From assembly GCA_963767005.1 (NCBI GenBank), contig CAVYCN010000007.1, positions 1 to 64,000 on the forward strand: a DNA stretch of 64,000 bases, given 5' to 3'. The position numbers and the translations under genes were made by a program. This document shows, in pieces, positions 1 to 64,000 of this stretch (its first letter is position 1; every line of letters begins with the position of its first letter). Source of the DNA: an uncultured Actinomycetes bacterium. Its GTDB lineage: Bacteria; Actinomycetota; Thermoleophilia; UBA2241. Below the pieces are notes generated by a model. It saw only the letters and a program-made list of their open reading frames with translations, ran no database searches and had not been told where the DNA came from.

Positions 1-3000
1 TCGGCGGCCGCCCAGTCGGGCATCTCGAGCAGGTCGGTGCGGCCGCGCAGCAGGCGGATGTCGTCGAGCAGCAGCTCGGGCTCGGCGACCGCGCCCTGCT
101 CGTCGAGCGCGCCCGACTCGCGGTTGAGCGCGTCGACCAGCACCGCCAGCTTTACCATGTTGAGCGCCGTCCAGTTGCGCATGCGGCGGCGCATGAGGCC
201 GCGGTCGTTCTGCACGGTGAGCTCCTGCTTGGTGGTGATGCCGCCGCGCGGGCAGTCGAGGTGGCAGTTGCCGCACTGCGTGCAGCCGAAGGCCGCCGCC
301 TTGCCGATCGTGCCCTCGACCAGGCCGTCGGCGCCGGCGATCAGCACCTTCAGCATGTCGAGCTCGCCGCGCAGGCCGCCCGAGGCCAGCAGACGCGTGC
401 CGCCGGCGGCGCCGTAGGCGGCGCCGTTGCCGTCGCGGATCGGCGCGAGCAGGCCCGAGCCGTCGAGGTCGACCATCTCGCCCATGAGCGCGTGGTGGGT
501 GTGCAGGATGGTACGAAACGAGTCGGGCCAGCCGACGTGAGCCGAGTCGCCGTGGTAGTTGCCCGAGCCGCCGGTGCCGGCGTCGATCAGCAGGTAGTCG
601 ACGACGAAGTTCGACCACATGCCGGCCGCCACGTAACGCGTGTAGTTGGAGCCCGTGATCTTGATGCCGCAGTAGGTGCGGTAGAGCAGCCAGAGCCAGA
701 CCTCGGCCGGCATGTCCTCGATCGAGTAGATGTCGTGCTTGGGGTCGGGCGAGAGGGCGTCGGTGCCGACCGGGATGTTGCGCGCCTTGCTCACCGTGGG
801 GGTGACCTTGGCGCCGGCCAGGCGGCCGCCCTTGCCGGGCTTGGCGCCCTGGTTGATCTTGATCTCGACGTCGCGCACGCGGCGCAGGTCGGCGCCGGTG
901 ATGCCGAAATGACCGCTCGCCGCCTGCAGGCTCTCCCAGCGCATGTCGCCGTCGGCGTCGAGACGGATCGGCCCGCCCTCGCCGGACGAGGTCATCGTAA
1001 GGCCGGCCGAGCCCTCGATGCGGGCGATCAGGTAGTCCTCGGAGGCGGCGCCGAGCGAGGTCGAGGCGTGGCAGACCGGGCCGTGCCAGACCGGCTCGCG
1101 CACGCCCGTGCCGCTCACCACAAGGCCGCCACGCGGGTCGCGCCGCACCACGACGGCGCCGTCGGCCGAGGCGCGCAGCACGGTGCGGCCGGTGGCCGGC
1201 GACACGGTGTCGCCCGCCGCGGCGGCCGGTGGCACGAGCTCGACCAGGGTGGGCTCCTCGCCGTCGACGGCGGCCCGCAGCCAGAGCGGCTCGCCGGCCT
1301 CGAGCGCCTGCTCGAGCGGGTGGCCGCGGCGCAGGTGGACGCCGACGCCGCCGCGCTCGTCGGCCTTAAGGCCGACGAGCGCGGCGGCGTCGCGGCCGGG
1401 GTGCAGGGTCACGCGTGCGCCGGGGGCGACCGCGCCGGGCCGCAGAAAGCCGCGCGGCACGGCCAGCGAGACGTAGTCGAGCAGCGCCGGGTCGCGCGAG
1501 AGGCGCTCGAGCGACCAGGCCACGGCCTCGCGCGACAGGCGCAGGCGCACGCGGTCGAGGGAGTACTCGTCGCCGTCGCCGCTCACGAAGAAGTCGTCGA
1601 GCGTCGGCGCTGAGCCGGCGGCCATCCGGTAGACGACCTCGAGGAAATCGGCGTTCAGGGCGCGGCTCGAGTTGTCGACGTGGTAGCCCGCGCCGCCGTC
1701 GGCCAGCACGCGCGCCGCAGGCGGCAGCGGCAGGCCGGGCTCGACCTCGCCCAGCAGGGCCGACACGCGGTAGCGCGCCGCCACGCCGGCCGGCGCCGGC
1801 TCGGCCGCCACGCGCACCCGGTTCTGGGCGGCGTTGGCGGCGCCGAACTCGGCGGTGGCCAGGGCGTCGACGGCGCGCACCCAGTCGGCCGTCATGGTGA
1901 TCGCCATGGCGTTGCCGGACGTCTTCTGCACGTCGTCGATGCCCATGCACGACAGAAAGTCGAGGATGCTGTGCTGCCAGCAGGTAAGCGTGCAGACCGC
2001 AAGCTCGGTGAGCTCGTCGGGGTCGGCGCGCTCGAGCGTGGCGGTGACCACTGCGCGCGCCGCGCGCTCGTCGGGACCGCCCTGCGCCGTGAGCGCGTCG
2101 ACAACGGCCGGCGCCAGCGGAATGACGGCGGCGTGCGTCATGGCGCCGCCGTTCGCGCCGAGCAGCACGCTCTCGTAGACGGTGGCCGCCGAGGCCTGCG
2201 TGTCGCCGTCGCCGCCGGCCGAGACGAGCTGCACCCGGGCGCGCAGCGCGTGCCGCTTGAGAAAGGCATCGACGCGCGGCGTGAGCCGGTACGACTTGAG
2301 CGGCCCGGCCTGATAGTGGATCAGCGCGACGCGCTCGTGACCGACCGCCGCGAGCAGGTGACGCCAGAAGGGCGCGGTGTCGGCCCCGGCGCCGGCGTCG
2401 CCGGCTCCGTCGGCAGACGGCTCCCGCTCCGCGACGGCATCGGCTGCGCCGTAGCGCAGACAGACCGACAGGAGCAGGTCGGGGTTGGCGGCGAGGGCGG
2501 CGGCGGCGAGCTCGTCGAGCTCGCCGCCGCCGCCCTCGCTCCACGGATCGAGCTCGACGACGCGTGCCGCGCGCACGAGCTCGGCGAGCCCGGGGCCGTG
2601 ACCGGGGTCGCGGTCGGCCGAGCCGGCTGCACCGCCGGCCGTGACGGCCAGCGACCCGGCGTGCCGCGGCGCCAGGCGCAGCAGGATCGAGGCGGCGTGC
2701 GGCAGCAGTGCGGACACGTGCGGGGCGGCCCGGTCGGCGTCGATCACGACGAGGCTGCGGGTGCGCAGGTCGGTCGCGGGGTCGGCCTGGGCGATGGCGC
2801 GCAGATAGGCGAGCTCCATCTCGACACCCGTCGCCCAGGGCAGCGGGCCGACCACCATGGGCAGGTCGAGACGCACGGCGTTGAGCGCGGCCAGACGCTC
2901 GTCGCTCGCGCCGTCGGCGCCGCCGCGGAACACCACGGCCGGGCGCTTGCGCACGATGTCCCAGGCCGTCGAGAACTCCTCGCGCAGGCCGTCGTTGGCC

Positions 3001-3407
3001 GGGTGCGTGATGGCCGCGTGCGAGAAGTACGAGCGGAAGTAGCCGTGGTGCCAGGCGGCGCCCATGGTGAGCGGCTCGCGCCGGAACCGTTCCTTGAGCA
3101 GCTTGTCGATGTCGAAGGCGCCGAGCTCGAGGGCCGGCACGTCGCGGCAGGGCCGGGCGTAGCCGTCGCGCAGCAGGCGGCTGCGCTGGTTGCGCGGAGC
3201 GGCCCAGAACTGGGCCTCGTCGACGCCGGCGCGGGCCAGCAGGTGCGAGAGCAGCGCCGGCGTGTCGTCGCGGCCGCCGGGCCGCGGCCGCTCGGGGTCG
3301 GCGATGTAGGCGAGCAGGTCCTCCCAGCGGGCGGTCTGCTCGGCGGTGAGGCCGTCGACCGGGTCGATGCTCACGGTCACGCCCCTGTTGTTCGTGGCGA
3401 CGCTCAC
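1..3407 (-). CDS. Glutamate-synthase-related protein (FMN-binding GltB-type domain with Fe-S motif), 3' end outside window
   Basis: Not in the ORF track because it has no stop in the window. Manual translation from GTG at 3407 (GTGA overlap with the upstream stop) reads open to the window edge and contains SSGEGG, QAASGHFG, EIKINQGAKPGKGGRLAGAKV, SPDPKHDIYSIED, ASGGLR and GCTQCGNCHLDCPRGGITT. Confidence 0.88.
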   Translation of the reverse strand, partial: MSVATNNRGVTVSIDPVDGLTAEQTARWEDLLAYIADPERPRPGGRDDTPALLSHLLARAGVDEAQFWAAPRNQRSRLLRDGYARPCRDVPALELGAFDIDKLLKERFRREPLTMGAAWHHGYFRSYFSHAAITHPANDGLREEFSTAWDIVRKRPAVVFRGGADGASDERLAALNAVRLDLPMVVGPLPWATGVEMELAYLRAIAQADPATDLRTRSLVVIDADRAAPHVSALLPHAASILLRLAPRHAGSLAVTAGGAAGSADRDPGHGPGLAELVRAARVVELDPWSEGGGGELDELAAAALAANPDLLLSVCLRYGAADAVAEREPSADGAGDAGAGADTAPFWRHLLAAVGHERVALIHYQAGPLKSYRLTPRVDAFLKRHALRARVQLVSAGGDGDTQASAATVYESVLLGANGGAMTHAAVIPLAPAVVDALTAQGGPDERAARAVVTATLERADPDELTELAVCTLTCWQHSILDFLSCMGIDDVQKTSGNAMAITMTADWVRAVDALATAEFGAANAAQNRVRVAAEPAPAGVAARYRVSALLGEVEPGLPLPPAARVLADGGAGYHVDNSSRALNADFLEVVYRMAAGSAPTLDDFFVSGDGDEYSLDRVRLRLSREAVAWSLERLSRDPALLDYVSLAVPRGFLRPGAVAPGARVTLHPGRDAAALVGLKADERGGVGVHLRRGHPLEQALEAGEPLWLRAAVDGEEPTLVELVPPAAAAGDTVSPATGRTVLRASADGAVVVRRDPRGGLVVSGTGVREPVWHGPVCHASTSLGAASEDYLIARIEGSAGLTMTSSGEGGPIRLDADGDMRWESLQAASGHFGITGADLRRVRDVEIKINQGAKPGKGGRLAGAKVTPTVSKARNIPVGTDALSPDPKHDIYSIEDMPAEVWLWLLYRTYCGIKITGSNYTRYVAAGMWSNFVVDYLLIDAGTGGSGNYHGDSAHVGWPDSFRTILHTHHALMGEMVDLDGSGLLAPIRDGNGAAYGAAGGTRLLASGGLRGELDMLKVLIAGADGLVEGTIGKAAAFGCTQCGNCHLDCPRGGITTKQELTVQNDRGLMRRRMRNWTALNMVKLAVLVDALNRESGALDEQGAVAEPELLLDDIRLLRGRTDLLEMPDWAAA

Positions 3408-6124
3408 GCCTCGGTCCTCCCCGTAGCGCCGGCCCGGTCGAACTCGCCGAGCGCGGCGAGCCACTGGGCGGCCGGCGCCTCGACCACGCGCAGCGTCTGG
3501 CCGCCGTTGTCGCGGTTGGCCGGGCAGACCTCGACGCAGGTGCCACAGCCCACGCAGTCGGCCTGCTCGGTCGTGATCAGGCGCAGGTCGTCGGCCTCGA
3601 ACTCGCGGTTGGCGCCCGACGGGCAGACGGCCACGCAGGCGGCGCAGTGCCGGCACGTCGCGGCAGCGCCGTCGGCCGTCTCGGCGCGCAGCACCAGGTA
3701 CGACACGCGACCCGACACCGATGCCGGCACCCGGCGCAGGTACTCGCCGGGGCGCAGCTCCAGGAACGTGCGCCGGTAGTGCGGCGAGCGGCGCAGGGCG
3801 GCGAGCGTAGCGCGCCGCGCCTCGCGCGTCTCGTTTGACTGCCCGTCGCCGCAGGCCCCGCCGGCGCGCAGCTCCTCGAGCGCGCCGTAGGTCTCGAGGT
3901 GCGCGATGCCGGCCTGGCACACCTGCTCGCAGGAGCCGCAGCGCACGCACAGGTCGAGCAGCGCGCCGACCCGCGCCGGCACCCGGCCGCGGCGGCCGGC
4001 CGTCTCGGCCGAGTGCACGAGGGTCTGGGGCAGGCGCAGGGCGGCCGCGTCGTAGACCGGGCACACGCCGTTGCACTCGCCGCAGTTCACGCAGTGTAGC
4101 GGGCGCGACAGCACCGGTGTGGCGGCGGGCCGGCGCACCGGCGCACCGCGCCGGTGCGCCGGCCCGGGCGCCAGGCGCATCGCGGCCTTGGTGAGGCGCA
4201 CCGCGGCATCGAGGCCCGGCGTGCGCCAGGCCAGCCCGGCCAGGCGCACGCCCGGCCGATAGACCTCGGCGACCAGGCGGCCCGGCAGGCCGCGCAGCTC
4301 AAAGCCGAGCAGCACGCCGCGGCCGAGCAGACGAGCCGGGTCGAGCGCCGCCTTCACGGCGTTCAGGCGGGCGAGACCGTCGTCGCCGAACTTGTCGCGG
4401 GCGAAGGCGCCCTGCCAGCGTCCGAGCACGTAGGGCCGCCCGCCGTGGCGAGTGACGGCCAGGTCGAGCAGGGCCGGGGTGAGCGCCAGGTCGAGCAGAA
4501 AGCCGAGCGTGCGGTGGTCGGTCAGGTAGCCGGCGATCGCCAGGGCGCGGCCGCCGCGCAGGTAGTAGATCTCGTGCTCGAGCCCCACGCCGGCGCCGCC
4601 GGCCAGGCGCTCAGCGTCGGCGACGAAGGCCGCGACGCGGTCGGCCGGCAGGTCGATCTCGGCGGCCAGCAGCCCGGGGCCGATGCGCTTGGTGCGCTGC
4701 GGCCTGAATCGGGCGGCGGCGAAGGCGACGCTTTCGTCGGGCAGCACCACCGGCGCGCCCGGCAGGTCGGCCAGACGAGCGGCAAAGCGCCGCGCCTGCG
4801 CCGTGTCGAGGAAGTCGACGTAGAGGTAGGCGCCGTAGTGCCGGTCGGCCGAGGACGACCCCGTGGCGTGGGCCCGGGCGCGTGGCCCGCCGCCGTCACC
4901 GCCGTGGGAGCCGGAGCGGCCGTCGGTGGCGCCCGACCCGGCGCCGCCGTTCCCGTTTGCATCCAGCTCGCGCGGCCCGACGATGCGCTCCCAGGGCATG
5001 TCGGCGTCGGTCGACAGCGCCGCCGGGAAGCGTCGCCATGCCTGGCGGGCGTCGTCGGCGTCGGCCAGAGCGGCGTGCGCCATGTGGCTGCCCGAGACGA
5101 CCTCGAGGTTGGCCGGCCGCGGCAGGTCGACGCCGGCGGCCTGGGCCACGAATGCGGCGGCGGCCAGGGCGCGTTCCAGGTCGGCGAAGCCGAGCAGGAA
5201 CGCGCCGATCTCGGGCCGCCGCCCCACCGCCACCACAAGCTGCGTGATCACTCCGAGCGTGCCCTCGCTGCCCGCCAGGTCGGCCAAACCGAACGGCGGC
5301 AGGCCGCGCTCGGCAAACCAGGCCTCGGCCTGGTCGGCGGCGACTTCGCGGTGGCCGTGGGTACGCTCGCGTGCGGCGACGTCGAGGCGGCCGTCGGCGT
5401 GGAACCGCACGAGCTCGCCGCCCGGCAGCACGACGTCGGCGGCGCGCACGATGTCGAGCACGCGGCCTGGGCCGAAGGCGTTCAGGCCGGCGCCGCCGGT
5501 GGCGAACCAGCCGGCCAGTGTGGCGCCGAGGTTCGAGGGGTAGACCGGCAGCGCCAGGCCGCGGCGCGCCAGCGCACGATGCACGGCGCGCAGCCGCGCG
5601 CCGGCGCCCACCACGCAGACCTCGCCGGCCGGGTCGATCTCGGCCTTGTCGAGGCGCGCCAGGTCGAGCACCAGGCCGCCGTCGCCGGGCACGGCACCGC
5701 CGAGCGCCGCCGAGGCGGCGCCGCGCACCGTGACAGGCGTCACGGTCTCGTGCGCCCAGCGCAGCGCCTCGACGACCTCCATCGTGTCCTCGGGCAGAAA
5801 GACCAGGTCGGGGACGGCGTCTGTGAGAAAGCGGGTGAAGAGGCGCCCCAGGTAGACGTTCTGGTCGCGGTCGGCCTCGGCCAGCAGCAGCGGGTCGACG
5901 ACGAGGCGCGCCTCGCAGGCAGCCTCGTGACTGCCGTCGCAGAGGCCGGCGCGCCGCAGGTGCGAGGCGAGCGACTGCGCGAAGCGCCGCGAGCGCTCGC
6001 CGGTCGGCCGCTCGGCGAGCGACGGACCGCCGGTCAGCGCGCGGTAGAGCGGCGTCAGGCCGTCTGGATGGGGCGTCTCGAAGGGGAGCGCGCTTGGGGG
6101 GAGCTGAGAAGCCCGGACGGTCAC
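3404..6124 (-). CDS. FAD-binding oxidoreductase (GlcD/FAD_binding_4-like) fused to four 4Fe-4S motifs
   Basis: PDLVFLP..VTVRGAAS..GGAVP..GGLVLDL and GSEGTLGVIT motifs; C-terminal CVNCGECNGVCP, CVRCGSCEQVC, CRHCAACVAVCP, CVGCGTCVEVCP. Confidence 0.88.
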   Translation of the reverse strand: MTVRASQLPPSALPFETPHPDGLTPLYRALTGGPSLAERPTGERSRRFAQSLASHLRRAGLCDGSHEAACEARLVVDPLLLAEADRDQNVYLGRLFTRFLTDAVPDLVFLPEDTMEVVEALRWAHETVTPVTVRGAASAALGGAVPGDGGLVLDLARLDKAEIDPAGEVCVVGAGARLRAVHRALARRGLALPVYPSNLGATLAGWFATGGAGLNAFGPGRVLDIVRAADVVLPGGELVRFHADGRLDVAARERTHGHREVAADQAEAWFAERGLPPFGLADLAGSEGTLGVITQLVVAVGRRPEIGAFLLGFADLERALAAAAFVAQAAGVDLPRPANLEVVSGSHMAHAALADADDARQAWRRFPAALSTDADMPWERIVGPRELDANGNGGAGSGATDGRSGSHGGDGGGPRARAHATGSSSADRHYGAYLYVDFLDTAQARRFAARLADLPGAPVVLPDESVAFAAARFRPQRTKRIGPGLLAAEIDLPADRVAAFVADAERLAGGAGVGLEHEIYYLRGGRALAIAGYLTDHRTLGFLLDLALTPALLDLAVTRHGGRPYVLGRWQGAFARDKFGDDGLARLNAVKAALDPARLLGRGVLLGFELRGLPGRLVAEVYRPGVRLAGLAWRTPGLDAAVRLTKAAMRLAPGPAHRRGAPVRRPAATPVLSRPLHCVNCGECNGVCPVYDAAALRLPQTLVHSAETAGRRGRVPARVGALLDLCVRCGSCEQVCQAGIAHLETYGALEELRAGGACGDGQSNETREARRATLAALRRSPHYRRTFLELRPGEYLRRVPASVSGRVSYLVLRAETADGAAATCRHCAACVAVCPSGANREFEADDLRLITTEQADCVGCGTCVEVCPANRDNGGQTLRVVEAPAAQWLAALGEFDRAGATGRTEA

Positions 6125-6265
6125 CAGGTACCGTGTCCGGGTTTGAGCATGCCGCCGCTACGGCCGCAGGCTGACCTTCGTCTCAGAACGCACCGCGCTT
6201 TCGTCGTCGTCTGCGTTTGTTGCGAACGATCTGCGGTCGCCGGACCAGTGGTCCGACCGCCTCGA

Positions 6266-6294
6266 ATTCTGTCGTGGCCGGCGGTCCAAGTCAA
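6266..6294 (-). promoter_or_regulatory. Putative sigma70-type promoter of the oxidoreductase operon
   Basis: Minus strand TTGACT-N17-CAGAAT, about 140 bp upstream of the 6124 start. Confidence 0.5.
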
Positions 6295-6415
6295 ACCGGC
6301 CTGGGGATAGGAGGTAGCGCGCTGGGAAACGCGCCCCCGCCGTGGCAATGGAGTTGACCCGCTTCCGTTGACACCCTGAAAGTGGACACCACCGGTGTCC
6401 GAGAAGGGAGTCAGC

Positions 6416-6685
6416 GTGGCGTACACGCCGGAGTCCGACATCCTGCCCTTTGCCCGACGACATGACCGCGACGATGTGGCGGGGTTCGTTGTCGAGGAAG
6501 GCCGCATGACGTCACGGGTCGTGACCGCTCACCTGACGTGGTCAAGGAGCCCGGAGCGCAGTCGATTCCCCACCTTGGAGCGCTTTGCCGACCTCTGGTC
6601 TTGGTTGAAAATGGCGATCGAAGAGTCAACCGAGTGGTGCTCAGAGGACGAGCTGAAGCGGCTGCGTGAAAGAGATTCGGGGTGA
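6416..6685 (+). CDS. Hypothetical protein, possibly N-terminally truncated immunity-like protein
   Basis: GTG after AAGGGAG; globular sequence with FARRHDRDDVA...HLTWS...FP pattern. Confidence 0.55.
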   Translation: MAYTPESDILPFARRHDRDDVAGFVVEEGRMTSRVVTAHLTWSRSPERSRFPTLERFADLWSWLKMAIEESTEWCSEDELKRLRERDSG

Positions 6686-6791
6686 TTCTCTGGCGGCCGG
6701 TCGGCATCCACGAACTAGTCCTGATCTTCGAGGCCGACATGATGGCCTTCCCGCCGCGCCTTGCCGGCCAGCCGATCCGACGGCCGCACCC

Positions 6792-7076
6792 ATGAGCGAC
6801 CGTCTGCCTGTTGGCACCCTTGTATCGGCGGAGGTAGTTGGGCACGAGAGGTGGGGCGTGCTGGTATGCCTGTTAGGGCCGCGCCATGGCGCGGACGCAG
6901 TGATCGATGTCATGTACGTGACGGAGAAGCGGCCCTTCGAACCTTTCGCTGACTACCCGCCCCTAGGGAGTCGTGTTCAAGCGGTCGTAATGCCTTATCC
7001 GCCAAGTGGGCAGCTTCGCCTGAGCACTCGTCACGCCGACGTGAGTGAGGCGCTGAAGAAGGCCATCCGGCGCTGA
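6792..7076 (+). CDS. Small S1/OB-fold-like protein
   Basis: LPVGTLVSAEVVGHERWGVLV...YPPLGSRVQAVV...QLRLS fits an S1-domain pattern. Confidence 0.6.
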   Translation: MSDRLPVGTLVSAEVVGHERWGVLVCLLGPRHGADAVIDVMYVTEKRPFEPFADYPPLGSRVQAVVMPYPPSGQLRLSTRHADVSEALKKAIRR

Positions 7077-7409
7077 GGCAACAAGGCGCACCCGCCCGCC
7101 GACCCCCCCGCACCCGTCACTCTGATGACGTCCCGGCGGACAGGCGAGCCGACGCGTAGCGGCGGCGAGCCGGGGGCCATCGCCAGCCGATGCAACGCAA
7201 TGGCTCACTTTTCTCTCGCCTATCTCCTATCCCGTCAAACCGGCCTCAGCCGCCGCTCGGCCCGTAGCCTGCAGCGGTCGGACGCCATGTTCAGGACGCG
7301 GGCGGAGTTCGGCCGAACGCCCGCGGACAGGGTCTGTCCCTGGCGCGCCCAACGGGGCTTGTCGTACGCTTGCCCCTGCAGCGTCGATGGCCGAACGGAT
7401 GGGGGGCAC

Positions 7410-8687
7410 GTGAGCGACTTGGCCGGCATACAGGCGCCACACAGCGCTGAGGACACGCGAGGCGGAGCAGCGAAGGAGGCCCTGCTGCCCGGCCTCGGGG
7501 CCGGCGCCGCGACCTTCCTGGGAAGCGGCCTCGTCCTCTTGCTGCTCGGCTTCATCCCCTCGCAGGCGAGCCACGGGCTGTTCGGGGTCCGGTACGCGCG
7601 CCCCTTGTCCGGCTGGGTTTCCGGCGCCTTCCTGGGGCCGTTCTGGGGCTCCAACGCGTCGCACCCGGTGGGCGAGCAGATCGTGACGGTGCGCTCCCTG
7701 GGCATGACCTTCGGGGCGCTGCTCGTCTTTGCGGCCGTCCTCTGGCTCGTCGGACGGGTCGCGTGCCGCCACGTGCCGCCAGGCCTGCGGCAGCGGGGCG
7801 CCGTGCTGCTCGTGACGGCCCTCGTCGTCGCCGCCGGCGCAGCCGTGACCGCGATCGCTCTATCGCACGGCTCGGCCATGAGCTACGGTGCGCTCTCGAA
7901 CTCCACCGGCGCCTTCGTCGCCACGCTGCTGCTGGGAGCCTTCTGCTTCGGCGTCGTGGGGCTGCTCCCACAGCCCTGGAGCGCCGCGCTCCGCCGCGCC
8001 GGCATCCTCGTAGGCGCCTGCTTTCTGGCCGGCGGACTGCTCTTCCCCACCTTTGTCGTGTCGGACGGCCTGCCCAACGCGAACGTCGGCCAGGACTTCG
8101 CGGCCGCCTGCCCGTTCTCGAGCGCCGTCGGCGGCCTGGTCCTGCCGCTCGCCCTGCAGGCGCCCGTGTCGCTGACGCAGACCTACGGCACGCCGTGGCA
8201 GAGCCGGCAGGCCGCGTGGCCGCACTGGTACAGACTGGCGCAGTCGACGATCCTCCATCCCCACGAACGCCTCTTTCAGCACGCCTCCAGCCTCGGGGTG
8301 AACGGCTCGCTCGTGGGCGCGGCGCTCACCGCCGCCGTGCTCTGCGCCCTCGTGCTCATCTCGTGGGGGCTGTGTCGCAAGGCGGGCGCCCGTGGCGCAC
8401 GACACGGCCTGCACGTCGGGCTGGTCGAGGGTACGAGCGTCGCCGCGCTCCTCGTGCCAGTACTGTGGCTCTCGAGCAACTTCATCGAGATCGGCACGGG
8501 GGAGTACAGCTCGGCGCTCTCGACCTACTGGGGGATCACGGCCATCGGACTGGCTCAGAGCCTGGCGACCATCGTCGTCGTGTGCAGTCTCACCGGGTGG
8601 CTCTACGGCGCCAGGCAGGCCCGGCGCGCAGGGGCGTCGGGCGACGCCCACGCGCTGCAGATCGCCCCGCCGCAGCGGCTCCCCTAG
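7410..8687 (+). CDS. Multi-pass membrane protein, function unknown
   Basis: About 9-10 hydrophobic segments; GTG at 7410 after a G-rich RBS; genome-like codon usage. Confidence 0.7.
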   Translation: MSDLAGIQAPHSAEDTRGGAAKEALLPGLGAGAATFLGSGLVLLLLGFIPSQASHGLFGVRYARPLSGWVSGAFLGPFWGSNASHPVGEQIVTVRSLGMTFGALLVFAAVLWLVGRVACRHVPPGLRQRGAVLLVTALVVAAGAAVTAIALSHGSAMSYGALSNSTGAFVATLLLGAFCFGVVGLLPQPWSAALRRAGILVGACFLAGGLLFPTFVVSDGLPNANVGQDFAAACPFSSAVGGLVLPLALQAPVSLTQTYGTPWQSRQAAWPHWYRLAQSTILHPHERLFQHASSLGVNGSLVGAALTAAVLCALVLISWGLCRKAGARGARHGLHVGLVEGTSVAALLVPVLWLSSNFIEIGTGEYSSALSTYWGITAIGLAQSLATIVVVCSLTGWLYGARQARRAGASGDAHALQIAPPQRLP

Positions 8688-9782
8688 TCAGGGCTTCCAC
8701 GTCGCTCCGCCGTCGGTCGTGCGCAGAACGACGCTGCCGTCGAACCCGGATGCGTCGGTTGAGTGGAAGTGGTTGCCGACCACGAGGCCGTGCCGAGAGT
8801 CGGCAAAGGCGATGTCCGCAAGATACGCGGTCGTGCCGGAACGCTCCGCCCTCCAGGTGCGGCCGCCGTCGGTCGTGGCGATGATCGTGCCGCCGGGCCC
8901 GATCACCCAGCCGTGCAGGGCGTCGGCGAAGGCGACGCCGTTGTAGCCCGCCAACCGATCCGACACATACTGCACGCCCCAGGTCGTGCCGCCGTCGCCG
9001 GTGGCGAGGACGATGCCGCCGTCGTCACCCCAGCCGACCACCCAGGCGTGCGATGCCCCTGCGCAGGCGACGCCGGTGAGCACGGTCGGCTCGCCGGGAT
9101 ACGGCTGCCGCTGCCAGTGGGCGCCGCCGTCCGAGGTCGCGACGATGCCGGCGTCCCCGACGGCCCAGCCATGGCGAGCGTCGGCGAAGGCGACGCTCGA
9201 CAAGTCTCCGGCCTTCGCTGCGTACTGGCGCGTCCACGTCGCCCCGCCGTCCGCGGTGGCGATGATGACGCCACCCTTGTCGCCGACGCCGCCCACCGCC
9301 CAGGCGTGCGTCGCGTTCGCGCAGGTGATGTCCTCGAGGGTGCACCTCGTGCGCACGGCCTGCTGCGCCCAGGTGACTCCGCCGTCGGTCGTGGCAAGCA
9401 CCGCGTCGTCGTCGCTCGACTGCGAATCGCCGGTCTGCCGGGGGGTGCACACGGCCCAGCCGCGCCTGGCGTCCGCGAAGGCGATCTCATCGGGGTCCCA
9501 GCGCGTCGCGAAGGGCTGCGCTCCCCAGGCGAGCCCACCGTCGGTGGTGGCATCGACAACGCCTTCGTCAGTCCGGTCGGTGTCGCCCGCCACCCAGGCG
9601 TGGTCGAGGTCGGAAAAGGCGACGGACGCGAGCGCGACGGTCGTGCTGAAGTAGTGGGGAGCCTCGGCGGCGTGCCAGATGAGACCGGCCAGGGCGACGG
9701 CGAGCACCACCCCCGCGAGGGCGTACAGTCGCCTGCGCCGAGACGGCGCGGCGGTGGGCACGTTCGCCTGCTCCTCCGACAA
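8688..9782 (-). CDS. Exported YCF48-like/BNR-repeat beta-propeller protein
   Basis: N-terminal TM/signal; repeated ATTDGGxTW and FADAxHGW; AGGAGG RBS before TTG. Confidence 0.85.
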   Translation of the reverse strand: MSEEQANVPTAAPSRRRRLYALAGVVLAVALAGLIWHAAEAPHYFSTTVALASVAFSDLDHAWVAGDTDRTDEGVVDATTDGGLAWGAQPFATRWDPDEIAFADARRGWAVCTPRQTGDSQSSDDDAVLATTDGGVTWAQQAVRTRCTLEDITCANATHAWAVGGVGDKGGVIIATADGGATWTRQYAAKAGDLSSVAFADARHGWAVGDAGIVATSDGGAHWQRQPYPGEPTVLTGVACAGASHAWVVGWGDDGGIVLATGDGGTTWGVQYVSDRLAGYNGVAFADALHGWVIGPGGTIIATTDGGRTWRAERSGTTAYLADIAFADSRHGLVVGNHFHSTDASGFDGSVVLRTTDGGATWKP

Positions 9783-10050
9783 ACGGCCTCCTTTGCCCGA
9801 CGGCAGGAGGGGCGTCGCCCTCAGGTCAGCGTATGACCTTCATCATAGCCCACGGTGCGGCCGGCGTCAGGCTCGCGACGACGTTCGCTAGACCCGCAGG
9901 TCGCGGCGCAGGCCGGACGCCCGCATCCACAGGAGCAGCCCCACGAGAGCGGGGGCCGACACGGCGAAGACCGCGGCGACGATCGACAGGGCGGCGTTTC
10001 GTGACCGGTTGTCGGCAGCCCGCAGGTCGTGCTTGACGTAGTATCGCGCC

Positions 10051-10773
10051 ATGCACCCCGCCGACAACGCCACCCCGCACGCCTCCGCCGACTACGACGC
10101 GCAGGTCCGCAAGACCATCCCGTGCTACGACGCGTTCCACGAGGAGACGATCCGCCTGGTAGCCGCGCGCCAGCCGCAGCCGGCCGCCTGGCTCGACACC
10201 GGCGCCGGCACGGGAGCGCTCGTCGAGCAGGCCTACGACCGGTTCCCCGCGACCAGGTTCTTCGTGGCCGACCCGGCAGAGGCGATGCTCGCCCAGGCGC
10301 GGACCAGGCTCTCGGGCAAGGAGCGGGTCACGATCATGGAGCCGGTCGGCTCCCAGCACCTCGAGGTGGGCTCGCAGCACGTCGCCGTCGGCTCGCAGCA
10401 CGTCGAGCCGCCCGAGCCGTTCGACGTGATCACGGCGATCCAGGCGCACCATTATCTGCAGCCGCCCGAAAGGGCGGCGGCGGTCCGCAACTGCCACGCC
10501 CTCCTGCGGCCCGGCGGCCTGTTCGTCACCTTCGAGAACGTCAGGCCGGCCACTCCAGAGGGGGTCGAGCTCGCCAGGCGCATGTGGGCCGACTTCCAGG
10601 CCGGGCAGGGCAGGGGCGCCGCCGAGGTGGAGCGCCAACTGGCGCGCTTCGACGTCGAGTACTTTCCGCTGACTGTGCAGCAGCACCTCGACCTGCTCGC
10701 CGAGTGCGGCTTTGCGGTCGTCGAGCTGTTCTGGTACTCGGTGATGCAGGCCGGGTTCTGGGCCGTCAGGTAG
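10051..10773 (+). CDS. Class I SAM-dependent methyltransferase (CmoA-like)
   Basis: YDAQVRKTIPCY, WLDTGAGTG, FDVITAIQAHH, LLRPGG. Confidence 0.85.
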   Translation: MHPADNATPHASADYDAQVRKTIPCYDAFHEETIRLVAARQPQPAAWLDTGAGTGALVEQAYDRFPATRFFVADPAEAMLAQARTRLSGKERVTIMEPVGSQHLEVGSQHVAVGSQHVEPPEPFDVITAIQAHHYLQPPERAAAVRNCHALLRPGGLFVTFENVRPATPEGVELARRMWADFQAGQGRGAAEVERQLARFDVEYFPLTVQQHLDLLAECGFAVVELFWYSVMQAGFWAVR

Positions 10774-10967
10774 CCGGCCCAGAGAGCGGGCCGGCCGAGG
10801 CTCAGGGCCGTCGGCGTCAGCCAGATGTCCGGATGGCGGCCTGGGGCACCCGCAGCGACTCCACCATCCGGGCCACGAGCCCTGCGGACCGGTAGATGGC
10901 GTAGTCGTGCTCGGGGAACTCCATCTCTGCTTGCGCGTGGCCGGCCGCACCTGCACCCATCGCCTCG

Positions 10968-10995
10968 TCAAGTCCCCGTCCCTCGGCGCCGATAC
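10968..10995 (+). promoter_or_regulatory. FliA/WhiG (sigma28)-like promoter
   Basis: TCAA-N16-GCCGATAC upstream of the 11138 gene. Confidence 0.5.
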
Positions 10996-11137
10996 CGGTG
11001 TCATCGCCAGCGACGCGGTCACCGGAGCCGTGAGCCCATGCACAAGCGCGACCCCGGGCGGGGAAGGCGGATGCGCTACCGCCGCCCACCTGCATCTGGG
11101 CGCTCTCGCTTCGTCCGACCGCAACGAGGGAGGATGC

Positions 11138-11998
11138 GTGCGTGTCGCCACGTTCGGGCCGAGCACCGCGTGGGTGGGGGTCGGCATCGAGTACGACGGC
11201 CGTCAGTTCCTGCTCGAAGGCTACGGCCCTGTGCCGCCCGAGGCCCTCCTCGACTACGACCGCCTGGGCCAGATCGACTGGGCCTACGCGGGACTGCGCG
11301 AGTGGGTGCAGACCCTGGCTGCCCAAGGCTCTGCCGCGCAGTGGAGCGATACGCAGAGCCGCGGCGGCTTCTCGCGACCGGCGTTCCAGACGGCGCCGTC
11401 GCGATCGCGCATCCCGTCGTGGGCCATCGTGCTGATCGTCCTGGTCGCCCTGGCTCCGGTCGCGGCGGCCGTCGCCATACCGATGGCCCTGGCGCACCGT
11501 GCCGGCGGCAAAACGGTGACCGGCCCCTACAACGTGAAGCCGGGACAGTTCACGATCGATCTCCGCAGCGACCCCGGCGACTTCGTCGGCGGCGGCCGCA
11601 CCTACCACTTCACGCAGTCCAACTCAAGCGTGACCGTCACCGCGACCGGGGGTCACCTGGCGATCGTACTGCACGAGGCACACGGCCCCGCGACCGACAG
11701 CTGGTGGGACGGCGACTTCGTCGAGCCGGTGCGCCTGCCCGTGCTCATGAGGGGGACCTACACCGGCCTGCAACGGTATCCCTTCAACGACGCGGCGCAG
11801 GGGGGTCTCGACTGGTCCGGCGAGGGTCGCGGCTCGAACGACCTCACCGGATGGTTCGCCATCGACAAGGTCTCCTACGACAGCGACGGCAGGCTGTCGG
11901 CCATCACCCTTCGGTTCGAGCAGCACAGCGAGAACGCCGGGCCCGCTCTCCACGGCGAGATCGCGTGGGCGCGGGCGGTCCAGACGGCTAGCCCTTGA
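11138..11998 (+). CDS. Single-pass membrane protein with extracellular beta-rich domain
   Basis: GTG after GAGGGAGGA; TM segment WAIVLIVLVALAPVAAAVAIPM; C-terminal S/T/G/D-rich domain. Confidence 0.7.
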   Translation: MRVATFGPSTAWVGVGIEYDGRQFLLEGYGPVPPEALLDYDRLGQIDWAYAGLREWVQTLAAQGSAAQWSDTQSRGGFSRPAFQTAPSRSRIPSWAIVLIVLVALAPVAAAVAIPMALAHRAGGKTVTGPYNVKPGQFTIDLRSDPGDFVGGGRTYHFTQSNSSVTVTATGGHLAIVLHEAHGPATDSWWDGDFVEPVRLPVLMRGTYTGLQRYPFNDAAQGGLDWSGEGRGSNDLTGWFAIDKVSYDSDGRLSAITLRFEQHSENAGPALHGEIAWARAVQTASP

Positions 11999-12008
11999 TG
12001 TCTTCGGT

Positions 12009-13625
12009 CTAGGCCCGTGCGCGGGAGCCCGACTCGACCAGGATCTGCAGGACCTCAAGCTCGTCGTGGTCGAACCAGTGCAGGCCGCAGGCGGTACACC
12101 GGTCGACCGGAACGGGGTACAGCAGCGACCAGGGGCCCCGGCTCATGGGGGCGTGGCACCGCGGGCAGGTGAGCGGCCACTGTCTCGCGCCGGTGTCGGG
12201 CAGACCGGTCGTGGCTGCGGCCACCGCGGCGGGAGCCTTTCGTCCGGCGTAGCCCGCCGCGCGACGCCTGAGCTCGGCCGCGATGCCGCTGGCCTGGCGC
12301 TTCTCGGTCGCCGTGAACCCCATCTCGCGTCGGGCGAGGATCGTCTCGACCTGGTCGTGGTCGAGGGCGCGCCCGCCGCAGGCCGGGCAGGCCCTGATCG
12401 TCGTGCCTTCGTAGGCCACGGGGCGCAGCACGGCGCCGCATGCGGGGCAGTCGTGGCTCGCTGCGGCCGCGCTCGTCGGGGCGCCGCCCACTACCAGGCC
12501 GGCAGCACCCGGCGGCGTGGCCAGGTGCTCGCGCGCGAGCCTGCGCACCGCGAGCTCGCGCGCCGGCGCACTCGGATCGCTGCTCCTCGTGTGCGCCAGA
12601 GCACGGAGGCGTTCGATACGAGCGCTGAGCGGCGGGTGCGAGGAAAACCAGGTCGAGACACCCCGCCGACCCGGGTCGGGCGGGCGGATGGCGAGCGACG
12701 ACAGCTCCGGCGGGACGGTGGTCGTCGTCTTTGCTGCGTCTTGTATCTCGAGCAGCGCGTCGGCCAGGCTCAGCGGGTCACGAGTCAGGCGCGCCGCCGT
12801 GGCGTCGGCCGCGTACTCCCGCTGTCGCGAGACCGCCAGGTTCACGACCCAGCCGCCGCACAAGACCAGCGTGAGCAGGAGCCAGGCGACGAACTCGGGC
12901 ACCACGGAGATCAGGAACAGCACGACCAGGGGCAGCGCGAACGCGCCGGACTGGTCGACGGCGTCGAACTCGAACTCGGCGGTCTTCACGAGCGTGCGAC
13001 GAGCCCGGCCGATACCCGCGAACAGCAGGCAGACGCGCGTGGCGGTGACGCAGTCGCGTGAGGCGATGTGGGCGATCTCGTGGGCCACCACGCCCTGGAA
13101 CTCCTCGCGCGAGAGCCGTCCGAGCGCGCCGTCGGTAACCCCCACGCAGTCGAGGCCCTGCGGGTCGGCGAACGAGAACGCGTCGATGCCGGGCACGGGG
13201 ACGACCACGCAGGCGAGCTCAGGCAGGCCGGCGGCGAGGCGCAGCTCGTCGACGACGTGGCGGAATCGCAGATGGTACGGATCGCGGGGATCGAGCTCCA
13301 CAGCGTTCAGCGCGGCGCGCAGGCGGTCGCCGCCGCGGTGCTGCGAGACGATCCAGGCAGAGGCGGCCAGCACCAGCGCCAGGATGCCGCTCATGGCGAC
13401 GACGCCCTGCAGCGTCTCGAGGCTGACTGACACGCTGCCTGCGGTCAGGTCACGCCAGACGAGCTCGACGACGAGGCTGAGCGGCATCAGACCCACCCAG
13501 ATGGCGACGGCGAGCAGCCCGAAGAGCGCCCAGACCCGCCACCGGGCCTCGCGTTCGACCTCGAACACCGACCTCGCCGGGCGCACCTCCACGCCGTGCC
13601 CGGCCGCCGTGCGTGTCGCCAGCAC
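12009..13625 (-). CDS. M48 (HtpX-like) zinc metalloprotease with two C-terminal zinc-ribbon (zf-TFIIB-like) domains
   Basis: GVVAHEIAH, SRQREYAAD, SSHPPLSARI; CPAC..CPAC and CPRC..CTACGLHWFD. Confidence 0.85.
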   Translation of the reverse strand: MLATRTAAGHGVEVRPARSVFEVEREARWRVWALFGLLAVAIWVGLMPLSLVVELVWRDLTAGSVSVSLETLQGVVAMSGILALVLAASAWIVSQHRGGDRLRAALNAVELDPRDPYHLRFRHVVDELRLAAGLPELACVVVPVPGIDAFSFADPQGLDCVGVTDGALGRLSREEFQGVVAHEIAHIASRDCVTATRVCLLFAGIGRARRTLVKTAEFEFDAVDQSGAFALPLVVLFLISVVPEFVAWLLLTLVLCGGWVVNLAVSRQREYAADATAARLTRDPLSLADALLEIQDAAKTTTTVPPELSSLAIRPPDPGRRGVSTWFSSHPPLSARIERLRALAHTRSSDPSAPARELAVRRLAREHLATPPGAAGLVVGGAPTSAAAASHDCPACGAVLRPVAYEGTTIRACPACGGRALDHDQVETILARREMGFTATEKRQASGIAAELRRRAAGYAGRKAPAAVAAATTGLPDTGARQWPLTCPRCHAPMSRGPWSLLYPVPVDRCTACGLHWFDHDELEVLQILVESGSRARA

Positions 13626-13664
13626 ACCACCTCGCCGCAGGAGCAGACAATACCCTCGGCAGTA

Positions 13665-13692
13665 CTATCGGTAGATCAGGAGCGTCGCCTGA
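13665..13692 (-). promoter_or_regulatory. FliA/WhiG-like promoter
   Basis: Minus strand TCAG-N16-ACCGATAG upstream of the M48 gene. Confidence 0.4.
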
Positions 13693-13804
13693 GCCGTGTC
13701 GGCCAAAGCGGCTCGCGGGGGCAGAGACGTCTGGCCCCGGCGCCCGACTTCGGCGACGGGGCCGGGGTGACCGTCACAGGCCCGCCAGCGGACCCGGTGG
13801 TACG

Positions 13805-16438
13805 ATGAGCCCGTGTCTCCAACCGCCCGCCACGGAGCCGACCATCCCCGTTGACGAAGACCATCGCGCCGAGCCCTCCGCTCGCCCCCCACGTCGCTCC
13901 GGACCCCCCGGCGCCTCCGGCGGCGCGGTCCCGCTTGGCCTGCACGGCCTGACCGACGCCGAGGCCGCGCGGCGACGCGCGGCCGGCCAGGGCAACGAAG
14001 TGCCCGTCACGGCCGGCCGCACCTACAAGGACATCGTCCGCGACAACGTCCTCAACTTCATCAACATCCTGCTGTTCTTCGTCGGCGCGCTCCTCATCGC
14101 CGTGGGCCACTACCTCGACGCCCTGCTGTCGGTCGGCGTGGTGCTCATCAACACCGCCGTCAACCTCTTTCAGGAGGTGCGCGCCAAGCGCACCCTCGAC
14201 CGCATCGCCATCCTCACGCGGCCGCAGGCCGTCGTCGTGCGCGACGGCGCCGAGCGCGAGGTCGACCCCGCCGAGCTCGTCGTCGGCGACCTCGTGCGGG
14301 CCCTGCCGGGCGACCAGATCGTGGTCGACGGCAAGGTCGTGGGGCCGGGCTACCTCGAGATCGACGAGTCGCTGCTCACCGGCGAGTCCGACCTGATCGT
14401 CAAGCATGCCGGCGACGCCGTGCTGTCGGGCAGCTTCGTCGTGGCCGGCGACGGCTGGTACGAGGCCGAGACGGTGGGCGCCGACAGCTTCGCCAACAAG
14501 ATCACAACGACGGCCCAGAGCCATCGCCGCTTCCTCACGCCGCTGCAGCACCAAGCCAACGTGATCGTCTGGATCCTGGTCGTGATCGCCCTGGCCCTCG
14601 AGGCGCTGGTCGTGTTCCAGTGGCTCTCCCAGCACTTCCCTGCCATCGAGACCCTGCAGGCGACGACCGTGGTCGTCTCGCTCATCCCGAATGCCCTGAT
14701 CCTCGCCATCGTGCTGGCCTACGCCCTCGGCGCCGTGCGCATGGCCGGCAAGGGCGCCCTCGTGCAAGAGGTCAACTCGATCGAGTCGCTGTCGAACGTC
14801 GACGTGCTCTGCACCGACAAGACCGGCACCCTCACGACCAACGTCATCCGCCTGCGCGAGCTCGCCCCGCTGGGCGCGACCCGCGAGCAGCTCGAGGCGG
14901 TGCTGGCGGCGTACGCCGCCAGCACCGCCGTGCCCAACCGCACGCTCGAGGCCGTGGCGGCGGCGCTGCCCGGCCAGCCCCTCACGCTCGCCGACGAGGC
15001 GGCCTTCTCGTCGGCCCGCAAGTGGAGCGGCCTGGCCTTCGCCCACGACGTCCTGCCCTGGTCCACGGTCGTGATGGGCGCTCCCGAGGTGCTTGCCAAG
15101 CACCTGCCGGCCGACCCCGCCGCCGAGGCCCAGACGGCGGCCTGGGCCGATGAGGGCCTGCGCGTCCTGATGGTGGCGGGCGCAAAGCGGCCGGCGCGCT
15201 TTGCGGCGGGCGGCGCCGACGGCGCCGCCCGCCGCCCGCCCGAACTGCCCCGCGACCTCGTGCCGCTCGGCCTCGTGAGCCTCGCCGACGAGCTGCGCCC
15301 CCGGGTCGCCGAGACGCTCGCCGAGTTCGAGGCGGCCGGCATCGCCGTGAAGATCATCTCGGGCGACGACCCGCGCACGGTCGCCGCGCTCGCCCGTCAG
15401 GCCGGCCTCGCGGGCGACCTCGTCTCGTACTCGGGCGCCGAGCTCGCCCGCTGCGACGAGCACGAGCTCGCCGCCGCGGCTCTCGAGGGCACCGTCTTCG
15501 GACGCGTCTCCCCCGAGCAGAAAGAGGCCCTGACGACCGCCCTGCACAAGCGCGGGCGTTACGTGGCCATGGTCGGCGACGGCGTGAACGACGTGATCGC
15601 CCTCAAGCGCGCCGACCTGGGCATCGCCCTGCAGAGCGGCAGCCCGGCGAGCCGCGCCGTCGCCGACCTGGTGCTCATGGACGACTCGTTCGGCGCCCTG
15701 CCGGCCGCCTTCCGTGAGGGCCAGCGCATCCGCAACGGCATGCAGGACATCCTCAACATCTTCGCGGTGCGCATCTTCTCGCGCGCCATCGTCATCCCGC
15801 TGGTCGCCCTGATCGGCGGCTTCGCCTACTCGCCGCGCCAGTCGGCCCTGCTCGGCTACCTCACGGCGACGGTCCCCACCCTCGGTCTCATCTTCTGGGC
15901 TCAGGCCGGCCAGACCATCAAGGGCCGTATCTACCGGCCGCTCGCCCGCTTCGCCGTGCCGGCCACCATCCTGCTCGCGCTGTACCAGGTCGCGGTCTAC
16001 GCCATCTACTTCAAGACGTACCAGCACACCTACCTGCTCGCCCATCACCACGCCACGGCGCAACAGGCGGTGCAGGCGGCCCTGCCCGTCGCCCAGACGG
16101 CGACCACGGCGCTCGCCATCCTCTGCGGCCTGATCCTGCTGCCGTTCACGGTGCCGCCCAGCATGCGCTGGGTCGGCGGCGCGCGCCTGCGCGGCGATCG
16201 CCGGCCGGCGATCATGGCGATCGTCCTGTTCGTGGTCTACCTGGTCGTCGTCTCGAGCCCGGGCGGCCGCAGCCTGTTCGCCCTGCGCCAGATCGGCGTG
16301 CTGCAGCAGATCCTGCTGATCGTGATCGCCGTGTCGTGGGGCTTCACGGTGCGCGCCATCTGGCACTGGCGCGTGCTCGACCGCATCTTCGGGCCGCCCG
16401 AGGGGCGGCCGCTCACCGAGCGCCGGCACCGGCACTGA
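13805..16438 (+). CDS. P-type cation-transporting ATPase (CtpE-like)
   Basis: DESLLTGES, DKTGTLT, ISGD, MVGDGVND; multiple TM helices. Confidence 0.92.
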   Translation: MSPCLQPPATEPTIPVDEDHRAEPSARPPRRSGPPGASGGAVPLGLHGLTDAEAARRRAAGQGNEVPVTAGRTYKDIVRDNVLNFINILLFFVGALLIAVGHYLDALLSVGVVLINTAVNLFQEVRAKRTLDRIAILTRPQAVVVRDGAEREVDPAELVVGDLVRALPGDQIVVDGKVVGPGYLEIDESLLTGESDLIVKHAGDAVLSGSFVVAGDGWYEAETVGADSFANKITTTAQSHRRFLTPLQHQANVIVWILVVIALALEALVVFQWLSQHFPAIETLQATTVVVSLIPNALILAIVLAYALGAVRMAGKGALVQEVNSIESLSNVDVLCTDKTGTLTTNVIRLRELAPLGATREQLEAVLAAYAASTAVPNRTLEAVAAALPGQPLTLADEAAFSSARKWSGLAFAHDVLPWSTVVMGAPEVLAKHLPADPAAEAQTAAWADEGLRVLMVAGAKRPARFAAGGADGAARRPPELPRDLVPLGLVSLADELRPRVAETLAEFEAAGIAVKIISGDDPRTVAALARQAGLAGDLVSYSGAELARCDEHELAAAALEGTVFGRVSPEQKEALTTALHKRGRYVAMVGDGVNDVIALKRADLGIALQSGSPASRAVADLVLMDDSFGALPAAFREGQRIRNGMQDILNIFAVRIFSRAIVIPLVALIGGFAYSPRQSALLGYLTATVPTLGLIFWAQAGQTIKGRIYRPLARFAVPATILLALYQVAVYAIYFKTYQHTYLLAHHHATAQQAVQAALPVAQTATTALAILCGLILLPFTVPPSMRWVGGARLRGDRRPAIMAIVLFVVYLVVVSSPGGRSLFALRQIGVLQQILLIVIAVSWGFTVRAIWHWRVLDRIFGPPEGRPLTERRHRH

Positions 16439-16579
16439 CTCATCGGCCGCTAACGGGCCAGCCTCCGCCGGGCCGCCCGTCGCTGCGACCGGCGACGCGC
16501 GGCCCGGCCACGCAAACGAACCGCTGACACTTCTGCGGTAAGATATTTGTTCGGCAACCCTGCGACCGGAGAGTCTCGC

Positions 16580-18874
16580 ATGCCCACCCGATCTCGTTCG
16601 ACCACTTCCGGCGGCGGGGACGGCGGGCCGCGGCCCGCCGTCCCCGCCGCCGACGCCGCCCCCGCACCCGACGCCGCGCCTGCGCCCGGCGCGGCCGCCG
16701 CGCCCGACGCCGCTGCCGCGCCCGATGCCCCTGCCGCGCCCGACGTCGAAGCCGCCGTCGACCTCTGCGACGCCGCGCTCTACATCAATCGCGAGCTCAG
16801 CATGCTGGCGTTCCAGCGCCGCGTGCTCGAAGAGGCCCAGGACGAGCGCAACCCGCTGATCGAGCGCGTCAAGTTCCTGTCGATCCTGGGTTCGAATCTG
16901 GGCGAGTTCTTCATGGTGCGCGTCGCCGGCCTGCGCCAGCAGGTCGAGGCCGGCGTGGCCGACCTGTCGGCCGACGGCATGACCCCGGCCGAGCAGCTCG
17001 TCGCCTGCCGCGACCTCGCCTACCAGCTCATGCGCGACGCGCGCGAGACCTGGGCTCAGATCCTGCCGCAGCTCACCGCGGCCGGGGTCCACATCCACGA
17101 CTTCGTCGGGCTCGACGAAAGCCAGCGCGAGGCGGCCTGCGCCTATTTCGACCGCAGCGCGTTCCCGGTGCTGACGCCGCTGGCGTTCGACCCCGGCCGG
17201 CCGTTCCCGCACATCTCCAACCTGAGCCTCAACCTGGCGGTGCTGCTGCGCGACGAGGGCGGCCATCAGCTCTTCGCCCGCGTCAAGGTGCCCTCGACCC
17301 TGCCCCGCATGGTGCCGGTGCCGGCGCCGGCCGACGTGCCGGGCACGGCCCGCGCCCGGCGCTACGACTTCGTCTGGCTCGAGCAGCTCATCGCCGCCAA
17401 CCTCGACGAGCTGTTCCCCGGCATGACGATCGTCGGCGTCTACGCCTTCCGCGTGACACGCGACGCCGAGATGTCGATCCAGGAGCTCGAGGCCGACGAC
17501 CTGCTCGAGACGATCGAGGAGGGCATCCTGCGCCGGCGCTTCGGCTCGGTCGTGCGGCTCACGGTCGACACGGCCACGCCCGACGACGTGCGCGCCATCC
17601 TGCTCGACAACCTCGACCTCGAGCCCGAGGGCCTGATCGCCGTCGATCCGCCGCTCGGCATGAGCGGCATCAACCTGCTCGGCCTCGACCGGCCCGACCT
17701 CAAAGACGCGCCCTTCGTGCCGGCCGTGCCGCGCGGCCTGGGCGACCCCGACCTGTCGGTGTTCGCCGCGATCCGCAAGCACGACATCCTCATCCACCGG
17801 CCCTACGATTCGTTCGAGCCGGTGATCGACTGGCTCGAGAGCGCCGCGCACGACCCCGACGTGCTCGCCATCAAGATGACGCTGTACCGCGTGGGCCGCA
17901 ACGCGCCGGCGGTCAACGCCCTGCTCGAGGCGGCCCGCAACGGCAAAGAGGTCGCCGTCCTCGTCGAGCTCAAGGCGCGCTTCGACGAGGAGCCGAACAT
18001 CGAGTGGGCGAGGGCGCTCGAAGACGAGGGCGTGCACGTGGTCTACGGCCTGGTCGGCATCAAGACGCACTCCAAGATCGGCATGGTCGTGCGCCGCGAG
18101 GGCGACGGCATCCGCCGCTACGTGCACCTCGGCACCGGCAACTACAACGTGGTCACGGCGCGCCTCTACACCGACCTCGACCTGTTCACCTGCGACCCCG
18201 TGATCGGCCAGGACGCGACCGAGCTCTTCAACTTCCTGACCGGCTTCTCGCGCTCACGCGACTACCAGAAGCTGATGGTCGGACCGATCAACCTGCGCGA
18301 GCGCTTCGAGGCGCTGCTCGAGCGCGAGATCGAGCACCAGCGGGCCGGCCGCGGCGGCCACCTGTTCTTCAAGATGAACTCGCTGATCGACCGCAAGATG
18401 ATCGCCCTGCTCTACCGCGCCTCGCAGGCCGGCGTGCAGGTCGACCTGCTGGTGCGCGGCATGTGCTCGCTGCGCCCCGGTATCCCCGGCGTGAGCGACA
18501 ACATCAGGGTGACGAGCATCGTCGGCCGGTTCCTCGAGCACAGCCGCATCTACTGGTTCCGCAACGGCGGCGACGAGCAGGTCCTGGTGGGCTCGGCCGA
18601 CCTCATGCCGCGCAACCTCAACCGTCGCGTCGAGGTGCTCTTCCCCGTCGAGGACCCGGCCATCGTGCGCCGGCTGCGCGACGAGATCCTCGACGTGTAC
18701 TGGCGCGACAACGTGAAGGCCAGATACATGCAGGCCGACGGCACCTACGTGCACGCGTCGCCGGCCGAAGGCGAGGAGCCGCTCGAAAGCCAGGCCTGGT
18801 TCATCCGGCACGCCGCCGATCGCGCGCCGCGCGACTCGGGGCGCCGCGCCAAGCGGCGCCCCGCCGGTCGCTAG
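16580..18874 (+). CDS. ppk1: Polyphosphate kinase 1
   Basis: YINRELS, EFFMVRVAGL, HRPYDSF, IKMTLYR, VELKARFDEE, HLGTGNYN, GRFLEHSR. Confidence 0.97.
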   Translation: MPTRSRSTTSGGGDGGPRPAVPAADAAPAPDAAPAPGAAAAPDAAAAPDAPAAPDVEAAVDLCDAALYINRELSMLAFQRRVLEEAQDERNPLIERVKFLSILGSNLGEFFMVRVAGLRQQVEAGVADLSADGMTPAEQLVACRDLAYQLMRDARETWAQILPQLTAAGVHIHDFVGLDESQREAACAYFDRSAFPVLTPLAFDPGRPFPHISNLSLNLAVLLRDEGGHQLFARVKVPSTLPRMVPVPAPADVPGTARARRYDFVWLEQLIAANLDELFPGMTIVGVYAFRVTRDAEMSIQELEADDLLETIEEGILRRRFGSVVRLTVDTATPDDVRAILLDNLDLEPEGLIAVDPPLGMSGINLLGLDRPDLKDAPFVPAVPRGLGDPDLSVFAAIRKHDILIHRPYDSFEPVIDWLESAAHDPDVLAIKMTLYRVGRNAPAVNALLEAARNGKEVAVLVELKARFDEEPNIEWARALEDEGVHVVYGLVGIKTHSKIGMVVRREGDGIRRYVHLGTGNYNVVTARLYTDLDLFTCDPVIGQDATELFNFLTGFSRSRDYQKLMVGPINLRERFEALLEREIEHQRAGRGGHLFFKMNSLIDRKMIALLYRASQAGVQVDLLVRGMCSLRPGIPGVSDNIRVTSIVGRFLEHSRIYWFRNGGDEQVLVGSADLMPRNLNRRVEVLFPVEDPAIVRRLRDEILDVYWRDNVKARYMQADGTYVHASPAEGEEPLESQAWFIRHAADRAPRDSGRRAKRRPAGR

Positions 18875-18885
18875 CGAGGCGCGAC

Positions 18886-19362
18886 GTGGAGCTGCTGTTC
18901 CTGCGGCACGGACCGGCCGGCTCGCGGACGGAATGGCGCGGGCCCGACGCCGGGCGGCCGCTTACCGACCAGGGACGCGAGATCGTGCGCCGCGCGGCGG
19001 CCGTCCTCGCCGGCGCGGAGGTCGCGATCGATGCCGTGCTCACGAGCCCGTATGCGCGGGCCCGCGAGACGGCCGAGATCGCCGCCGACGTCCTGGGCGT
19101 CGGCGGCCGACCGGTCGACGACGAGCGCCTCACCCCGGGCTTCGACCGCGACGCCCTGGCGACCATCATCGCCGACCACGCCGGCGCCGCCTGCCTGCTG
19201 CTCGTCGGCCACGAGCCCGACTTCAGCGCGACGATCGGCGCGCTCACCGGCGGCGACGTGGTCGTCAAGAAGGCCGGCATCGCCCGCGTCGACGTAGACG
19301 AGCGCACCATGCGCGGCCGGCTGCTGTGGCTGCTGGCGCCGCGCGTCCTTCCCGACCGATAG
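18886..19362 (+). CDS. sixA: Phosphohistidine phosphatase SixA family
   Basis: LFLRHG, RPLT, TSPYARARETA, LVGHEP. Confidence 0.88.
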   Translation: MELLFLRHGPAGSRTEWRGPDAGRPLTDQGREIVRRAAAVLAGAEVAIDAVLTSPYARARETAEIAADVLGVGGRPVDDERLTPGFDRDALATIIADHAGAACLLLVGHEPDFSATIGALTGGDVVVKKAGIARVDVDERTMRGRLLWLLAPRVLPDR

Positions 19363-19372
19363 GCGGAGGCCC

Positions 19373-21430
19373 ATGGAGATCGAGGCCAAGTTCAGCGCTT
19401 CCGACGCCGCCGTGCTCGAGCGCCTCGGCGAGCTCGGCGAGCTCGCCGGCTACGCGCTCGAGGGCCGCGAGCGTGTGACCATGACCGACGTCTACCTCGA
19501 CACCGCCGAACGCGCCCTGCAGGCCGCCGGCATGTTCTGCCGGCGGCGCGACCGCGGCGACCGCGTGGTGCTGACGGTGAAGCGACGCCGGCCCGACGCC
19601 GGCGCGGCCGGCGACGACGCCGGCGCGGTGCACCGTCGCGACGAGTGGGAGGCCGAGCTGCCCCGCGGCGGCGCCGACACACCGCCGGCGGACTGGCCGG
19701 CGGGCGAGGCCCGCGACCAGGTGCTGGCCGTCGTCGGCGAGGCTCCGCTGCAGCCCCTCGTCGAGGTCCGCCAGAGCAGAGTGCTGCGCGCCGTGACGCG
19801 CGACGGCGCCCAGATCGCCGAGCTGTCGCTCGACACGATGACGTTCGTCGTCGACGGCGACGCCGAGCAGCCGGCCCGCTACGAGGTCGAGGCCGAGCTC
19901 AAGGGCGCCGGCGCCGAAGCCGATCTCGCCGCGATCGCCGCGGCGCTGCAGCACGACTTCGAGCTCGCGCCGCAGCCCCTGTCCAAGTTCGAGCGGGCGC
20001 TCGCCGCCCTCGACGGCGAGTCGCCGGCCGGAGCCCTGCTGTCGGGCGACGAGGAACGCCTGCTGGCGCGCCTCGCGCGGCGCGCCGACGCCGTCGGGCG
20101 CCGCGCCCGCGTGCTGCTCGCCCTGCACGGCGGCGCGCTCCAGCGCGACGCGGCGGCGCGCGCCGGCATGGCGCCACGCACCGTGCGCTACTGGCTCAAC
20201 CGCTTCCGCCATGAGCGCCTCGCGATCTTCCCGCGGCGCCTGGTCGCGCCGGCGACCCGCCGGCGCGCCGCAGCCAAGTCGGCCGCGACGCAGGCGCCGA
20301 CGCAGGCTGCGCCGAAGCCGGCAAAGGGCGCGAAGGGCGTCGCCACGAAGGCCGCGACAAGGCCGGCGGCCCAGCCCGCTCCCGTGGCCAAGGCCACCCG
20401 CGCCGCCTCGCCGGCGCCGGCCGCTCGTGCGGCGACGCCCAGGCGGCGGGTCCGGCCCGGCATCCGCGCGCACGACACGATGGCCGAGGCCGCCTTCAAG
20501 ACGCTGCGCTTCCACCTCGACCGCATGCTGCAGCACGAGGCCGGCACACGCGACGGCGGCGACCCCGAAGACCTGCACGACATGCGCGTCGCCACGCGGC
20601 GCATGCGCGCCGCCCTGCGTGTCTTTGCACCCTACCTCGACGCGCGGGCCATGCACCCGGTGAACCGCGGCTTGCGCCGTACCGGACGCGTGCTGGGCGC
20701 CGTGCGCGACCTCGACGTCTTTCACGAGAAGACGCTGCGCTACCTCGAGACACTGCCCGAGCAGCGCCGCGACGAGCTCGAGCCGCTGCTGCGCGTCTGG
20801 CGCGAGCGCCGCGACGAAGCCCGCGCCGGCCTGCTCGACTACCTCGACGGGGCGCGCTACCCGGCCTTCGTCGAGAGCTTCACCGCGCTGCTCGACGACC
20901 CCGAGCGGGCGACCCTGCCGTACGTGACCGCCGACCAGGAGGCGCTGCCCCACCGCGTCGCTCTCGTGCTGCCGTCGACCCTCTACGACCGCGTCGCGGC
21001 CGTCTGGGCCTTCGACGACGTCGTCGACGGTCACGACACGCCGCTGCCGCGCTTCCATCGCCTGCGCATCGCCGGCAAGGCGATGCGCTACACGTTCGAG
21101 TTCTTCGAGGAGGTCCTCGGCCCCGGCGCGGCGCCGCTGATCAAGGCCACCAAGGACATGCAGGACCACCTCGGCGACCTGCAGGACGCCGTCGTCACCT
21201 GCACCATCCTGCGCAACTTCCTGACCTGGGGCACCTGGGAACCGCCGAACGGCAACGCGCGCCGGCGCGCCATGCCGATGATCGTCGCGCCCGGCGTGGC
21301 CACCTATCTGGCCGCCCGTCAGGGCGAGTTGAACGAGCTCGTCGACACCTTCCCGACGATGTGGACGAAGATCCGCGGCGAGGCCTTCGGCCGCGGCCTC
21401 GCCGGAGTGGTCGGCGACCTTTCGAGCTAA
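19373..21430 (+). CDS. CYTH + HTH + CHAD domain protein
   Basis: N-terminal EIEAKF, DVYLDT, EVEAEL, SKFER; central HTH-like segment; CHAD motifs LHDMRVATRRMR, HRLRIAGKAMRY, QDHLGDLQD. Confidence 0.88.
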   Translation: MEIEAKFSASDAAVLERLGELGELAGYALEGRERVTMTDVYLDTAERALQAAGMFCRRRDRGDRVVLTVKRRRPDAGAAGDDAGAVHRRDEWEAELPRGGADTPPADWPAGEARDQVLAVVGEAPLQPLVEVRQSRVLRAVTRDGAQIAELSLDTMTFVVDGDAEQPARYEVEAELKGAGAEADLAAIAAALQHDFELAPQPLSKFERALAALDGESPAGALLSGDEERLLARLARRADAVGRRARVLLALHGGALQRDAAARAGMAPRTVRYWLNRFRHERLAIFPRRLVAPATRRRAAAKSAATQAPTQAAPKPAKGAKGVATKAATRPAAQPAPVAKATRAASPAPAARAATPRRRVRPGIRAHDTMAEAAFKTLRFHLDRMLQHEAGTRDGGDPEDLHDMRVATRRMRAALRVFAPYLDARAMHPVNRGLRRTGRVLGAVRDLDVFHEKTLRYLETLPEQRRDELEPLLRVWRERRDEARAGLLDYLDGARYPAFVESFTALLDDPERATLPYVTADQEALPHRVALVLPSTLYDRVAAVWAFDDVVDGHDTPLPRFHRLRIAGKAMRYTFEFFEEVLGPGAAPLIKATKDMQDHLGDLQDAVVTCTILRNFLTWGTWEPPNGNARRRAMPMIVAPGVATYLAARQGELNELVDTFPTMWTKIRGEAFGRGLAGVVGDLSS

Positions 21431-21444
21431 GCCCGCCCCGCCGC

Positions 21445-23169
21445 TCAGGCAGGCGTGACGTCGTCGCGCGCCTGAGCTTCCGAGCCGTCGGCGTCGGCCG
21501 ACGCCTCGACCACGATGTTCAGGCGGCGGCGCATCGCCTTCTCCATGGCGGCCCGCCGGTTCTCGAGGCCCCAGAGCTCGAGCTCGGCGCGCCCCTTGGT
21601 CGCCAGACGCAAGGTGAGCGCACGCCGGCCCGACGCCTCGAGGCGGGCGTGCCGCACCACGCCGCCGTGACTGCGGTCGAGACGCTCGGCCAGGCGCAGC
21701 AGGTCGGACAGCGTGCGCGCGACGTCGCGGCCAGCGTCGTCGAGGGCGGCGAAGGCCGCAAAGCGCGCGCTCGGCGTGGCCTTGCGGTGGAACAGGGCCG
21801 TGGCCGCCATGATGGCGATCTCGCGCTGGTCGAAGCCGAGCAGGTCGGCGTTGGCGATGAGATAGGCCGAGTGCACATGGTGCTCCGGGTACGAGATGAA
21901 CGTACCGACGTCGTGCAGCAGCGCGGTGTCGCGCAGCAGCTCGCGCTCCTCGTCGCCCAGGGCGTGATACCCGGCTTGCCGCGCACTGTCGAAGAGCTCG
22001 AGCGCGAGGCGGGCGACGTGCCGGGCGTGGCCCTCGTCGGCGCCGGTCGCCTGCAGCAGGCGCAGCACGCTGCGCTCACGCACTGAGAGCTCGTGCACGG
22101 CGGCGCCGTCGGCGCCGCGCGTGAGGTAGTCGACGAGCAGCCCGTCGCGCAGGCCGCACTCGCCGAGCGCGGTCACGGCCGGCAGCTCGAGGTCGGTCAG
22201 CAGCGTCTCGAGCACCGTCGCCCCGGCCACGACGATGTCGGCGCGGTCGGGGTTCAGGCCGGGCACCTTGCGGCGCTCGTCGAGCGTGAGCCCGCGCAGC
22301 AGCTTGACGACCTTGCGCACGTCGCCGAGTTCGACCGTCTCGTCGCGCTGGGGCTCGCGGTCGTGCAGCACGCGGGCCGCCACCGCGGCCACGTTGCGCA
22401 CGGTGCCCGAGGTCCCGTAGGCGACGTCGACATCGAGGCGGCGCACGGTGGCCACGGCGTGCACCGACGCCAGGCGCACGGCGCGCTGCAGCTTCTGGTA
22501 GTCGTCGGCGCTCACGCGGCCGGCGACGTCGGGCAGGCTGGAGTCGCCGGCCAGGCGCACCGCACCGAGCGGCAGGCTGTCGAGGAACAGGTGGCGACGG
22601 CCGTCGCCCACCATCACCTCTGTGCTGCCGCCGCCGATGTCGAGGCAGAAGGCGACGCGGTCGCCGAGCTCCACCCTGCTCTGGATGCCGAGGAAGATGA
22701 GGCGCGCCTCCTCGCGCCCGGACACGACGTGCACGTCGAGCCCGGCCTCGTCGTGCAGGCGCGCCACGAACGCGGCCGCGTTGCGGGCCTCACGCGTGGC
22801 CGACGTCGCCACGGCAACGATCTCGGCCGCGCCCAGGCCACGCGCCAGGCCGGTGAACGAGCGGCACACGGTGACGGCCCGCTCGATCGCCGCCGGCCGC
22901 AGCAGGCGGTCGCCGAACTCCTCCTCGCCCAGGCGCACGACCTCGCGCGTCAGGTTGATGACCTGGTAGGAGTAGCGCGACGCGATGCGCACGACCATGA
23001 GCCGCACCGAGTTCGTCCCGATGTCGACGAAGCCGACGATGCGGCCGGCGCCGGGCGGCGCCTGCACGGCGTCGGCCCCGCCGCGCGCCGCCTGCGCCCC
23101 GTCGGCCCCGCCCGGCGCCGCCTGCGCGCCGGCGCCGCCGCCGGCCGGTGTGTCGTGGGCCTCAGCCAT
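21445..23169 (-). CDS. ppx: Exopolyphosphatase Ppx/GppA with HD-like C-terminal domain
   Basis: DIGTNSVRL, ATSATREA, SGREEARL, DIGGGSTE, LLHDVG. Confidence 0.93.
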   Translation of the reverse strand: MAEAHDTPAGGGAGAQAAPGGADGAQAARGGADAVQAPPGAGRIVGFVDIGTNSVRLMVVRIASRYSYQVINLTREVVRLGEEEFGDRLLRPAAIERAVTVCRSFTGLARGLGAAEIVAVATSATREARNAAAFVARLHDEAGLDVHVVSGREEARLIFLGIQSRVELGDRVAFCLDIGGGSTEVMVGDGRRHLFLDSLPLGAVRLAGDSSLPDVAGRVSADDYQKLQRAVRLASVHAVATVRRLDVDVAYGTSGTVRNVAAVAARVLHDREPQRDETVELGDVRKVVKLLRGLTLDERRKVPGLNPDRADIVVAGATVLETLLTDLELPAVTALGECGLRDGLLVDYLTRGADGAAVHELSVRERSVLRLLQATGADEGHARHVARLALELFDSARQAGYHALGDEERELLRDTALLHDVGTFISYPEHHVHSAYLIANADLLGFDQREIAIMAATALFHRKATPSARFAAFAALDDAGRDVARTLSDLLRLAERLDRSHGGVVRHARLEASGRRALTLRLATKGRAELELWGLENRRAAMEKAMRRRLNIVVEASADADGSEAQARDDVTPA

Positions 23170-23297
23170 GTCCGTCACCCTATGCCCGCGCGCCGTGCAG
23201 CGGCAACGCCGCGCGCCGGCGCGAGCGCCGGGCCAACGGGCGCCCGCGTCGGCGACGTCGCCGACGCCAACATGCGGTCGCGGCTCGCGCGGGCGTA

Positions 23298-23357
23298 GAC
23301 TACGCGCAACGCAGTCATGCAAGCCTGAGCGCCGACGACGAAGTCGATCGACGGCAC
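23298..23357 (+). repeat. Single copy of dispersed ~58-60-bp repeat
   Basis: GACTACGCGCAACGCAGTCATGCAAGCCTGAGCGCCGACGACGAAGTCGATCGACGGCAC aligns with the units at 44422 and 54990. Confidence 0.7.
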
Positions 23358-23415
23358 CGGGGCCTCACAGAAACGATGCGGACTGAGCAGATCGCGGCCA
23401 CCCGAAAGGAGCCAC

Positions 23416-24243
23416 GTGTCTCCCGACAAGCCCGACGAACCCGGCGACGCCGAACCCAAAGCGCGCAAGAAGCTCGACGATACGACCTACCTCAAGGAGC
23501 TCGGCAAGCTGCAGATCGAGCTCGTCAAGCTGCAGGAGTGGATCAAGGCGCGCGGGCTCAAGGTGGTCACCATCTTCGAGGGCCGCGACGCCGCCGGCAA
23601 GGGCGGCACGATCAAGCGCGTCACCGAGACCCTGAACCCGCGCGTCGTGCGCGTGGTCGCCCTGGGCGTGCCGACCGAGCGCGAGAAGACCGAGTGGTAC
23701 TTCCAGCGCTACGTCGCGCACCTGCCGGCCGCCGGCGAGTGGGTCCTCTTCGACCGCTCCTGGTACAACCGCCCCGGCGTCGAGCGCGTCATGGGCTTCT
23801 GCAGCGAAGACGAGGTCAACGAGTTCTTCCGTTCGTGCCCGCCGTTCGAGGAGATGCTGATCCGCAGCGGCATCATCCTCGTGAAGTACTGGTTCAGCGT
23901 GAGCGACGAGGAACAGGAGCGGCGCTTCAAGGACCGCATCCAGGACCCCACCAAGCGCTGGAAGATCTCCGAGATGGACCTCGAGAGCTGGGACAGGTGG
24001 GTCGGCTACTCACGCGCCAAGGACGAGATGTTCCACTACACCGACACCAAGCGCTCGCCCTGGTATGTGGTGAACTCCGACGACAAGAAGCGCGCCCGCC
24101 TGAACGTCATCCACCATCTGCTGAGCGTGATCCCGTACGAGGACCTCACGCCCAAGCCTTTCAAGCTGCCGCCGCGGCGCGAGGACAAGGGCTACATGCG
24201 CCCGCCGATCGAAGACCAGACCTTCGTGCCCGAGATCTTCTAG
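23416..24243 (+). CDS. ppk2: Polyphosphate kinase 2
   Basis: FEGRDAAGKGG, WYFQRY, FDRSWYNR, DDKKRARLN; AAGGAG RBS. Confidence 0.96.
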   Translation: MSPDKPDEPGDAEPKARKKLDDTTYLKELGKLQIELVKLQEWIKARGLKVVTIFEGRDAAGKGGTIKRVTETLNPRVVRVVALGVPTEREKTEWYFQRYVAHLPAAGEWVLFDRSWYNRPGVERVMGFCSEDEVNEFFRSCPPFEEMLIRSGIILVKYWFSVSDEEQERRFKDRIQDPTKRWKISEMDLESWDRWVGYSRAKDEMFHYTDTKRSPWYVVNSDDKKRARLNVIHHLLSVIPYEDLTPKPFKLPPRREDKGYMRPPIEDQTFVPEIF

Positions 24244-24284
24244 GCCGCCGATCGAAGACCAGACCTTCGTGCCCGAGATCTTCT
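24202..24284 (+). repeat. Tandem duplication of the ppk2 3' end (40 bp identical, period 43)
   Basis: CCGCCGATCGAAGACCAGACCTTCGTGCCCGAGATCTTCT at 24202-24241 and 24245-24284. Confidence 0.9.
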
Positions 24285-24364
24285 GGGCGCGCGACAACGT
24301 CGTGTAGGCCCGGGCGGCGACGCAGTCCCCCTGACGGACCAGGCGCGCCGGTGCGGCCTCCGCG

Positions 24365-24520
24365 TCAGTGCATGCGCTCGTAGTCCTTGGCGAACTTCTT
24401 CTCGCCTTCCTTCTTGCCGTAGGCATCGAGGTAGGCGTTGTGGACCGCGCACTTCTTGCAGCCCTTGCCGCAGCAGTGCTTCCAGTCCTTCTTTGAGAAC
24501 TCGTTCCTGAGCTTGGCCAT
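24365..24520 (-). CDS. 51-aa Cys-cluster small protein
   Basis: Not in the ORF track. AGGAGGA RBS; MAKLRNEFSKKDWKHCCGKGCKKCAVHNAYLDAYGKKEGEKKFAKDYERMH; strong GC3 bias. Confidence 0.8.
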   Translation of the reverse strand: MAKLRNEFSKKDWKHCCGKGCKKCAVHNAYLDAYGKKEGEKKFAKDYERMH

Positions 24521-24708
24521 GCGGCCGCTCCTCCTGTGGACGTGGGCCGGACGGTGTCCCAGCCGGATGCTACCCGCGAGGCGGCTCCTTCGGAACGCGG
24601 CGCGCCCGCGCCCCGTCGCGGGCCGAAGGTCAGAGGGGATCGAACGTGCTGAGCACGATGACCAGGTCGGGGTGGTCGTCGTTTCGCAGAGCCCGACCCC
24701 CGCTTCCG

Positions 24709-25413
24709 TCAGACCGCGAACGCGCTCGGGCAGAGGTCGGCCAGCGGGCAGCGTGCGCAGGCCGGCCGGCGCGCGTGGCAGACCCGGCGGCCGTGGCGCA
24801 CCAGGCCGACGTGGGCCGCGTAGACGTCGGCCGGGTCGGGGCCGGCGAGAGCGGTGAGCACCGCATGCGCGGCCTCGGCGCTCACGCCCTGGTCGATCAG
24901 CCCGAGCCGCCCGGCCACGCGGTGCACGTGCGTGTCGACCGGCATGACCGGCCGCCCGAGCGAGAACAGCAGCACGCAGGCCGCCGTCTTGGGGCCCACG
25001 CCGGGCAGGCCCCGCAGCCAGGCGAGCGCCTCGTCGTCGCCGAGCGCGTCGAGCACGCCCAGGTCGGGCTCGCCGTCGCCTTGGCTGATGGCGCGCAGGA
25101 TGGCCGCGATGCGGGGCGCCTTGACGTGCGACAGGCCGCCCAGGGCGATCGCGTCCTCGATCGCGGCGACCGGTGCGTCGCGCACCGCCGACCAGGCGGG
25201 AAAGCGCCGCGTGAGCTCGGCGAAGGTGCGGTCGGTGTTGACGTCGGCCGTGTTCTGCGAGAGCACCGTGTAGACGAGCTCGCCGACCGGCGGAAAGCGC
25301 GGCGCGAGCACCGGACGGCCATAGGCTTCGTCGAGGCGGGAGATGACCTGGCGCAGGCGCCGGCGGCGCCCGGCGGGCGACGCAGGGGCGCGGGCGCGGG
25401 GGGCGGCGGCTAT
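24709..25413 (-). CDS. Endonuclease III / HhH-GPD glycosylase with 4Fe-4S loop (start uncertain)
   Basis: TVLSQNT, LPGVGPKTA, PVDTHVHRV, C-HARRPAC-ARCP-LADLC; no in-frame ATG/GTG/TTG upstream of 25311. Confidence 0.85.
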   Translation of the reverse strand: MAAAPRARAPASPAGRRRRLRQVISRLDEAYGRPVLAPRFPPVGELVYTVLSQNTADVNTDRTFAELTRRFPAWSAVRDAPVAAIEDAIALGGLSHVKAPRIAAILRAISQGDGEPDLGVLDALGDDEALAWLRGLPGVGPKTAACVLLFSLGRPVMPVDTHVHRVAGRLGLIDQGVSAEAAHAVLTALAGPDPADVYAAHVGLVRHGRRVCHARRPACARCPLADLCPSAFAV

Positions 25414-25446
25414 GGCCGCCGCCCCCCCCGCCCGCTCACACCCGGC

Positions 25447-25767
25447 TCAGCGCCGGCCACGCGCGACCAGCGCGCCGCCGAGGATCAGGCCCAGGACCAG
25501 GTTGGCGATGCCCACGACCCAGATTGGCGCCGTGACGTGGACGGACAGCAGCCGCAGGTGCACGTCGGTGCGATTGTCGAACCAAAGCACGGCGCCGACT
25601 ACGAAAACCACGACGACGACGAGCAGCGTCCAGGGGACCTGGCGGTGAGGCCGCCGCCGGCCGCGGCCGCGCGAGCGCGAGCGCGACCAGTCGAGGCCGA
25701 TGCCCTCGGGAAGGGTGCGCGGGATCGAGCCGTCGCGCCAGTCCATGTCGTCGTTCATGCCCACCAT
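25447..25767 (-). CDS. Small two-TM membrane protein (LapA/DUF1049-like)
   Basis: TM-FDNRTDVHLRLL-APIW-TM pattern. Confidence 0.7.
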   Translation of the reverse strand: MVGMNDDMDWRDGSIPRTLPEGIGLDWSRSRSRGRGRRRPHRQVPWTLLVVVVVFVVGAVLWFDNRTDVHLRLLSVHVTAPIWVVGIANLVLGLILGGALVARGRR

Positions 25768-25990
25768 CGATCAACCCCCGCCGGGCTTGCGTCGCCTGGC
25801 CGGTACCGCGGCGCAGGTCGCCTGCCCAAGGCTCTCGCCCGCGCCGTGGACGTCGTGCCGCCCATCGGCCATGCCCTACTTTGCCTTATCCCGGCGGCCG
25901 GCGCCAGACCCCGAAAGCCGGGACGGCCGCCGGCCGGCGCTCCCGCGCCGGCCGGCGGCCGTCCCCTCACCTCCCGCGAAACGATCGCGC

Positions 25991-27283
25991 TCAGGCGACC
26001 GCCGTGTGGGCGGCCTCGAGCGCCTCGGCCACCGTGGCGAACACGGTGTCGAGCTCGCCCTCTGAGATCACGAGCGGCGGCTGCAGGCGCAGCACATTGC
26101 CGAAGTTGCCGCCGACGCCGATCAGCACGCCGTGCTCGAGGCAGAAGTTGCGCACAAAGCCGGCCTCGGCCGTGGCGTAGGCCTTGGTCTCGCGGTCCTT
26201 GACTAACTCGACGCCGATCATCAGGCCCTTGCCGCGCACCTGGCCGATCAGCGACTCGTGGGCGGCGTGGGCGCGCAGGCGCGCCATGAGCTGCTCGCCC
26301 TTGGCGGCGGCCTGAGCGGGCAGGTCGGTCTCGGTCATGAAGGCGATGTTGGCCAGCGAGGCGGCGCAGCTCACCGGGTTGCCGCCGAAGGTCGAGAGGT
26401 GGTCGCCGATCTGGAAGGCGTCGGCGATCTCGGCGCGCGCGCTGAAGGCGCCCAGCGGCCAGCCGTCGGCGATGCCCTTGGCCATCGTCAGGATGTCGGG
26501 CGTAACACCGTAGTGCTCGATGGCAAAGAGCTTGCCGGTGCGCCCGAAGCCGCTCTGCACCTCGTCGGCGATGAAGAGCGCACCCTCCGAGTCGAGGATC
26601 TGCTTGACCGCCGCAAAGTAGCCGGCCGGCGGGGTGATGATGCCGCCCTCGCCCATGACCGGCTCGGCGATGAAGGCGCAGCAGTCGCCCGACAGGTGCA
26701 GGCGGATGACCTCGCGCAGGCGCTCGGCGCAGGCCAGGCCGCAGCTCGCCTCCTCCAAGCCGAGCGGGCAGCGGTAGCAGTACGGCGTGGGGGCGAAGGC
26801 GACGCCCGGCATGTAGGGTCCGCCGCCCTTCTTGCGGCCCGAGTTGCCGGTGATCGACAGGGTCGCGTAGGTGCGCCCGTGGAAGCTCGACTCGAGGGCC
26901 ACCAGCTCGCTGCGGCCGCTGTAGCGCTTGGCCAGGCGCAGGGCGCCCTCGTTGGCCTCGGCGCCGGAGTTGCAGAAGAAGGTCTTGCGCAGGTCGCCCG
27001 GGGTGACCTCGGCGAGCTTCTCGGCCAGCGCGCCGACGGTGGGCACGTAGTAGACGTAGCTGCAGGCGTGGACGATCTTGTCGGCCTGGGCCTTGGCCGC
27101 CTCGAGGATGGCCTGGTTGTGATGGCCGGCGTTGGTCACCGAGATGCCGGCGAAGCAGTCGATGAACTCCTTGCCGTCGGCATCGTAGAGCCGCGCGCCC
27201 TGCCCGTGGTCGACCACGACCGGCTCGATGCGTTTGACGAAGCCGGTCATCACGTAGTCGCGGTACTGGTCCTGGACACCCAT
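25991..27283 (-). CDS. Class III PLP-dependent aminotransferase
   Basis: NSGAEANE, SFHGRT, IADEVQSGFGRTG, MAKG, STFGGNP. Confidence 0.95.
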   Translation of the reverse strand: MGVQDQYRDYVMTGFVKRIEPVVVDHGQGARLYDADGKEFIDCFAGISVTNAGHHNQAILEAAKAQADKIVHACSYVYYVPTVGALAEKLAEVTPGDLRKTFFCNSGAEANEGALRLAKRYSGRSELVALESSFHGRTYATLSITGNSGRKKGGGPYMPGVAFAPTPYCYRCPLGLEEASCGLACAERLREVIRLHLSGDCCAFIAEPVMGEGGIITPPAGYFAAVKQILDSEGALFIADEVQSGFGRTGKLFAIEHYGVTPDILTMAKGIADGWPLGAFSARAEIADAFQIGDHLSTFGGNPVSCAASLANIAFMTETDLPAQAAAKGEQLMARLRAHAAHESLIGQVRGKGLMIGVELVKDRETKAYATAEAGFVRNFCLEHGVLIGVGGNFGNVLRLQPPLVISEGELDTVFATVAEALEAAHTAVA

Positions 27284-27540
27284 GCTATCGACCACCCTTC
27301 GAGTGACGTTTCTGTTCGCGCTTGCCTGGAGCGCGGTGCTGCGGTGCAGCGAGGCGGGTGTGCGCGCGGATTCTATCAGCGCCGTCGCCGCCGCGCGGCC
27401 CAGGTCGCTGTCCCGACGCGACCATCCGCCGGCGTCGCCCGCGCCAACCTGTCAGGTGGCCCACGCGCGACCGGACCAGGGCGTCCGGTAGGATGCGGCC
27501 GACGGACTCACGCGAGCCGAACGACCGACGAGGGGGACCC

Positions 27541-27867
27541 ATGGACGAGCCGCTGCCCGGAGTGAGCGATGCCTTTCAGGCCTTCCTGCGCGAGGCGCCG
27601 GCCCAGTCCGGCGCGTGGATGGAGGCGGTCGAGCGCCTCGGCGCGGCGAGCGCCCTCGACGACAAGACCGCGGCGCTCGCCTACCTGGCCGTGCTGGCCG
27701 CCACGCGCCTGACGAGCGGCGTGCCGTTCCACGCGCGCCACGCGCGCTCGCTGGGCGCCACGCGCGACGAGGTGATCTCGGCCGTGCTCGTCGGCCTGCC
27801 GGCCGTGGGCAACGGCGTCACCCAGGCGCTGCCGGCCGCCCTCGCCGCCTTCGACGCGCCCGACTGA
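27541..27867 (+). CDS. Carboxymuconolactone decarboxylase family protein
   Basis: ALDDKTAALAYLAVLAA..GVPFH..GATRDEV; GAGGGG RBS. Confidence 0.85.
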   Translation: MDEPLPGVSDAFQAFLREAPAQSGAWMEAVERLGAASALDDKTAALAYLAVLAATRLTSGVPFHARHARSLGATRDEVISAVLVGLPAVGNGVTQALPAALAAFDAPD

Positions 27868-27957
27868 CGCCGCTCCCGACCGACGCCGCCGCGGCTCCGG
27901 CGCCCTCGGCGGGCATGACCGCCCCCTTGCACCTGCATGAGAAGGCCCGCGACCCGC

Positions 27958-27986
27958 TAAAGCTCACCCGCCTCGTGCGTCGATAG
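27958..27986 (+). promoter_or_regulatory. FliA/WhiG-like promoter (17-bp spacer)
   Basis: TAAA-N17-GTCGATAG upstream of the 28064 gene. Confidence 0.35.
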
Positions 27987-28063
27987 GTAGACGTACGTGC
28001 GCGCAAGCGGAAGGGCTGGAGGGACCCCCCACGGAGTCACCTGGTCTGCTGAACGCGAGGGCG

Positions 28064-29062
28064 GTGCTGGCCGCCGCTCTCGTGGTCGTGGCCGGCGCCA
28101 TACTCGGCGTCGCCGGCTTTGCCGTGGAACAGAGCCACGCCAACTGGCGCCCGCACGTCGTCCGCACAGCCTCGGGCTGGCGCATCACCGAGCCGGGTGC
28201 CGGCATCGGCGACCCGACCCTGGCCGGCGGTCACCTCGCCTGGCAGGACGGCCCCTACACCGTGCTCATGGACCTGCGCACCGGACGGTCGCGTCTCGTC
28301 GGCGACGGCGAGAACGCCGGATCGGTCGCCTCACCGGCGCTGTCGAACAGCGGCGTCGTGTGGGAGGAGGCGGCCGGCGGCGGGCAGCGCTCCTACGTGT
28401 ATGCCTTCGACTTCGCCACCGGCCGCCGGCTGCTGCTGGGCCAGGCCGACACACTGCCGACCACGCCGGCCGTGAGCGGCGCCACCGCGTTCTGGCTGAG
28501 CGACGGCGGCATCGTAGGCTGCGGGCTGGCCGGCGGCAAGCCCACGGTGATCACCGAGCAGGCCGGCGTCGGCCAGTTCCTCATGGCTGCAGGCTCGCTC
28601 GTCGCCTGGTCCCAGCAGGGCAGCGCCGGGGCGCCCTTCCAGATCACCCTGCACGACAGGGCGACCGGCGAGACCACCCGCCTGCGCCTGCCCGGGGAGA
28701 CGCCGGGCGCGGTCTTCGAGCCGCCCATCCTCGCAAGCGACACGCTCGCCTGGCTGCGCGCCGACCGGCACGGGTCCACGGCCTCGATCACGACCTACGA
28801 CGTCGAGACCCTGACCGAGCGCGAGGTCGTCGCCGGGCGCGTGCTCGTGGGCCCCGGCTTCGACGGCGCCACGGTGGTCTGGGCGCAGCCGTCGGGCGGC
28901 GGCGACACGATCCTGGCCCTGGCCCTCGGCGCGGCGACACCGGTGACAGTCGCGCACGTGGCCGGCGGCGTGCAGTCGGTGCTCGTGAGCGGCGACGTCG
29001 TGGCCTGGTGGATGCGCACCGCCAGCAGCTCGTGGATCGAGACGGCGAGGCTGCCCTCGTGA
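28064..29062 (+). CDS. Exported beta-propeller-like protein
   Basis: N-terminal hydrophobic segment; repeated PxxxGxxvvW units; start uncertain. Confidence 0.7.
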   Translation: MLAAALVVVAGAILGVAGFAVEQSHANWRPHVVRTASGWRITEPGAGIGDPTLAGGHLAWQDGPYTVLMDLRTGRSRLVGDGENAGSVASPALSNSGVVWEEAAGGGQRSYVYAFDFATGRRLLLGQADTLPTTPAVSGATAFWLSDGGIVGCGLAGGKPTVITEQAGVGQFLMAAGSLVAWSQQGSAGAPFQITLHDRATGETTRLRLPGETPGAVFEPPILASDTLAWLRADRHGSTASITTYDVETLTEREVVAGRVLVGPGFDGATVVWAQPSGGGDTILALALGAATPVTVAHVAGGVQSVLVSGDVVAWWMRTASSSWIETARLPS

Positions 29063-29496
29063 GCCTGCCAGACCCCCTCGCCATTACCGCAGCGCCGGCG
29101 CCGCCGAGCGCCGCCTCGCTGCCGACCTCCGCCCCGGAGTGCGCCGCCTCGTCGACCTCCACGCAGCACCATCGCCTGGCGCGCTGGGGCATCGGCGGCG
29201 AGCAGCTCCTGTTCTGGCTGCTGCTCGCCCTCTGGACGCTGAACGTCTGTGACCTGCTGCTCACGCGCTACTCGCTCTGGCTGGGCTTCGCCACCGAGGA
29301 GAACGGCGTCATGCGCTACTTCCTGCACGAGAGCGCGGTGAGCGCGACGGCCTTCAAGATCGGCGTCGTCACGGTCGGCTCGCTCGTGCTGTGGCGCGTG
29401 CGCCACCGCCCCACGGCCCTGGTCGCCGCGGTGCTGCTCACCGGCATCTTCGCCGCGGTCGTCGCCTACCAGGCCGCCTGGGTCCTGAGCCTGTAG
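29059..29496 (+). CDS. Small membrane protein (DUF5658-like)
   Basis: LNVCDLLLT...G.ATEENGVM...AFK pattern; GTGA overlap with the upstream gene. Confidence 0.7.
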   Translation: MSLPDPLAITAAPAPPSAASLPTSAPECAASSTSTQHHRLARWGIGGEQLLFWLLLALWTLNVCDLLLTRYSLWLGFATEENGVMRYFLHESAVSATAFKIGVVTVGSLVLWRVRHRPTALVAAVLLTGIFAAVVAYQAAWVLSL

Positions 29497-29986
29497 CTCA
29501 AGCCCCGGCGCATCGCAGGCGAGGCCACAAGGCCGAGCTCCGCGCGCGGAGGCACACCAGCGGCCCGCAATGTGAGCGAGGACGGTCCGCGCCGTGGGCG
29601 GCGGCGCGACGAAGTCGCCGCCGCCGCCATCGTCCCACCCCCCGTGCTCGGCGAAGCCGAGCCACGGCGAGCCGCGCAGCCCTCCCGCCGGGCGGCGGAG
29701 CGGGGGTGAGGACGGAGGGCGAACTTCGAGCCCTCACGCCGCGACGGACGCCGCGGCGTCCTCGAGCGAACCGAGAGCCCGAGTCCTCACCTCCGCGCAG
29801 CCGCCGGCGCGGCCGGCGCAGCCCGGCGCCGCCGGCAGAGCCCGCTGCAACACCGCACAGGTCCGCACACCGGACCAAACAAAGTCGCTCAATCTTGCCC
29901 GCCATGCGGTCGACGAGCACACATCCTCACCGCTATACTTCTTGTGGTTCTCCCTGCGGATCGTGGAATCAGCGGAAGTCTCACCC

Positions 29987-30037
29987 GACGGCAAGTGTGC
30001 CCGGACGGCAAGTGTGCCTCGACGGCAAGTCTGCCGA
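29987..30037 (+). repeat. Three 17-bp tandem repeats, each a GGCA-N4-TGCC mini-hairpin, next to the hdrA RBS
   Basis: GACGGCAAGTGTGCCCG / GACGGCAAGTGTGCCTC / GACGGCAAGTCTGCCGA. Confidence 0.85.
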
Positions 30038-30054
30038 CTCGCGAAGGAGAGTGT

Positions 30055-33000
30055 ATGGCCAGGCCCAATGGTCCCACCACGACCGGTGCTGCTCTCGTCC
30101 TTGGTGGCGGCGTCGCCGGCATCCAATGCTCGCTCGACCTAGCCGAAGGCGGGTACAAGGTCTACCTCGTCGAGAAGTCGCCGGCCCTCGGCGGCCACAT
30201 GTCGCAGCTCGACAAGACCTTCCCCACCAACGACTGCTCGATGTGCACGCTGGCGCCCAAGCTGGTCGAAGCCGGGCGACACCTGAACATCGAGATCGTC
30301 ACGAACGCCGAGCTCACCGGCCTCGACGGCGCGCCCGGCGACTTTCGCGCCAAGGTCTACCACCACGCCCGCTTCGTCGACCCCGACCTCTGCACGAGCT
30401 GCGGCGAGTGCGCCCCGGTCTGCCCCGTCACCGTGGCCGACCAGTACAACGAGGAGCTCGGCGAGCGCAAGGCCATCTACAAGCTTTACCCGCAGGCCAT
30501 CCCCAACACCTACGCGGTCACCAAGAAAGGCCACTCGCCCTGCAAGCGCGCCTGCGCCGTGCACACCTCGGCCCAGGGCTACGTCGCGCTGATCGGCGAG
30601 CAGCGCTTCGCCGACGCCTACCGCGTGGCGAGCGAGCCCAACCCCTTCCCCGCCGTCTGCGGTCGCGTCTGCACGCACAAGTGCGAGACCGACTGCACGC
30701 GCGGCGAGATCGAGCAGCCGATCGCGATCGCCGGCCTCAAGCGCTTTCTTTCCGACTACGCGGTCGACAACGTGCCGCTGCCCGACCCCGCCGAGGTCAG
30801 GTTCGACGAGAAGGTGGCGATCGTCGGCGGCGGCCCGAGCGGCCTGTCGTGCGCCCGCGACCTCGCCCTGCTCGGCTACCAGACGACGGTCTTCGAAGCC
30901 AAGCCCGAGCCCGGCGGCATGCTGCGCTTCGGCATCCCCGAGTACCGCCTGCCCAAGGCCGCCCTGCAGCAGGACATCGACCGTATCGTGGCGCTCGGCG
31001 TCGACCTGCAGTGCGACAAGGCGGCCGGCTACGACTTCACCATCGACTCGCTGCTCAAGGACGGCTACAAGGCCGTCTACCTGGCGACCGGCCTCCAGGG
31101 CGGCCGCGCGCTGCCGATCCCCGGCGCCGACGCCACGGGCGTCTTCACCGCGGTCGACCTGCTGCGCGACGCCACCCTGGGCAAGCCCATCGACATGGGC
31201 AAGAACGTCATCGTGATCGGCGGCGGCGACGTCGCCTTCGACGCCGGCCGCACGGCCGTGCGCCTGGGCGCCGAGAAGGTCACCCTCGTCTGCATCGAGG
31301 ACGACGCCACCATGCCGGCCTCGGCCGACGAGATCGAAGAGGGCCTCGCCGAATCGATCAGCTTCATCTGCTCGTGCATGCCGACCGCCGTCGTACCCGG
31401 GCCCGACGGCCGCGCCAGCAGGGTCGAGTTCACGGCCTGCACGCTGGGCGACGCCGACGAACGCGGCTGGCGCCCGCCCGTGCCGCTCGACAACAGCTTC
31501 AGCGAGCTTGCCTGCGACACCGTCGTGTTCGCGACCGGTCAGGGCATGGTCGACGACTTCTCGAAGGGCGCCCGCGGCGTCAAGGTCGAGAAGAACCAGA
31601 TCGTGACCGACAAGCAGACCCAGGCCACCGGCCGCAAGGGCGTCTTCGCCGGCGGCGACGCGGCGGCCCGCGGCCCCTGGACGGCGATCGAGGCCGTCGC
31701 CGCCGGCCGGCGCGGCGCGCGCGCCGTCCACAACTTCCTGCGCGGCGAGGAGCTCCTGCCGCTCGACGACGACTCGCTCGACGAGGCCAAGCCCGACGAC
31801 GACGTGCTGCGTCAGACCGAGGTCATGGCGCGCACCACCATGCCGCAACTGCCGGGCACGGCCCGCAAGCTCACCTGGGACGAGGTCAACACCGGCTTCA
31901 GCGCCGAGCAGGCCGTGGCCGAGGCCAAGCGCTGCCTCAACTGCGCCGTCTGCTCCGAGTGCCTCGAGTGCGTACGCGCCTGCGGGCCCGGCGCCCTCGT
32001 GCACGGCGAGCGCGACCGCGAGTTCGACGTCGAGGTCGGGGCCGTCGTGCTGGCCACCGGCTTCGACCTCTACGACCCCGGCGACAAGGGCGAGTACGGC
32101 TATGGCCGCTACCCGGACATCCTGTCGGCCCTCGAGTACGAGCGCATGCTCTCCGCCTCGGGGCCGACCGTGGGCGAGATCAAGCGGCCGTCCAGCGGCG
32201 AGCACCCGAAGAAGATCGCCTTCATCCAGTGCGTGGGCTCGCGCGACCAGGACCACGAGTACTGCTCGAGCGTCTGCTGCATGTTCGCCAACAAGCAGGC
32301 CATGCTCACGATCGACCACGTGCCCGACTGCAAGCCCGACGTCTTCCTCATGGACATGCGGGCCCAGGGCAAGGGCTTCGACGCCTTCTACGAGCGCGCC
32401 CAGAACATGGGCGTGAGCTTCATCCGCTCGCGGCCCTCGTACATCAAGGAGGACCCGGCCACCCACGACCTGCTGATCACCTGGGAAGACGAAGCCGGCG
32501 AGCTCCACACCGACCGCTACGACATGGTCGTGCTCAGCGCCGGCCTCGAGCCGGCGCGCAAGGCGCAGGCGGCCGCCGGCGCCCTCGGCGTGGCCCTCAA
32601 CCGTCACGGCTTCTGCGAGCTGCACGAATACGCGCCGCTCGACTCGAGCCGCGAGGGCGTCTACGTCGTCGGCCCGTTCGGCGAGCCCAAGGACATCCCC
32701 GACTCGGTGGCCCAGGCGAGCGCCGCGGCGGCCAAGGTGATGACCGGTCTGGCCGATTCGCGCGGCACGCTCACGGTCGACAAGGAGTACCCGGCCGAGA
32801 CCGACGTCGTCGGGGTCGAACCCCGCGTCGGGGTGTTCGTCTGCCACTGCGGCTCGAACATCGCCGGCGTGATCGACGTCGAGGGCGTCGCCGAGTACGC
32901 CCTCAAGCTGCCCGGCGTGGTCTACGCCAACGACACCATGTACACGTGCTCGTCCGACTCGCTCACCCTCATCAAGGACATGGTCGCCGAGCACGACCTC

Positions 33001-34521
33001 AACCGCGTGGTGGTGGCGAGCTGTACGCCCCGTACCCACGAGCCGATCTTCCAGGACACCCTGCGCGAGGCCGGCCTCAACCCGTTCCTGTTCGAGATGG
33101 CCAACATCCGCGACCAGGCGAGCTGGGTGCACCGCGACCACCCCGACGAGGCGACCTCCAAGGCCAAGGACCTGATCCGCATGTCGGTGGCCCGGGCGCG
33201 CCTGCTCGAGCCGCTCTACAAGGTCGACGTGCCGCTCACCCACACCGCCATCGTCCTCGGCGGCGGCGTGGCCGGCATGACCGCGGCCAACGCCCTCGGC
33301 GACATGGGCCACGAGGTCCATCTCATCGAGCGCGCCGCCGCACTCGGCGGCCGCGTGCTCGAGCTCGACCAGACCATCAAGGGCTCGCACCCGGCCGACT
33401 TCGCCGCGGCCCTCGAGCGGCGCGTCATCGACAACCCCAACGTCAAGATCCACCTCGACGCGCGCCTCGCCGACTTCCACGGCTTCATCGGCAACTTCTC
33501 GAGCGTGATCGCGACTAGCGACGGCGTCCGCACGCCCATCGACCACGGCGTCGTGATCGTGGCCACCGGCTCGCAGGAGGCCCGGCCCGACATCTACGGC
33601 CTGGGCCAGAGCGACAGGATCGTCACCGGCCTCGACCTCGAGCACCTCTTCGCCGAGGAGCCGGCGCGCCTCGCCAAGACCGGGGCGGTCGGCTTCATCC
33701 TCTGCGCCGGTTCGCTCGAGGAAGGCGCCAACTACTGCTCGCGGACCTGCTGCCAGCAGAGCGTCAAGAACGCCATCCGCCTGAAGGAACAGAACCCCGA
33801 GCGGCCGGTCTACGTGTGGTTCAAGGAGGTCCGCACCTTCGGCCTCTTCGAGGAGTACTACACCAGGGCGCGCGAGCTCGGCGTGATCTTCACGCGGTAC
33901 GACAACGACTCCAAGCCCGAGATCGTGAGCGCCGGCAGCGCCGCCAACGGCAAGCCCGGCACGCCGGTCAAGGTCGCCTACACTGACCCCTACCTGCAGC
34001 GCCGCATCGAGCTGCCGCTCGACCTGCTCGTGCTGGCCACCCCGACGGTGGCAAGCGACGGCGCCTCCGAGCTGTCCAAGATGCTCAAGGTGCCGCTCCA
34101 GGGCGACGGCTTCTTCCTCGAGGCCCACGTCAAGCTGCGCCCCGTCGACTTCTCGAGCGAGGGCATCTTCCTGTGCGGCGGCGCCCACTACCCGAAGAGC
34201 ATCGACGAGTCGGTCAGCCAGGCTTACGCGGCCGCCGGCCGGGCCGCCGCGATCCTCGCCAAGCCGGCCCTGAAGGCCGGCGGCGTCGTCGCCGAGGTCG
34301 ATCAGGACAAGTGCGCCGCGTGTCTCACCTGCGTGCGCATCTGCCCCTACGAGGTGCCGACCATCGACCCGGTCGCCAAGAAGGCCGTGATCGAGGCGGC
34401 CGCCTGCCAGGGCTGCGGCGTGTGCGTGAGCGAGTGCCCGGCCAAGGCGATCGTCCTGCACCACTACACCGACGCCCAGATCTTCGCCAAAGAAGAGGCC
34501 CTCACGATGGAGGTGAGCTGA
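30055..34521 (+). CDS. hdrA: Large HdrA-family (HdrL-type) flavoprotein with inserted GltD-like pyridine-nucleotide module
   Basis: GGGVAG, LDKTFPTNDCSMC, FIQCVGSRD, YCSSVCC, VGVFVCHCG, ASCTPRTHE, MANIR, EAHVKLRP; insert NPFPAVCGRVCTHKCE, GGMLRFGIPEYRLP, EAKRCLNC; AAGGAGA RBS. Confidence 0.93.
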   Translation: MARPNGPTTTGAALVLGGGVAGIQCSLDLAEGGYKVYLVEKSPALGGHMSQLDKTFPTNDCSMCTLAPKLVEAGRHLNIEIVTNAELTGLDGAPGDFRAKVYHHARFVDPDLCTSCGECAPVCPVTVADQYNEELGERKAIYKLYPQAIPNTYAVTKKGHSPCKRACAVHTSAQGYVALIGEQRFADAYRVASEPNPFPAVCGRVCTHKCETDCTRGEIEQPIAIAGLKRFLSDYAVDNVPLPDPAEVRFDEKVAIVGGGPSGLSCARDLALLGYQTTVFEAKPEPGGMLRFGIPEYRLPKAALQQDIDRIVALGVDLQCDKAAGYDFTIDSLLKDGYKAVYLATGLQGGRALPIPGADATGVFTAVDLLRDATLGKPIDMGKNVIVIGGGDVAFDAGRTAVRLGAEKVTLVCIEDDATMPASADEIEEGLAESISFICSCMPTAVVPGPDGRASRVEFTACTLGDADERGWRPPVPLDNSFSELACDTVVFATGQGMVDDFSKGARGVKVEKNQIVTDKQTQATGRKGVFAGGDAAARGPWTAIEAVAAGRRGARAVHNFLRGEELLPLDDDSLDEAKPDDDVLRQTEVMARTTMPQLPGTARKLTWDEVNTGFSAEQAVAEAKRCLNCAVCSECLECVRACGPGALVHGERDREFDVEVGAVVLATGFDLYDPGDKGEYGYGRYPDILSALEYERMLSASGPTVGEIKRPSSGEHPKKIAFIQCVGSRDQDHEYCSSVCCMFANKQAMLTIDHVPDCKPDVFLMDMRAQGKGFDAFYERAQNMGVSFIRSRPSYIKEDPATHDLLITWEDEAGELHTDRYDMVVLSAGLEPARKAQAAAGALGVALNRHGFCELHEYAPLDSSREGVYVVGPFGEPKDIPDSVAQASAAAAKVMTGLADSRGTLTVDKEYPAETDVVGVEPRVGVFVCHCGSNIAGVIDVEGVAEYALKLPGVVYANDTMYTCSSDSLTLIKDMVAEHDLNRVVVASCTPRTHEPIFQDTLREAGLNPFLFEMANIRDQASWVHRDHPDEATSKAKDLIRMSVARARLLEPLYKVDVPLTHTAIVLGGGVAGMTAANALGDMGHEVHLIERAAALGGRVLELDQTIKGSHPADFAAALERRVIDNPNVKIHLDARLADFHGFIGNFSSVIATSDGVRTPIDHGVVIVATGSQEARPDIYGLGQSDRIVTGLDLEHLFAEEPARLAKTGAVGFILCAGSLEEGANYCSRTCCQQSVKNAIRLKEQNPERPVYVWFKEVRTFGLFEEYYTRARELGVIFTRYDNDSKPEIVSAGSAANGKPGTPVKVAYTDPYLQRRIELPLDLLVLATPTVASDGASELSKMLKVPLQGDGFFLEAHVKLRPVDFSSEGIFLCGGAHYPKSIDESVSQAYAAAGRAAAILAKPALKAGGVVAEVDQDKCAACLTCVRICPYEVPTIDPVAKKAVIEAAACQGCGVCVSECPAKAIVLHHYTDAQIFAKEEALTMEVS

Positions 34522-34522
34522 G

Positions 34523-35095
34523 ATGGCCGACGAACCCGCCGCGGCCGCCGCGGCCCCCGTCGAAAGCGCGGAGAAGGCCGCTCAGGCGCTGCCGGCAAAC
34601 GAGGGCTTCGAGCCCGAGATCATCGTCTTCGCCTGTCACTACTGCGCCTACGCCGCCGCCGACCTGGCCGGCAGCATGCGGCTGCAGTACCCCTCGAACA
34701 TCCGCATGATCAAGCTGCCCTGCACGGGCAAGCTCGAGGTGATCCACCTGCTCAAGGCGCTCGAGGCCGGCGCCGACGGCGTCTACGCTGCCGGCTGCCT
34801 CGAGGGGGAGTGTCACTACCTCAAGGGCAACCTCTGGGCACGCAAGCGGGTCGGCTACGTCAAGAAGCTGCTCGAGGAGGTCGGCATCGATCCCGGCCGC
34901 GTCGAGATGTACAACATGTCGTCGGCCATGGGCCCGCAGTTCGCCGAGACCGCGCGCGAGTTCACCGCGCGCATCCGCGGCCTCGGCCCCAACCCGGTGC
35001 GCCCGCGCGAGGGCTTCACCGCTCACGAGCTCGTGCGCGAGCAGATGGGCGACCTCGCCATGCCCGACGACCCAGCCACCGACAGCCCCGCATGA
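34523..35095 (+). CDS. mvhD: MvhD/FlpD [2Fe-2S] subunit
   Basis: FACHYCAYAAADLAG, LPCTGK, GADGV, GCLEGECHY..GN. Confidence 0.93.
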   Translation: MADEPAAAAAAPVESAEKAAQALPANEGFEPEIIVFACHYCAYAAADLAGSMRLQYPSNIRMIKLPCTGKLEVIHLLKALEAGADGVYAAGCLEGECHYLKGNLWARKRVGYVKKLLEEVGIDPGRVEMYNMSSAMGPQFAETAREFTARIRGLGPNPVRPREGFTAHELVREQMGDLAMPDDPATDSPA

Positions 35096-35126
35096 CCGCG
35101 GTCTTCGTGGAGGAAGGACAGTCGAG

Positions 35127-35810
35127 ATGATCACAGCCGAACGCAAGCCCTTCGACGAGATCTACGGCATGACCGAAGGGCACGACAAGGTGCTGGTGGC
35201 CGGCTGCGACACCTGTGTCGCCGTCTGCCTGACCGGCGGAGAGAAAGAGGCGGAGATCCTCGCCTCGGAGCTGCGCATCAAGGCCAAGGAGGCCGGCCGC
35301 GACGTGCAGATCGAGCACACCGCGGCCATCCGCCAGTGCGAGTGGGAGTACCTGGACGCGATCGCCGCCAAGGTCGACGAGTACCCCCTGGTGCTCAGCA
35401 TGGCCTGCGGCATCGGCATCCAGTCGATGGCCGAGAAGTTCGCACCCAAGCTCGTGGTGCCGGCCGTCAACACCAACATGCTGGGCATGCCCCAGGAGCA
35501 CGCCATGTGGCTCGAGCGCTGCGGCGCCTGCGGCGACTGCGTGATCGGCGAGACCGCCGGCATCTGCCCGGTGGTGCGCTGCTCCAAGAGTCTCATGAAC
35601 GGTCCGTGCGGCGGCTCGCACGACGGCAAGTGCGAGGTCACGACGCCCGAGAAAGAAGACATCGACTGTGCCTGGGCGCTCATCTGGGAGCGCCTCAAGG
35701 CCCAGGGCCGCGAGGAACTGATGCTCGTCAACCGGCCGCCCAAGAACTGGAGCAAGAGCAGCTCCGGCGGACCACGGAAGATGGTGCGTGAGGAGGCGAA
35801 GCCGGTATGA
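35127..35810 (+). CDS. metV: Methylene-THF reductase MetV subunit
   Basis: GCDTCVAVC, RQCE, ACGIG, CGACGDC...GICPVVRCSKSLMNGPCGG, CAW; directly upstream of metF. Confidence 0.92.
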   Translation: MITAERKPFDEIYGMTEGHDKVLVAGCDTCVAVCLTGGEKEAEILASELRIKAKEAGRDVQIEHTAAIRQCEWEYLDAIAAKVDEYPLVLSMACGIGIQSMAEKFAPKLVVPAVNTNMLGMPQEHAMWLERCGACGDCVIGETAGICPVVRCSKSLMNGPCGGSHDGKCEVTTPEKEDIDCAWALIWERLKAQGREELMLVNRPPKNWSKSSSGGPRKMVREEAKPV

Positions 35811-36754
35811 CCCCCGCCACCGAGTACAAGGCTGGCAGCAACATCGAGCGACTCTTCGCCGAGGGCAAGTTCGTCGTCACCGGCGAGTGCGGCCCACCCA
35901 AGAGCGCCGACGGCAGCGTGATCGAGGAGAAGGCCAAGATCCTCAAAGGCTTCGTCGACGCGGTCAACATCACCGACAACCAGACGGCGGTCGTGCGCGT
36001 GAGCTCGCTCGTGTCGGGCTATCAGGCGCAGCAGAACGGCCTCGAGGCGATCATGCAGATGACCTGCCGTGACCGGAACCGCCTCGCCATGCAGGCCGAC
36101 ATCCTGGGCGCCTCGGTGCTGGGCATCAAGAACATCCTCTGCCTGACCGGCGACCACATGAGCTTCGGCAACCACCCCGAGGCCAAGGGCGTGCACGACC
36201 TCGACGCCATCAACCTCATCCACATGTACAAGCAGATGCGCGACGAGAAGAAGTTCCAGTGCGGCGACGACATGGACGTCGCGCCGCGGCTCTTCATCGG
36301 CTGCGCCGAGAACCCGTTCGGCGACCCGTTCGAGTTCCGTGCTCTGCGCTTGAAGAAGAAGGTCGAGGCCGGCGCCGACTTCATGCAGACCCAGTGCATC
36401 TTCAACGTCCCCAAGTTCAAGAAGTGGATGGAGGAGGTGCGCGCCCTGGGCCTGCACAAGGAGATCAAGATCCTCGCCGGCCTCACGCCGCTCAAGGGCG
36501 TCGGCGCGGCGCGGTACATGAAGAACTTCGTGCCCGGCATGGACGTGCCGCAGGAGATCGTCGACCGCATGGCGAGCGTCGAGAAGGGCCCGCCGGCGCA
36601 GGCCGAGGGCAAGAAGCTGGCCGTCGAGATGATCAAGGAGATCGCCGAGATCGAGGGCGTCGCCGGCGTCCACCTGATGGCGGTCGAGTGGGAAGTGGCC
36701 GTGCCCGAGATCGTCGAGTCGGCCGGCCTCATGCCGCGTCCGACGGTGGCGTAG
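35807..36754 (+). CDS. metF: Methylenetetrahydrofolate reductase
   Basis: TGECGPPK, NITDN, QMTCRDRNR, CLTGD, KKVEAGADF.QTQ, GVHLM. Confidence 0.95.
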   Translation: MTPATEYKAGSNIERLFAEGKFVVTGECGPPKSADGSVIEEKAKILKGFVDAVNITDNQTAVVRVSSLVSGYQAQQNGLEAIMQMTCRDRNRLAMQADILGASVLGIKNILCLTGDHMSFGNHPEAKGVHDLDAINLIHMYKQMRDEKKFQCGDDMDVAPRLFIGCAENPFGDPFEFRALRLKKKVEAGADFMQTQCIFNVPKFKKWMEEVRALGLHKEIKILAGLTPLKGVGAARYMKNFVPGMDVPQEIVDRMASVEKGPPAQAEGKKLAVEMIKEIAEIEGVAGVHLMAVEWEVAVPEIVESAGLMPRPTVA

Positions 36755-36770
36755 CGGAAAGGAGGGTGAC

Positions 36771-37388
36771 GTGACGACCATCGACGCCACGCTCGCCCGC
36801 CGCGTCAACCGTGGCTCGGGCGAGAACGCCTACAAGTGCTACCAGTGCAAGAAGTGCAGCACGGGCTGCCCGGTCGCCGGCTTCGGCGACCTGCACCCGG
36901 CACAGATCATGCGCGCCGTGCAGCTCGGCGCGGTCGACGCCGCCGTCGACAGCCGCTTCATCTGGCTGTGCACCGGCTGCGAGACCTGCTCCACGCGCTG
37001 CCCGCAGAGCATCGACATCGCGGCGATCATGGACGAGTTGCGCATGATTGCCCGCGAGACCGGCCGCGTGCACGCCGACGCGCCCTTCGCCAACATCCTC
37101 AAGCTCAACTACCAGTCGTTCCGGCGCTGGGGCCGCCTCTACGAGGTCGAGCTGCTCGCCCTCGACAAGGCGACGCGGCCGTCGGGCCTCATGGACGACG
37201 TCGTGATGGGCATCCAGATGTTCATGAAGGGCAAGATCAACCCGATGCCGACGATCGGCGACCGCGCCCAGATGAAGCGCATGGCGCAGGTGGCCGACCG
37301 CATCGAGCACGACAAGCGCGCGGTCGCCGCCGCCATGGACCTGCCCGACACGTCGCGTCCGCTGCCGTCCGACGGAGGTGCGCCGTGA
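36771..37388 (+). CDS. hdrC: Heterodisulfide reductase subunit C-like
   Basis: CYQCKKCSTGCP and IWLCTGCETCSTRCP. Confidence 0.9.
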   Translation: MTTIDATLARRVNRGSGENAYKCYQCKKCSTGCPVAGFGDLHPAQIMRAVQLGAVDAAVDSRFIWLCTGCETCSTRCPQSIDIAAIMDELRMIARETGRVHADAPFANILKLNYQSFRRWGRLYEVELLALDKATRPSGLMDDVVMGIQMFMKGKINPMPTIGDRAQMKRMAQVADRIEHDKRAVAAAMDLPDTSRPLPSDGGAP

Positions 37389-38245
37389 GCCGCGTCGCCT
37401 ACTACCCCGGCTGCTCGCTGCACGGCACCGCCAAGGAACTCGACAGCTCGTTCCTGGCCTCGGCCGCCCGGCTCGGCGTCGACCTCGTCGAGATCCCCGG
37501 CTGGGAGTGCTGCGGCAACACCGCGGCGCACGCCACCAACCGCCTGCTGGCGACCGCCCTGCCGGCCAACGAGATGGCCAAGGTCAAAGACGACCTGGGC
37601 CTCGACCGCGTGGCCGTGCCCTGCGCCGCCTGCTTCGCACGCTTCATGGCGACCAACCACGAGATGGACGACCCCGAGACGGCGCGCGACGTCGCGCAGG
37701 TGGTCGGCCGGCCCTACGCCGGCGGCGTGGGCGTGCTCAACCTCGTCGACTTCTACCACGACGAGGTCGGCCTCGAGGCGCTCAAGGCCAAGGCCACGCG
37801 GCCCTTCGACGGCCTCAAGGTGGCGGCCTACTACGGTTGCCTGCTCACCCGGCCGCCCAAGGTCACCCTGGCCGAAGACCCCGAGTACCCGACCCACATG
37901 GACGAGGTCCTCGAGGCGCTCGGCTGCGAGCCGGTCGACTGGACCTTCAAGACCGACTGCTGCGGCGCCTCGCTCGCCCTCTGCGAGCAGACCATCGTGA
38001 TCGAGCTCGTGCGCAAGATCGTGGCCAACGCCCGCGAGTGCGGCGCCCAGGCGATCGCCTGCGCCTGCCCGCTCTGCCAGGTCAACCTCGACAGCCGCCA
38101 GGGCGACATCAAAAAGACCGACCTCGGCTGGGTCGACGTGCCGATCGTCTACCTCTCCCAGTTCGTCGGCCGCGCCCTCGGCGTGGGCGACGTCGACCTC
38201 GGCCTGAGCAAGCACATGGTGGCCGTCGACGCGGTGCTCGCCTAA
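37385..38245 (+). CDS. hdrB: Heterodisulfide reductase subunit B-like (two CCG domains)
   Basis: YYPGCS, WECCG, PCAAC, YYGC, TDCCG, ACPLCQ.NLD. Confidence 0.92.
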   Translation: MSRVAYYPGCSLHGTAKELDSSFLASAARLGVDLVEIPGWECCGNTAAHATNRLLATALPANEMAKVKDDLGLDRVAVPCAACFARFMATNHEMDDPETARDVAQVVGRPYAGGVGVLNLVDFYHDEVGLEALKAKATRPFDGLKVAAYYGCLLTRPPKVTLAEDPEYPTHMDEVLEALGCEPVDWTFKTDCCGASLALCEQTIVIELVRKIVANARECGAQAIACACPLCQVNLDSRQGDIKKTDLGWVDVPIVYLSQFVGRALGVGDVDLGLSKHMVAVDAVLA

Positions 38246-38273
38246 GCGAAGGCCGCCAGAAGCATGCACGCCC

Positions 38274-38320
38274 GGACGGGGCGGGGCGCCTTGCGGCGCC
38301 CCGCCCCGTCCGCTTCTGTT
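38274..38320 (+). terminator. Intrinsic terminator-like hairpin after hdrB
   Basis: GGACGGGGCGGGGCGCC-TTGC-GGCGCCCCGCCCCGTCC followed by GCTTCTGTT. Confidence 0.75.
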
Positions 38321-38350
38321 GACTCGTCAGCCTGCCCGCGCGCCGCCGTT

Positions 38351-38380
38351 TGATTCCTATGTGATATCACGATACTATCT
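38351..38380. promoter_or_regulatory. AT-rich operator-like site upstream of the GT39-ABC-SPFH-RHH operon
   Basis: Palindrome GTGATATCAC (38361-38370) flanked by degenerate copies at 10-bp spacing. Confidence 0.45.
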
Positions 38381-38423
38381 GTGCGGAGATCACGTCGGAG
38401 CACGGTCGAAGGAGTCCTGAGTC

Positions 38424-39986
38424 GTGGCGGCAAGGGCAGACGATACGCGGGGAGCCGGCCTCGGGGCGCCCGGCGACGGCGCGCGCGCGCCGTCGCCGGG
38501 CGCCCTGCCGCGCCTCGTGCTCGCACCGCTCGCGGCGCTCTCCGCCGCCGTCGCCCTGCTGCTCATCGCCTTCTCCGGCCGCTACGGCTACCACGGCGAC
38601 GAGCTCTACTTCCTGGTCGCCGGCCACCACCTCGCCTGGGGCTATCCCGACCTGCCGCCGCTCGTACCGCTGCTCGCCCGGGCGCTCACCGACGTCGCGC
38701 CGAGCTCGCTCGTCGTCCTGCGCCTGCCGTCGGCCCTTGCCGCCGGCGCGACCGTCGCCATCACCGCGCTCACCTGCCGCGAGCTCGGCGGCGGTAAGGC
38801 CGCGCAGCTCCTCGCCGCGGCCGCGATGGCGGTCAGCCCCCTGCTGCTCGCGGCGGCCCACCTGTTCGGCACGACGCCGCTCGACCTGTTCTTCTGGACC
38901 CTGCTCGTCTTCCTCGTCGTGCGCATCCTGCGCAGCGGCGACGACCGCCTGTGGCTCGCGGTCGGGCTCGTCGCCGGCATCGGCCTGCTGAACAAGGACC
39001 TCGTTGCGTTCCTCACTATCGGCGTGCTCGCCGGCATCGCGCTCGCCGGCCCGCGGCGCCGCCTCGCCTCGCCCTGGCTCTGGGAGGGTGCGCTGATCGC
39101 CGCCCTGCTGTGGGCGCCCTACCTGGCCTGGCAGGCCCAGCACGGCTGGCCGCAGCTCGCCGTGGCCCACTCGATCGCGGCCGGCCGCTCCGGCACCTCC
39201 GAGCCGCGCTGGGCCTTCCTGCCCTTCCAGCTCGTGCTGGTCAGCCCCTACCTGGCGCCCATCTGGATCGCCGGTCTCGTGCGCCTCTTACGCGACCCGG
39301 CATTGCGCTTCTGCCGCGCGCTCGGCTGGAGCTGGGTCGTGCTTGCCGCGGTCTTCATCGTCACCGGCGGCAAGCCCTACTACCTGGGCGGCCTCATCCC
39401 GCTGCTGCTCGCGACCGGGGCGCCGGCCACGCTCGCCTGGATGAGCCGCGGCCGGGCGCGCCTGCGCCGCGGCTTGCTGATCGCCGCCGTGGCGCTGACG
39501 GCGCTGACGGCCGTGGTCGTCACCCTGCCGGTGATCCCGGTGGCCAACCTCCACAACACGAACATCGGCTCGCTCAACTACGACGCCCTCGAGACGGTGG
39601 GCTGGCCGACCTACGTAAGCGAGATCGCCGGCGTCTACCACGGGCTACCGGCGAGCGAGCGGGCCACGACCGTGCTGCTCACCACAAGCTACGCCGAGGC
39701 CGGCGCGATCGACCGCTTCGGGTCCCCTCTCGGGCTGCCCCAGGCCTACAGCGGCCACGACGGCTTCTGGTACTGGGGGCCGCCGCCGGCGAGCGCCACG
39801 ACGGTCGTGGCCGTCGGCTTCGAGCGCGACTTCCTCGAGCGCAGCTTCGGCAGCGTGCGCCTGGCGACGCAGTTGAACGACCATCTGGACGTGAACAACG
39901 ACGATCAGGGGGCGCCGGTCTGGATCTGCCGACAGCCCCGGGAGAGCTGGCAGGCGCTGTGGCCGACGTTCCGCTACCTCGGTTGA
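38424..39986 (+). CDS. GT-C fold glycosyltransferase (GT39/ArnT-like)
   Basis: YGYHGDELYF, WGYPDLPP, GLLNK, WQAQHGWP, GGKPYY; many TM helices. Confidence 0.88.
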   Translation: MAARADDTRGAGLGAPGDGARAPSPGALPRLVLAPLAALSAAVALLLIAFSGRYGYHGDELYFLVAGHHLAWGYPDLPPLVPLLARALTDVAPSSLVVLRLPSALAAGATVAITALTCRELGGGKAAQLLAAAAMAVSPLLLAAAHLFGTTPLDLFFWTLLVFLVVRILRSGDDRLWLAVGLVAGIGLLNKDLVAFLTIGVLAGIALAGPRRRLASPWLWEGALIAALLWAPYLAWQAQHGWPQLAVAHSIAAGRSGTSEPRWAFLPFQLVLVSPYLAPIWIAGLVRLLRDPALRFCRALGWSWVVLAAVFIVTGGKPYYLGGLIPLLLATGAPATLAWMSRGRARLRRGLLIAAVALTALTAVVVTLPVIPVANLHNTNIGSLNYDALETVGWPTYVSEIAGVYHGLPASERATTVLLTTSYAEAGAIDRFGSPLGLPQAYSGHDGFWYWGPPPASATTVVAVGFERDFLERSFGSVRLATQLNDHLDVNNDDQGAPVWICRQPRESWQALWPTFRYLG

Positions 39987-40056
39987 TGGCGGCCGTGTCC
40001 TCAAGACCTGCGATGAGAGGTGCCGCGATGCACGGGAGCCGACCGGGAGAGGCCCG

Positions 40057-40968
40057 ATGACCGCCGGACAGGGCGGCCGGCCTGAACTGCGCGTGTCGGG
40101 ACTGCGCCACCGCTTCGGCGAGCGCCTCGCCGTCGACGGGGTCGAGTTCACGGTGGCCGGCGGCGAGATCGTCGGCCTGGTCGGGCGCAACGGCGCCGGG
40201 AAGACCACGACGATGCGCGCCGTCATGGGCATCCTGCAGCCGCGGGAGGGCGAGATCGTCTGGCGTGGCCATCCGGTCGGCTTCGACGACCGCCTGCGCT
40301 TCGGCTACATGCCCGAGGAACGCGGCCTGTACCCGCAGATGAAGATCCTGCCCCAGCTCGTCTACTTCGCCCGGCTCTGCGGGCTCGACCGCGCGACGGC
40401 CGAACGGCGCGCCGGCGAGCTGCTCGGGCGCCTCGACCTGGCGGCGCGCGCTCAGGACCTGACGATCGCCCTGTCGCACGGCAACCAGCAGCGCGTGCAG
40501 CTCGCCGTCGCGATGGTGCACGACCCCGACCTGTTCGTGCTGGATGAGCCCTTCGCCGGCCTCGACCCGAGCGTCGTCGACGAGCTCTCGACGATCCTGC
40601 GCGCCGAGGCCGACGGCGGCCACGCCATCCTCTTCTCGAGCCATCAGCTCGACCTGGTCGAGCGCCTCTGCGACCGCGTCGTCGTGCTCGAACAAGGCAG
40701 AGTGCTCGCCGCCGGTACGCTCGACGAGCTGCGCGGTCGGCTGCCGCGCCGCCTGCGCGTGAAGGTCGACGCGCCGGCCGGCTGGGAGCAGGGCCTGGCC
40801 GGCGTGCGCGCCGAGGGCGAAGACGGCGAGGGCGTCGTCCTCGACCTCGCCGGCGACGCCGACGCTCAGGCCGTCCTCGCGGCGGCCCAGGCGGCCGGGC
40901 CGGTCGAGCAGTTCGGCTACGAGCGTGGTCATCTGGTCGACGTCTACCGAGAGCTGGTGCGGCGATGA
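40057..40968 (+). CDS. ABC transporter ATP-binding protein
   Basis: GRNGAGKTT, LSHGNQQR, LDEPFAGLD, SSH. Confidence 0.95.
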   Translation: MTAGQGGRPELRVSGLRHRFGERLAVDGVEFTVAGGEIVGLVGRNGAGKTTTMRAVMGILQPREGEIVWRGHPVGFDDRLRFGYMPEERGLYPQMKILPQLVYFARLCGLDRATAERRAGELLGRLDLAARAQDLTIALSHGNQQRVQLAVAMVHDPDLFVLDEPFAGLDPSVVDELSTILRAEADGGHAILFSSHQLDLVERLCDRVVVLEQGRVLAAGTLDELRGRLPRRLRVKVDAPAGWEQGLAGVRAEGEDGEGVVLDLAGDADAQAVLAAAQAAGPVEQFGYERGHLVDVYRELVRR

Positions 40969-42155
40969 GCGGCACGTCCTCTGTCTGGCTGGTCGCGCGC
41001 CGCGAGATCGACGAGCGCCTGCGCAGCCGTACCATCCGCATCGTGACGGCGATCAGCGTCGTGCTCGTCCTGGCGGTCATCGTGGCGCCGTCGCTGTTCC
41101 ATAAGCCGGCCAAGCCGACACCCGTCGGCCTCGTGGGGACCTCGACGCAGGCGCTCGCCCCGGCGCTGCAGCGTGCCGCGAGCGCGGCCGGCGTGAAGGT
41201 GCGCCTCGTCGATCTACCGAGCGTGGCCGGCGCGCAGACGGACGTCCGATCGAAGGTGCTCGATGTGGCGCTGGTCGTGAGCGGCGACCGTGCAACCGCC
41301 CAGGTCCGGCAGGACCTCGACCCCACACTGCGCGCCCTGCTGCAGGCGGTCGTGAGCGAGACGCACCTGCGGGCGGCCCTTGTCGCGAGCGGGCTGGCGC
41401 CGTCGGCGGTGAGCCGCGCGCTCACGCCGGCGCCCCTCACGGTGGTCGCGCTCAACCCCGCGCCGGCCGACCAGACCGCGCACAGCCTCGCGGCCGTCAT
41501 CGCCGGTCTGCTCCTGTACATGAGCATCGCCATGTACGGGCAGGCGGTGGCCCAGGGCGTCGCGCAGGAGAAGACGTCGCGGACCGCCGAGGTCCTGCTC
41601 GCCGTCGTGCGGCCGAGTCGGCTGCTGGCCGGCAAGGTACTCGGCATCGGCCTCGTGGGCTTCGTGCAGATCGGCGTGACCGTCGGCGCCGGCCTCGTCG
41701 CCAACGCGCTGGTCAAGCGCGCCGAGATCCCCTCGACCATCTGGGTGTTGCTGCCCATGGTCCTGCTCTGGTTCCTGCTGGGCTTCGCTCTCTACGCCTT
41801 CGCGTGCGCCGCCGCCGGGGCTCTCGTCGCCCGGCAGGAGGAGATCGGCTTCGTCACCATGCCGATCCTGATGATCCTCATGATCAGCTTCCTGCTGATG
41901 TACGTGGCCATCGCCACGCCGGGCGCCTGGTGGCTCACGGTGGTCTCGTTCGTGCCGCCCATGGCGCCGGTCCTCATGCCGGTGCGGATCGCCCTGGTCC
42001 ACGTGCCCGCCTGGCAGGTGGCCCTCTCCGCGGCCCTGACGCTCGCCGCCGCCGTGCTCGTCGCCGCCACCGCCGCGCGCATCTACTCGTTCGCCCTGGT
42101 GCGCGGCGGCGCCAAACTGAGCTGGGGCGAGGCGCTGCGCCTGAGCCGCTCGTGA
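40965..42155 (+). CDS. ABC-2 type permease
   Basis: LVARRE, VAQEKTSR..EVLL, LLAGKVLG; 6-7 TM helices. Confidence 0.9.
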   Translation: MSGTSSVWLVARREIDERLRSRTIRIVTAISVVLVLAVIVAPSLFHKPAKPTPVGLVGTSTQALAPALQRAASAAGVKVRLVDLPSVAGAQTDVRSKVLDVALVVSGDRATAQVRQDLDPTLRALLQAVVSETHLRAALVASGLAPSAVSRALTPAPLTVVALNPAPADQTAHSLAAVIAGLLLYMSIAMYGQAVAQGVAQEKTSRTAEVLLAVVRPSRLLAGKVLGIGLVGFVQIGVTVGAGLVANALVKRAEIPSTIWVLLPMVLLWFLLGFALYAFACAAAGALVARQEEIGFVTMPILMILMISFLLMYVAIATPGAWWLTVVSFVPPMAPVLMPVRIALVHVPAWQVALSAALTLAAAVLVAATAARIYSFALVRGGAKLSWGEALRLSRS

Positions 42156-42300
42156 GGAGCCGGGCCGTGCACGTGGCGACGATGACGACCGCAACGCAGC
42201 CGAATGTCGCCGCGATCGAGCATCAGCCCGACCAGATGATCCCGAGCCGCGCCGGGGGGAGCGCGGAGACCCGTCGAACCCGGCCTGGATGGAGGAACCG

Positions 42301-43299
42301 ATGAACAAGGAACACAGTGTCAAAGTGCTGAGCGGGTGGATCATGGCGCCCGTCACCCTCGCCCTCTACGCGGCGGCCGGGGTACTGTTCTGGCAGTCGG
42401 CCGTGCACGGCACGACGACCGCCGGCGGCGGCACCCAGCCCAACGTCAGCCTGCTGATCGGCGGGATCGTATCGCTGTTCTTCGCGATCCTGTCGACGCC
42501 CGGTTACTTCACGCTGCAGCCCAACGAGGCGCGTCTGCTGATCCTGTTCGGTAACTACCGGGGCACCACGCGCCAGGGCGGCCTCTGCTGGGGCAACCCG
42601 TTCTACGCAAACGGCCCGGCATCGCAGGGCCGCTCGCGCGGCTCCGGCGGACGCGGCGGCGGCGGCGACACCGGCGGCACGCAGGCGGCCCGCCGGCTGC
42701 CGCGTTACAAGGTCTCCCTGCGAGCCCGTACCCTGAACGGCGATCGTCTGAAGGTGAACGACAAGGCCGGCAACCCGATCGAGATCGCCGCCGTCGTCGT
42801 GTGGCACGTGCAGGACACCGCGCAGGCGATCTTCGACGTCGACGACTTCGAAGCGTACGTGTCGATGCAGAGCGAGACGGCGCTGCGGCATCTGGCGACC
42901 GCCTACGCCTACGACCACGGCGAGGACGCCGACAGCGAGATCACCCTGCGCGGCAACGTCGACGACGTCTCGGAGGCGCTGCGCGAGGAGCTCAAGGAGC
43001 GCCTGGCCAAGGCCGGCGTCACGGTCGACGAGGCGCGTCTCACGCACCTCGCCTACGCGCCCGAGATCGCCCAGACCATGCTGCGCCGCCAGCAGGCCGA
43101 GGCCGTGATCGCCGCCCGCAAGAAGATCGTGCGCGGCGCCGTCAGCATGGTCGAGCAGGCGCTCAACGAGTTCAACGAGAAGAACCTGGTCGACTTCGAC
43201 CCGGAGCGACGCGCGACCATGGTGAGCAACCTCATGGTGGTGCTCTGCGGCGAGTCGCAGGTCACGCCCGTCATCAACACCGGCACGCTCTATCAGTGA
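42301..43299 (+). CDS. SPFH (band 7) domain membrane protein
   Basis: QPNEA..LFG.Y, KVNDK.GNPIEIA, HLAYAPEIA..ML.RQQA, MVSNLMVVLC; GGAGG RBS. Confidence 0.92.
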   Translation: MNKEHSVKVLSGWIMAPVTLALYAAAGVLFWQSAVHGTTTAGGGTQPNVSLLIGGIVSLFFAILSTPGYFTLQPNEARLLILFGNYRGTTRQGGLCWGNPFYANGPASQGRSRGSGGRGGGGDTGGTQAARRLPRYKVSLRARTLNGDRLKVNDKAGNPIEIAAVVVWHVQDTAQAIFDVDDFEAYVSMQSETALRHLATAYAYDHGEDADSEITLRGNVDDVSEALREELKERLAKAGVTVDEARLTHLAYAPEIAQTMLRRQQAEAVIAARKKIVRGAVSMVEQALNEFNEKNLVDFDPERRATMVSNLMVVLCGESQVTPVINTGTLYQ

Positions 43300-43377
43300 C
43301 GGCCGGCGACGGCACGACGGCAGCTCGGTCGGCGATGGGCGGCGGCCGGACCACGACGGCGACGGTGAGGTAGCCCG

Positions 43378-43644
43378 GTGGCGCCTCGCAAGCAGTTCCT
43401 GCTGCGCATCGACCCGGCGCTCTGGCGCGAGCTCGAGCGCTGGGCCGCCGACGACCTGCGTTCGGTCAACGCCCAGGTCGAGTGGCTGCTGCGTGGCGCG
43501 GTGCGCGCGCGCCGCTCCGGCTCCGCCGCGACGCGACCCTCGCACGGACAGGCGCCGGGCGCGGGCGGGGCGGCGGGCGGCGGCTCAGAGCCACCGCCCG
43601 CCGCCCCGCCCGACGCGCCCTCGCCCGACGCCGACGATCACTGA
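43378..43644 (+). CDS. Arc-like ribbon-helix-helix DNA-binding protein
   Basis: [32 protein letters not shown]. Confidence 0.85.
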
Positions 43645-43759
43645 AGCGGCCTCCCGGGAACCAGACCGTATAGGGCGACCGGCGCGTTGCCCGCGCTCGG
43701 CGGTGTAGTCTTCTCGAAGGGGCGCGGGCGGGCACGCCGTGGCCCACGAGGAGGACGGC

Positions 43760-44455
43760 ATGGACGAGGTCGCACGCCGTATCTGGCGCTGGACGACACG
43801 CCACCCCGAGTGGCACACGCGCATCGAGTGGGGGCACGAGGTGGCGAGCTTCGCCCTGGTCGCCGACGGTCTCACGCTCGTCGACCCCCTCCTCCCCGCC
43901 CCCGGCTCGCCGACCCGCGCCGCGGTCGACCGCGGCCTCGAGCGCCTGGCCCGCGACGCCGAGCGGCTCGACATCCTGATCACCATCCCCTACCACACGC
44001 GCAGCGCCGAAGAGCTCTACTTCCGCTACCGCCGCGCGTTGCCGACGGCGATCTGGGGACACCGCGCCGTCGTGCGCCGGCTGCTCGACCCGGACACGCC
44101 GCTGACCGAGATCGTGCCCGGCCAGGCCGTGGCCGGCGTCGCCCTGGCGCTGCCCATCGGCAAGCCGCGGCGCTCCGAGACGCCGCTCTACTTCGCCAAG
44201 CACCGGGCGCTCGCGTTCGGCGACGCGGTGATCGGCTTCGAGGGCGGGCTGCGAGTCTGGCAGCAGGCTTCGACCGATCCGCACTGGCACGACCACGTGT
44301 TCCTGCCGACCATGCGGCCGCTGCTCGACCTCGACGTCGAGCGGGTGCTCGTCACGCACGGCCCCCCGGTCCTGCACGACGGCCGCGAGGCGCTGCGCGC
44401 GGCCATGGCCGCCCCCCTGTGGGACTACCCGCGCGACGAAGTCACGCCTGGGTGA
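43760..44455 (+). CDS. Metallo-beta-lactamase-fold-like protein
   Basis: LVDP, ILIT..YHTRS, AFGDA, VLVTHG. Confidence 0.7.
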   Translation: MDEVARRIWRWTTRHPEWHTRIEWGHEVASFALVADGLTLVDPLLPAPGSPTRAAVDRGLERLARDAERLDILITIPYHTRSAEELYFRYRRALPTAIWGHRAVVRRLLDPDTPLTEIVPGQAVAGVALALPIGKPRRSETPLYFAKHRALAFGDAVIGFEGGLRVWQQASTDPHWHDHVFLPTMRPLLDLDVERVLVTHGPPVLHDGREALRAAMAAPLWDYPRDEVTPG

Positions 44456-44653
44456 GCGCCGACGACGAAGTCGCTCGGCGGACTACCCGCGCGACGAAGT
44501 CACGCCTGGGTGAGCGCCGACGACGAAGTCGCTCGGCGGACTACCCGCGCGACGAAGTCACGCCTGGGTGAGCGCCGACGACGAAGTCGCTCGGCGGACT
44601 ACCCGCGCGACGAAGTCACGCCTGGGTGAGCGCCGCCGACGAAGTCGCTCGGC
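44422..44653 (+). repeat. Four tandem 58-bp units
   Basis: GGACTACCCGCGCGACGAAGTCACGCCTGGGTGAGCGCCGACGACGAAGTCGCTCGGC at 44422, 44480, 44538, 44596; one substitution in unit 4; no spacers. Confidence 0.95.
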
Positions 44654-44754
44654 GCGACTCGAGCGCCACGAACAGCTAGACTCAGGGCGGTACGGCCAGG
44701 CCGCTTCGGTCCGGGCGGTGCCAGGCCAACCGGCGGCGACGAAGGAGCCCGGCC

Positions 44755-45153
44755 ATGACCCTCTTCTTTCAGCGAGGCGCGATCGACGGGGACCACCTGC
44801 GCTTCGTGTTGCGCATGCTCCCCGCCGACATCAGCTTCGCCGACGAGAACGACGTGCTGCGCTACTGGTCGGGGAGCACCTACCGCACCTGCGACCCGCA
44901 CTTCATCGGCAAGGACGTGCGCGCCTGTCACCCGGCCGAGTCGCTCGAGACTCTCGAGGCCATCCTCGCCGCCTTCAAGAGCGGTGAGCGCGACGTGGCC
45001 GAGGGCTGGCACGACGAGAACGGCCGCTTTTGCTACACGCGCTACGTCGCCGTGCGCGACGACGCCGGCGCCTACCGCGGCATCCTCGAAGTAGACGAGG
45101 ACCTCACCGACCTGCGCGCGCTCGAGGGCGCACAGACCCTGCCGGGCTGGTAG
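44755..45153 (+). CDS. Stand-alone PAS-domain protein (PAS_10-like)
   Basis: LPADISFADEND..RY, IGKDVRACHP, YVAVRD..G.YRG.LE; AAGGAG RBS. Confidence 0.85.
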   Translation: MTLFFQRGAIDGDHLRFVLRMLPADISFADENDVLRYWSGSTYRTCDPHFIGKDVRACHPAESLETLEAILAAFKSGERDVAEGWHDENGRFCYTRYVAVRDDAGAYRGILEVDEDLTDLRALEGAQTLPGW

Positions 45154-45297
45154 CGGGAGCGCGGGAGCGGCGCGGCGGCGGACCCGAAGTCGGACAGGCG
45201 CAGGCGCAGCGCCGGCGATCGACGGGTCGGACAGAGGGCGCCGTGCGGGTGAGCGCCGGCTCGAAGGTCGAGAGGTGATCCCGCAGGCGGGGCCGCG

Positions 45298-45993
45298 CTA
45301 CGCGGACGCGGCGAACTCGTGCACGCAGGCGGGGTCGCCCTCGAGCAACGAGGCGGTCATGCGATGGCCGGCGGGGTCGGCGCCGAGCAGCCCGCACAGC
45401 AGGCCGCTGCCGAGACCGCATACGAGGTCTGGGTGCTCGACCGCGACCTCGCGGTACACGCAGTTGCCGACCGCGAGCACCACGGTGCCGTCGGCGCGTC
45501 GTTCGACGTGCGGGCTGCAGCCGGCCGCACCCAGGTAAGCGATCACCGCGCCCAGGTCGCCCGCGCGGTGGCCGTTCGACGACAGGCCGGCGGCCACCTC
45601 GCGACCGATCTCGTAGCCCACCTCGTGAGCCACCATCGCCGGATCGCCGTCGAGCCGCCCCGCCACGCGCGCCAGCATGCCGGCCAGGCCCTGATAGCGC
45701 CGCGGCGGCACCTGGATGTCGAGGCGCGACGCCGCCGGCGAGTAGACCTTGGCCGGGCGGCCGCCGCGCGGGTTGCGCCGCGTGCCCACGGTGAGCAGAC
45801 CGGCCTGGGCGAGCTTCTCGAGGTGTGAGCGTGCGACGGTGCGGTGCAGCCCGAACACGGCCGCGACCTCGCTCGCCGACACCGGCTCGACCGCCCCGAC
45901 CACGTGCTCGTAGATGCCGAATCTGGTGGAGTCGCCGAGGGCGGCGCCGACGGTGCCGAGGGCGGACAGGTCCCATTGTCGCACGATTTCCAT
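45298..45993 (-). CDS. ArsR-like HTH regulator with Cys-containing C-terminal domain
   Basis: ALGDSTRFGIY, ARSHLEKL, GGRPAKVY, NCVY..VA..HPDLVC, C-terminal C. Confidence 0.85.
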   Translation of the reverse strand: MEIVRQWDLSALGTVGAALGDSTRFGIYEHVVGAVEPVSASEVAAVFGLHRTVARSHLEKLAQAGLLTVGTRRNPRGGRPAKVYSPAASRLDIQVPPRRYQGLAGMLARVAGRLDGDPAMVAHEVGYEIGREVAAGLSSNGHRAGDLGAVIAYLGAAGCSPHVERRADGTVVLAVGNCVYREVAVEHPDLVCGLGSGLLCGLLGADPAGHRMTASLLEGDPACVHEFAASA

Positions 45994-46023
45994 CGTTTCG
46001 TGACTATACGCCCCACGAACGAC

Positions 46024-46039
46024 CGTGACAAAGGTCACA
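46024..46039. promoter_or_regulatory. CRP/FNR-family-like binding site
   Basis: CGTGA-N6-TCACA in the divergent intergenic region. Confidence 0.5.
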
Positions 46040-46138
46040 ACGTTACGCAGGAGACCCGAGCTTGCCGCGTGCGCCGCCTGGGTATCTCGGGGTGACGCCG
46101 CCGCGCGGCGTGCCCCGCTACCGGCCGAAAGGACCGCC

Positions 46139-46336
46139 ATGATCAAGGTGAGGAGCTTCACGACCCCGATCAAGATCTTCGCCACCATCCGTGAGCTGAC
46201 CGAGCTCGACGAGACGGTCTCGACGTTCCTGGCCGACGAAAAGGCGACCGTCGTCTACTCGGTGAGCGACGCGGCGACGGCCGGCGACACCGGCGAGACC
46301 ATCGGCCTGATCCGGGTCGTCGCCTACGAGGCCTGA
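46139..46336 (+). CDS. Small hypothetical protein (65 aa)
   Basis: AAAGGA RBS; MIKVRSFTTPIKIF...IGLIRVVAYEA; good codon bias. Confidence 0.75.
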   Translation: MIKVRSFTTPIKIFATIRELTELDETVSTFLADEKATVVYSVSDAATAGDTGETIGLIRVVAYEA

Positions 46337-46366
46337 GTCAGCGAGCTTCCCGCTCCCCGCCTCCAG

Positions 46367-46394
46367 TCAAGGAGCCCCCGCTCCCTGCCGATGA
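46367..46394 (+). promoter_or_regulatory. FliA/WhiG-like promoter
   Basis: TCAA-N16-GCCGATGA just upstream of the 46402 gene. Confidence 0.5.
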
Positions 46395-46401
46395 GCGGGG
46401 G

Positions 46402-47625
46402 GTGGGACGCGGGCCAAAAGGAATCGACGCGCGCAGCGGCGCGCTCACGGCGGCGCTTGCCGCGTCGCTGGCGGCGACGTTCGCCCTGGCGCTCACCGGC
46501 GCCGTGGCGCTCACGACGGGCTGCGGCGGCGCGGCGGCGGGCGGCGGCAGCCACAACGCCGCGAGCGCCGCCGATCCGTACCAGGCGCTGCGCAGCCCAG
46601 GACCGGCTCCCTCGCCTCGCGCCGGAGCCCGGGTCTGGACGGTGGGCATGCCGCTGCTCGTGGTGACGAGCGCCGACGGCGGCGCGACGTGGCGCACGGC
46701 CGGCCGCACGACGACAAAGGATCCCTTCACACAGGTGCTGTTCAGCGTCTGCCTGGCCGATGCGCGGCACGGCTGGGCGGTAGGCAAGGGCTTGGCGATC
46801 GTCGCCAGCGCCGACGGCGGCGCGACGTGGACGAGCCAGCGGCCGGGCACCAGCGCGGGCGACCTGCTCGCCGTGACCGCGACCGACGCACGTCACGTCT
46901 GGGCGGTGGGCTCGACACACGACGGCCGGACCCTCGGGCTCGTGCTCGCCAGCGCCGACGGCGGCCGCACCTGGACGACCCAGTACGACGGCAGCGACGC
47001 CCTTTGCGCCGTCACCTTCGTCGATGCCCGTCACGGCTGGGCGGCCGGCACCACCGGCATCCTGGCCACGAGCGACGGCGGCGCCCACTGGGTGCTGCAG
47101 CGCCCGTTGTCGCGCTTCTACCACCTGAACGACGTGACCTTCGTCGATGCGCGGCACGGCTGGGCGGTGGGCGGCACCGGCAGCGCCGTCGTGAAGCCCG
47201 GCTTCATCACGGCGACGACCGACGGCGGCCGGCACTGGCGCCGGCAGCTCTCGGGCTCGCGCGACCGGCTGAACGACGCCTCGTTCGTCAGCGAGCGGCG
47301 CGGCTGGGTCGCGGGCAACCAGGGTCAGCTCTACGCGACGACCGACGGCGGTGCGCACTGGACCCTCACCCAGATGGATCCGCACTGGGAGCTCGGCGCG
47401 GTGTCGTTTGGCGACGCCCGGCACGGCTGGTTGATCGTCCACCCACGCTGGGCGCCCAACGTCGTCGCCGCGACCGACGGCGCCGCGTGGGGCGATCTGC
47501 GCCAGCTCACGCTGCTGGCGACGAGCGACGGCGGCGCGCACTGGTCGGCCGTGCTCCCGGCCCGCGACGTGCCGGCCCCCGCGATCCTCACCGACGTCGC
47601 GTGCCGCGAGGCCGGCGGGCAGTAG
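46402..47625 (+). CDS. YCF48-like/BNR-repeat lipoprotein
   Basis: Hydrophobic signal ending LTTG-C; repeated SADGGxTW and DARHGW. Confidence 0.85.
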   Translation: MGRGPKGIDARSGALTAALAASLAATFALALTGAVALTTGCGGAAAGGGSHNAASAADPYQALRSPGPAPSPRAGARVWTVGMPLLVVTSADGGATWRTAGRTTTKDPFTQVLFSVCLADARHGWAVGKGLAIVASADGGATWTSQRPGTSAGDLLAVTATDARHVWAVGSTHDGRTLGLVLASADGGRTWTTQYDGSDALCAVTFVDARHGWAAGTTGILATSDGGAHWVLQRPLSRFYHLNDVTFVDARHGWAVGGTGSAVVKPGFITATTDGGRHWRRQLSGSRDRLNDASFVSERRGWVAGNQGQLYATTDGGAHWTLTQMDPHWELGAVSFGDARHGWLIVHPRWAPNVVAATDGAAWGDLRQLTLLATSDGGAHWSAVLPARDVPAPAILTDVACREAGGQ

Positions 47626-47661
47626 CCGCCCCGCGGGCAGGCGCGCGCAAGGCGCGCCGCG

Positions 47662-48201
47662 TCAGTCGTGTGGCGTGCCGAGGAAGAGCCCTTTCGATGA
47701 GCCTGCGGCCTTCGGCAGGTCGTCGGTTATCTCGTAGTAGTCGCCGGCCTCGCTCAGCCAGATGTGGCCGGCGCCCTTGACGCCGGTCGGCGGGTCGACG
47801 CTGCCGGCCGAGATGTAGACGTACTCGTAGCCCTGCGGGTCCCAGAAGACGCTCGCGCCGCACTGCCCGCAGAAGCCGCGCCGCACGTTGGGCGTCACGT
47901 CCTTGTCGGTGTGGTACCACCTGAGCGTCTCCTGCCCGGTGGTGACCAGGTCCTCGCGCCGCGCCGACGTGTAGGCCGAGAAGTTGCCGTGCGTGCGCCG
48001 GCAGTTCTCGCAGTGGCAGAACAGGATGTCGCGCAGCGGACCGCGCACCTCGTACCGCACGCCGCCGCAGAGGCAGCCGCCGGTCGCTTTGCGCTCGTCA
48101 CGGCCGGTCGCCTCGCCGTCGTCGCGGTCGCCTGCCGTACGCTCGCCGCAGCCGGCCGCCTCGCGGTCGCCTGCCGTGCTCCGTGCCGATTCGCCCGCCA
48201 T
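47662..48201 (-). CDS. GFA/CENP-V family protein
   Basis: GGCLCGGVRY, CHCENCRR, RGFCGQCG, HIW. Confidence 0.9.
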   Translation of the reverse strand: MAGESARSTAGDREAAGCGERTAGDRDDGEATGRDERKATGGCLCGGVRYEVRGPLRDILFCHCENCRRTHGNFSAYTSARREDLVTTGQETLRWYHTDKDVTPNVRRGFCGQCGASVFWDPQGYEYVYISAGSVDPPTGVKGAGHIWLSEAGDYYEITDDLPKAAGSSKGLFLGTPHD

Positions 48202-48294
48202 CACGGCACCTCCAGTCGTCGGGGGTCGTTCGGCCCAATCGTCGGCCGCCATCTCGGCGGCGAGTATCGTCGTCTTTTTCGGGCAGGTCAACGA

Positions 48295-48326
48295 TGTGAT
48301 TGACCGAACTTGACCGTTCAGTCACA
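48295..48326. promoter_or_regulatory. Putative DeoR-type operator
   Basis: Inverted repeat TGTGATTGA/TCAGTCACA overlapping direct repeats TTGACCG at 10-bp spacing. Confidence 0.45.
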
Positions 48327-48358
48327 CTTGCGATCACCCGACGAAGGGGAGACCGCTC

Positions 48359-49156
48359 ATGGAGCAGGCGCAGGCGGGATCGGCGGCCGAACGTCTCGTG
48401 GCCGAGGAACGGCGGCGACGAGTCGAGGAGCTGCTGCGCCGGCAGGCAGTCGCCTCGCTGTCCGAGGTCATCGAGGTCACGGGGGCCAGCGAGGCGACCG
48501 CGCGGCGCGACCTCGCCCTGCTCGAACGCCTCGGCCGACTCGCGCGCACGCGCGGAGGCGCGCAGGCGATCCAGCGCCACTCCACCCTCGAGGAGGAGTT
48601 CGAGATCCGCCAGAGCCGGGACCGCCGCGAGAAGCGCCTGATCGCTCAGCAGGCGGCACGGCTGATCGAGGACGGCATGACCGCCTTCCTGACCGACGGC
48701 ACGACCTCGTACGCCCTGGCCCAGTGCCTCGTCCACCGGCATCTCACGATCATCACCGGCGCCCTCAACATCGCGCAGTTGCTGGCGGGCAGCGCGGGCA
48801 TCGAGGTGATCGTGCTCGGTGGGCGGCTGCGCGCGACCTCGTTCGGCACGACCGGCCCCCTGTCGCTCGACACCATCCGCGCCCTGCACGCCGACGTCGC
48901 CTTCGTCGCGCCCGACGGCGTCACGCTCGCGGGCGGCGTGCGCGACTTCTCGCTCGACGACGCGGCCTCGGCCCGGGCGATGAGCGAGAGCGCCGCGCGG
49001 ACCGTCGTGCTGGCCTCGCCCGGCAAGATCGGCTTCGACGCGCGGGCGCGGATCGTCGACTGGCCTCAGGTCGATACGCTCATCACGGCGCGGCCCCCGG
49101 CGCCGTTCGCCGAGGGGCTCGCCGAGCGCGGCGTGCGCGTGTCGCTGGTGACGTGA
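48359..49156 (+). CDS. DeoR/GlpR family regulator
   Basis: ERRRR, SEATARRDL, RTRGGA, EKRLIA, GTT, LGG. Confidence 0.92.
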   Translation: MEQAQAGSAAERLVAEERRRRVEELLRRQAVASLSEVIEVTGASEATARRDLALLERLGRLARTRGGAQAIQRHSTLEEEFEIRQSRDRREKRLIAQQAARLIEDGMTAFLTDGTTSYALAQCLVHRHLTIITGALNIAQLLAGSAGIEVIVLGGRLRATSFGTTGPLSLDTIRALHADVAFVAPDGVTLAGGVRDFSLDDAASARAMSESAARTVVLASPGKIGFDARARIVDWPQVDTLITARPPAPFAEGLAERGVRVSLVT

Positions 49157-49215
49157 CAACGCCCGTGCTCTGCTTCGCGCCGCCCCGGTCGCCCGTGGCC
49201 ACGGTCACGGCCGGC

Positions 49216-51294
49216 TCAGCTCGGGGAGCGGCCGGGAGTCCGGTTCACGGCGACGGCCCCGAGCCGGTCGAGACCCGCCGTCTCGCCCACCAGCGACAGC
49301 AGATCGCCGGCCCGCACGACGGTGCGGCCCGCAGGCAGGACGACCTCGTCGCCGCGCACGATGGACGTGATGACCGCCCTGTTTTGCAGGCCGAGGTCGC
49401 GGAGCCTGCTGCCCACCGCCGGCGAGTCGGGCGCGACCTTCACTTCGAACGTGCCGCTGCTCGCGTCCAGCCCGCTCACGCGGGCGACGGTGGCCAGAAG
49501 CTCGCGCCGGTAGGCGCCGAGCAGATCGGAGATCGACAGCGTGCCGACCACCCTTCGGTCGGAATCGAGGACCGCGACCCACGACGATGACGCCTCGGTG
49601 AGGGACTCCAGAGCCGAGTCGAGGTACGCCGTGACGGACGCGGTCGGGACCGCAGTATCGGCAAGGTCGCCTGCTCGCGGTCCACGAGTGCCCGCGGTGT
49701 CGAGCGTCGACCTCGACAGCGACCCGACGAAACGGCCTTCGGCATCGACCACGGGCGCACCGCTCACCGCGGCGCCGGCGACGGCAAGCCGCGCTTCGTC
49801 GGAGCTCAGGCCTTCGTCCAGTACGAGGCGTGGCGACGCCATGGCTCGCGCCGTGCCGATCGTGGCGAGCAGGGGCAGGCCCGCCAGCAGCCGCCGGGCC
49901 GGCGCCTCGGCGCGGTTGCGCAGCTGGCTGCGGTAGATCGTGTCGTCGCTGTGGCGCACGATCAGCCAGGCGATGCCGACGGCGATCATCGCGGGCGCCA
50001 GCATGGAGAGGCTGCCGGTCATCTCGGCCACCATGAGCATGACGGCAAGCGGCGCCCGCGAGATGCCGCCGAAGCAGCACATCATGCCGATAATCACGTA
50101 GGGCGCCGGGTTGTGCCCCATGGACGGCGCCAGAGGTTCGAACACGCGCCACACACCGGCGCCGAGGAAGGCGCCGATCACCATACCCGGGCCGAAGATA
50201 CCGCCCGAGCCACCGGAGCCGATGGAGAGCCCGGTGGCGAGGATCTTCGCGAAGGGCAGGACGAGCACGATCCAGAGGGGGATCGTGAGGAGCTCGGGGG
50301 TGAGACCCTTCTGCACCCACCCGTACCCCGTGCCGAGGATCTGGGGGACGAAGATGGCCATGATGCCGACCAGCAGGCCGCCGACGGCGGGCGCCGCCCA
50401 GCGGGGCAGCGGCAAGCGGCGGAACAGGTCCGCGATGCCGTAGAAGCCCTTGGCGTAGAGCAGGCCGAGCAGGCCGCCGAGCAGGCCGATCAGGGCGAAC
50501 CAGGCGAGCTGGCTCGAGTCGGTGAAGCGGTAGCCGCCGACGTAGCCGAACAGCGGCGAGAACCCCTCGACGGCGCCGAAGACCAGGGTGCTCGCCGTCG
50601 AGGCGATGAAGCACGGCAGAAGTGCCGCCGGTTCGAAGTCGTCGCGGTAGAGGATCTCGGCGGCCAGCACGGCGCCGCCAAGCGGAGCGCCGAAGATGGC
50701 GCCGATGCCCGAGCCGACGCCGGTGGCCACCGCCACCCGGCTGTCGGCCGGCTGCAGATCGAGCAGGCGGGAGAGCAGCGAGCCGAACCCCGCGCTGATC
50801 TGCGCGGTCGGTCCCTCACGGCCGCCCGAGCCCCCCGAACCGATGGTGAGCGCCGACGCGACGATCTTGACGACCACCGCCCGGAACCGCAGGCCACGGG
50901 GATTGTGGTGCACGGCCGAGATGGCGGCGTCGGTCCCGTGGCCCTCGGCTTCGGGGGCGATGCCGAAGACGAGCAGCCCCGCGAGCAGCGCCCCGCCACC
51001 GGTGATCAGAGGCAGCAGCCACTCCCGCGCGCCGGACGATGATTGCGCGAAACCGCGCTCGCCGGCCGGGGTCGGCACCTGATAGCCGGCGAAAACGCCC
51101 AGGAACAGCCGCGTGCAGACGGCGAGAGCCTCGTAGAAGACGACCGCCCCGAGACCTGCCACCACGCCGATGGCGATGCCCAGCACGATCCACTTCCGCA
51201 AGTACGAGCCCGTCGACAACCAGCGGCCGATCCGCGCTCCGGCGGCACGCCCTCTGGCGCGCAAGGAACGAGCGGCAAGCTCGTCGCCGCTCAC
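49216..51294 (-). CDS. CLC family channel/transporter with CBS pair and TrkA-C domain
   Basis: PEAEGHGTD, GSGGREGP, GGIFGP, AEMTG, IY.SQ; C-terminal SPAVGSRLRDL...G.T..RAGD; GTGA overlap with marR. Confidence 0.9.
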   Translation of the reverse strand: MSGDELAARSLRARGRAAGARIGRWLSTGSYLRKWIVLGIAIGVVAGLGAVVFYEALAVCTRLFLGVFAGYQVPTPAGERGFAQSSSGAREWLLPLITGGGALLAGLLVFGIAPEAEGHGTDAAISAVHHNPRGLRFRAVVVKIVASALTIGSGGSGGREGPTAQISAGFGSLLSRLLDLQPADSRVAVATGVGSGIGAIFGAPLGGAVLAAEILYRDDFEPAALLPCFIASTASTLVFGAVEGFSPLFGYVGGYRFTDSSQLAWFALIGLLGGLLGLLYAKGFYGIADLFRRLPLPRWAAPAVGGLLVGIMAIFVPQILGTGYGWVQKGLTPELLTIPLWIVLVLPFAKILATGLSIGSGGSGGIFGPGMVIGAFLGAGVWRVFEPLAPSMGHNPAPYVIIGMMCCFGGISRAPLAVMLMVAEMTGSLSMLAPAMIAVGIAWLIVRHSDDTIYRSQLRNRAEAPARRLLAGLPLLATIGTARAMASPRLVLDEGLSSDEARLAVAGAAVSGAPVVDAEGRFVGSLSRSTLDTAGTRGPRAGDLADTAVPTASVTAYLDSALESLTEASSSWVAVLDSDRRVVGTLSISDLLGAYRRELLATVARVSGLDASSGTFEVKVAPDSPAVGSRLRDLGLQNRAVITSIVRGDEVVLPAGRTVVRAGDLLSLVGETAGLDRLGAVAVNRTPGRSPS

Positions 51295-51773
51295 AGGTCC
51301 CACCCGCTGCTCCACTCCTGCTCGGGGACCTCGTCGGCGCTCTCGGCAAGACGGCCGAGGGCGGCGACCAGGGCGGGACGCTCGCCGGGCGGCACGGGGG
51401 CAAGCAGCGCGGCGATCTCCCGGCGGCGATTGGCGGTCACGCCGTCGATCAGGCGGCGGCCGGCCACGCCGAGCGCGATCCGCACCTGGCGGCGGTCGTT
51501 GCGGTCGACGCGCCGGTTGACCAGGTGCTTGCGCACGAGCTGCTCGCACATGCGCGAGGCGGTCGGCGGCGTGACGGCCAGGGAGTCGGCGAGGGCGGCG
51601 AGGCCCTGGGGCCCGCGTGAGGCGAGTACGACGAGGGCCCGATACTGCGTGAGAGTGACCGCTTCGCCCGCGTCGGACAGCGAGCGCGCGGCGATCGCCA
51701 CCAGGACACGGCTTGCCGTGAGCACGGCATCGACCACCGCGTCCTGGCCGACCCCTTTCCGGTCATCGTTCAT
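51291..51773 (-). CDS. MarR family regulator (paralog 1)
   Basis: VTLTQYRAL, TASR...LVRK.LV.R...NDRRQV. Confidence 0.9.
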   Translation of the reverse strand: MNDDRKGVGQDAVVDAVLTASRVLVAIAARSLSDAGEAVTLTQYRALVVLASRGPQGLAALADSLAVTPPTASRMCEQLVRKHLVNRRVDRNDRRQVRIALGVAGRRLIDGVTANRRREIAALLAPVPPGERPALVAALGRLAESADEVPEQEWSSGWDL

Positions 51774-51876
51774 AGGCTAATTATTGCACGCGCGGATGGT
51801 CGCTAGCCTTGTGGGCGAAGGAGGCGGCCCTCAGGCCGCCTCCTCGCCTTCGCCCGATCGCGCTTCAGCTCGCGGG

Positions 51877-52275
51877 TCAGGGGACCGTGAAGTCCACGCC
51901 GCTGGACGTGTGACCGACCAGCCGGAAGGTGTTGCTCACCGGGATCGTGTAGGTGTAGTCGCCCTTGTCCGAGCTGCTCGCCATGTCCAAACCGGACGAG
52001 AACGGGTTCTTCGGCCAGTTGTCGACGTACGTGCCCTTGAGGAAGTTGACACTCCCTGCCACCGGGTACGTGTCGTTGTTGTCGACCGCGTAGCTCTGGA
52101 CGCCCACCTGGATGCTGTGGATGCCCTCCTTGACCGCTGCGTCCTTGGCCTTGTTCCTCTGGTTCAGGAACATCGGGATAGCGATGGCGGCCAGGATACC
52201 GATGATGATGATAACGATCAGGAGCTCGATGAGCGTGAAACCCTTCTGCTGCTTCGAAGCCTTCTTCATGCGCAC
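51877..52275 (-). CDS. Type IV pilin-like protein with class III signal peptide
   Basis: [24 protein letters not shown]; AGGAGGTGA RBS. Confidence 0.92.
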
Positions 52276-52329
52276 TCACCTCCTCTCTCGCTCAGACCCG
52301 GTGGGGGCGGCGGCAGGCGACGCTCGTTC

Positions 52330-52480
52330 GCCCGGCGCGGCCACCACCAGCGCCCTCAGCGTGAGGGTGTAGAATTGGCCGGGCTCGGCGGGCGGAGCGA
52401 TACCGACGCGCGCGTCCCGGTTGCCGTCACGACGCCGCGTGAGCGGCGCTTGCGACTCCTCACGGCGGAAAGCGGAAGGT
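52330..52480 (-). ncRNA. Candidate structured cis-regulatory RNA in the pilin leader
   Basis: Nested helices GGAG/CTCC, GTCGC/GTGAC, GCGCCGC/GCGGCGT, ACCG/CGGT, then CCCGGC/GCCGGG and CCCTCA/TGAGGG. Confidence 0.55.
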
Positions 52481-52508
52481 CGCCGACCCTCCACTCTCCA
52501 CACAGAGC

Positions 52509-52536
52509 TTATCGACGAGCGGACACAATAACTTGA
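52509..52536 (-). promoter_or_regulatory. FliA/WhiG-like promoter of the pilin gene
   Basis: Minus strand TCAA-N16-GTCGATAA. Confidence 0.55.
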
Positions 52537-52554
52537 TGTCACAACTATTAGCCT

Positions 52555-53037
52555 GTGCACTTAATCGTGGCTGACGTGCACGAAGACACGGTCGTCGACG
52601 CGGTCCTCACCGCGAGCCGCGTGCTCGTCGCCATCGCGGCGCGCTCGCTCGCCGACGCCGGCGAAGAGGTCACTCTCACTCAGTACCGCTCACTCGTCGT
52701 CGTCGCCTCGCGCGGGCCGCAGAGCATCGCGGCGCTGGCCGACGCCGTGGGCGTCACCCCGCCGACGGCCTCCAGGCTGTGCGAGCGGCTCGTGCGCAAG
52801 GGCCTGGTCCGCCGCCGCACAGACCGCCGCGACCGTCGTCAGGTGCGTATCGCCCTTACCGCAGGCGGCCGCGAGCTGGTCGACGCCGTGACGGCGAATC
52901 GCCGCCGCGAGATCGCCGCTCTCCTGGCGTCGATGGCGGCCGCCGACCAGGCGCAGCTGGTGACAGCCCTGAGGCAGCTCGCCGCCAGCGCCGGAGAGGT
53001 GCCCGAGCAGGACTGGAGCAGCGGCTGGGACCTCTGA
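52555..53037 (+). CDS. MarR family regulator (paralog 2)
   Basis: Very similar to 51291-51773 (VVDAVLTASRVLVAIAARSL...EVPEQxWSSGWDL); start may be 52567. Confidence 0.9.
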   Translation: MHLIVADVHEDTVVDAVLTASRVLVAIAARSLADAGEEVTLTQYRSLVVVASRGPQSIAALADAVGVTPPTASRLCERLVRKGLVRRRTDRRDRRQVRIALTAGGRELVDAVTANRRREIAALLASMAAADQAQLVTALRQLAASAGEVPEQDWSSGWDL

Positions 53038-53051
53038 AAGCCGGCCACGGT

Positions 53052-53080
53052 TTGCGCCGGTCGGCGCCGACCGATACCAT
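53052..53080 (+). promoter_or_regulatory. Putative sigma70 promoter of the riboswitch leader
   Basis: TTGCGC-N17-TACCAT just before the riboswitch. Confidence 0.5.
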
Positions 53081-53086
53081 CGGCAG

Positions 53087-53245
53087 CGGAGATGCCCGTG
53101 AGGGCCTCGAGGGAAGACGGTGAGATTCCGTCGCGGACCCGCCGCTGTGACCGGGGACGACCGCCGCAACGAAAGCCACTGCCGGTAGGGCCGGCGGGAA
53201 GGCGCGGCGCAAGGACGATCCGGCAAGCCAGAAGACCTGTCTCCG
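53087..53245 (+). promoter_or_regulatory. Cobalamin riboswitch
   Basis: AGGGAA-GACGGTGAGATTCCGTC, CCCGCCGCTGTGA, GCCACTG...GGGAAGGC, B12 box AAGCCAGAAGACCTG; closing pair CGGAGA/TCTCCG. Confidence 0.93.
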
Positions 53246-53315
53246 AGCGGTGCAGAAGGCCGCCCCCGTGGTACCGGGGCGGGCACCGCCGCTGCGTCAA
53301 GGATCCGAAAACGGG

Positions 53316-53364
53316 GATCCCGGGCCGGCTCGCCCTGGCGAGCCGGCCCGGGATCGTCCTTTTG
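53316..53364 (+). terminator. Terminator hairpin of the riboswitch expression platform
   Basis: GATCCCGGGCCGGCTCGCC-CT-GGCGAGCCGGCCCGGGATC followed by GTCCTTTTG. Confidence 0.75.
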
Positions 53365-53384
53365 TCGGACCGGAGGTCACACGC

Positions 53385-54995
53385 ATGAACGCCCCGCACC
53401 GCCCCCTCGCCGAGCCCGCCGCCACCCCTTCGGTGAGCCCCTTCGTGCGACCGGCGAGTGGCCTGGTGCGCGCGGTCACCTCGTGGCAGGTGTTCGGCTT
53501 CAACGTGATGAACGCCAACATCGGCGTGGGCCTCGTGTGGCTGACGCTGCTCGGCGCCGGCCTCTACCCCGGCGCCAACCTCTACCTCGCCGTGATGCTC
53601 GCCTTCGTCGGCATCCTGCCGCTCATGCTGCTCTACGTGCGCCTCGCCGCCGTCTTCCCGCGCTCGGGCGGCGACTACGTCTCGATCTCGCGCACACTGA
53701 GCCCGGCGCTCGGCTTTGCCGTGAATGCAGCCGCGATGGCCTACTTCTGCCTGTTCGTCGGCCTCGGCGGCCTCTACACGGTGCAGTATGGCCTCACACC
53801 GCTCGCCCAGGTCGTGGCCGCCGTCACCGGCAGCGCCGGCGCCACCCGCCTGGCCGCCGACCTCGGCACCGCGAACGGCACGTTCCTCGTGTCGCTCGCC
53901 GTGCTCGCCGCCTACGCGCTGCTCATGATCCGCGGCGGTCGCCTGTACTTCCGCGCGCAGAGCGCGGCCTTCGTGCTGGGCACGGCCGCGCTTGCCGTCT
54001 GCGTCGTGGCCGGCCTGCTGCTGTCGCGCCACGCTGCCCTGGCCGGCGTCGACCACGCCCTCGCCCGCCTGCACGCCGGCCCGCTCGCGCCGCTCGCCGC
54101 CGGTCGGGCCGCACCGTTCTCCTGGTCGGCGACGCTGCACGCCGCGATCTGGCCGTGGATCGTGTTCGTCGGCTGTTACTTCTCGATCTTCATCGGCGGC
54201 GAGGTACGCAGCCCGGCGCGCACGCAGGCCGTCGGCGTGCTCGGGTCGCTCACCTGGACGCTCGCCTGGCTGCTGGCGGTGATCTTCGCGCTCAGCCACC
54301 TGTTCGGCCTCGGCTTCTTCGCCAACCTGGCCGGCGCGTCGCCCGCCAAGCTCGGCCTGACCGCGACGCCGACCTTTGCCGAGCTCGTCGCCCTCGCCCT
54401 GCGCCACGGCGTGCTCGCCGTCGCGCTGGCCGCGGCCTTCACCGTCTGGGGCTTCGCCTGGGTCGGCCCGACCGCGATGTGCGTGTCGCGCTGCCTGTTC
54501 GCCTGGTCGCTCGACGGCCTCGCGCCGCGCTGGTGTGCCGAGGTGCACCGCCGCTGGCACACACCGTATCGCGCCCTGTTGCTGACCTTCGCGGCCGCGA
54601 CCGCCTTCACGGCGCTCATGATCTACGCCCACCTGTCGCTGCTGTCGGGCATGATCGTGATGGTCGCCGAGTGGCTCTGCGTAGCGGCGGCGGCCGTCGT
54701 GCTGCCCGGGATCGCCGACAGCCGCGGCCTCGTGCTGCCGCCCGCGCGACGCCTGCTGGGCCTGAGCTCCCTCGCCTGGCTGGGCGTGCTCGCCGCGCCG
54801 CCGGTGCTGGTGATCGCCTGGCTCAACCTGACCGACGCCAACTCGGGCACGAGCGTCGCCCACCAGCCCAGGGCGCTGCTGCTCTGGATCGCGATCCTGG
54901 CCGGCTGCCTCAGCCTCTACCGGCTGGTCGCCGGCCTGCGCGAGCGGCACGGCAGCGGGCTCGGCATGGCGGTCCGCCTCCTGCCGCCAGACTAG
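53385..54995 (+). CDS. APC superfamily permease
   Basis: FVRPASGLVR, FPRSGGDYV.ISR, GGEVRSP, SRCLFAWSLDG..P, WHTP; about 12-14 TM helices; GGAGG RBS. Confidence 0.9.
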   Translation: MNAPHRPLAEPAATPSVSPFVRPASGLVRAVTSWQVFGFNVMNANIGVGLVWLTLLGAGLYPGANLYLAVMLAFVGILPLMLLYVRLAAVFPRSGGDYVSISRTLSPALGFAVNAAAMAYFCLFVGLGGLYTVQYGLTPLAQVVAAVTGSAGATRLAADLGTANGTFLVSLAVLAAYALLMIRGGRLYFRAQSAAFVLGTAALAVCVVAGLLLSRHAALAGVDHALARLHAGPLAPLAAGRAAPFSWSATLHAAIWPWIVFVGCYFSIFIGGEVRSPARTQAVGVLGSLTWTLAWLLAVIFALSHLFGLGFFANLAGASPAKLGLTATPTFAELVALALRHGVLAVALAAAFTVWGFAWVGPTAMCVSRCLFAWSLDGLAPRWCAEVHRRWHTPYRALLLTFAAATAFTALMIYAHLSLLSGMIVMVAEWLCVAAAAVVLPGIADSRGLVLPPARRLLGLSSLAWLGVLAAPPVLVIAWLNLTDANSGTSVAHQPRALLLWIAILAGCLSLYRLVAGLRERHGSGLGMAVRLLPPD

Positions 54996-55084
54996 GCGCG
55001 CGACGAAGCCACGCATGCCTGAGCGGCGACTACGAAGTCGATCGCCGGCACGAGGCGCGCAGCGAAGCCACGCACGCCTGAGCG
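54990..55084 (+). repeat. About 1.6 copies of the dispersed ~60-bp repeat
   Basis: GACTAGGCGCGCGACGAAGCCACGCATGCCTGAGCGGCGACTACGAAGTCGATCGCCGG followed by a partial second unit, between convergent genes. Confidence 0.75.
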
Positions 55085-55576
55085 TCAGCGCCGCTCGCCC
55101 TCGATCTTGTCGAGGACGCGCGTGAGGGCGGCGCCGCGGTCGACCGACTCGGATCGCTCACGACGGTGCTCCCGGCGCCGTGCCGGGATGAGCTCGGTGG
55201 CGAGCCTGTCGGGCAGTGACATGACCGTGGCAAGGATGCCGGCGGCCGTGATCACCCACGCCAGGCAAGCCCACAGCGCGGCCCCCGTGAGCAGGATGAA
55301 CCAAAGGTCGCGGCTCAGCCAGGCGGCGAGGGCAAGGATGCCAAGGGCGACGACCGCCACGCGCCCCGTGGCGCCTGCCTGAGGTCCGGCCAGCCGCCGG
55401 CCAGGCGGCGCGACGACAAGCGCCACGAGCCCGGCGTACGCGACGACGAGCAGGACGGCGGTGAAGGGGCTGTGAGCCCAGCTCTGGAAGGTGCGAAGCT
55501 GCTCGCGGTAGGGGTCGTCGGCGAGCCGCGGCGGGCCCAGCACGGCAAGGAGCTTGACGGCCACGCTTGCGACCAT
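55085..55576 (-). CDS. Hypothetical membrane protein
   Basis: GGAGGTG RBS; 3-4 hydrophobic helices. Confidence 0.6.
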   Translation of the reverse strand: MVASVAVKLLAVLGPPRLADDPYREQLRTFQSWAHSPFTAVLLVVAYAGLVALVVAPPGRRLAGPQAGATGRVAVVALGILALAAWLSRDLWFILLTGAALWACLAWVITAAGILATVMSLPDRLATELIPARRREHRRERSESVDRGAALTRVLDKIEGERR

Positions 55577-55657
55577 GACCCACCTCCGGCGTCGTCACGT
55601 GTACGACCGCACGAACAGCATCATACGCTCAGGCACGGGGGATGTGAATCGCCCGCG

Positions 55658-55705
55658 TTGACCGTCTGCCCGGCTTGACCAACGTCAAGCCGGGCAGACG
55701 GTTAA
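55658..55705. repeat. 22-bp inverted repeat with 4-nt loop
   Basis: TTGACCGTCTGCCCGGCTTGAC-CAAC-GTCAAGCCGGGCAGACGGTTAA (one mismatch). Confidence 0.9.
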
Positions 55706-55789
55706 AACACTACCTCCATGGTGATAAATGCATTGTTTCACCATTTTGGGCGGACCTGACGGGCCCGCCACACCAAGGAGGGGACGTTC

Positions 55790-56374
55790 ATGAACCGCAG
55801 GGTGATCGACTACCTCGTGAGTTCGGCCGGTCTGATCGTCGCGATCGTCTTGCTCGCCGTCGGCGGCCTGATGATCTGGGGTCAGGTCTTCGTCAACCAC
55901 CAGGTCCGCGACCAGCTCACCTCGCAGAAGATATTCTTCCCGCCGAAGGGCAGCCCGGCGATCGCCGGCCCCCAGTTCGCGGCGATGCGGAAGTACGCGG
56001 GCCAGCAGCTCACCACCGGCGCCCAGGCGCAGACGTACGCCAACCACTTCATCGCCGTGCACCTGAGTGAGGTGGCCGGCGGCAAGACGTACGCCCAGGT
56101 GAGCTCCGCGGCCCTGGCCGACCCGACCAACACGACGCTCAAGACCCAGGAGGCGACCCTGTTCCAGGGCACCACGCTGCGCGGCTTGCTGCTCAACGCC
56201 TACGCGTTCGGCACCGTGGCGCGGATCGTCGGTATCGCCGCGATCGTGAGCTTCGTGGGCGGCGGCATCCTGCTGGTCCTGTCGATCCTCGGCTTCGCGC
56301 ACGGCCGGCGGGTCGCCACGCAGACGGCCACGGCGACCGAGACCGCCCGCGCGACCGAGTCGCGAGCCGCCTGA
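55790..56374 (+). CDS. Two-TM membrane protein with extracellular loop
   Basis: AAGGAGG RBS; TM-QKIFFP..YAGQQLTTG..HFIAVHL..FQGTTLRGLLL.AY-TM. Confidence 0.85.
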   Translation: MNRRVIDYLVSSAGLIVAIVLLAVGGLMIWGQVFVNHQVRDQLTSQKIFFPPKGSPAIAGPQFAAMRKYAGQQLTTGAQAQTYANHFIAVHLSEVAGGKTYAQVSSAALADPTNTTLKTQEATLFQGTTLRGLLLNAYAFGTVARIVGIAAIVSFVGGGILLVLSILGFAHGRRVATQTATATETARATESRAA

Positions 56375-56640
56375 CGAGCGTGGTCGACCCCGTCGTCTGA
56401 CTCCGAAGCGAGGCGGGCGGCGCGTACGCGCCGCCCGCCTCTGTAGTGTCCGCGCCCGCCTCCATCCTGCCGGCCGCCGCATGCCCGCATCGCCACCGCT
56501 CGACGGCCGCTCCCCCGCCTTCCCGCCGGCCCTTCGCCTGCGCCGATCGTCGACCGTCGCCCGGCTTGCTCGGGCGCCGGCTTGGGAGCAGACTTGGGAT
56601 GCGACGTGTCCGCGGTGCGACGTGCGATGGGAGGAGGGCC

Positions 56641-57273
56641 GTGGGTAGCCGTCATCCGGCCCGACACAAGTCCGACGCTGCGCTGCACCTCGTGCCGACT
56701 GCGGGCATCAAGCCGGACGAGGGCGACCACCGGCCGGCCGCATCCTCGTTCCGGCGCTATCCGCTGTGGCGCGTGGTCGGCCTCGACGCTCTGACGGCCG
56801 GCCATTTCGCGCTGGGCTGCGCCGCCATCCTCGTGGCCTGGCGCGCGCAACCGATCGTCGCCTGGCCGGTCGGGCTCGCCTACCTCGTCTTTGCCACCGT
56901 CCAGTCGTTCGCGCTCGCGCCGCTGGTCGTGTGCCCGGGCTGCGTCTACCGTGCGGTGGCCGGCGCGCGCTGCCCGAGCGGGCTGAATCTGCTGTCGGCG
57001 CGCCTGTGCCCGCCGGCGAGCGACACTGCCGAGTTCCGCCGGCGCACCTGCGGGCCGCTCTGTCAGACCAGCCTGTCGCTTGTCTCGTGGACCTTCCCGC
57101 TGGCGATGACGCTGGCCGGCTGCGTCGTCCACCTCTCGTGGCCGGCCGTCGTGCTCGTCGCGGCTCTCGCCGCGTCGCTGGCGCTGCGCGTGCTCGTCGG
57201 ACGAGCCGCCGTCTGTCCCCACTGCCTGTCGCGGCGCTGGTGCCCCGTGGCCCGCGCGCTGCGCGCCGCCTAG
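56641..57273 (+). CDS. Cys-rich four-TM membrane protein
   Basis: GGGAGGA RBS; VCPGCVY...CP and VCPHC....CP between TM helices. Confidence 0.7.
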   Translation: MGSRHPARHKSDAALHLVPTAGIKPDEGDHRPAASSFRRYPLWRVVGLDALTAGHFALGCAAILVAWRAQPIVAWPVGLAYLVFATVQSFALAPLVVCPGCVYRAVAGARCPSGLNLLSARLCPPASDTAEFRRRTCGPLCQTSLSLVSWTFPLAMTLAGCVVHLSWPAVVLVAALAASLALRVLVGRAAVCPHCLSRRWCPVARALRAA

Positions 57274-57290
57274 ACCGTCCGGGGCCCATC

Positions 57291-58016
57291 CTGCCTCGCC
57301 CTCCCGACCTGCCCGCCGGCGACTTCTCGGCCTGGCTCGACGCCATGCGCGCCGCGCTCCGGCAGGGGCGCGACGCCGACGTGCCCTGCGGTGACTGCTG
57401 CGCCTGCTGCTCCACCGCCCACTTCGTCCACATCGGTCCGGACGAGACCGACACGCTCGCTCACGTGCCGGCCGCGCTCCTCTTCCCCGCGCCGGGCCAT
57501 CCGGCCGGCACCGTGCTCATGGGCTACGACGAGCGCGGCCACTGTCCGATGCTCCGGGACTGTCTGTGCTCGATCTACGAGCACCGGCCGCTGACCTGCC
57601 GCGTCTACGACTGCCGCGCGTTCGCCGCCGCCGGCATCGACGCCGATCGCGATGGGATCACCCGCCGCGCGCGCCGCTGGACCTTCCGATACCCGACCCG
57701 GCGCGATCGCGACGAGCGCGAGGCCGTGCGCGCCGTCGCCCGCTTCGTGCGCGAGCACGCCGCGCTGCTGCCGCCCGGCGCCGTGCCACGCGACCCACCG
57801 CACCTTGCCGTGCTCGCGGTGACGGTCGCCGATGCGTTCCTGCCGGCGGTGAGCCCGACCGGCGACGGCTGCGTGGGCCCAAGCACCGACGATCCTCCCG
57901 CACGCCGGGGCGCGGGCGAGCTCTCCAACGAGCAGCTCGCCCAGCTCGTGCTCGTGGCCGCGCGCCGGCTCATGCTCAGGGCGACGAGGGCGACGCCGCC
58001 CGCAGCCGGCGGCTAG
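57291..58016 (+). CDS. YkgJ-like cysteine-cluster protein (start uncertain)
   Basis: CGDCCACC, CPML..CSIYEHRP.TCR.YDC; first ATG at 57345. Confidence 0.8.
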   Translation: MPRPPDLPAGDFSAWLDAMRAALRQGRDADVPCGDCCACCSTAHFVHIGPDETDTLAHVPAALLFPAPGHPAGTVLMGYDERGHCPMLRDCLCSIYEHRPLTCRVYDCRAFAAAGIDADRDGITRRARRWTFRYPTRRDRDEREAVRAVARFVREHAALLPPGAVPRDPPHLAVLAVTVADAFLPAVSPTGDGCVGPSTDDPPARRGAGELSNEQLAQLVLVAARRLMLRATRATPPAAGG

Positions 58017-58121
58017 GGGCGACCGCGGGCGGCGGCGGGCTGGGAAGGCCTCAGTCGCCGCCGTCCATCGTCGGCCAGTCGCGGATGGCCGCCGAGGCAT
58101 CCGCGCTTTCGCGTCGCCGGC

Positions 58122-58772
58122 TCAACCCCGCCAGGCCGGCGGGTCGATCCCCGGGGGCGGGGTCGGCGCCGTCGGCGGGCTCGGGGCACCCACGCCGGGC
58201 GACGGTGACGTCTCGCCCCCGGAAGGCTGTCCCCCGCGATCATCGGTCGGCGACGAAGCGGGCGCCGCGTCCGTCTCCGTGGCACGTTCGTCGGGCGGCA
58301 CCACGCCCGTCTTCTCCGTGCCCGGCTGCTCTTCGTCCTCGTCCCATTCCTCGAAGTCGCTCTCGAGCAGGTCGCTCTCGGGTTCGTCGGCTGAGGCTTC
58401 GAGCTCGGCGAGCAGCGCCAAGGCGTCGGCGGCGTCCTCGCGATCGACCCGTACGGCGCCTCCGCCACCAAAGACCGCCCAGCTATCGGCGAACGGGATC
58501 CCCGCGCTCGTCAGGACGGACTTGACCAGCGCCACCATGCCGGAATCGCCCGACCGGAACACGGTGACGAGCTCGACGGGGCGAGAGGCGGAGGGGTCGC
58601 GGGAGCCTGCCGCTGGGTCTCCGGGAGCAGAGCCGGACAGCCGGTTCACCGCGGCCTTGCCGCGTGGCGACTCCGCGGGCAGCTCATCGACCAGCTCGAC
58701 CCCGCACTCGTCGCAGACGGTGAAGCCGGGAATGAACTCCGCGTGGCAGACGGGACAGAACAACGTCCTCAC
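58122..58772 (-). CDS. Zinc-ribbon + DUF2007-like protein with acidic tail
   Basis: FCPVCHAEFIPGFTVCDECGVELV; LVKSVL.SAGIP...VRV..EDA..A..LL. Confidence 0.75.
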   Translation of the reverse strand: MRTLFCPVCHAEFIPGFTVCDECGVELVDELPAESPRGKAAVNRLSGSAPGDPAAGSRDPSASRPVELVTVFRSGDSGMVALVKSVLTSAGIPFADSWAVFGGGGAVRVDREDAADALALLAELEASADEPESDLLESDFEEWDEDEEQPGTEKTGVVPPDERATETDAAPASSPTDDRGGQPSGGETSPSPGVGAPSPPTAPTPPPGIDPPAWRG

Positions 58773-58928
58773 CTCCTCGATCTCGACTGCCGACAGTGTA
58801 CGCTCCGGCGCGACGGCGACGCGCGCGCGCGCACCGCCGGGCCGCTCCGACCTCGTTGCCTCGCGCCGGCTGTACTACAATCGCGACGGGCGGCGCCGCA
58901 GGCGACCGACCGTCGCACGGAGGCGGCG

Positions 58929-59753
58929 ATGCTCGACGAGTTCGTCAAGGCCAACCTCGGGCTCTGGAACGAGTGGACGAAGGTCCACGAGACCTCGGCG
59001 TTCTACGACCTCGAGGGCTTCAAGGGCGGCAAGTCGTCGCTGCACTCGATCGAGCTCGAGGAGCTCGGCGACGTGGCCGGCAAGCGCCTGCTTCACCTGC
59101 AGTGCCATTTCGGCCTCGACACGCTGTCGTGGGCCCGCCGCGGCGCCGTCGTCACCGGCGTCGACTTCTCGGAGCGCGCCATCGAGCTCGCCCGCTCGCT
59201 CGCGGCCGAGCTCGACCTGCCGGCCACCTTCGTGCAGTCGACGGTCGACGACCTGACCGACAACCTGCGCGGCGAGTTCGACGTCGTCTTTACCTCGTAC
59301 GGCGCCATCGAGTGGCTCGCCGACCTCGACCACTGGGCGCGCACCATCGTCCACTTCCTGGCGCCCGGCGCCACCTTCTACATGGTCGAGCTGCACCCGC
59401 TGGCCCGCGCGCTCGACGACCTGGACGAGCACCCCGAGCTGCGCATCGCCGGCCCTTACTTCCCATCCAGAAAGCCGCAACGGTTCCGCATCCGCGGCTC
59501 GTACGCCGAACCCGACGCGCCGGTCGAGCGCGTCGCCTACGGCTGGACCCACAGCTTCGCCGAGATCCTGAACGCCCTGATCGGCGCCGGCCTGCGGCTC
59601 GAGTACCTGCACGAGTTCCCCTGCTCGGTCGTGCCCTTCAGCCGCTCCATGAAGCGCGCCGCCGACGGCTGGTACTACCTCCCGGACGGCCGCCGCGACG
59701 TGCCGTTCCTCTTCTCGCTCAGGGCTACGCGGCCGGCGGCCGGCGAACCTTGA
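58929..59753 (+). CDS. Class I SAM-dependent methyltransferase (paralog A)
   Basis: N..LW.EW..VH..S.FYD, LLHLQCHFG.DT, GVDFS, FDVVFTSYG; GGAGG RBS. Confidence 0.9.
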   Translation: MLDEFVKANLGLWNEWTKVHETSAFYDLEGFKGGKSSLHSIELEELGDVAGKRLLHLQCHFGLDTLSWARRGAVVTGVDFSERAIELARSLAAELDLPATFVQSTVDDLTDNLRGEFDVVFTSYGAIEWLADLDHWARTIVHFLAPGATFYMVELHPLARALDDLDEHPELRIAGPYFPSRKPQRFRIRGSYAEPDAPVERVAYGWTHSFAEILNALIGAGLRLEYLHEFPCSVVPFSRSMKRAADGWYYLPDGRRDVPFLFSLRATRPAAGEP

Positions 59754-60646
59754 CCGTGGACGACCGCACAGGACCGGCCGGCGCGTCCGCACAGGCCGCG
59801 GGCCGCGCATCTGCAGAGCCGGCCACAGCCGCGCAGACCGCCGCCAACCGCGCCCTCTGGGACGAGCTCACGGCGATCCACGAGCAGTCGGCCTTCTACG
59901 ACGTCGAGGGTTTCCTGACGGGCAAGTCGAGCCTGGGCGCGATCGAGCTCGAGGAGCTCGGCGACGTGGCCGGCAAGCGCCTGCTCCACCTCCAGTGCCA
60001 CTTCGGCCTCGACACGCTGTCGTGGGCGCGCCGCGGCGCCGTCGTCACCGGTGTCGACTTCTCGGGACAGGCGATCGCGCTCGCCCGCCGACTGGCCGCG
60101 CAGAGCGACCTTCGCGCGACCTTCATCGAGTCCGACGTGTACGAGTTGCCGCGGGTGCTGCACGAGCGCTTCGACGTCGTGTTCACCTCGTGGGGCGTGC
60201 TCTGCTGGTTGCCGGACCTCGCCGGCTGGGCCCGGCTGATCGCCGACTCGCTCGTGCCGGGCGGTGTCTTTTACCTGCTCGACTTCCACCCGTTCCTGTT
60301 CGCCCTGAGCGACGAGAGCGAGCAGCCCGTGCTGGGCGCCGACTTCTACTTCCACGGCGCCGAGCCGCACGCGTGGGAGAACGAAGGCAGCGGCAGCTAC
60401 GCCGATCGCCAGGCGACCGTAACGGCGCCGATCCAGTACGAGTGGGACCACCCGCTCGGCGAGATCGTCACGGTGCTGCTCGACGTCGGCCTCGCGATCG
60501 AGTCGCTCCACGAGTTCGCCAGTCTCCCGATGGCCGGCCTCGACTGGCCCTGCATCGCCGCGCACCCCGACGGCTCGTTCGGCCTGCGCGGTCTGCAGCA
60601 CGAGTTTCCCATGGCCTTCTCGTTGAAGGCCCGGCGCGGCCGCTGA
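59750..60646 (+). CDS. Class I SAM-dependent methyltransferase (paralog B)
   Basis: Same motifs as paralog A; TTGA overlap. Confidence 0.9.
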   Translation: MTVDDRTGPAGASAQAAGRASAEPATAAQTAANRALWDELTAIHEQSAFYDVEGFLTGKSSLGAIELEELGDVAGKRLLHLQCHFGLDTLSWARRGAVVTGVDFSGQAIALARRLAAQSDLRATFIESDVYELPRVLHERFDVVFTSWGVLCWLPDLAGWARLIADSLVPGGVFYLLDFHPFLFALSDESEQPVLGADFYFHGAEPHAWENEGSGSYADRQATVTAPIQYEWDHPLGEIVTVLLDVGLAIESLHEFASLPMAGLDWPCIAAHPDGSFGLRGLQHEFPMAFSLKARRGR

Positions 60647-60772
60647 CGAATCCAACAGCCACGGCCCTTCCCGGGACGGGCAAGGGTCCTGTTCTGTTCG
60701 TGCGTGCCATCTCGCGGCACGCGGGGGCTGTGGGTGGCGCGTCGCCCGGACCACGAGCGCAGGAGGCACAGG

Positions 60773-63049
60773 ATGCACAGACACACCCGACTCGGCGGCT
60801 TTCGCACACCGCTGATCCTCTTGCTGATGCTGGCGGCGCTGGGCGCCTGGCTGCTCGCCGCCGCCGGTCCGGCGGCGGCAGTCGGGCCGACCGATCCGAC
60901 CATGTCGCTGACCGACCTGCAGACGGCGATCACGGGCGCCGGCTCCGGCGGCCTCGACGGCTACTTCAAGACCGTCCTGCAGGGCACCACCATCTCGACC
61001 GTCTCGGTGAAGATCCTGGCCGTCGCCGACGGGCAGAACGCGACCGACGGTTCGACCATGATCCTCTTCCAGATCACCGACTCGACCGTGCTCGCCGAGG
61101 GTGGCGTGGCCGAGGGCATGAGCGGCAGCCCGCTGTTCGTCGGCGTGGCCGGTAGCCCGGAGCCGACCGACCCGATGGTCGGCGCCGTGTCGCAGGGCGA
61201 CATCTTCACCGAGCAGGGCCTCGGTCTGGCGACGCCGATCGACTCCATGATCTCGATCGAGCAGGACTACCAGGTCACCGTGCCGGTCGGCGTGCGGGCG
61301 AGGGCCGCAAGCGCCCTCGGTCTGCCCACCGCGCTCGAGGCCGCCGGCCCCGTGCTGGCCAAGACCCGCACCGCGGTGACACACCACGCCGTGAAGACGA
61401 GCGCCGGCCCCCTGCACAGCTTCGTCATGGCGCGCAGCGTGGCGGTCGCCCGCAAGCTGCATCCCAAGGCGGGCACGGCCGTGTTCGTGCCGCTCAGCAC
61501 CCTCGAGGTCGGCGGCCTGCCGGCCAGCAGCCCGGCGTTCAAGCGCATCGCGGCGGCCTTCGCCAAGCGCGGCGTCGACGTGCACGCCGCCGGCGTCGGC
61601 CAGGGCGACGACCCCGACTTCACGACGCCGCTCGTCGAGGGCGCCTCCGTTGCGGCCGTCTACTCGAGCGGCGCCGTGTGGGACGCCTTCATCGGCACCG
61701 TCACCTACGTCGACGGCGACGTCGTGCTGGCCTTCGGCCATCCCGCCGACTACGACGGTCCAGTGGCGCTCGACATGGCCAACGCCGATGTCTCGGGCAT
61801 CTGGTCCGACTCCTACATCGCCTACAAGCTTGCTTCTCTCGGCGCCATCCGGGGCGTCATCACACAGGACCGCGCCTATGGCATCGCCGGCCAGATCGGC
61901 GCGACCAACAGCGAGGTGCCGGTCGACGCCTCGGCGGCGATCGGCACGGACACGCCGACCGAGTTCGATACGAACGTGCCGCAGTGGGTCGCCGACAACC
62001 CCGGCTACGGCGACATGATCGTCTCGGCGGCCTGCTACTGGGCCGTCTACAAGGTGACCGACGCCCTCACGTATCCGGGTCACGCCACGATGGACACCAC
62101 GATGGTGGTGAACGACCTGAGCAACGCGGGCGCCGCCCTGCCGCCGATCACGCTCGACAACGTCTACGACGACAGCTACGACGTCGGCGGGTACGCGGGC
62201 ATGGATGCCGCCGACATGCTCGACACGCTGCTCTCGAACCCCGACGGGGTCGCCCCGGCGTCGGTCAAGTCGGTGAACTTCAGCGCCGACCTCACGCCGA
62301 CGCACGCCAGCATGCAGATCCTCGATTTCTCGGTGCCCGGCGGGTTCAAGCACGGCGCCAACACCGTCCACGTGATCACACGTGCCTACGGTGAGACCGC
62401 CACGCGCGAGGAGGACCTGACGCTGAACGTCCCGGCCGCGGTCGAGACGAGCGGCACGGTCACGGTCTACGACTCGAACGGCATGGGCGGCGGCGACGAC
62501 TACGACGAATCGTCGCCGCTCGCCACGCCGCAACTGGGCTCCAACGTGACCCCGGCCACGACGCTGAGCGACCTCGTCAGCCAGGTCGAAGGCACGCTGC
62601 TGAACGACTCGGTCAACGTCACCCTGGTGGCCGACGTGCCCAACGAGTTCGTCGTGCCGGTCGTCAACGGCGTGCCCGCGAACTACATCACGGCGAGCAA
62701 GGCGGTCACCGACGGCGGCACGACCTGGTACTTGCAGGGCAACCTCACCAAGGAAACGTCCTCGATGCACCTGTACGCGAGCCCGACCGCGACCAAGCGC
62801 GGTCGCACTGTCACGCTGCTGGGCGTCTTCGACGCCGAGGACGCCAACGGCACGACCGTGACGATCTACCGCGGCACGAGCACCACGCCGTACGCCACCG
62901 CGCACGTCGTCGTGACGCCCGACGGCATGGCCCAGTTCGTCGTACGGGCCAAGGTCCTGTCCAAGAACACCAAGTTCACGGCGGTGTGGGGTGGCTCCGA
63001 TGAGTACATCGGCGCCACCGCCTCGCGCACCGTCAAGGTGCACAAGTAA
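60773..63049 (+). CDS. Secreted SpoIVB/peptidase S55-like protein with C-terminal beta-sandwich domains
   Basis: Signal peptide; GYFKTV.QG, GGVAEGMSGSP, GAVS, TPI..M, GTVT...VLAFGHP, QDR..GI.G. Confidence 0.85.
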   Translation: MHRHTRLGGFRTPLILLLMLAALGAWLLAAAGPAAAVGPTDPTMSLTDLQTAITGAGSGGLDGYFKTVLQGTTISTVSVKILAVADGQNATDGSTMILFQITDSTVLAEGGVAEGMSGSPLFVGVAGSPEPTDPMVGAVSQGDIFTEQGLGLATPIDSMISIEQDYQVTVPVGVRARAASALGLPTALEAAGPVLAKTRTAVTHHAVKTSAGPLHSFVMARSVAVARKLHPKAGTAVFVPLSTLEVGGLPASSPAFKRIAAAFAKRGVDVHAAGVGQGDDPDFTTPLVEGASVAAVYSSGAVWDAFIGTVTYVDGDVVLAFGHPADYDGPVALDMANADVSGIWSDSYIAYKLASLGAIRGVITQDRAYGIAGQIGATNSEVPVDASAAIGTDTPTEFDTNVPQWVADNPGYGDMIVSAACYWAVYKVTDALTYPGHATMDTTMVVNDLSNAGAALPPITLDNVYDDSYDVGGYAGMDAADMLDTLLSNPDGVAPASVKSVNFSADLTPTHASMQILDFSVPGGFKHGANTVHVITRAYGETATREEDLTLNVPAAVETSGTVTVYDSNGMGGGDDYDESSPLATPQLGSNVTPATTLSDLVSQVEGTLLNDSVNVTLVADVPNEFVVPVVNGVPANYITASKAVTDGGTTWYLQGNLTKETSSMHLYASPTATKRGRTVTLLGVFDAEDANGTTVTIYRGTSTTPYATAHVVVTPDGMAQFVVRAKVLSKNTKFTAVWGGSDEYIGATASRTVKVHK

Positions 63050-63120
63050 CAGGCGAGGGCCGGCCGGGCGCGCGCGCCCGGCCGGCCGCGGGGACGGCGC
63101 GGCGGGGTCGCGAGAGCGAC

Positions 63121-63180
63121 CCCGCCGCGCCGTCGTTTCGTCTGGTCCCGCCGCGCCGTCGTTTCGTCTGGTCCCGCCGC
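63121..63180 (+). repeat. 26-bp tandem repeat (about 2.3 copies)
   Basis: CCCGCCGCGCCGTCGTTTCGTCTGGT twice plus CCCGCCGC. Confidence 0.85.
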
Positions 63181-63217
63181 ATCGTGTGAGAATGATGCTC
63201 CGGGGTACACTAAACGC

Positions 63218-63378
63218 GGACGCCGGGGCACGAGGTGTCTCTGCGTCCCAGATGCTGGACTGCACGGGGTGGCAGAGTGTCCAGGTCCCCGGCAAAGGGG
63301 AAGCCGGCGCGCGAGCGCCGGCGCCACCAGCACCCCAAGAAGGCGGCGCCTTACCCTCCGGGCGCCGCCTTCGCTTGT
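63218..63378 (+). ncRNA. Candidate stand-alone small RNA (about 160 nt)
   Basis: TACACT -10 at 63206-63211, consecutive hairpins, terminal GAAGGCGGCGCC/GGCGCCGCCTTC stem; between convergent genes. Confidence 0.5.
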
Positions 63379-63435
63379 GGTCCCGGCGCAAGGGCACAGG
63401 CGGGCGGCTACGCCCGCGCGGTGGTGTGCCGCCGG

Positions 63436-64000
63436 CTACGCGGGCGGCGCGGCGGCAAGGCGCTCGAAGAACGCACCGAGCTCGTCACGCGCCACCACCA
63501 GGTCGGCTTCGGCGCGGACGCTGTCGGCGGCCTCGGCCATGACCACACCCAGGCCGGCCCAGCGCACCATATCGACGTCGTTCCAGCCGTCGCCGCAGGC
63601 GACCGTGCGCTCGCGGCGCGCCGGCAGGCGCCGGCAGAGGTCGGCCAGCGCGCCGCTCTTGGTCGCGTGCGGGTCGCTGATCTCGATGAACTGCGGCAGC
63701 GAGCGCGTGACGTAGAGGTCGCCGTCGAAGCGCGCCTGGAGCTCGGGCAGCAGCCTGGTCACGTCGTCGGCCGGCGTCGTGATCACGATCTTGGTGGGCG
63801 GCGTCGCGACGACCGCGAGCAGATCGGGGACCACATTCACGGGCACGTCGGCGTACTCGGCATAGCCGCGCGCCCAGTCGTCGTCCTGCTCGACGTACAG
63901 CTCGTCGTTCACGTAGACGTTGAGGTGGCGCCCCAGCTCGCGCACGGCCAGCACGACCTCGGCGGCCCGGTCCGAGGGCAACGGCAGGTGCCGCTGCCAC
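63436..64000 (-). CDS. Cof-type HAD hydrolase, 5' end outside window
   Basis: PTKIV, RS.P.FIEI, ATKSGAL, CGDGWNDVDM..WAGLGVVM. Confidence 0.9.
   Translation of the reverse strand, partial: WQRHLPLPSDRAAEVVLAVRELGRHLNVYVNDELYVEQDDDWARGYAEYADVPVNVVPDLLAVVATPPTKIVITTPADDVTRLLPELQARFDGDLYVTRSLPQFIEISDPHATKSGALADLCRRLPARRERTVACGDGWNDVDMVRWAGLGVVMAEAADSVRAEADLVVARDELGAFFERLAAAPPA

Follow-up and report, generated by a model that had tools for sequence, protein, structure and literature searches.

Known glutamate synthases take their electrons from GltD (NAD(P)H), from ferredoxin or, putatively, from F420 subunits (PMC8097209; PMC3448663). In GltB/GltD (A. brasilense 1EA0, 2VDC and 6S6S; B. subtilis 7MFM) and in the ferredoxin-GltS of Synechocystis (1OFD), the large subunit is built from four domain types. 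Canonical GltB, with about 1,500 residues, has the order GATase, central domain, FMN barrel and GXGXG, a catalytic Cys that becomes N-terminal once a short leader is removed, a three-Cys [3Fe-4S] motif and an adrenodoxin-reductase-like GltD partner. The central domain of ordinary GltB is itself a second, truncated barrel; a 2021 review leaves undecided whether this barrel is a duplicated copy of the FMN barrel (PMC8097209, section 6.1). In the archaeal-type split glutamate synthases, including the putative F420-dependent FGltS(I/II), the electron-input subunit is a non-GltD, Fe-S protein of the FrhB/Fsr-N-like type (PMC3448663).

The window, 64,000 nucleotides from an uncultured Actinomycetes bacterium, starts at base 1 of its contig (C7) and opens with two minus-strand genes (Table 1). 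The initial annotation had read them as a pair with a GTGA overlap at 3404-3407, in agreement with the ORFs from 6124 to 3404 and from 3407 to 3; GGAGGA lies 7 nt upstream of the second, large-subunit start. With a probability of roughly 70%, sequence comparisons and structural models predict that the two genes encode a two-subunit glutamine-dependent glutamate synthase of undescribed layout, in which the large subunit would be cut at an internal Ser-Cys bond and electrons would probably arrive through a FAD protein with four [4Fe-4S] clusters.

Table 1. Features of the two-gene locus, in window coordinates
Feature	Position	Strand	Basis or remark
Large-subunit gene, 5' half	1..3407	minus	ORF open at contig end; relatives' continuation
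Barrel 1, residues ~97-508, eight-stranded, degenerate, without cluster cysteines	1884..3119	minus	Model, profiles
Beta-rich insertion, residues ~665-766, ahead of the FMN-barrel catalytic core	1110..1415	minus	Secondary structure in model
FMN/synthase barrel core, residues 776-1130	18..1082	minus	PF01645, alignments
CxxCxxCxxxC, C1042-C1052, candidate [4Fe-4S] site	252..284	minus	Motif conservation
GTGA start/stop overlap (3404-3407) and GGAGGA ribosome-binding site (3415-3420)	3404..3420	minus	Sequence
906-residue FAD_binding_4 (VAO/PCMH family) flavoprotein, four predicted [4Fe-4S] clusters	3404..6124	minus	Putative GTG start 6124
FAD-binding domain core, residues 105-241	5402..5812	minus	PF01565, E 9.8e-30
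Cap/substrate domain, ~residues 305-603	4316..5212	minus	Mapping onto LDHD
First 4Fe-4S dicluster motif pair, C678-C688 and C726-C736	3917..4093	minus	Motifs
Second 4Fe-4S dicluster motif pair, C824-C834 and C857-C867	3524..3655	minus	Motifs

The large-subunit ORF (P0001; 1,135 codons visible) is open at the contig end and corresponds to the 5' half of a rearranged glutamate-synthase large-subunit gene of ~2,300 codons, a length judged from relatives. In a same-genus relative, whose protein is 92% identical, the frame reads on into a GATase and a GXGXG domain, and the relative's DNA spans the ~4.0 kb that separate C7 from the end of contig C16 in the source assembly. Furthermore, the last 25 residues of a 99%-identical database protein (P0003) are a +1-frame reading of the relative's DHDSCRVGSLA site, which suggests that in the source organism, too, the gene most likely runs on into the GATase. 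The apparent loss of the GATase in the window is an assembly artefact, the gene running off the contig into the gap. Tblastn of the source genome with three longer relatives matched C7 only, and in a blastn search no contig end overlapped the first 300 bases of C7. A search of sequencing runs listed no RNA carrier. None of the listed contigs, which are short, from four sequencing runs aligned to a relative's locus bridges the FMN-GATase junction, and a plasmid search gave two weak matches. The full-length relatives, hereafter the giants, have ~2,150-2,350 residues, and their C-terminal half matched 140 clusters. The FMN and GATase motifs share one stop-free frame in 54 of the 59 loci showing both, which rejects an artefactual fusion of separate genes; in the other five loci the frame changes, at several places in four of them. 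The initial reading of a GATase-less GltB, with a separate GATase subunit, is rejected on the relative's in-frame continuation, the C7-C16 bridge, the P0003 tail and the stop-free loci: in the relatives, and most likely in the source organism, GATase and GXGXG come after the FMN barrel within one chain.

In contrast to GltB, the giants have the order barrel 1, FMN barrel, a linker of 21-67 residues, the GATase opening at an (E/D)HDSC junction, a helical linker and GXGXG, all in one ORF. The sequence barrel-FMN-GATase-GXGXG is found in 60/60 loci that show both FMN and GATase parts (65 loci in total). The best Glu_synthase (PF01645) stretch lies at residues 776-975 (E 2.5e-43), and the GltB FMN-domain and cluster motifs do lie in the C-terminal visible part, where they had first been noticed. 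The FMN-barrel motifs GEGG, QGAKPG, R876, SIED, GIK and SGG, which we take to be 2-oxoglutarate/FMN-site residues, are invariant in 89/89 sequences and align to those of A. brasilense GltB (1EA0/2VDC). The cluster motif, CxxCxxCxxxC in 43/43 aligned FMN barrels, is a candidate [4Fe-4S] site instead of the usual [3Fe-4S]. Against NF008730, the large subunit scores 88 bits (cut-off 1047).

The N-terminal half (residues ~97-508) models as an eight-stranded TIM barrel placed where GltB has its central domain. In the P0001 model (pLDDT 78.8, active-site loops below 50), residues 90..1133 align to 1EA0 451..1182 (Z 21.1, 557 residues, 5.3 Å). The GltB-like remnants that the initial annotation quoted from this half are present, and model and profile comparisons uphold its proposal of a second, degenerate barrel, which they trace to the FMN barrel. 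The duplication is visible only via intermediate relatives: in the split-type operon described below, barrel 1 and the FMN barrel match each other at E 1e-42, and the giants' barrel 1 matches the split-type barrel 1 at E 8e-18, whereas the direct profile comparison of the giants' barrel 1 with their own FMN barrel is not significant (E 0.42). Glu_synthase matches in both halves, which the initial annotation had put up for checking, are not confirmed, Pfam's best stretch being the one in the C-terminal barrel. GltB and the giants are alike in having a second barrel beside the FMN barrel, but barrel 1 models with eight strands, and its profile barely matches the canonical central domains (E 0.048, without a PF04898 match); with four canonical GltB it gives only E 0.049, falling on the FMN barrel. 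A PDB sequence search with the barrel-1 profile gave no real match. A phylum-wide search with the barrel-1 alignment (A8) matched 141/401 genomes, 4 of them strongly; most were ordinary GltB2, the search is excluded from the counts, and two genomes flagged as unpublished support none of the claims made here. Since ordinary GltB also has a second truncated barrel, two barrels are not a novelty in themselves; the novelty lies in a catalytic cysteine placed inside the chain, in the domain order and in the partner.

The GATase and GXGXG half is seen in the relatives, outside the window. An internal class-II amidotransferase motif, DSCR, occurs in 109/110 full-length proteins, and DSCRV, NRGGG, HHRYPTN, GAHPF, HNGE and TDTE, presumably the nucleophile, glutamine-binding and oxyanion residues of a class-II GATase, are invariant in 88/88 aligned rows. 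In the P0177 model (pLDDT 82.9), residues 15..1047 align to 1EA0 1..1472 (Z 19.6, 579 residues, 3.8 Å), with the GATase and beta-helix in the usual GltB relative placement. The internal Cys15 superposes on GltB Cys1, and alignments to other Ntn GATases begin with residue 15 on residue 1 or 2. No Pfam or NCBIfam family matches the GATase half, and PF01493 finds the GXGXG domain weakly (E 0.001) in 1 of 11 proteins. The GATase profile of the giants gives E 0.01, no match, with the canonical GltB GATase and E 0.29 with four canonical GltB; a PDB sequence search gives no real match, and the split-type GATase is matched at E 6e-25. The putative GATase assignment rests on the motifs, the models and this split-type match.

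The catalytic Cys of the giants, instead of being N-terminal, is situated ~1,110 residues inside the chain after the low-complexity linker of variable length, at a junction resembling the consensus EHDAC site of GltB, and is followed by Arg, compared with Gly in split and canonical forms. Other fusions carry a Cys motif at the same junction (ELDACGVV in P0363, GQSNCGVA in P0373). In the 40 split-operon GATase subunits examined, a leader precedes the catalytic Cys, mostly ~30-38 residues from the nearest Met, so leader removal looks native. Ntn GATases need an N-terminal Cys, according to bioRxiv 2021.04.12.439528; this requirement and the invariant Asp-Ser-Cys after a variable linker suggest that the large subunit is probably self-cleaved at the internal Ser-Cys bond. 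Cleavage would yield a redox chain of ~1,110 residues and an amidotransferase chain of ~1,040 residues, with the linker acting as a propeptide, and the two chains would remain associated and keep the usual GltB shape, with all four domain types predicted to take the same 3D placement.

A FAD/Fe-S gene is located upstream of the large-subunit gene in 48/48 loci with room for it (of 65), and the gene pair is thereby conserved in uncultured bacteria; in five of these 48, a type III glutamine synthetase gene lies between the two. No GltD-like gene is conserved co-directionally in 47 clustered loci, the conserved neighbour being the FAD_binding_4 protein with four Fe-S motifs. Methylamine or other pathway genes are not conserved nearby, and glutamine synthetase is the only recurrent nitrogen neighbour. 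The modules also occur in single chains, as FAD, barrel 1, FMN, GATase-like and GXGXG in one fusion protein of 3,016 residues, and as FAD, FeS and barrel 1 in Chloroflexota proteins of ~1,200 residues.

The partner (P0002) has the FAD_binding_4 (E 1e-29) and FAD-oxidase_C fold and is unrelated to GltD. As initially annotated, it is a predicted flavoprotein that carries four CxxCxxCxxxC motifs, whose 16 Cys are each conserved in 116 or more of the 117 homologues, and lacks GEHG (0/117). Among solved structures, LctD, LDHD and glycolate oxidase come closest (E 5e-48 to 4e-43; LctD at E 5e-48 over the full length, with a broad profile). With the FAD/metal D-2-hydroxyacid dehydrogenases (LctD 7QH2, mouse LDHD 8JDB, GlcD, D2HGDH), the partner shares the fold family and the carboxylate-binding Arg, R472 being kept at the position of LDHD Arg347. 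However, the metal ligands and catalytic His are replaced: LDHD His398, His405 and His443 correspond to Tyr520, Ala527 and Tyr565 (116, 114 and 116 of 117 homologues, respectively) and Glu442 to a gap, all four residues being individually essential in LDHD (PMC10589216). It further differs in the appended Fe-S motifs and the fixed linkage to a glutamate synthase, and its glcD family score is 71 (cut-off 568). An ordinary GlcD/lactate dehydrogenase lying there by chance is ruled out by the 48/48 pairing, the fusions and the lost metal site. In the ESM Atlas, the clusters nearest to the FAD domain come from Bacillota and Thermoplasmatota and bear the automatic name FAD-linked oxidase, which gives no substrate clue. 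Modelling the last ferredoxin domain of the partner together with the two barrels gave a score of 0.00, which counts neither for nor against binding. The proposal of a FAD enzyme instead of GltD or ferredoxin stands, the FAD/Fe-S protein occupying that place, where it is likely the electron-input subunit replacing the normal electron-supplying one. As a non-GltD, Fe-S input protein it resembles that of the archaeal-type synthases, but it is not FrhB/Fsr-N-like.

In a split three-gene operon of anaerobes (metagenome loci L100-L179), barrel 1, FMN and GATase+GXGXG are separate subunits, encoded in this order in 42/47 loci of at least 7 kb. The split operon shares with the giants the domain order, the four-Cys cluster motif, the barrel 1 and GATase matches given above and an FMN-barrel match at E 2e-33. 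The upstream module is a FAD protein of the same subfamily in 21/47 loci, MvhD in 20/47 and both in none, which suggests that the two are alternative modules; glnA is present in 13/47. Differences exist in the cluster spacing (CxxCxxCxxxC in the giants, CxxCxxCxxxxxC in split forms) and in the ferredoxin domain matching the second dicluster, which begins the barrel-1 subunit in split operons but ends the FAD protein in the giants' loci. The giants correspond to the three split-operon genes fused into one, and we infer that the giant gene originated by such a fusion. In a quick FMN-barrel tree (10 of 43 giant rows sampled), the giants are on a very long branch (length 4.1) outside the split-type clade, so the tree does not show descent from the split operon; ten archaeal-type GltB2 barrels form a separate clade. 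Full-text literature, mainly outside the subscription journals, yielded no description of the giant layout or the split operon, and the giant layout is not described in the accessible portions of PMC5736913, bioRxiv 2021.09.25.461819 and PMC13759103.

In the proposed mechanism, glutamine would be hydrolysed, ammonia would tunnel to 2-oxoglutarate at the FMN, and FMNH2 would reduce the imine to glutamate, with barrel 1 serving as a non-catalytic scaffold like the central domain. Electrons would pass from the donor via FAD, the four [4Fe-4S] clusters and the four-Cys cluster to FMN. The donor step is the weakest of the proposal. The kept Arg and the invariant Tyr at the base position are as compatible with an organic-acid substrate as with NAD(P)H. 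The lactate/pyruvate couple is at about -190 mV. The FMN midpoint in A. brasilense GltS is -240 mV (PMC8097209), so NAD(P)H suits better than lactate/pyruvate. NAD(P)H or another free hydride carrier is the slightly favoured donor, though less likely than not; a small organic acid oxidised without metal comes somewhat behind, and something else is about equally likely as the latter.

The giant is the only Glu_synthase-type gene in 22/27 same-family carriers and in 41/50 carriers across phyla (the samples overlap), and another such gene accompanies it in 5/27 and 8/50, respectively. The source genome has two glutamine synthetases, and a glutamine synthetase match occurs in 23/27 same-family carriers, one of them only a fragment. 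Glutamine synthetase (PF00120, then PF12437) was not found in 24/50 carrier genomes, whose completeness is not given; of the 40 carriers outside Thermoleophilia, 21 are among these 24. Together with a Glu/Leu/Phe/Val-dehydrogenase-family gene in 48/50 carrier genomes, the 24/50 imply that an assimilatory role is not universal. One carrier in which no glutamine synthetase was found is a record titled as a chromosome (L040/G469).

The 24/50 and 48/50 counts would suit a mainly catabolic use of the GOGAT parts, with peptide-derived glutamine as substrate and electron sink, or with the synthase site running backwards (glutamate to 2-oxoglutarate and ammonia) and the FAD subunit reducing a 2-oxoacid. 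The nearness of that subunit to LctD, LDHD and glycolate oxidase and its Arg347 equivalent point the same way. The 2-oxoacid couple has a potential above that of the flavin. Reduction of a 2-oxoacid would run downhill from FMN at -240 mV (PMC8097209). However, a pure glutamate oxidase would not need the invariant GATase motifs, glutamine synthetase genes lie in or beside the operons and match in most same-family carriers, and the metal ligands and base required in LDHD are absent, which makes a catabolic use improbable; its first half is in any case the same chemistry as the proposed synthase with a different physiology only.

The extreme divergence (FMN-barrel branch length, GATase unrecognised by Pfam), Cys-Arg for Cys-Gly, extra insertions and the second Glu_synthase-type gene of some carriers could point to an amidotransferase/amine oxidoreductase acting on another amide donor or 2-oxoacid acceptor, similar to N-methylglutamate synthase, itself assembled from GltB-like parts. 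With the glutamine-site and 2-oxoglutarate/FMN-site motifs invariant and only glutamine synthetase recurring nearby, such substrates are quite improbable. The depth of the Cys in the chain and the atypical Arg after it would also be compatible with a Cys that is never freed, a structural GATase and the use of free ammonia to aminate 2-oxoglutarate, as in a flavin-dependent glutamate dehydrogenase, which would explain carriers without glutamine synthetase; but the near-universal Asp-Ser-Cys after a variable linker and the junction Cys motifs kept in P0363 and P0373 render this very improbable.

The preferred reading, a self-cleaved glutamine-dependent glutamate synthase with a FAD/Fe-S partner, may tentatively define a distinct class, in which a polyprotein is cut into redox and amidotransferase chains, a metal-free VAO-family flavoprotein brings a donor new to glutamate synthases, and an eight-stranded FMN-barrel copy takes the place of the truncated central domain. 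Barrel 1 suggests that an FMN-barrel duplicate can fill the central-domain role, which does not by itself derive canonical GltB from the same event; if the reading is true, the giants and split operons would form a living series for the origin of the central domain by barrel duplication. An Ntn nucleophile 1,100 residues inside the chain offers a clean test of GltB-type maturation. Pfam sees the FMN barrel only, and this step of nitrogen metabolism is therefore overlooked or misnamed when genomes are annotated. The VAO/PCMH-type input subunit would add another way of supplying electrons, in wetland, peat, soil and digester lineages, and carriers without glutamine synthetase may use the complex for glutamine catabolism.

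The giant glutamate-synthase-like ORF (P0001) and the ORF of its FAD/Fe-S partner (P0002) are joined by a GTGA overlap at the start of contig C7, whose first 64 kb make up the window, in a host genome of 3.4 Mb with approximately 72% GC. The best Glu_synthase stretch of P0001 lies at residues 776–975, and P0002 contains FAD_binding_4 at residues 105–241, matches FAD-oxidase_C weakly, and has two regions of 4Fe-4S dicluster type (Pfam). Both fall far below the cut-offs of the NCBIfam models, with scores of 88 against 1047 for GltB (P0001) and 71 against 568 for GlcD (P0002). The insertion in P0001 is confidently modelled, variable in sequence, and has no assigned family.

Features of the window and of contig C16 of the same assembly
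Feature	Position	Strand	Basis
P0002 ORF, 906 aa	6124→3404	minus	ORF reading
P0001 ORF, 1,135 aa, without stop before contig end	3407→3	minus	ORF reading
Beta-rich insertion, P0001 residues ~665–766	1110–1415	minus	
Methyltransferase-like, M48 peptidase and membrane protein genes (~7.5 kb)	6124–13600		
P-type ATPase	13613–16438	plus	
Polyphosphate kinase, CYTH-CHAD, Ppx/GppA cluster	16454–23364		
1,603-codon frame, then MvhD, probable MetV, MetF, Fe-S dicluster gene	29710–37385	plus	HdrA-like and GltD/NfnB-like Pfam domains (1,603-codon frame)
NuoF-like operon, contig C16	53109–62601		

The initial annotation presented the giant as lacking a GATase, which is wrong; the absence is a gap in the assembly, not a property of the protein. 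Open frames in relatives of the same family reach 2,200–2,400 codons. The gene of a same-genus genome, G011 (92% identity), runs on in frame beyond the end point of C7 through the DHDSCRVG, HHRYPTN, GAHPF, HNGE, and TDTE motifs before closing with a GXGXG-like end. G011 DNA can be aligned with C7 over the contig's first 167 bases, has no counterpart in this assembly for the next ~4.0 kb, and beyond that gap matches the end of contig C16 with 93.5% identity over 9.5 kb. Furthermore, the terminal stretch of a 99%-identical database protein (P0003) corresponds to the +1 frame of this relative's DHDSC site, so that P0003 would come from a second assembly of almost this organism in which the gene runs on into the GATase with a frameshift. 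Among 65 GTDB loci, all from MAGs (Thermoleophilia, Eisenbacteria, Krumholzibacteria, Planctomycetota, Latescibacterota, and a few other bins), 60 contain both the FMN and GATase parts, always in this order, and both marker motifs share a single stop-free frame in 54 of the 59 loci showing both. One Thermoleophilia MAG carries two operon copies (L083, the contig with the second copy, and L077), one heavily frameshifted, for which long-read error, a pseudogene, and bin contamination are candidates.

As a single unit, the predicted structure of P0001 (89-row alignment, pLDDT 78.8, pTM 0.82) aligns to the central and FMN domains of GltB (1EA0 451–1182; Z 21.1, 557 residues, 5.3 Å). Residues 97–508 alone, a barrel for which the model's DSSP line gives eight strands, align to the barrels of FMN-dependent hydroxyacid oxidases (Z 20.7, 268 residues, 3.8 Å). 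In the model of a relative's C-terminal half (P0177; alignment of 88 rows, pLDDT 82.9, pTM 0.89), residues 15–1047 align to residues 1–1472 of GltB crystal structures (Z 19.6–21.0; 3.6–3.8 Å), thereby placing the internal Cys on Cys1 of GltB and leaving the GATase and β-helix, with a helical domain between them, positioned to each other as usual; both predictions may lean on known GltB structures. Class-II GATases require an N-terminal Cys, and C1A abolishes B. subtilis GltAB activity (bioRxiv 2021.04.12.439528). Because of this requirement, and because DSCR is kept in 109 of 110 full-length giants behind a linker of 21–67 residues, we infer that the giant would be cleaved into two chains before the internal Cys. 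The residue following the catalytic Cys is Arg in the giants versus Gly in other forms. This internal catalytic cysteine is a more surprising feature than the duplicated barrel or the FAD partner.

The claim of an FAD partner held: the FAD/Fe-S gene lies upstream on the same strand in all 48 loci long enough (17 of 65 end short of the position), with a type III glutamine synthetase gene intervening in five of the 48. Each of the 16 cluster cysteines is conserved in 116 or all of the 117 homologues. By broad profile, the closest solved structures belong to LctD, mouse LDHD, and a glycolate oxidase (E 5e-48 to 4e-43). Arg347 of LDHD corresponds to R472 of the partner in this alignment, whereas His398, His405, Glu442, and His443, each essential in LDHD (PMC10589216), are replaced by Tyr520, Ala527, a gap, and Tyr565, respectively. 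The GEHG site is also lost in 39 partner sequences across split and fused forms. Because of these replacements and this loss, the partner falls outside the metal-dependent 2-hydroxyacid dehydrogenases. NADPH is used by the VAO-family enzymes MurB and DHCR24. As a candidate donor, NAD(P)H would require no base and fits the GltS FMN potential of −240 mV (PMC8097209); the kept Arg and an invariant Tyr would fit an organic acid as well.

A metagenome scan with distant barrel-1 proteins as the query lists 80 of at least 562 loci, among them those of a split three-gene operon of anaerobes. Of the 47 listed loci that span at least 7 kb, 42 carry a barrel 1 gene, an FMN barrel gene, and a GATase(+GXGXG) gene arranged as the giant's domains are, and no GATase gene was detected within the stretch covered in the remaining five. 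The upstream module of these 47 is an FAD-oxidase and Fe-S gene in 21 and MvhD (often with MetV/MetF) in 20, never both, with neither in view in six; glnA is present in 13. A ~540-aa Glu_synthase-like protein (cluster c22; PF01645 weak, E 8.5e-9) lies upstream of the split operons L107, L123, and L155. Fusions comprise FAD-FeS-barrel 1 (Chloroflexota), barrel 1-FMN, barrel 1-FMN-GATase-GXGXG (Brocadiae), and a single 3,016-aa chain (P0363) spanning FAD through GXGXG. The distant whole-system fusions P0363, P0381, and P0373 (KSB1, Brocadiae, and one unnamed source), each with its own internal Cys motif, are possibly independent events. By profile–profile comparison, the giant GATase matches the split-type GATase with E 6e-25, but the canonical GATase with only E 0.01. 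Split GATase subunits carry leader residues ahead of the (E)EGG|CGV site (40 examined). We infer that the giant arose via fusion of the split operon; an FMN-barrel quick tree, where the giants group together outside the split clade and their clade has a branch of length 4.1, does not confirm this descent.

Ordinary GltB also possesses a second, truncated barrel, for which duplication versus independent origin was left open (2021 review, PMC8097209, section 6.1). A barrel-1 profile found 105 proteins among 1.84 billion representatives; the 17 distant matches examined (E 9e-12 to 9e-4) are ~470-aa ferredoxin + barrel proteins and fusions, with no canonical GltB among them. Profile–profile scores (17 canonical, 60 split, and 40 giant rows) support the proposed barrel duplication: split-type barrel 1 matches its own FMN barrel with E 1e-42 and the canonical FMN barrel with E 2e-13, and giant barrel 1 matches split-type barrel 1 with E 8e-18 and the split FMN barrel with E 6e-6. 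Against the canonical central domain, with which barrel 1 may or may not share an origin, split and giant barrel 1 reach only E 0.0025 and 0.048. The cluster cysteines are absent from barrel 1 in 40 of 40 giants, and barrel 1 is probably non-catalytic.

Around the gene pair, the P-type ATPase shows a 51% match to that of 11 related loci, where it lies directly upstream of the FAD gene and divergent; the ~7.5 kb of other genes separating the two in the window suggests an insertion. The polyphosphate kinase cluster is ordinary. The 1,603-codon frame has what we take to be an HdrL-type layout. The MvhD/MetV/MetF genes 3′ of it, ~24 kb from the giant gene, constitute the same module as the alternative upstream module of split operons and may be unrelated to the giant. 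In 11 Thermoleophilia loci, the giant's 3′ end faces a convergent operon for a NuoF-like/pyridine-nucleotide Fe-S oxidoreductase and a 2-oxoacid:ferredoxin oxidoreductase; this operon lies on C16 here and downstream in L033, L035, and L082.

Apart from a weak unrelated match, no Glu_synthase-type gene other than the giant was found in this genome, which has two genes each for glutamine synthetase and the GDH family. Within the family, 27 of 61 genomes carry the giant and 18 have neither the giant nor another Glu_synthase gene; no other Glu_synthase gene was found in 22 of the 27 carriers (five have one), and 23 have a glutamine synthetase match, one being a fragment. Across 50 multi-phylum carriers, a set overlapping these 27, the giant is the sole Glu_synthase gene in 41, is accompanied by another in eight, and has no match at threshold in one; a GDH-family gene is present in 48. 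In 24 of these 50 carriers, among them 21 of the 40 from outside Thermoleophilia, no glutamine synthetase was found, one such record being titled as a chromosome. This lack, which affects about half of the sample but does not hold for this organism's family, leaves the proposed chemistry intact and weakens a universal assimilatory role. Full-text literature, mostly outside subscription journals, yielded no description of the giant's layout, its internal Cys, the FAD_binding_4 partner, or the split operon; the two-gene system is real, conserved, and uncharacterised, and would be a new form of glutamate synthase, not a separate kind of system.
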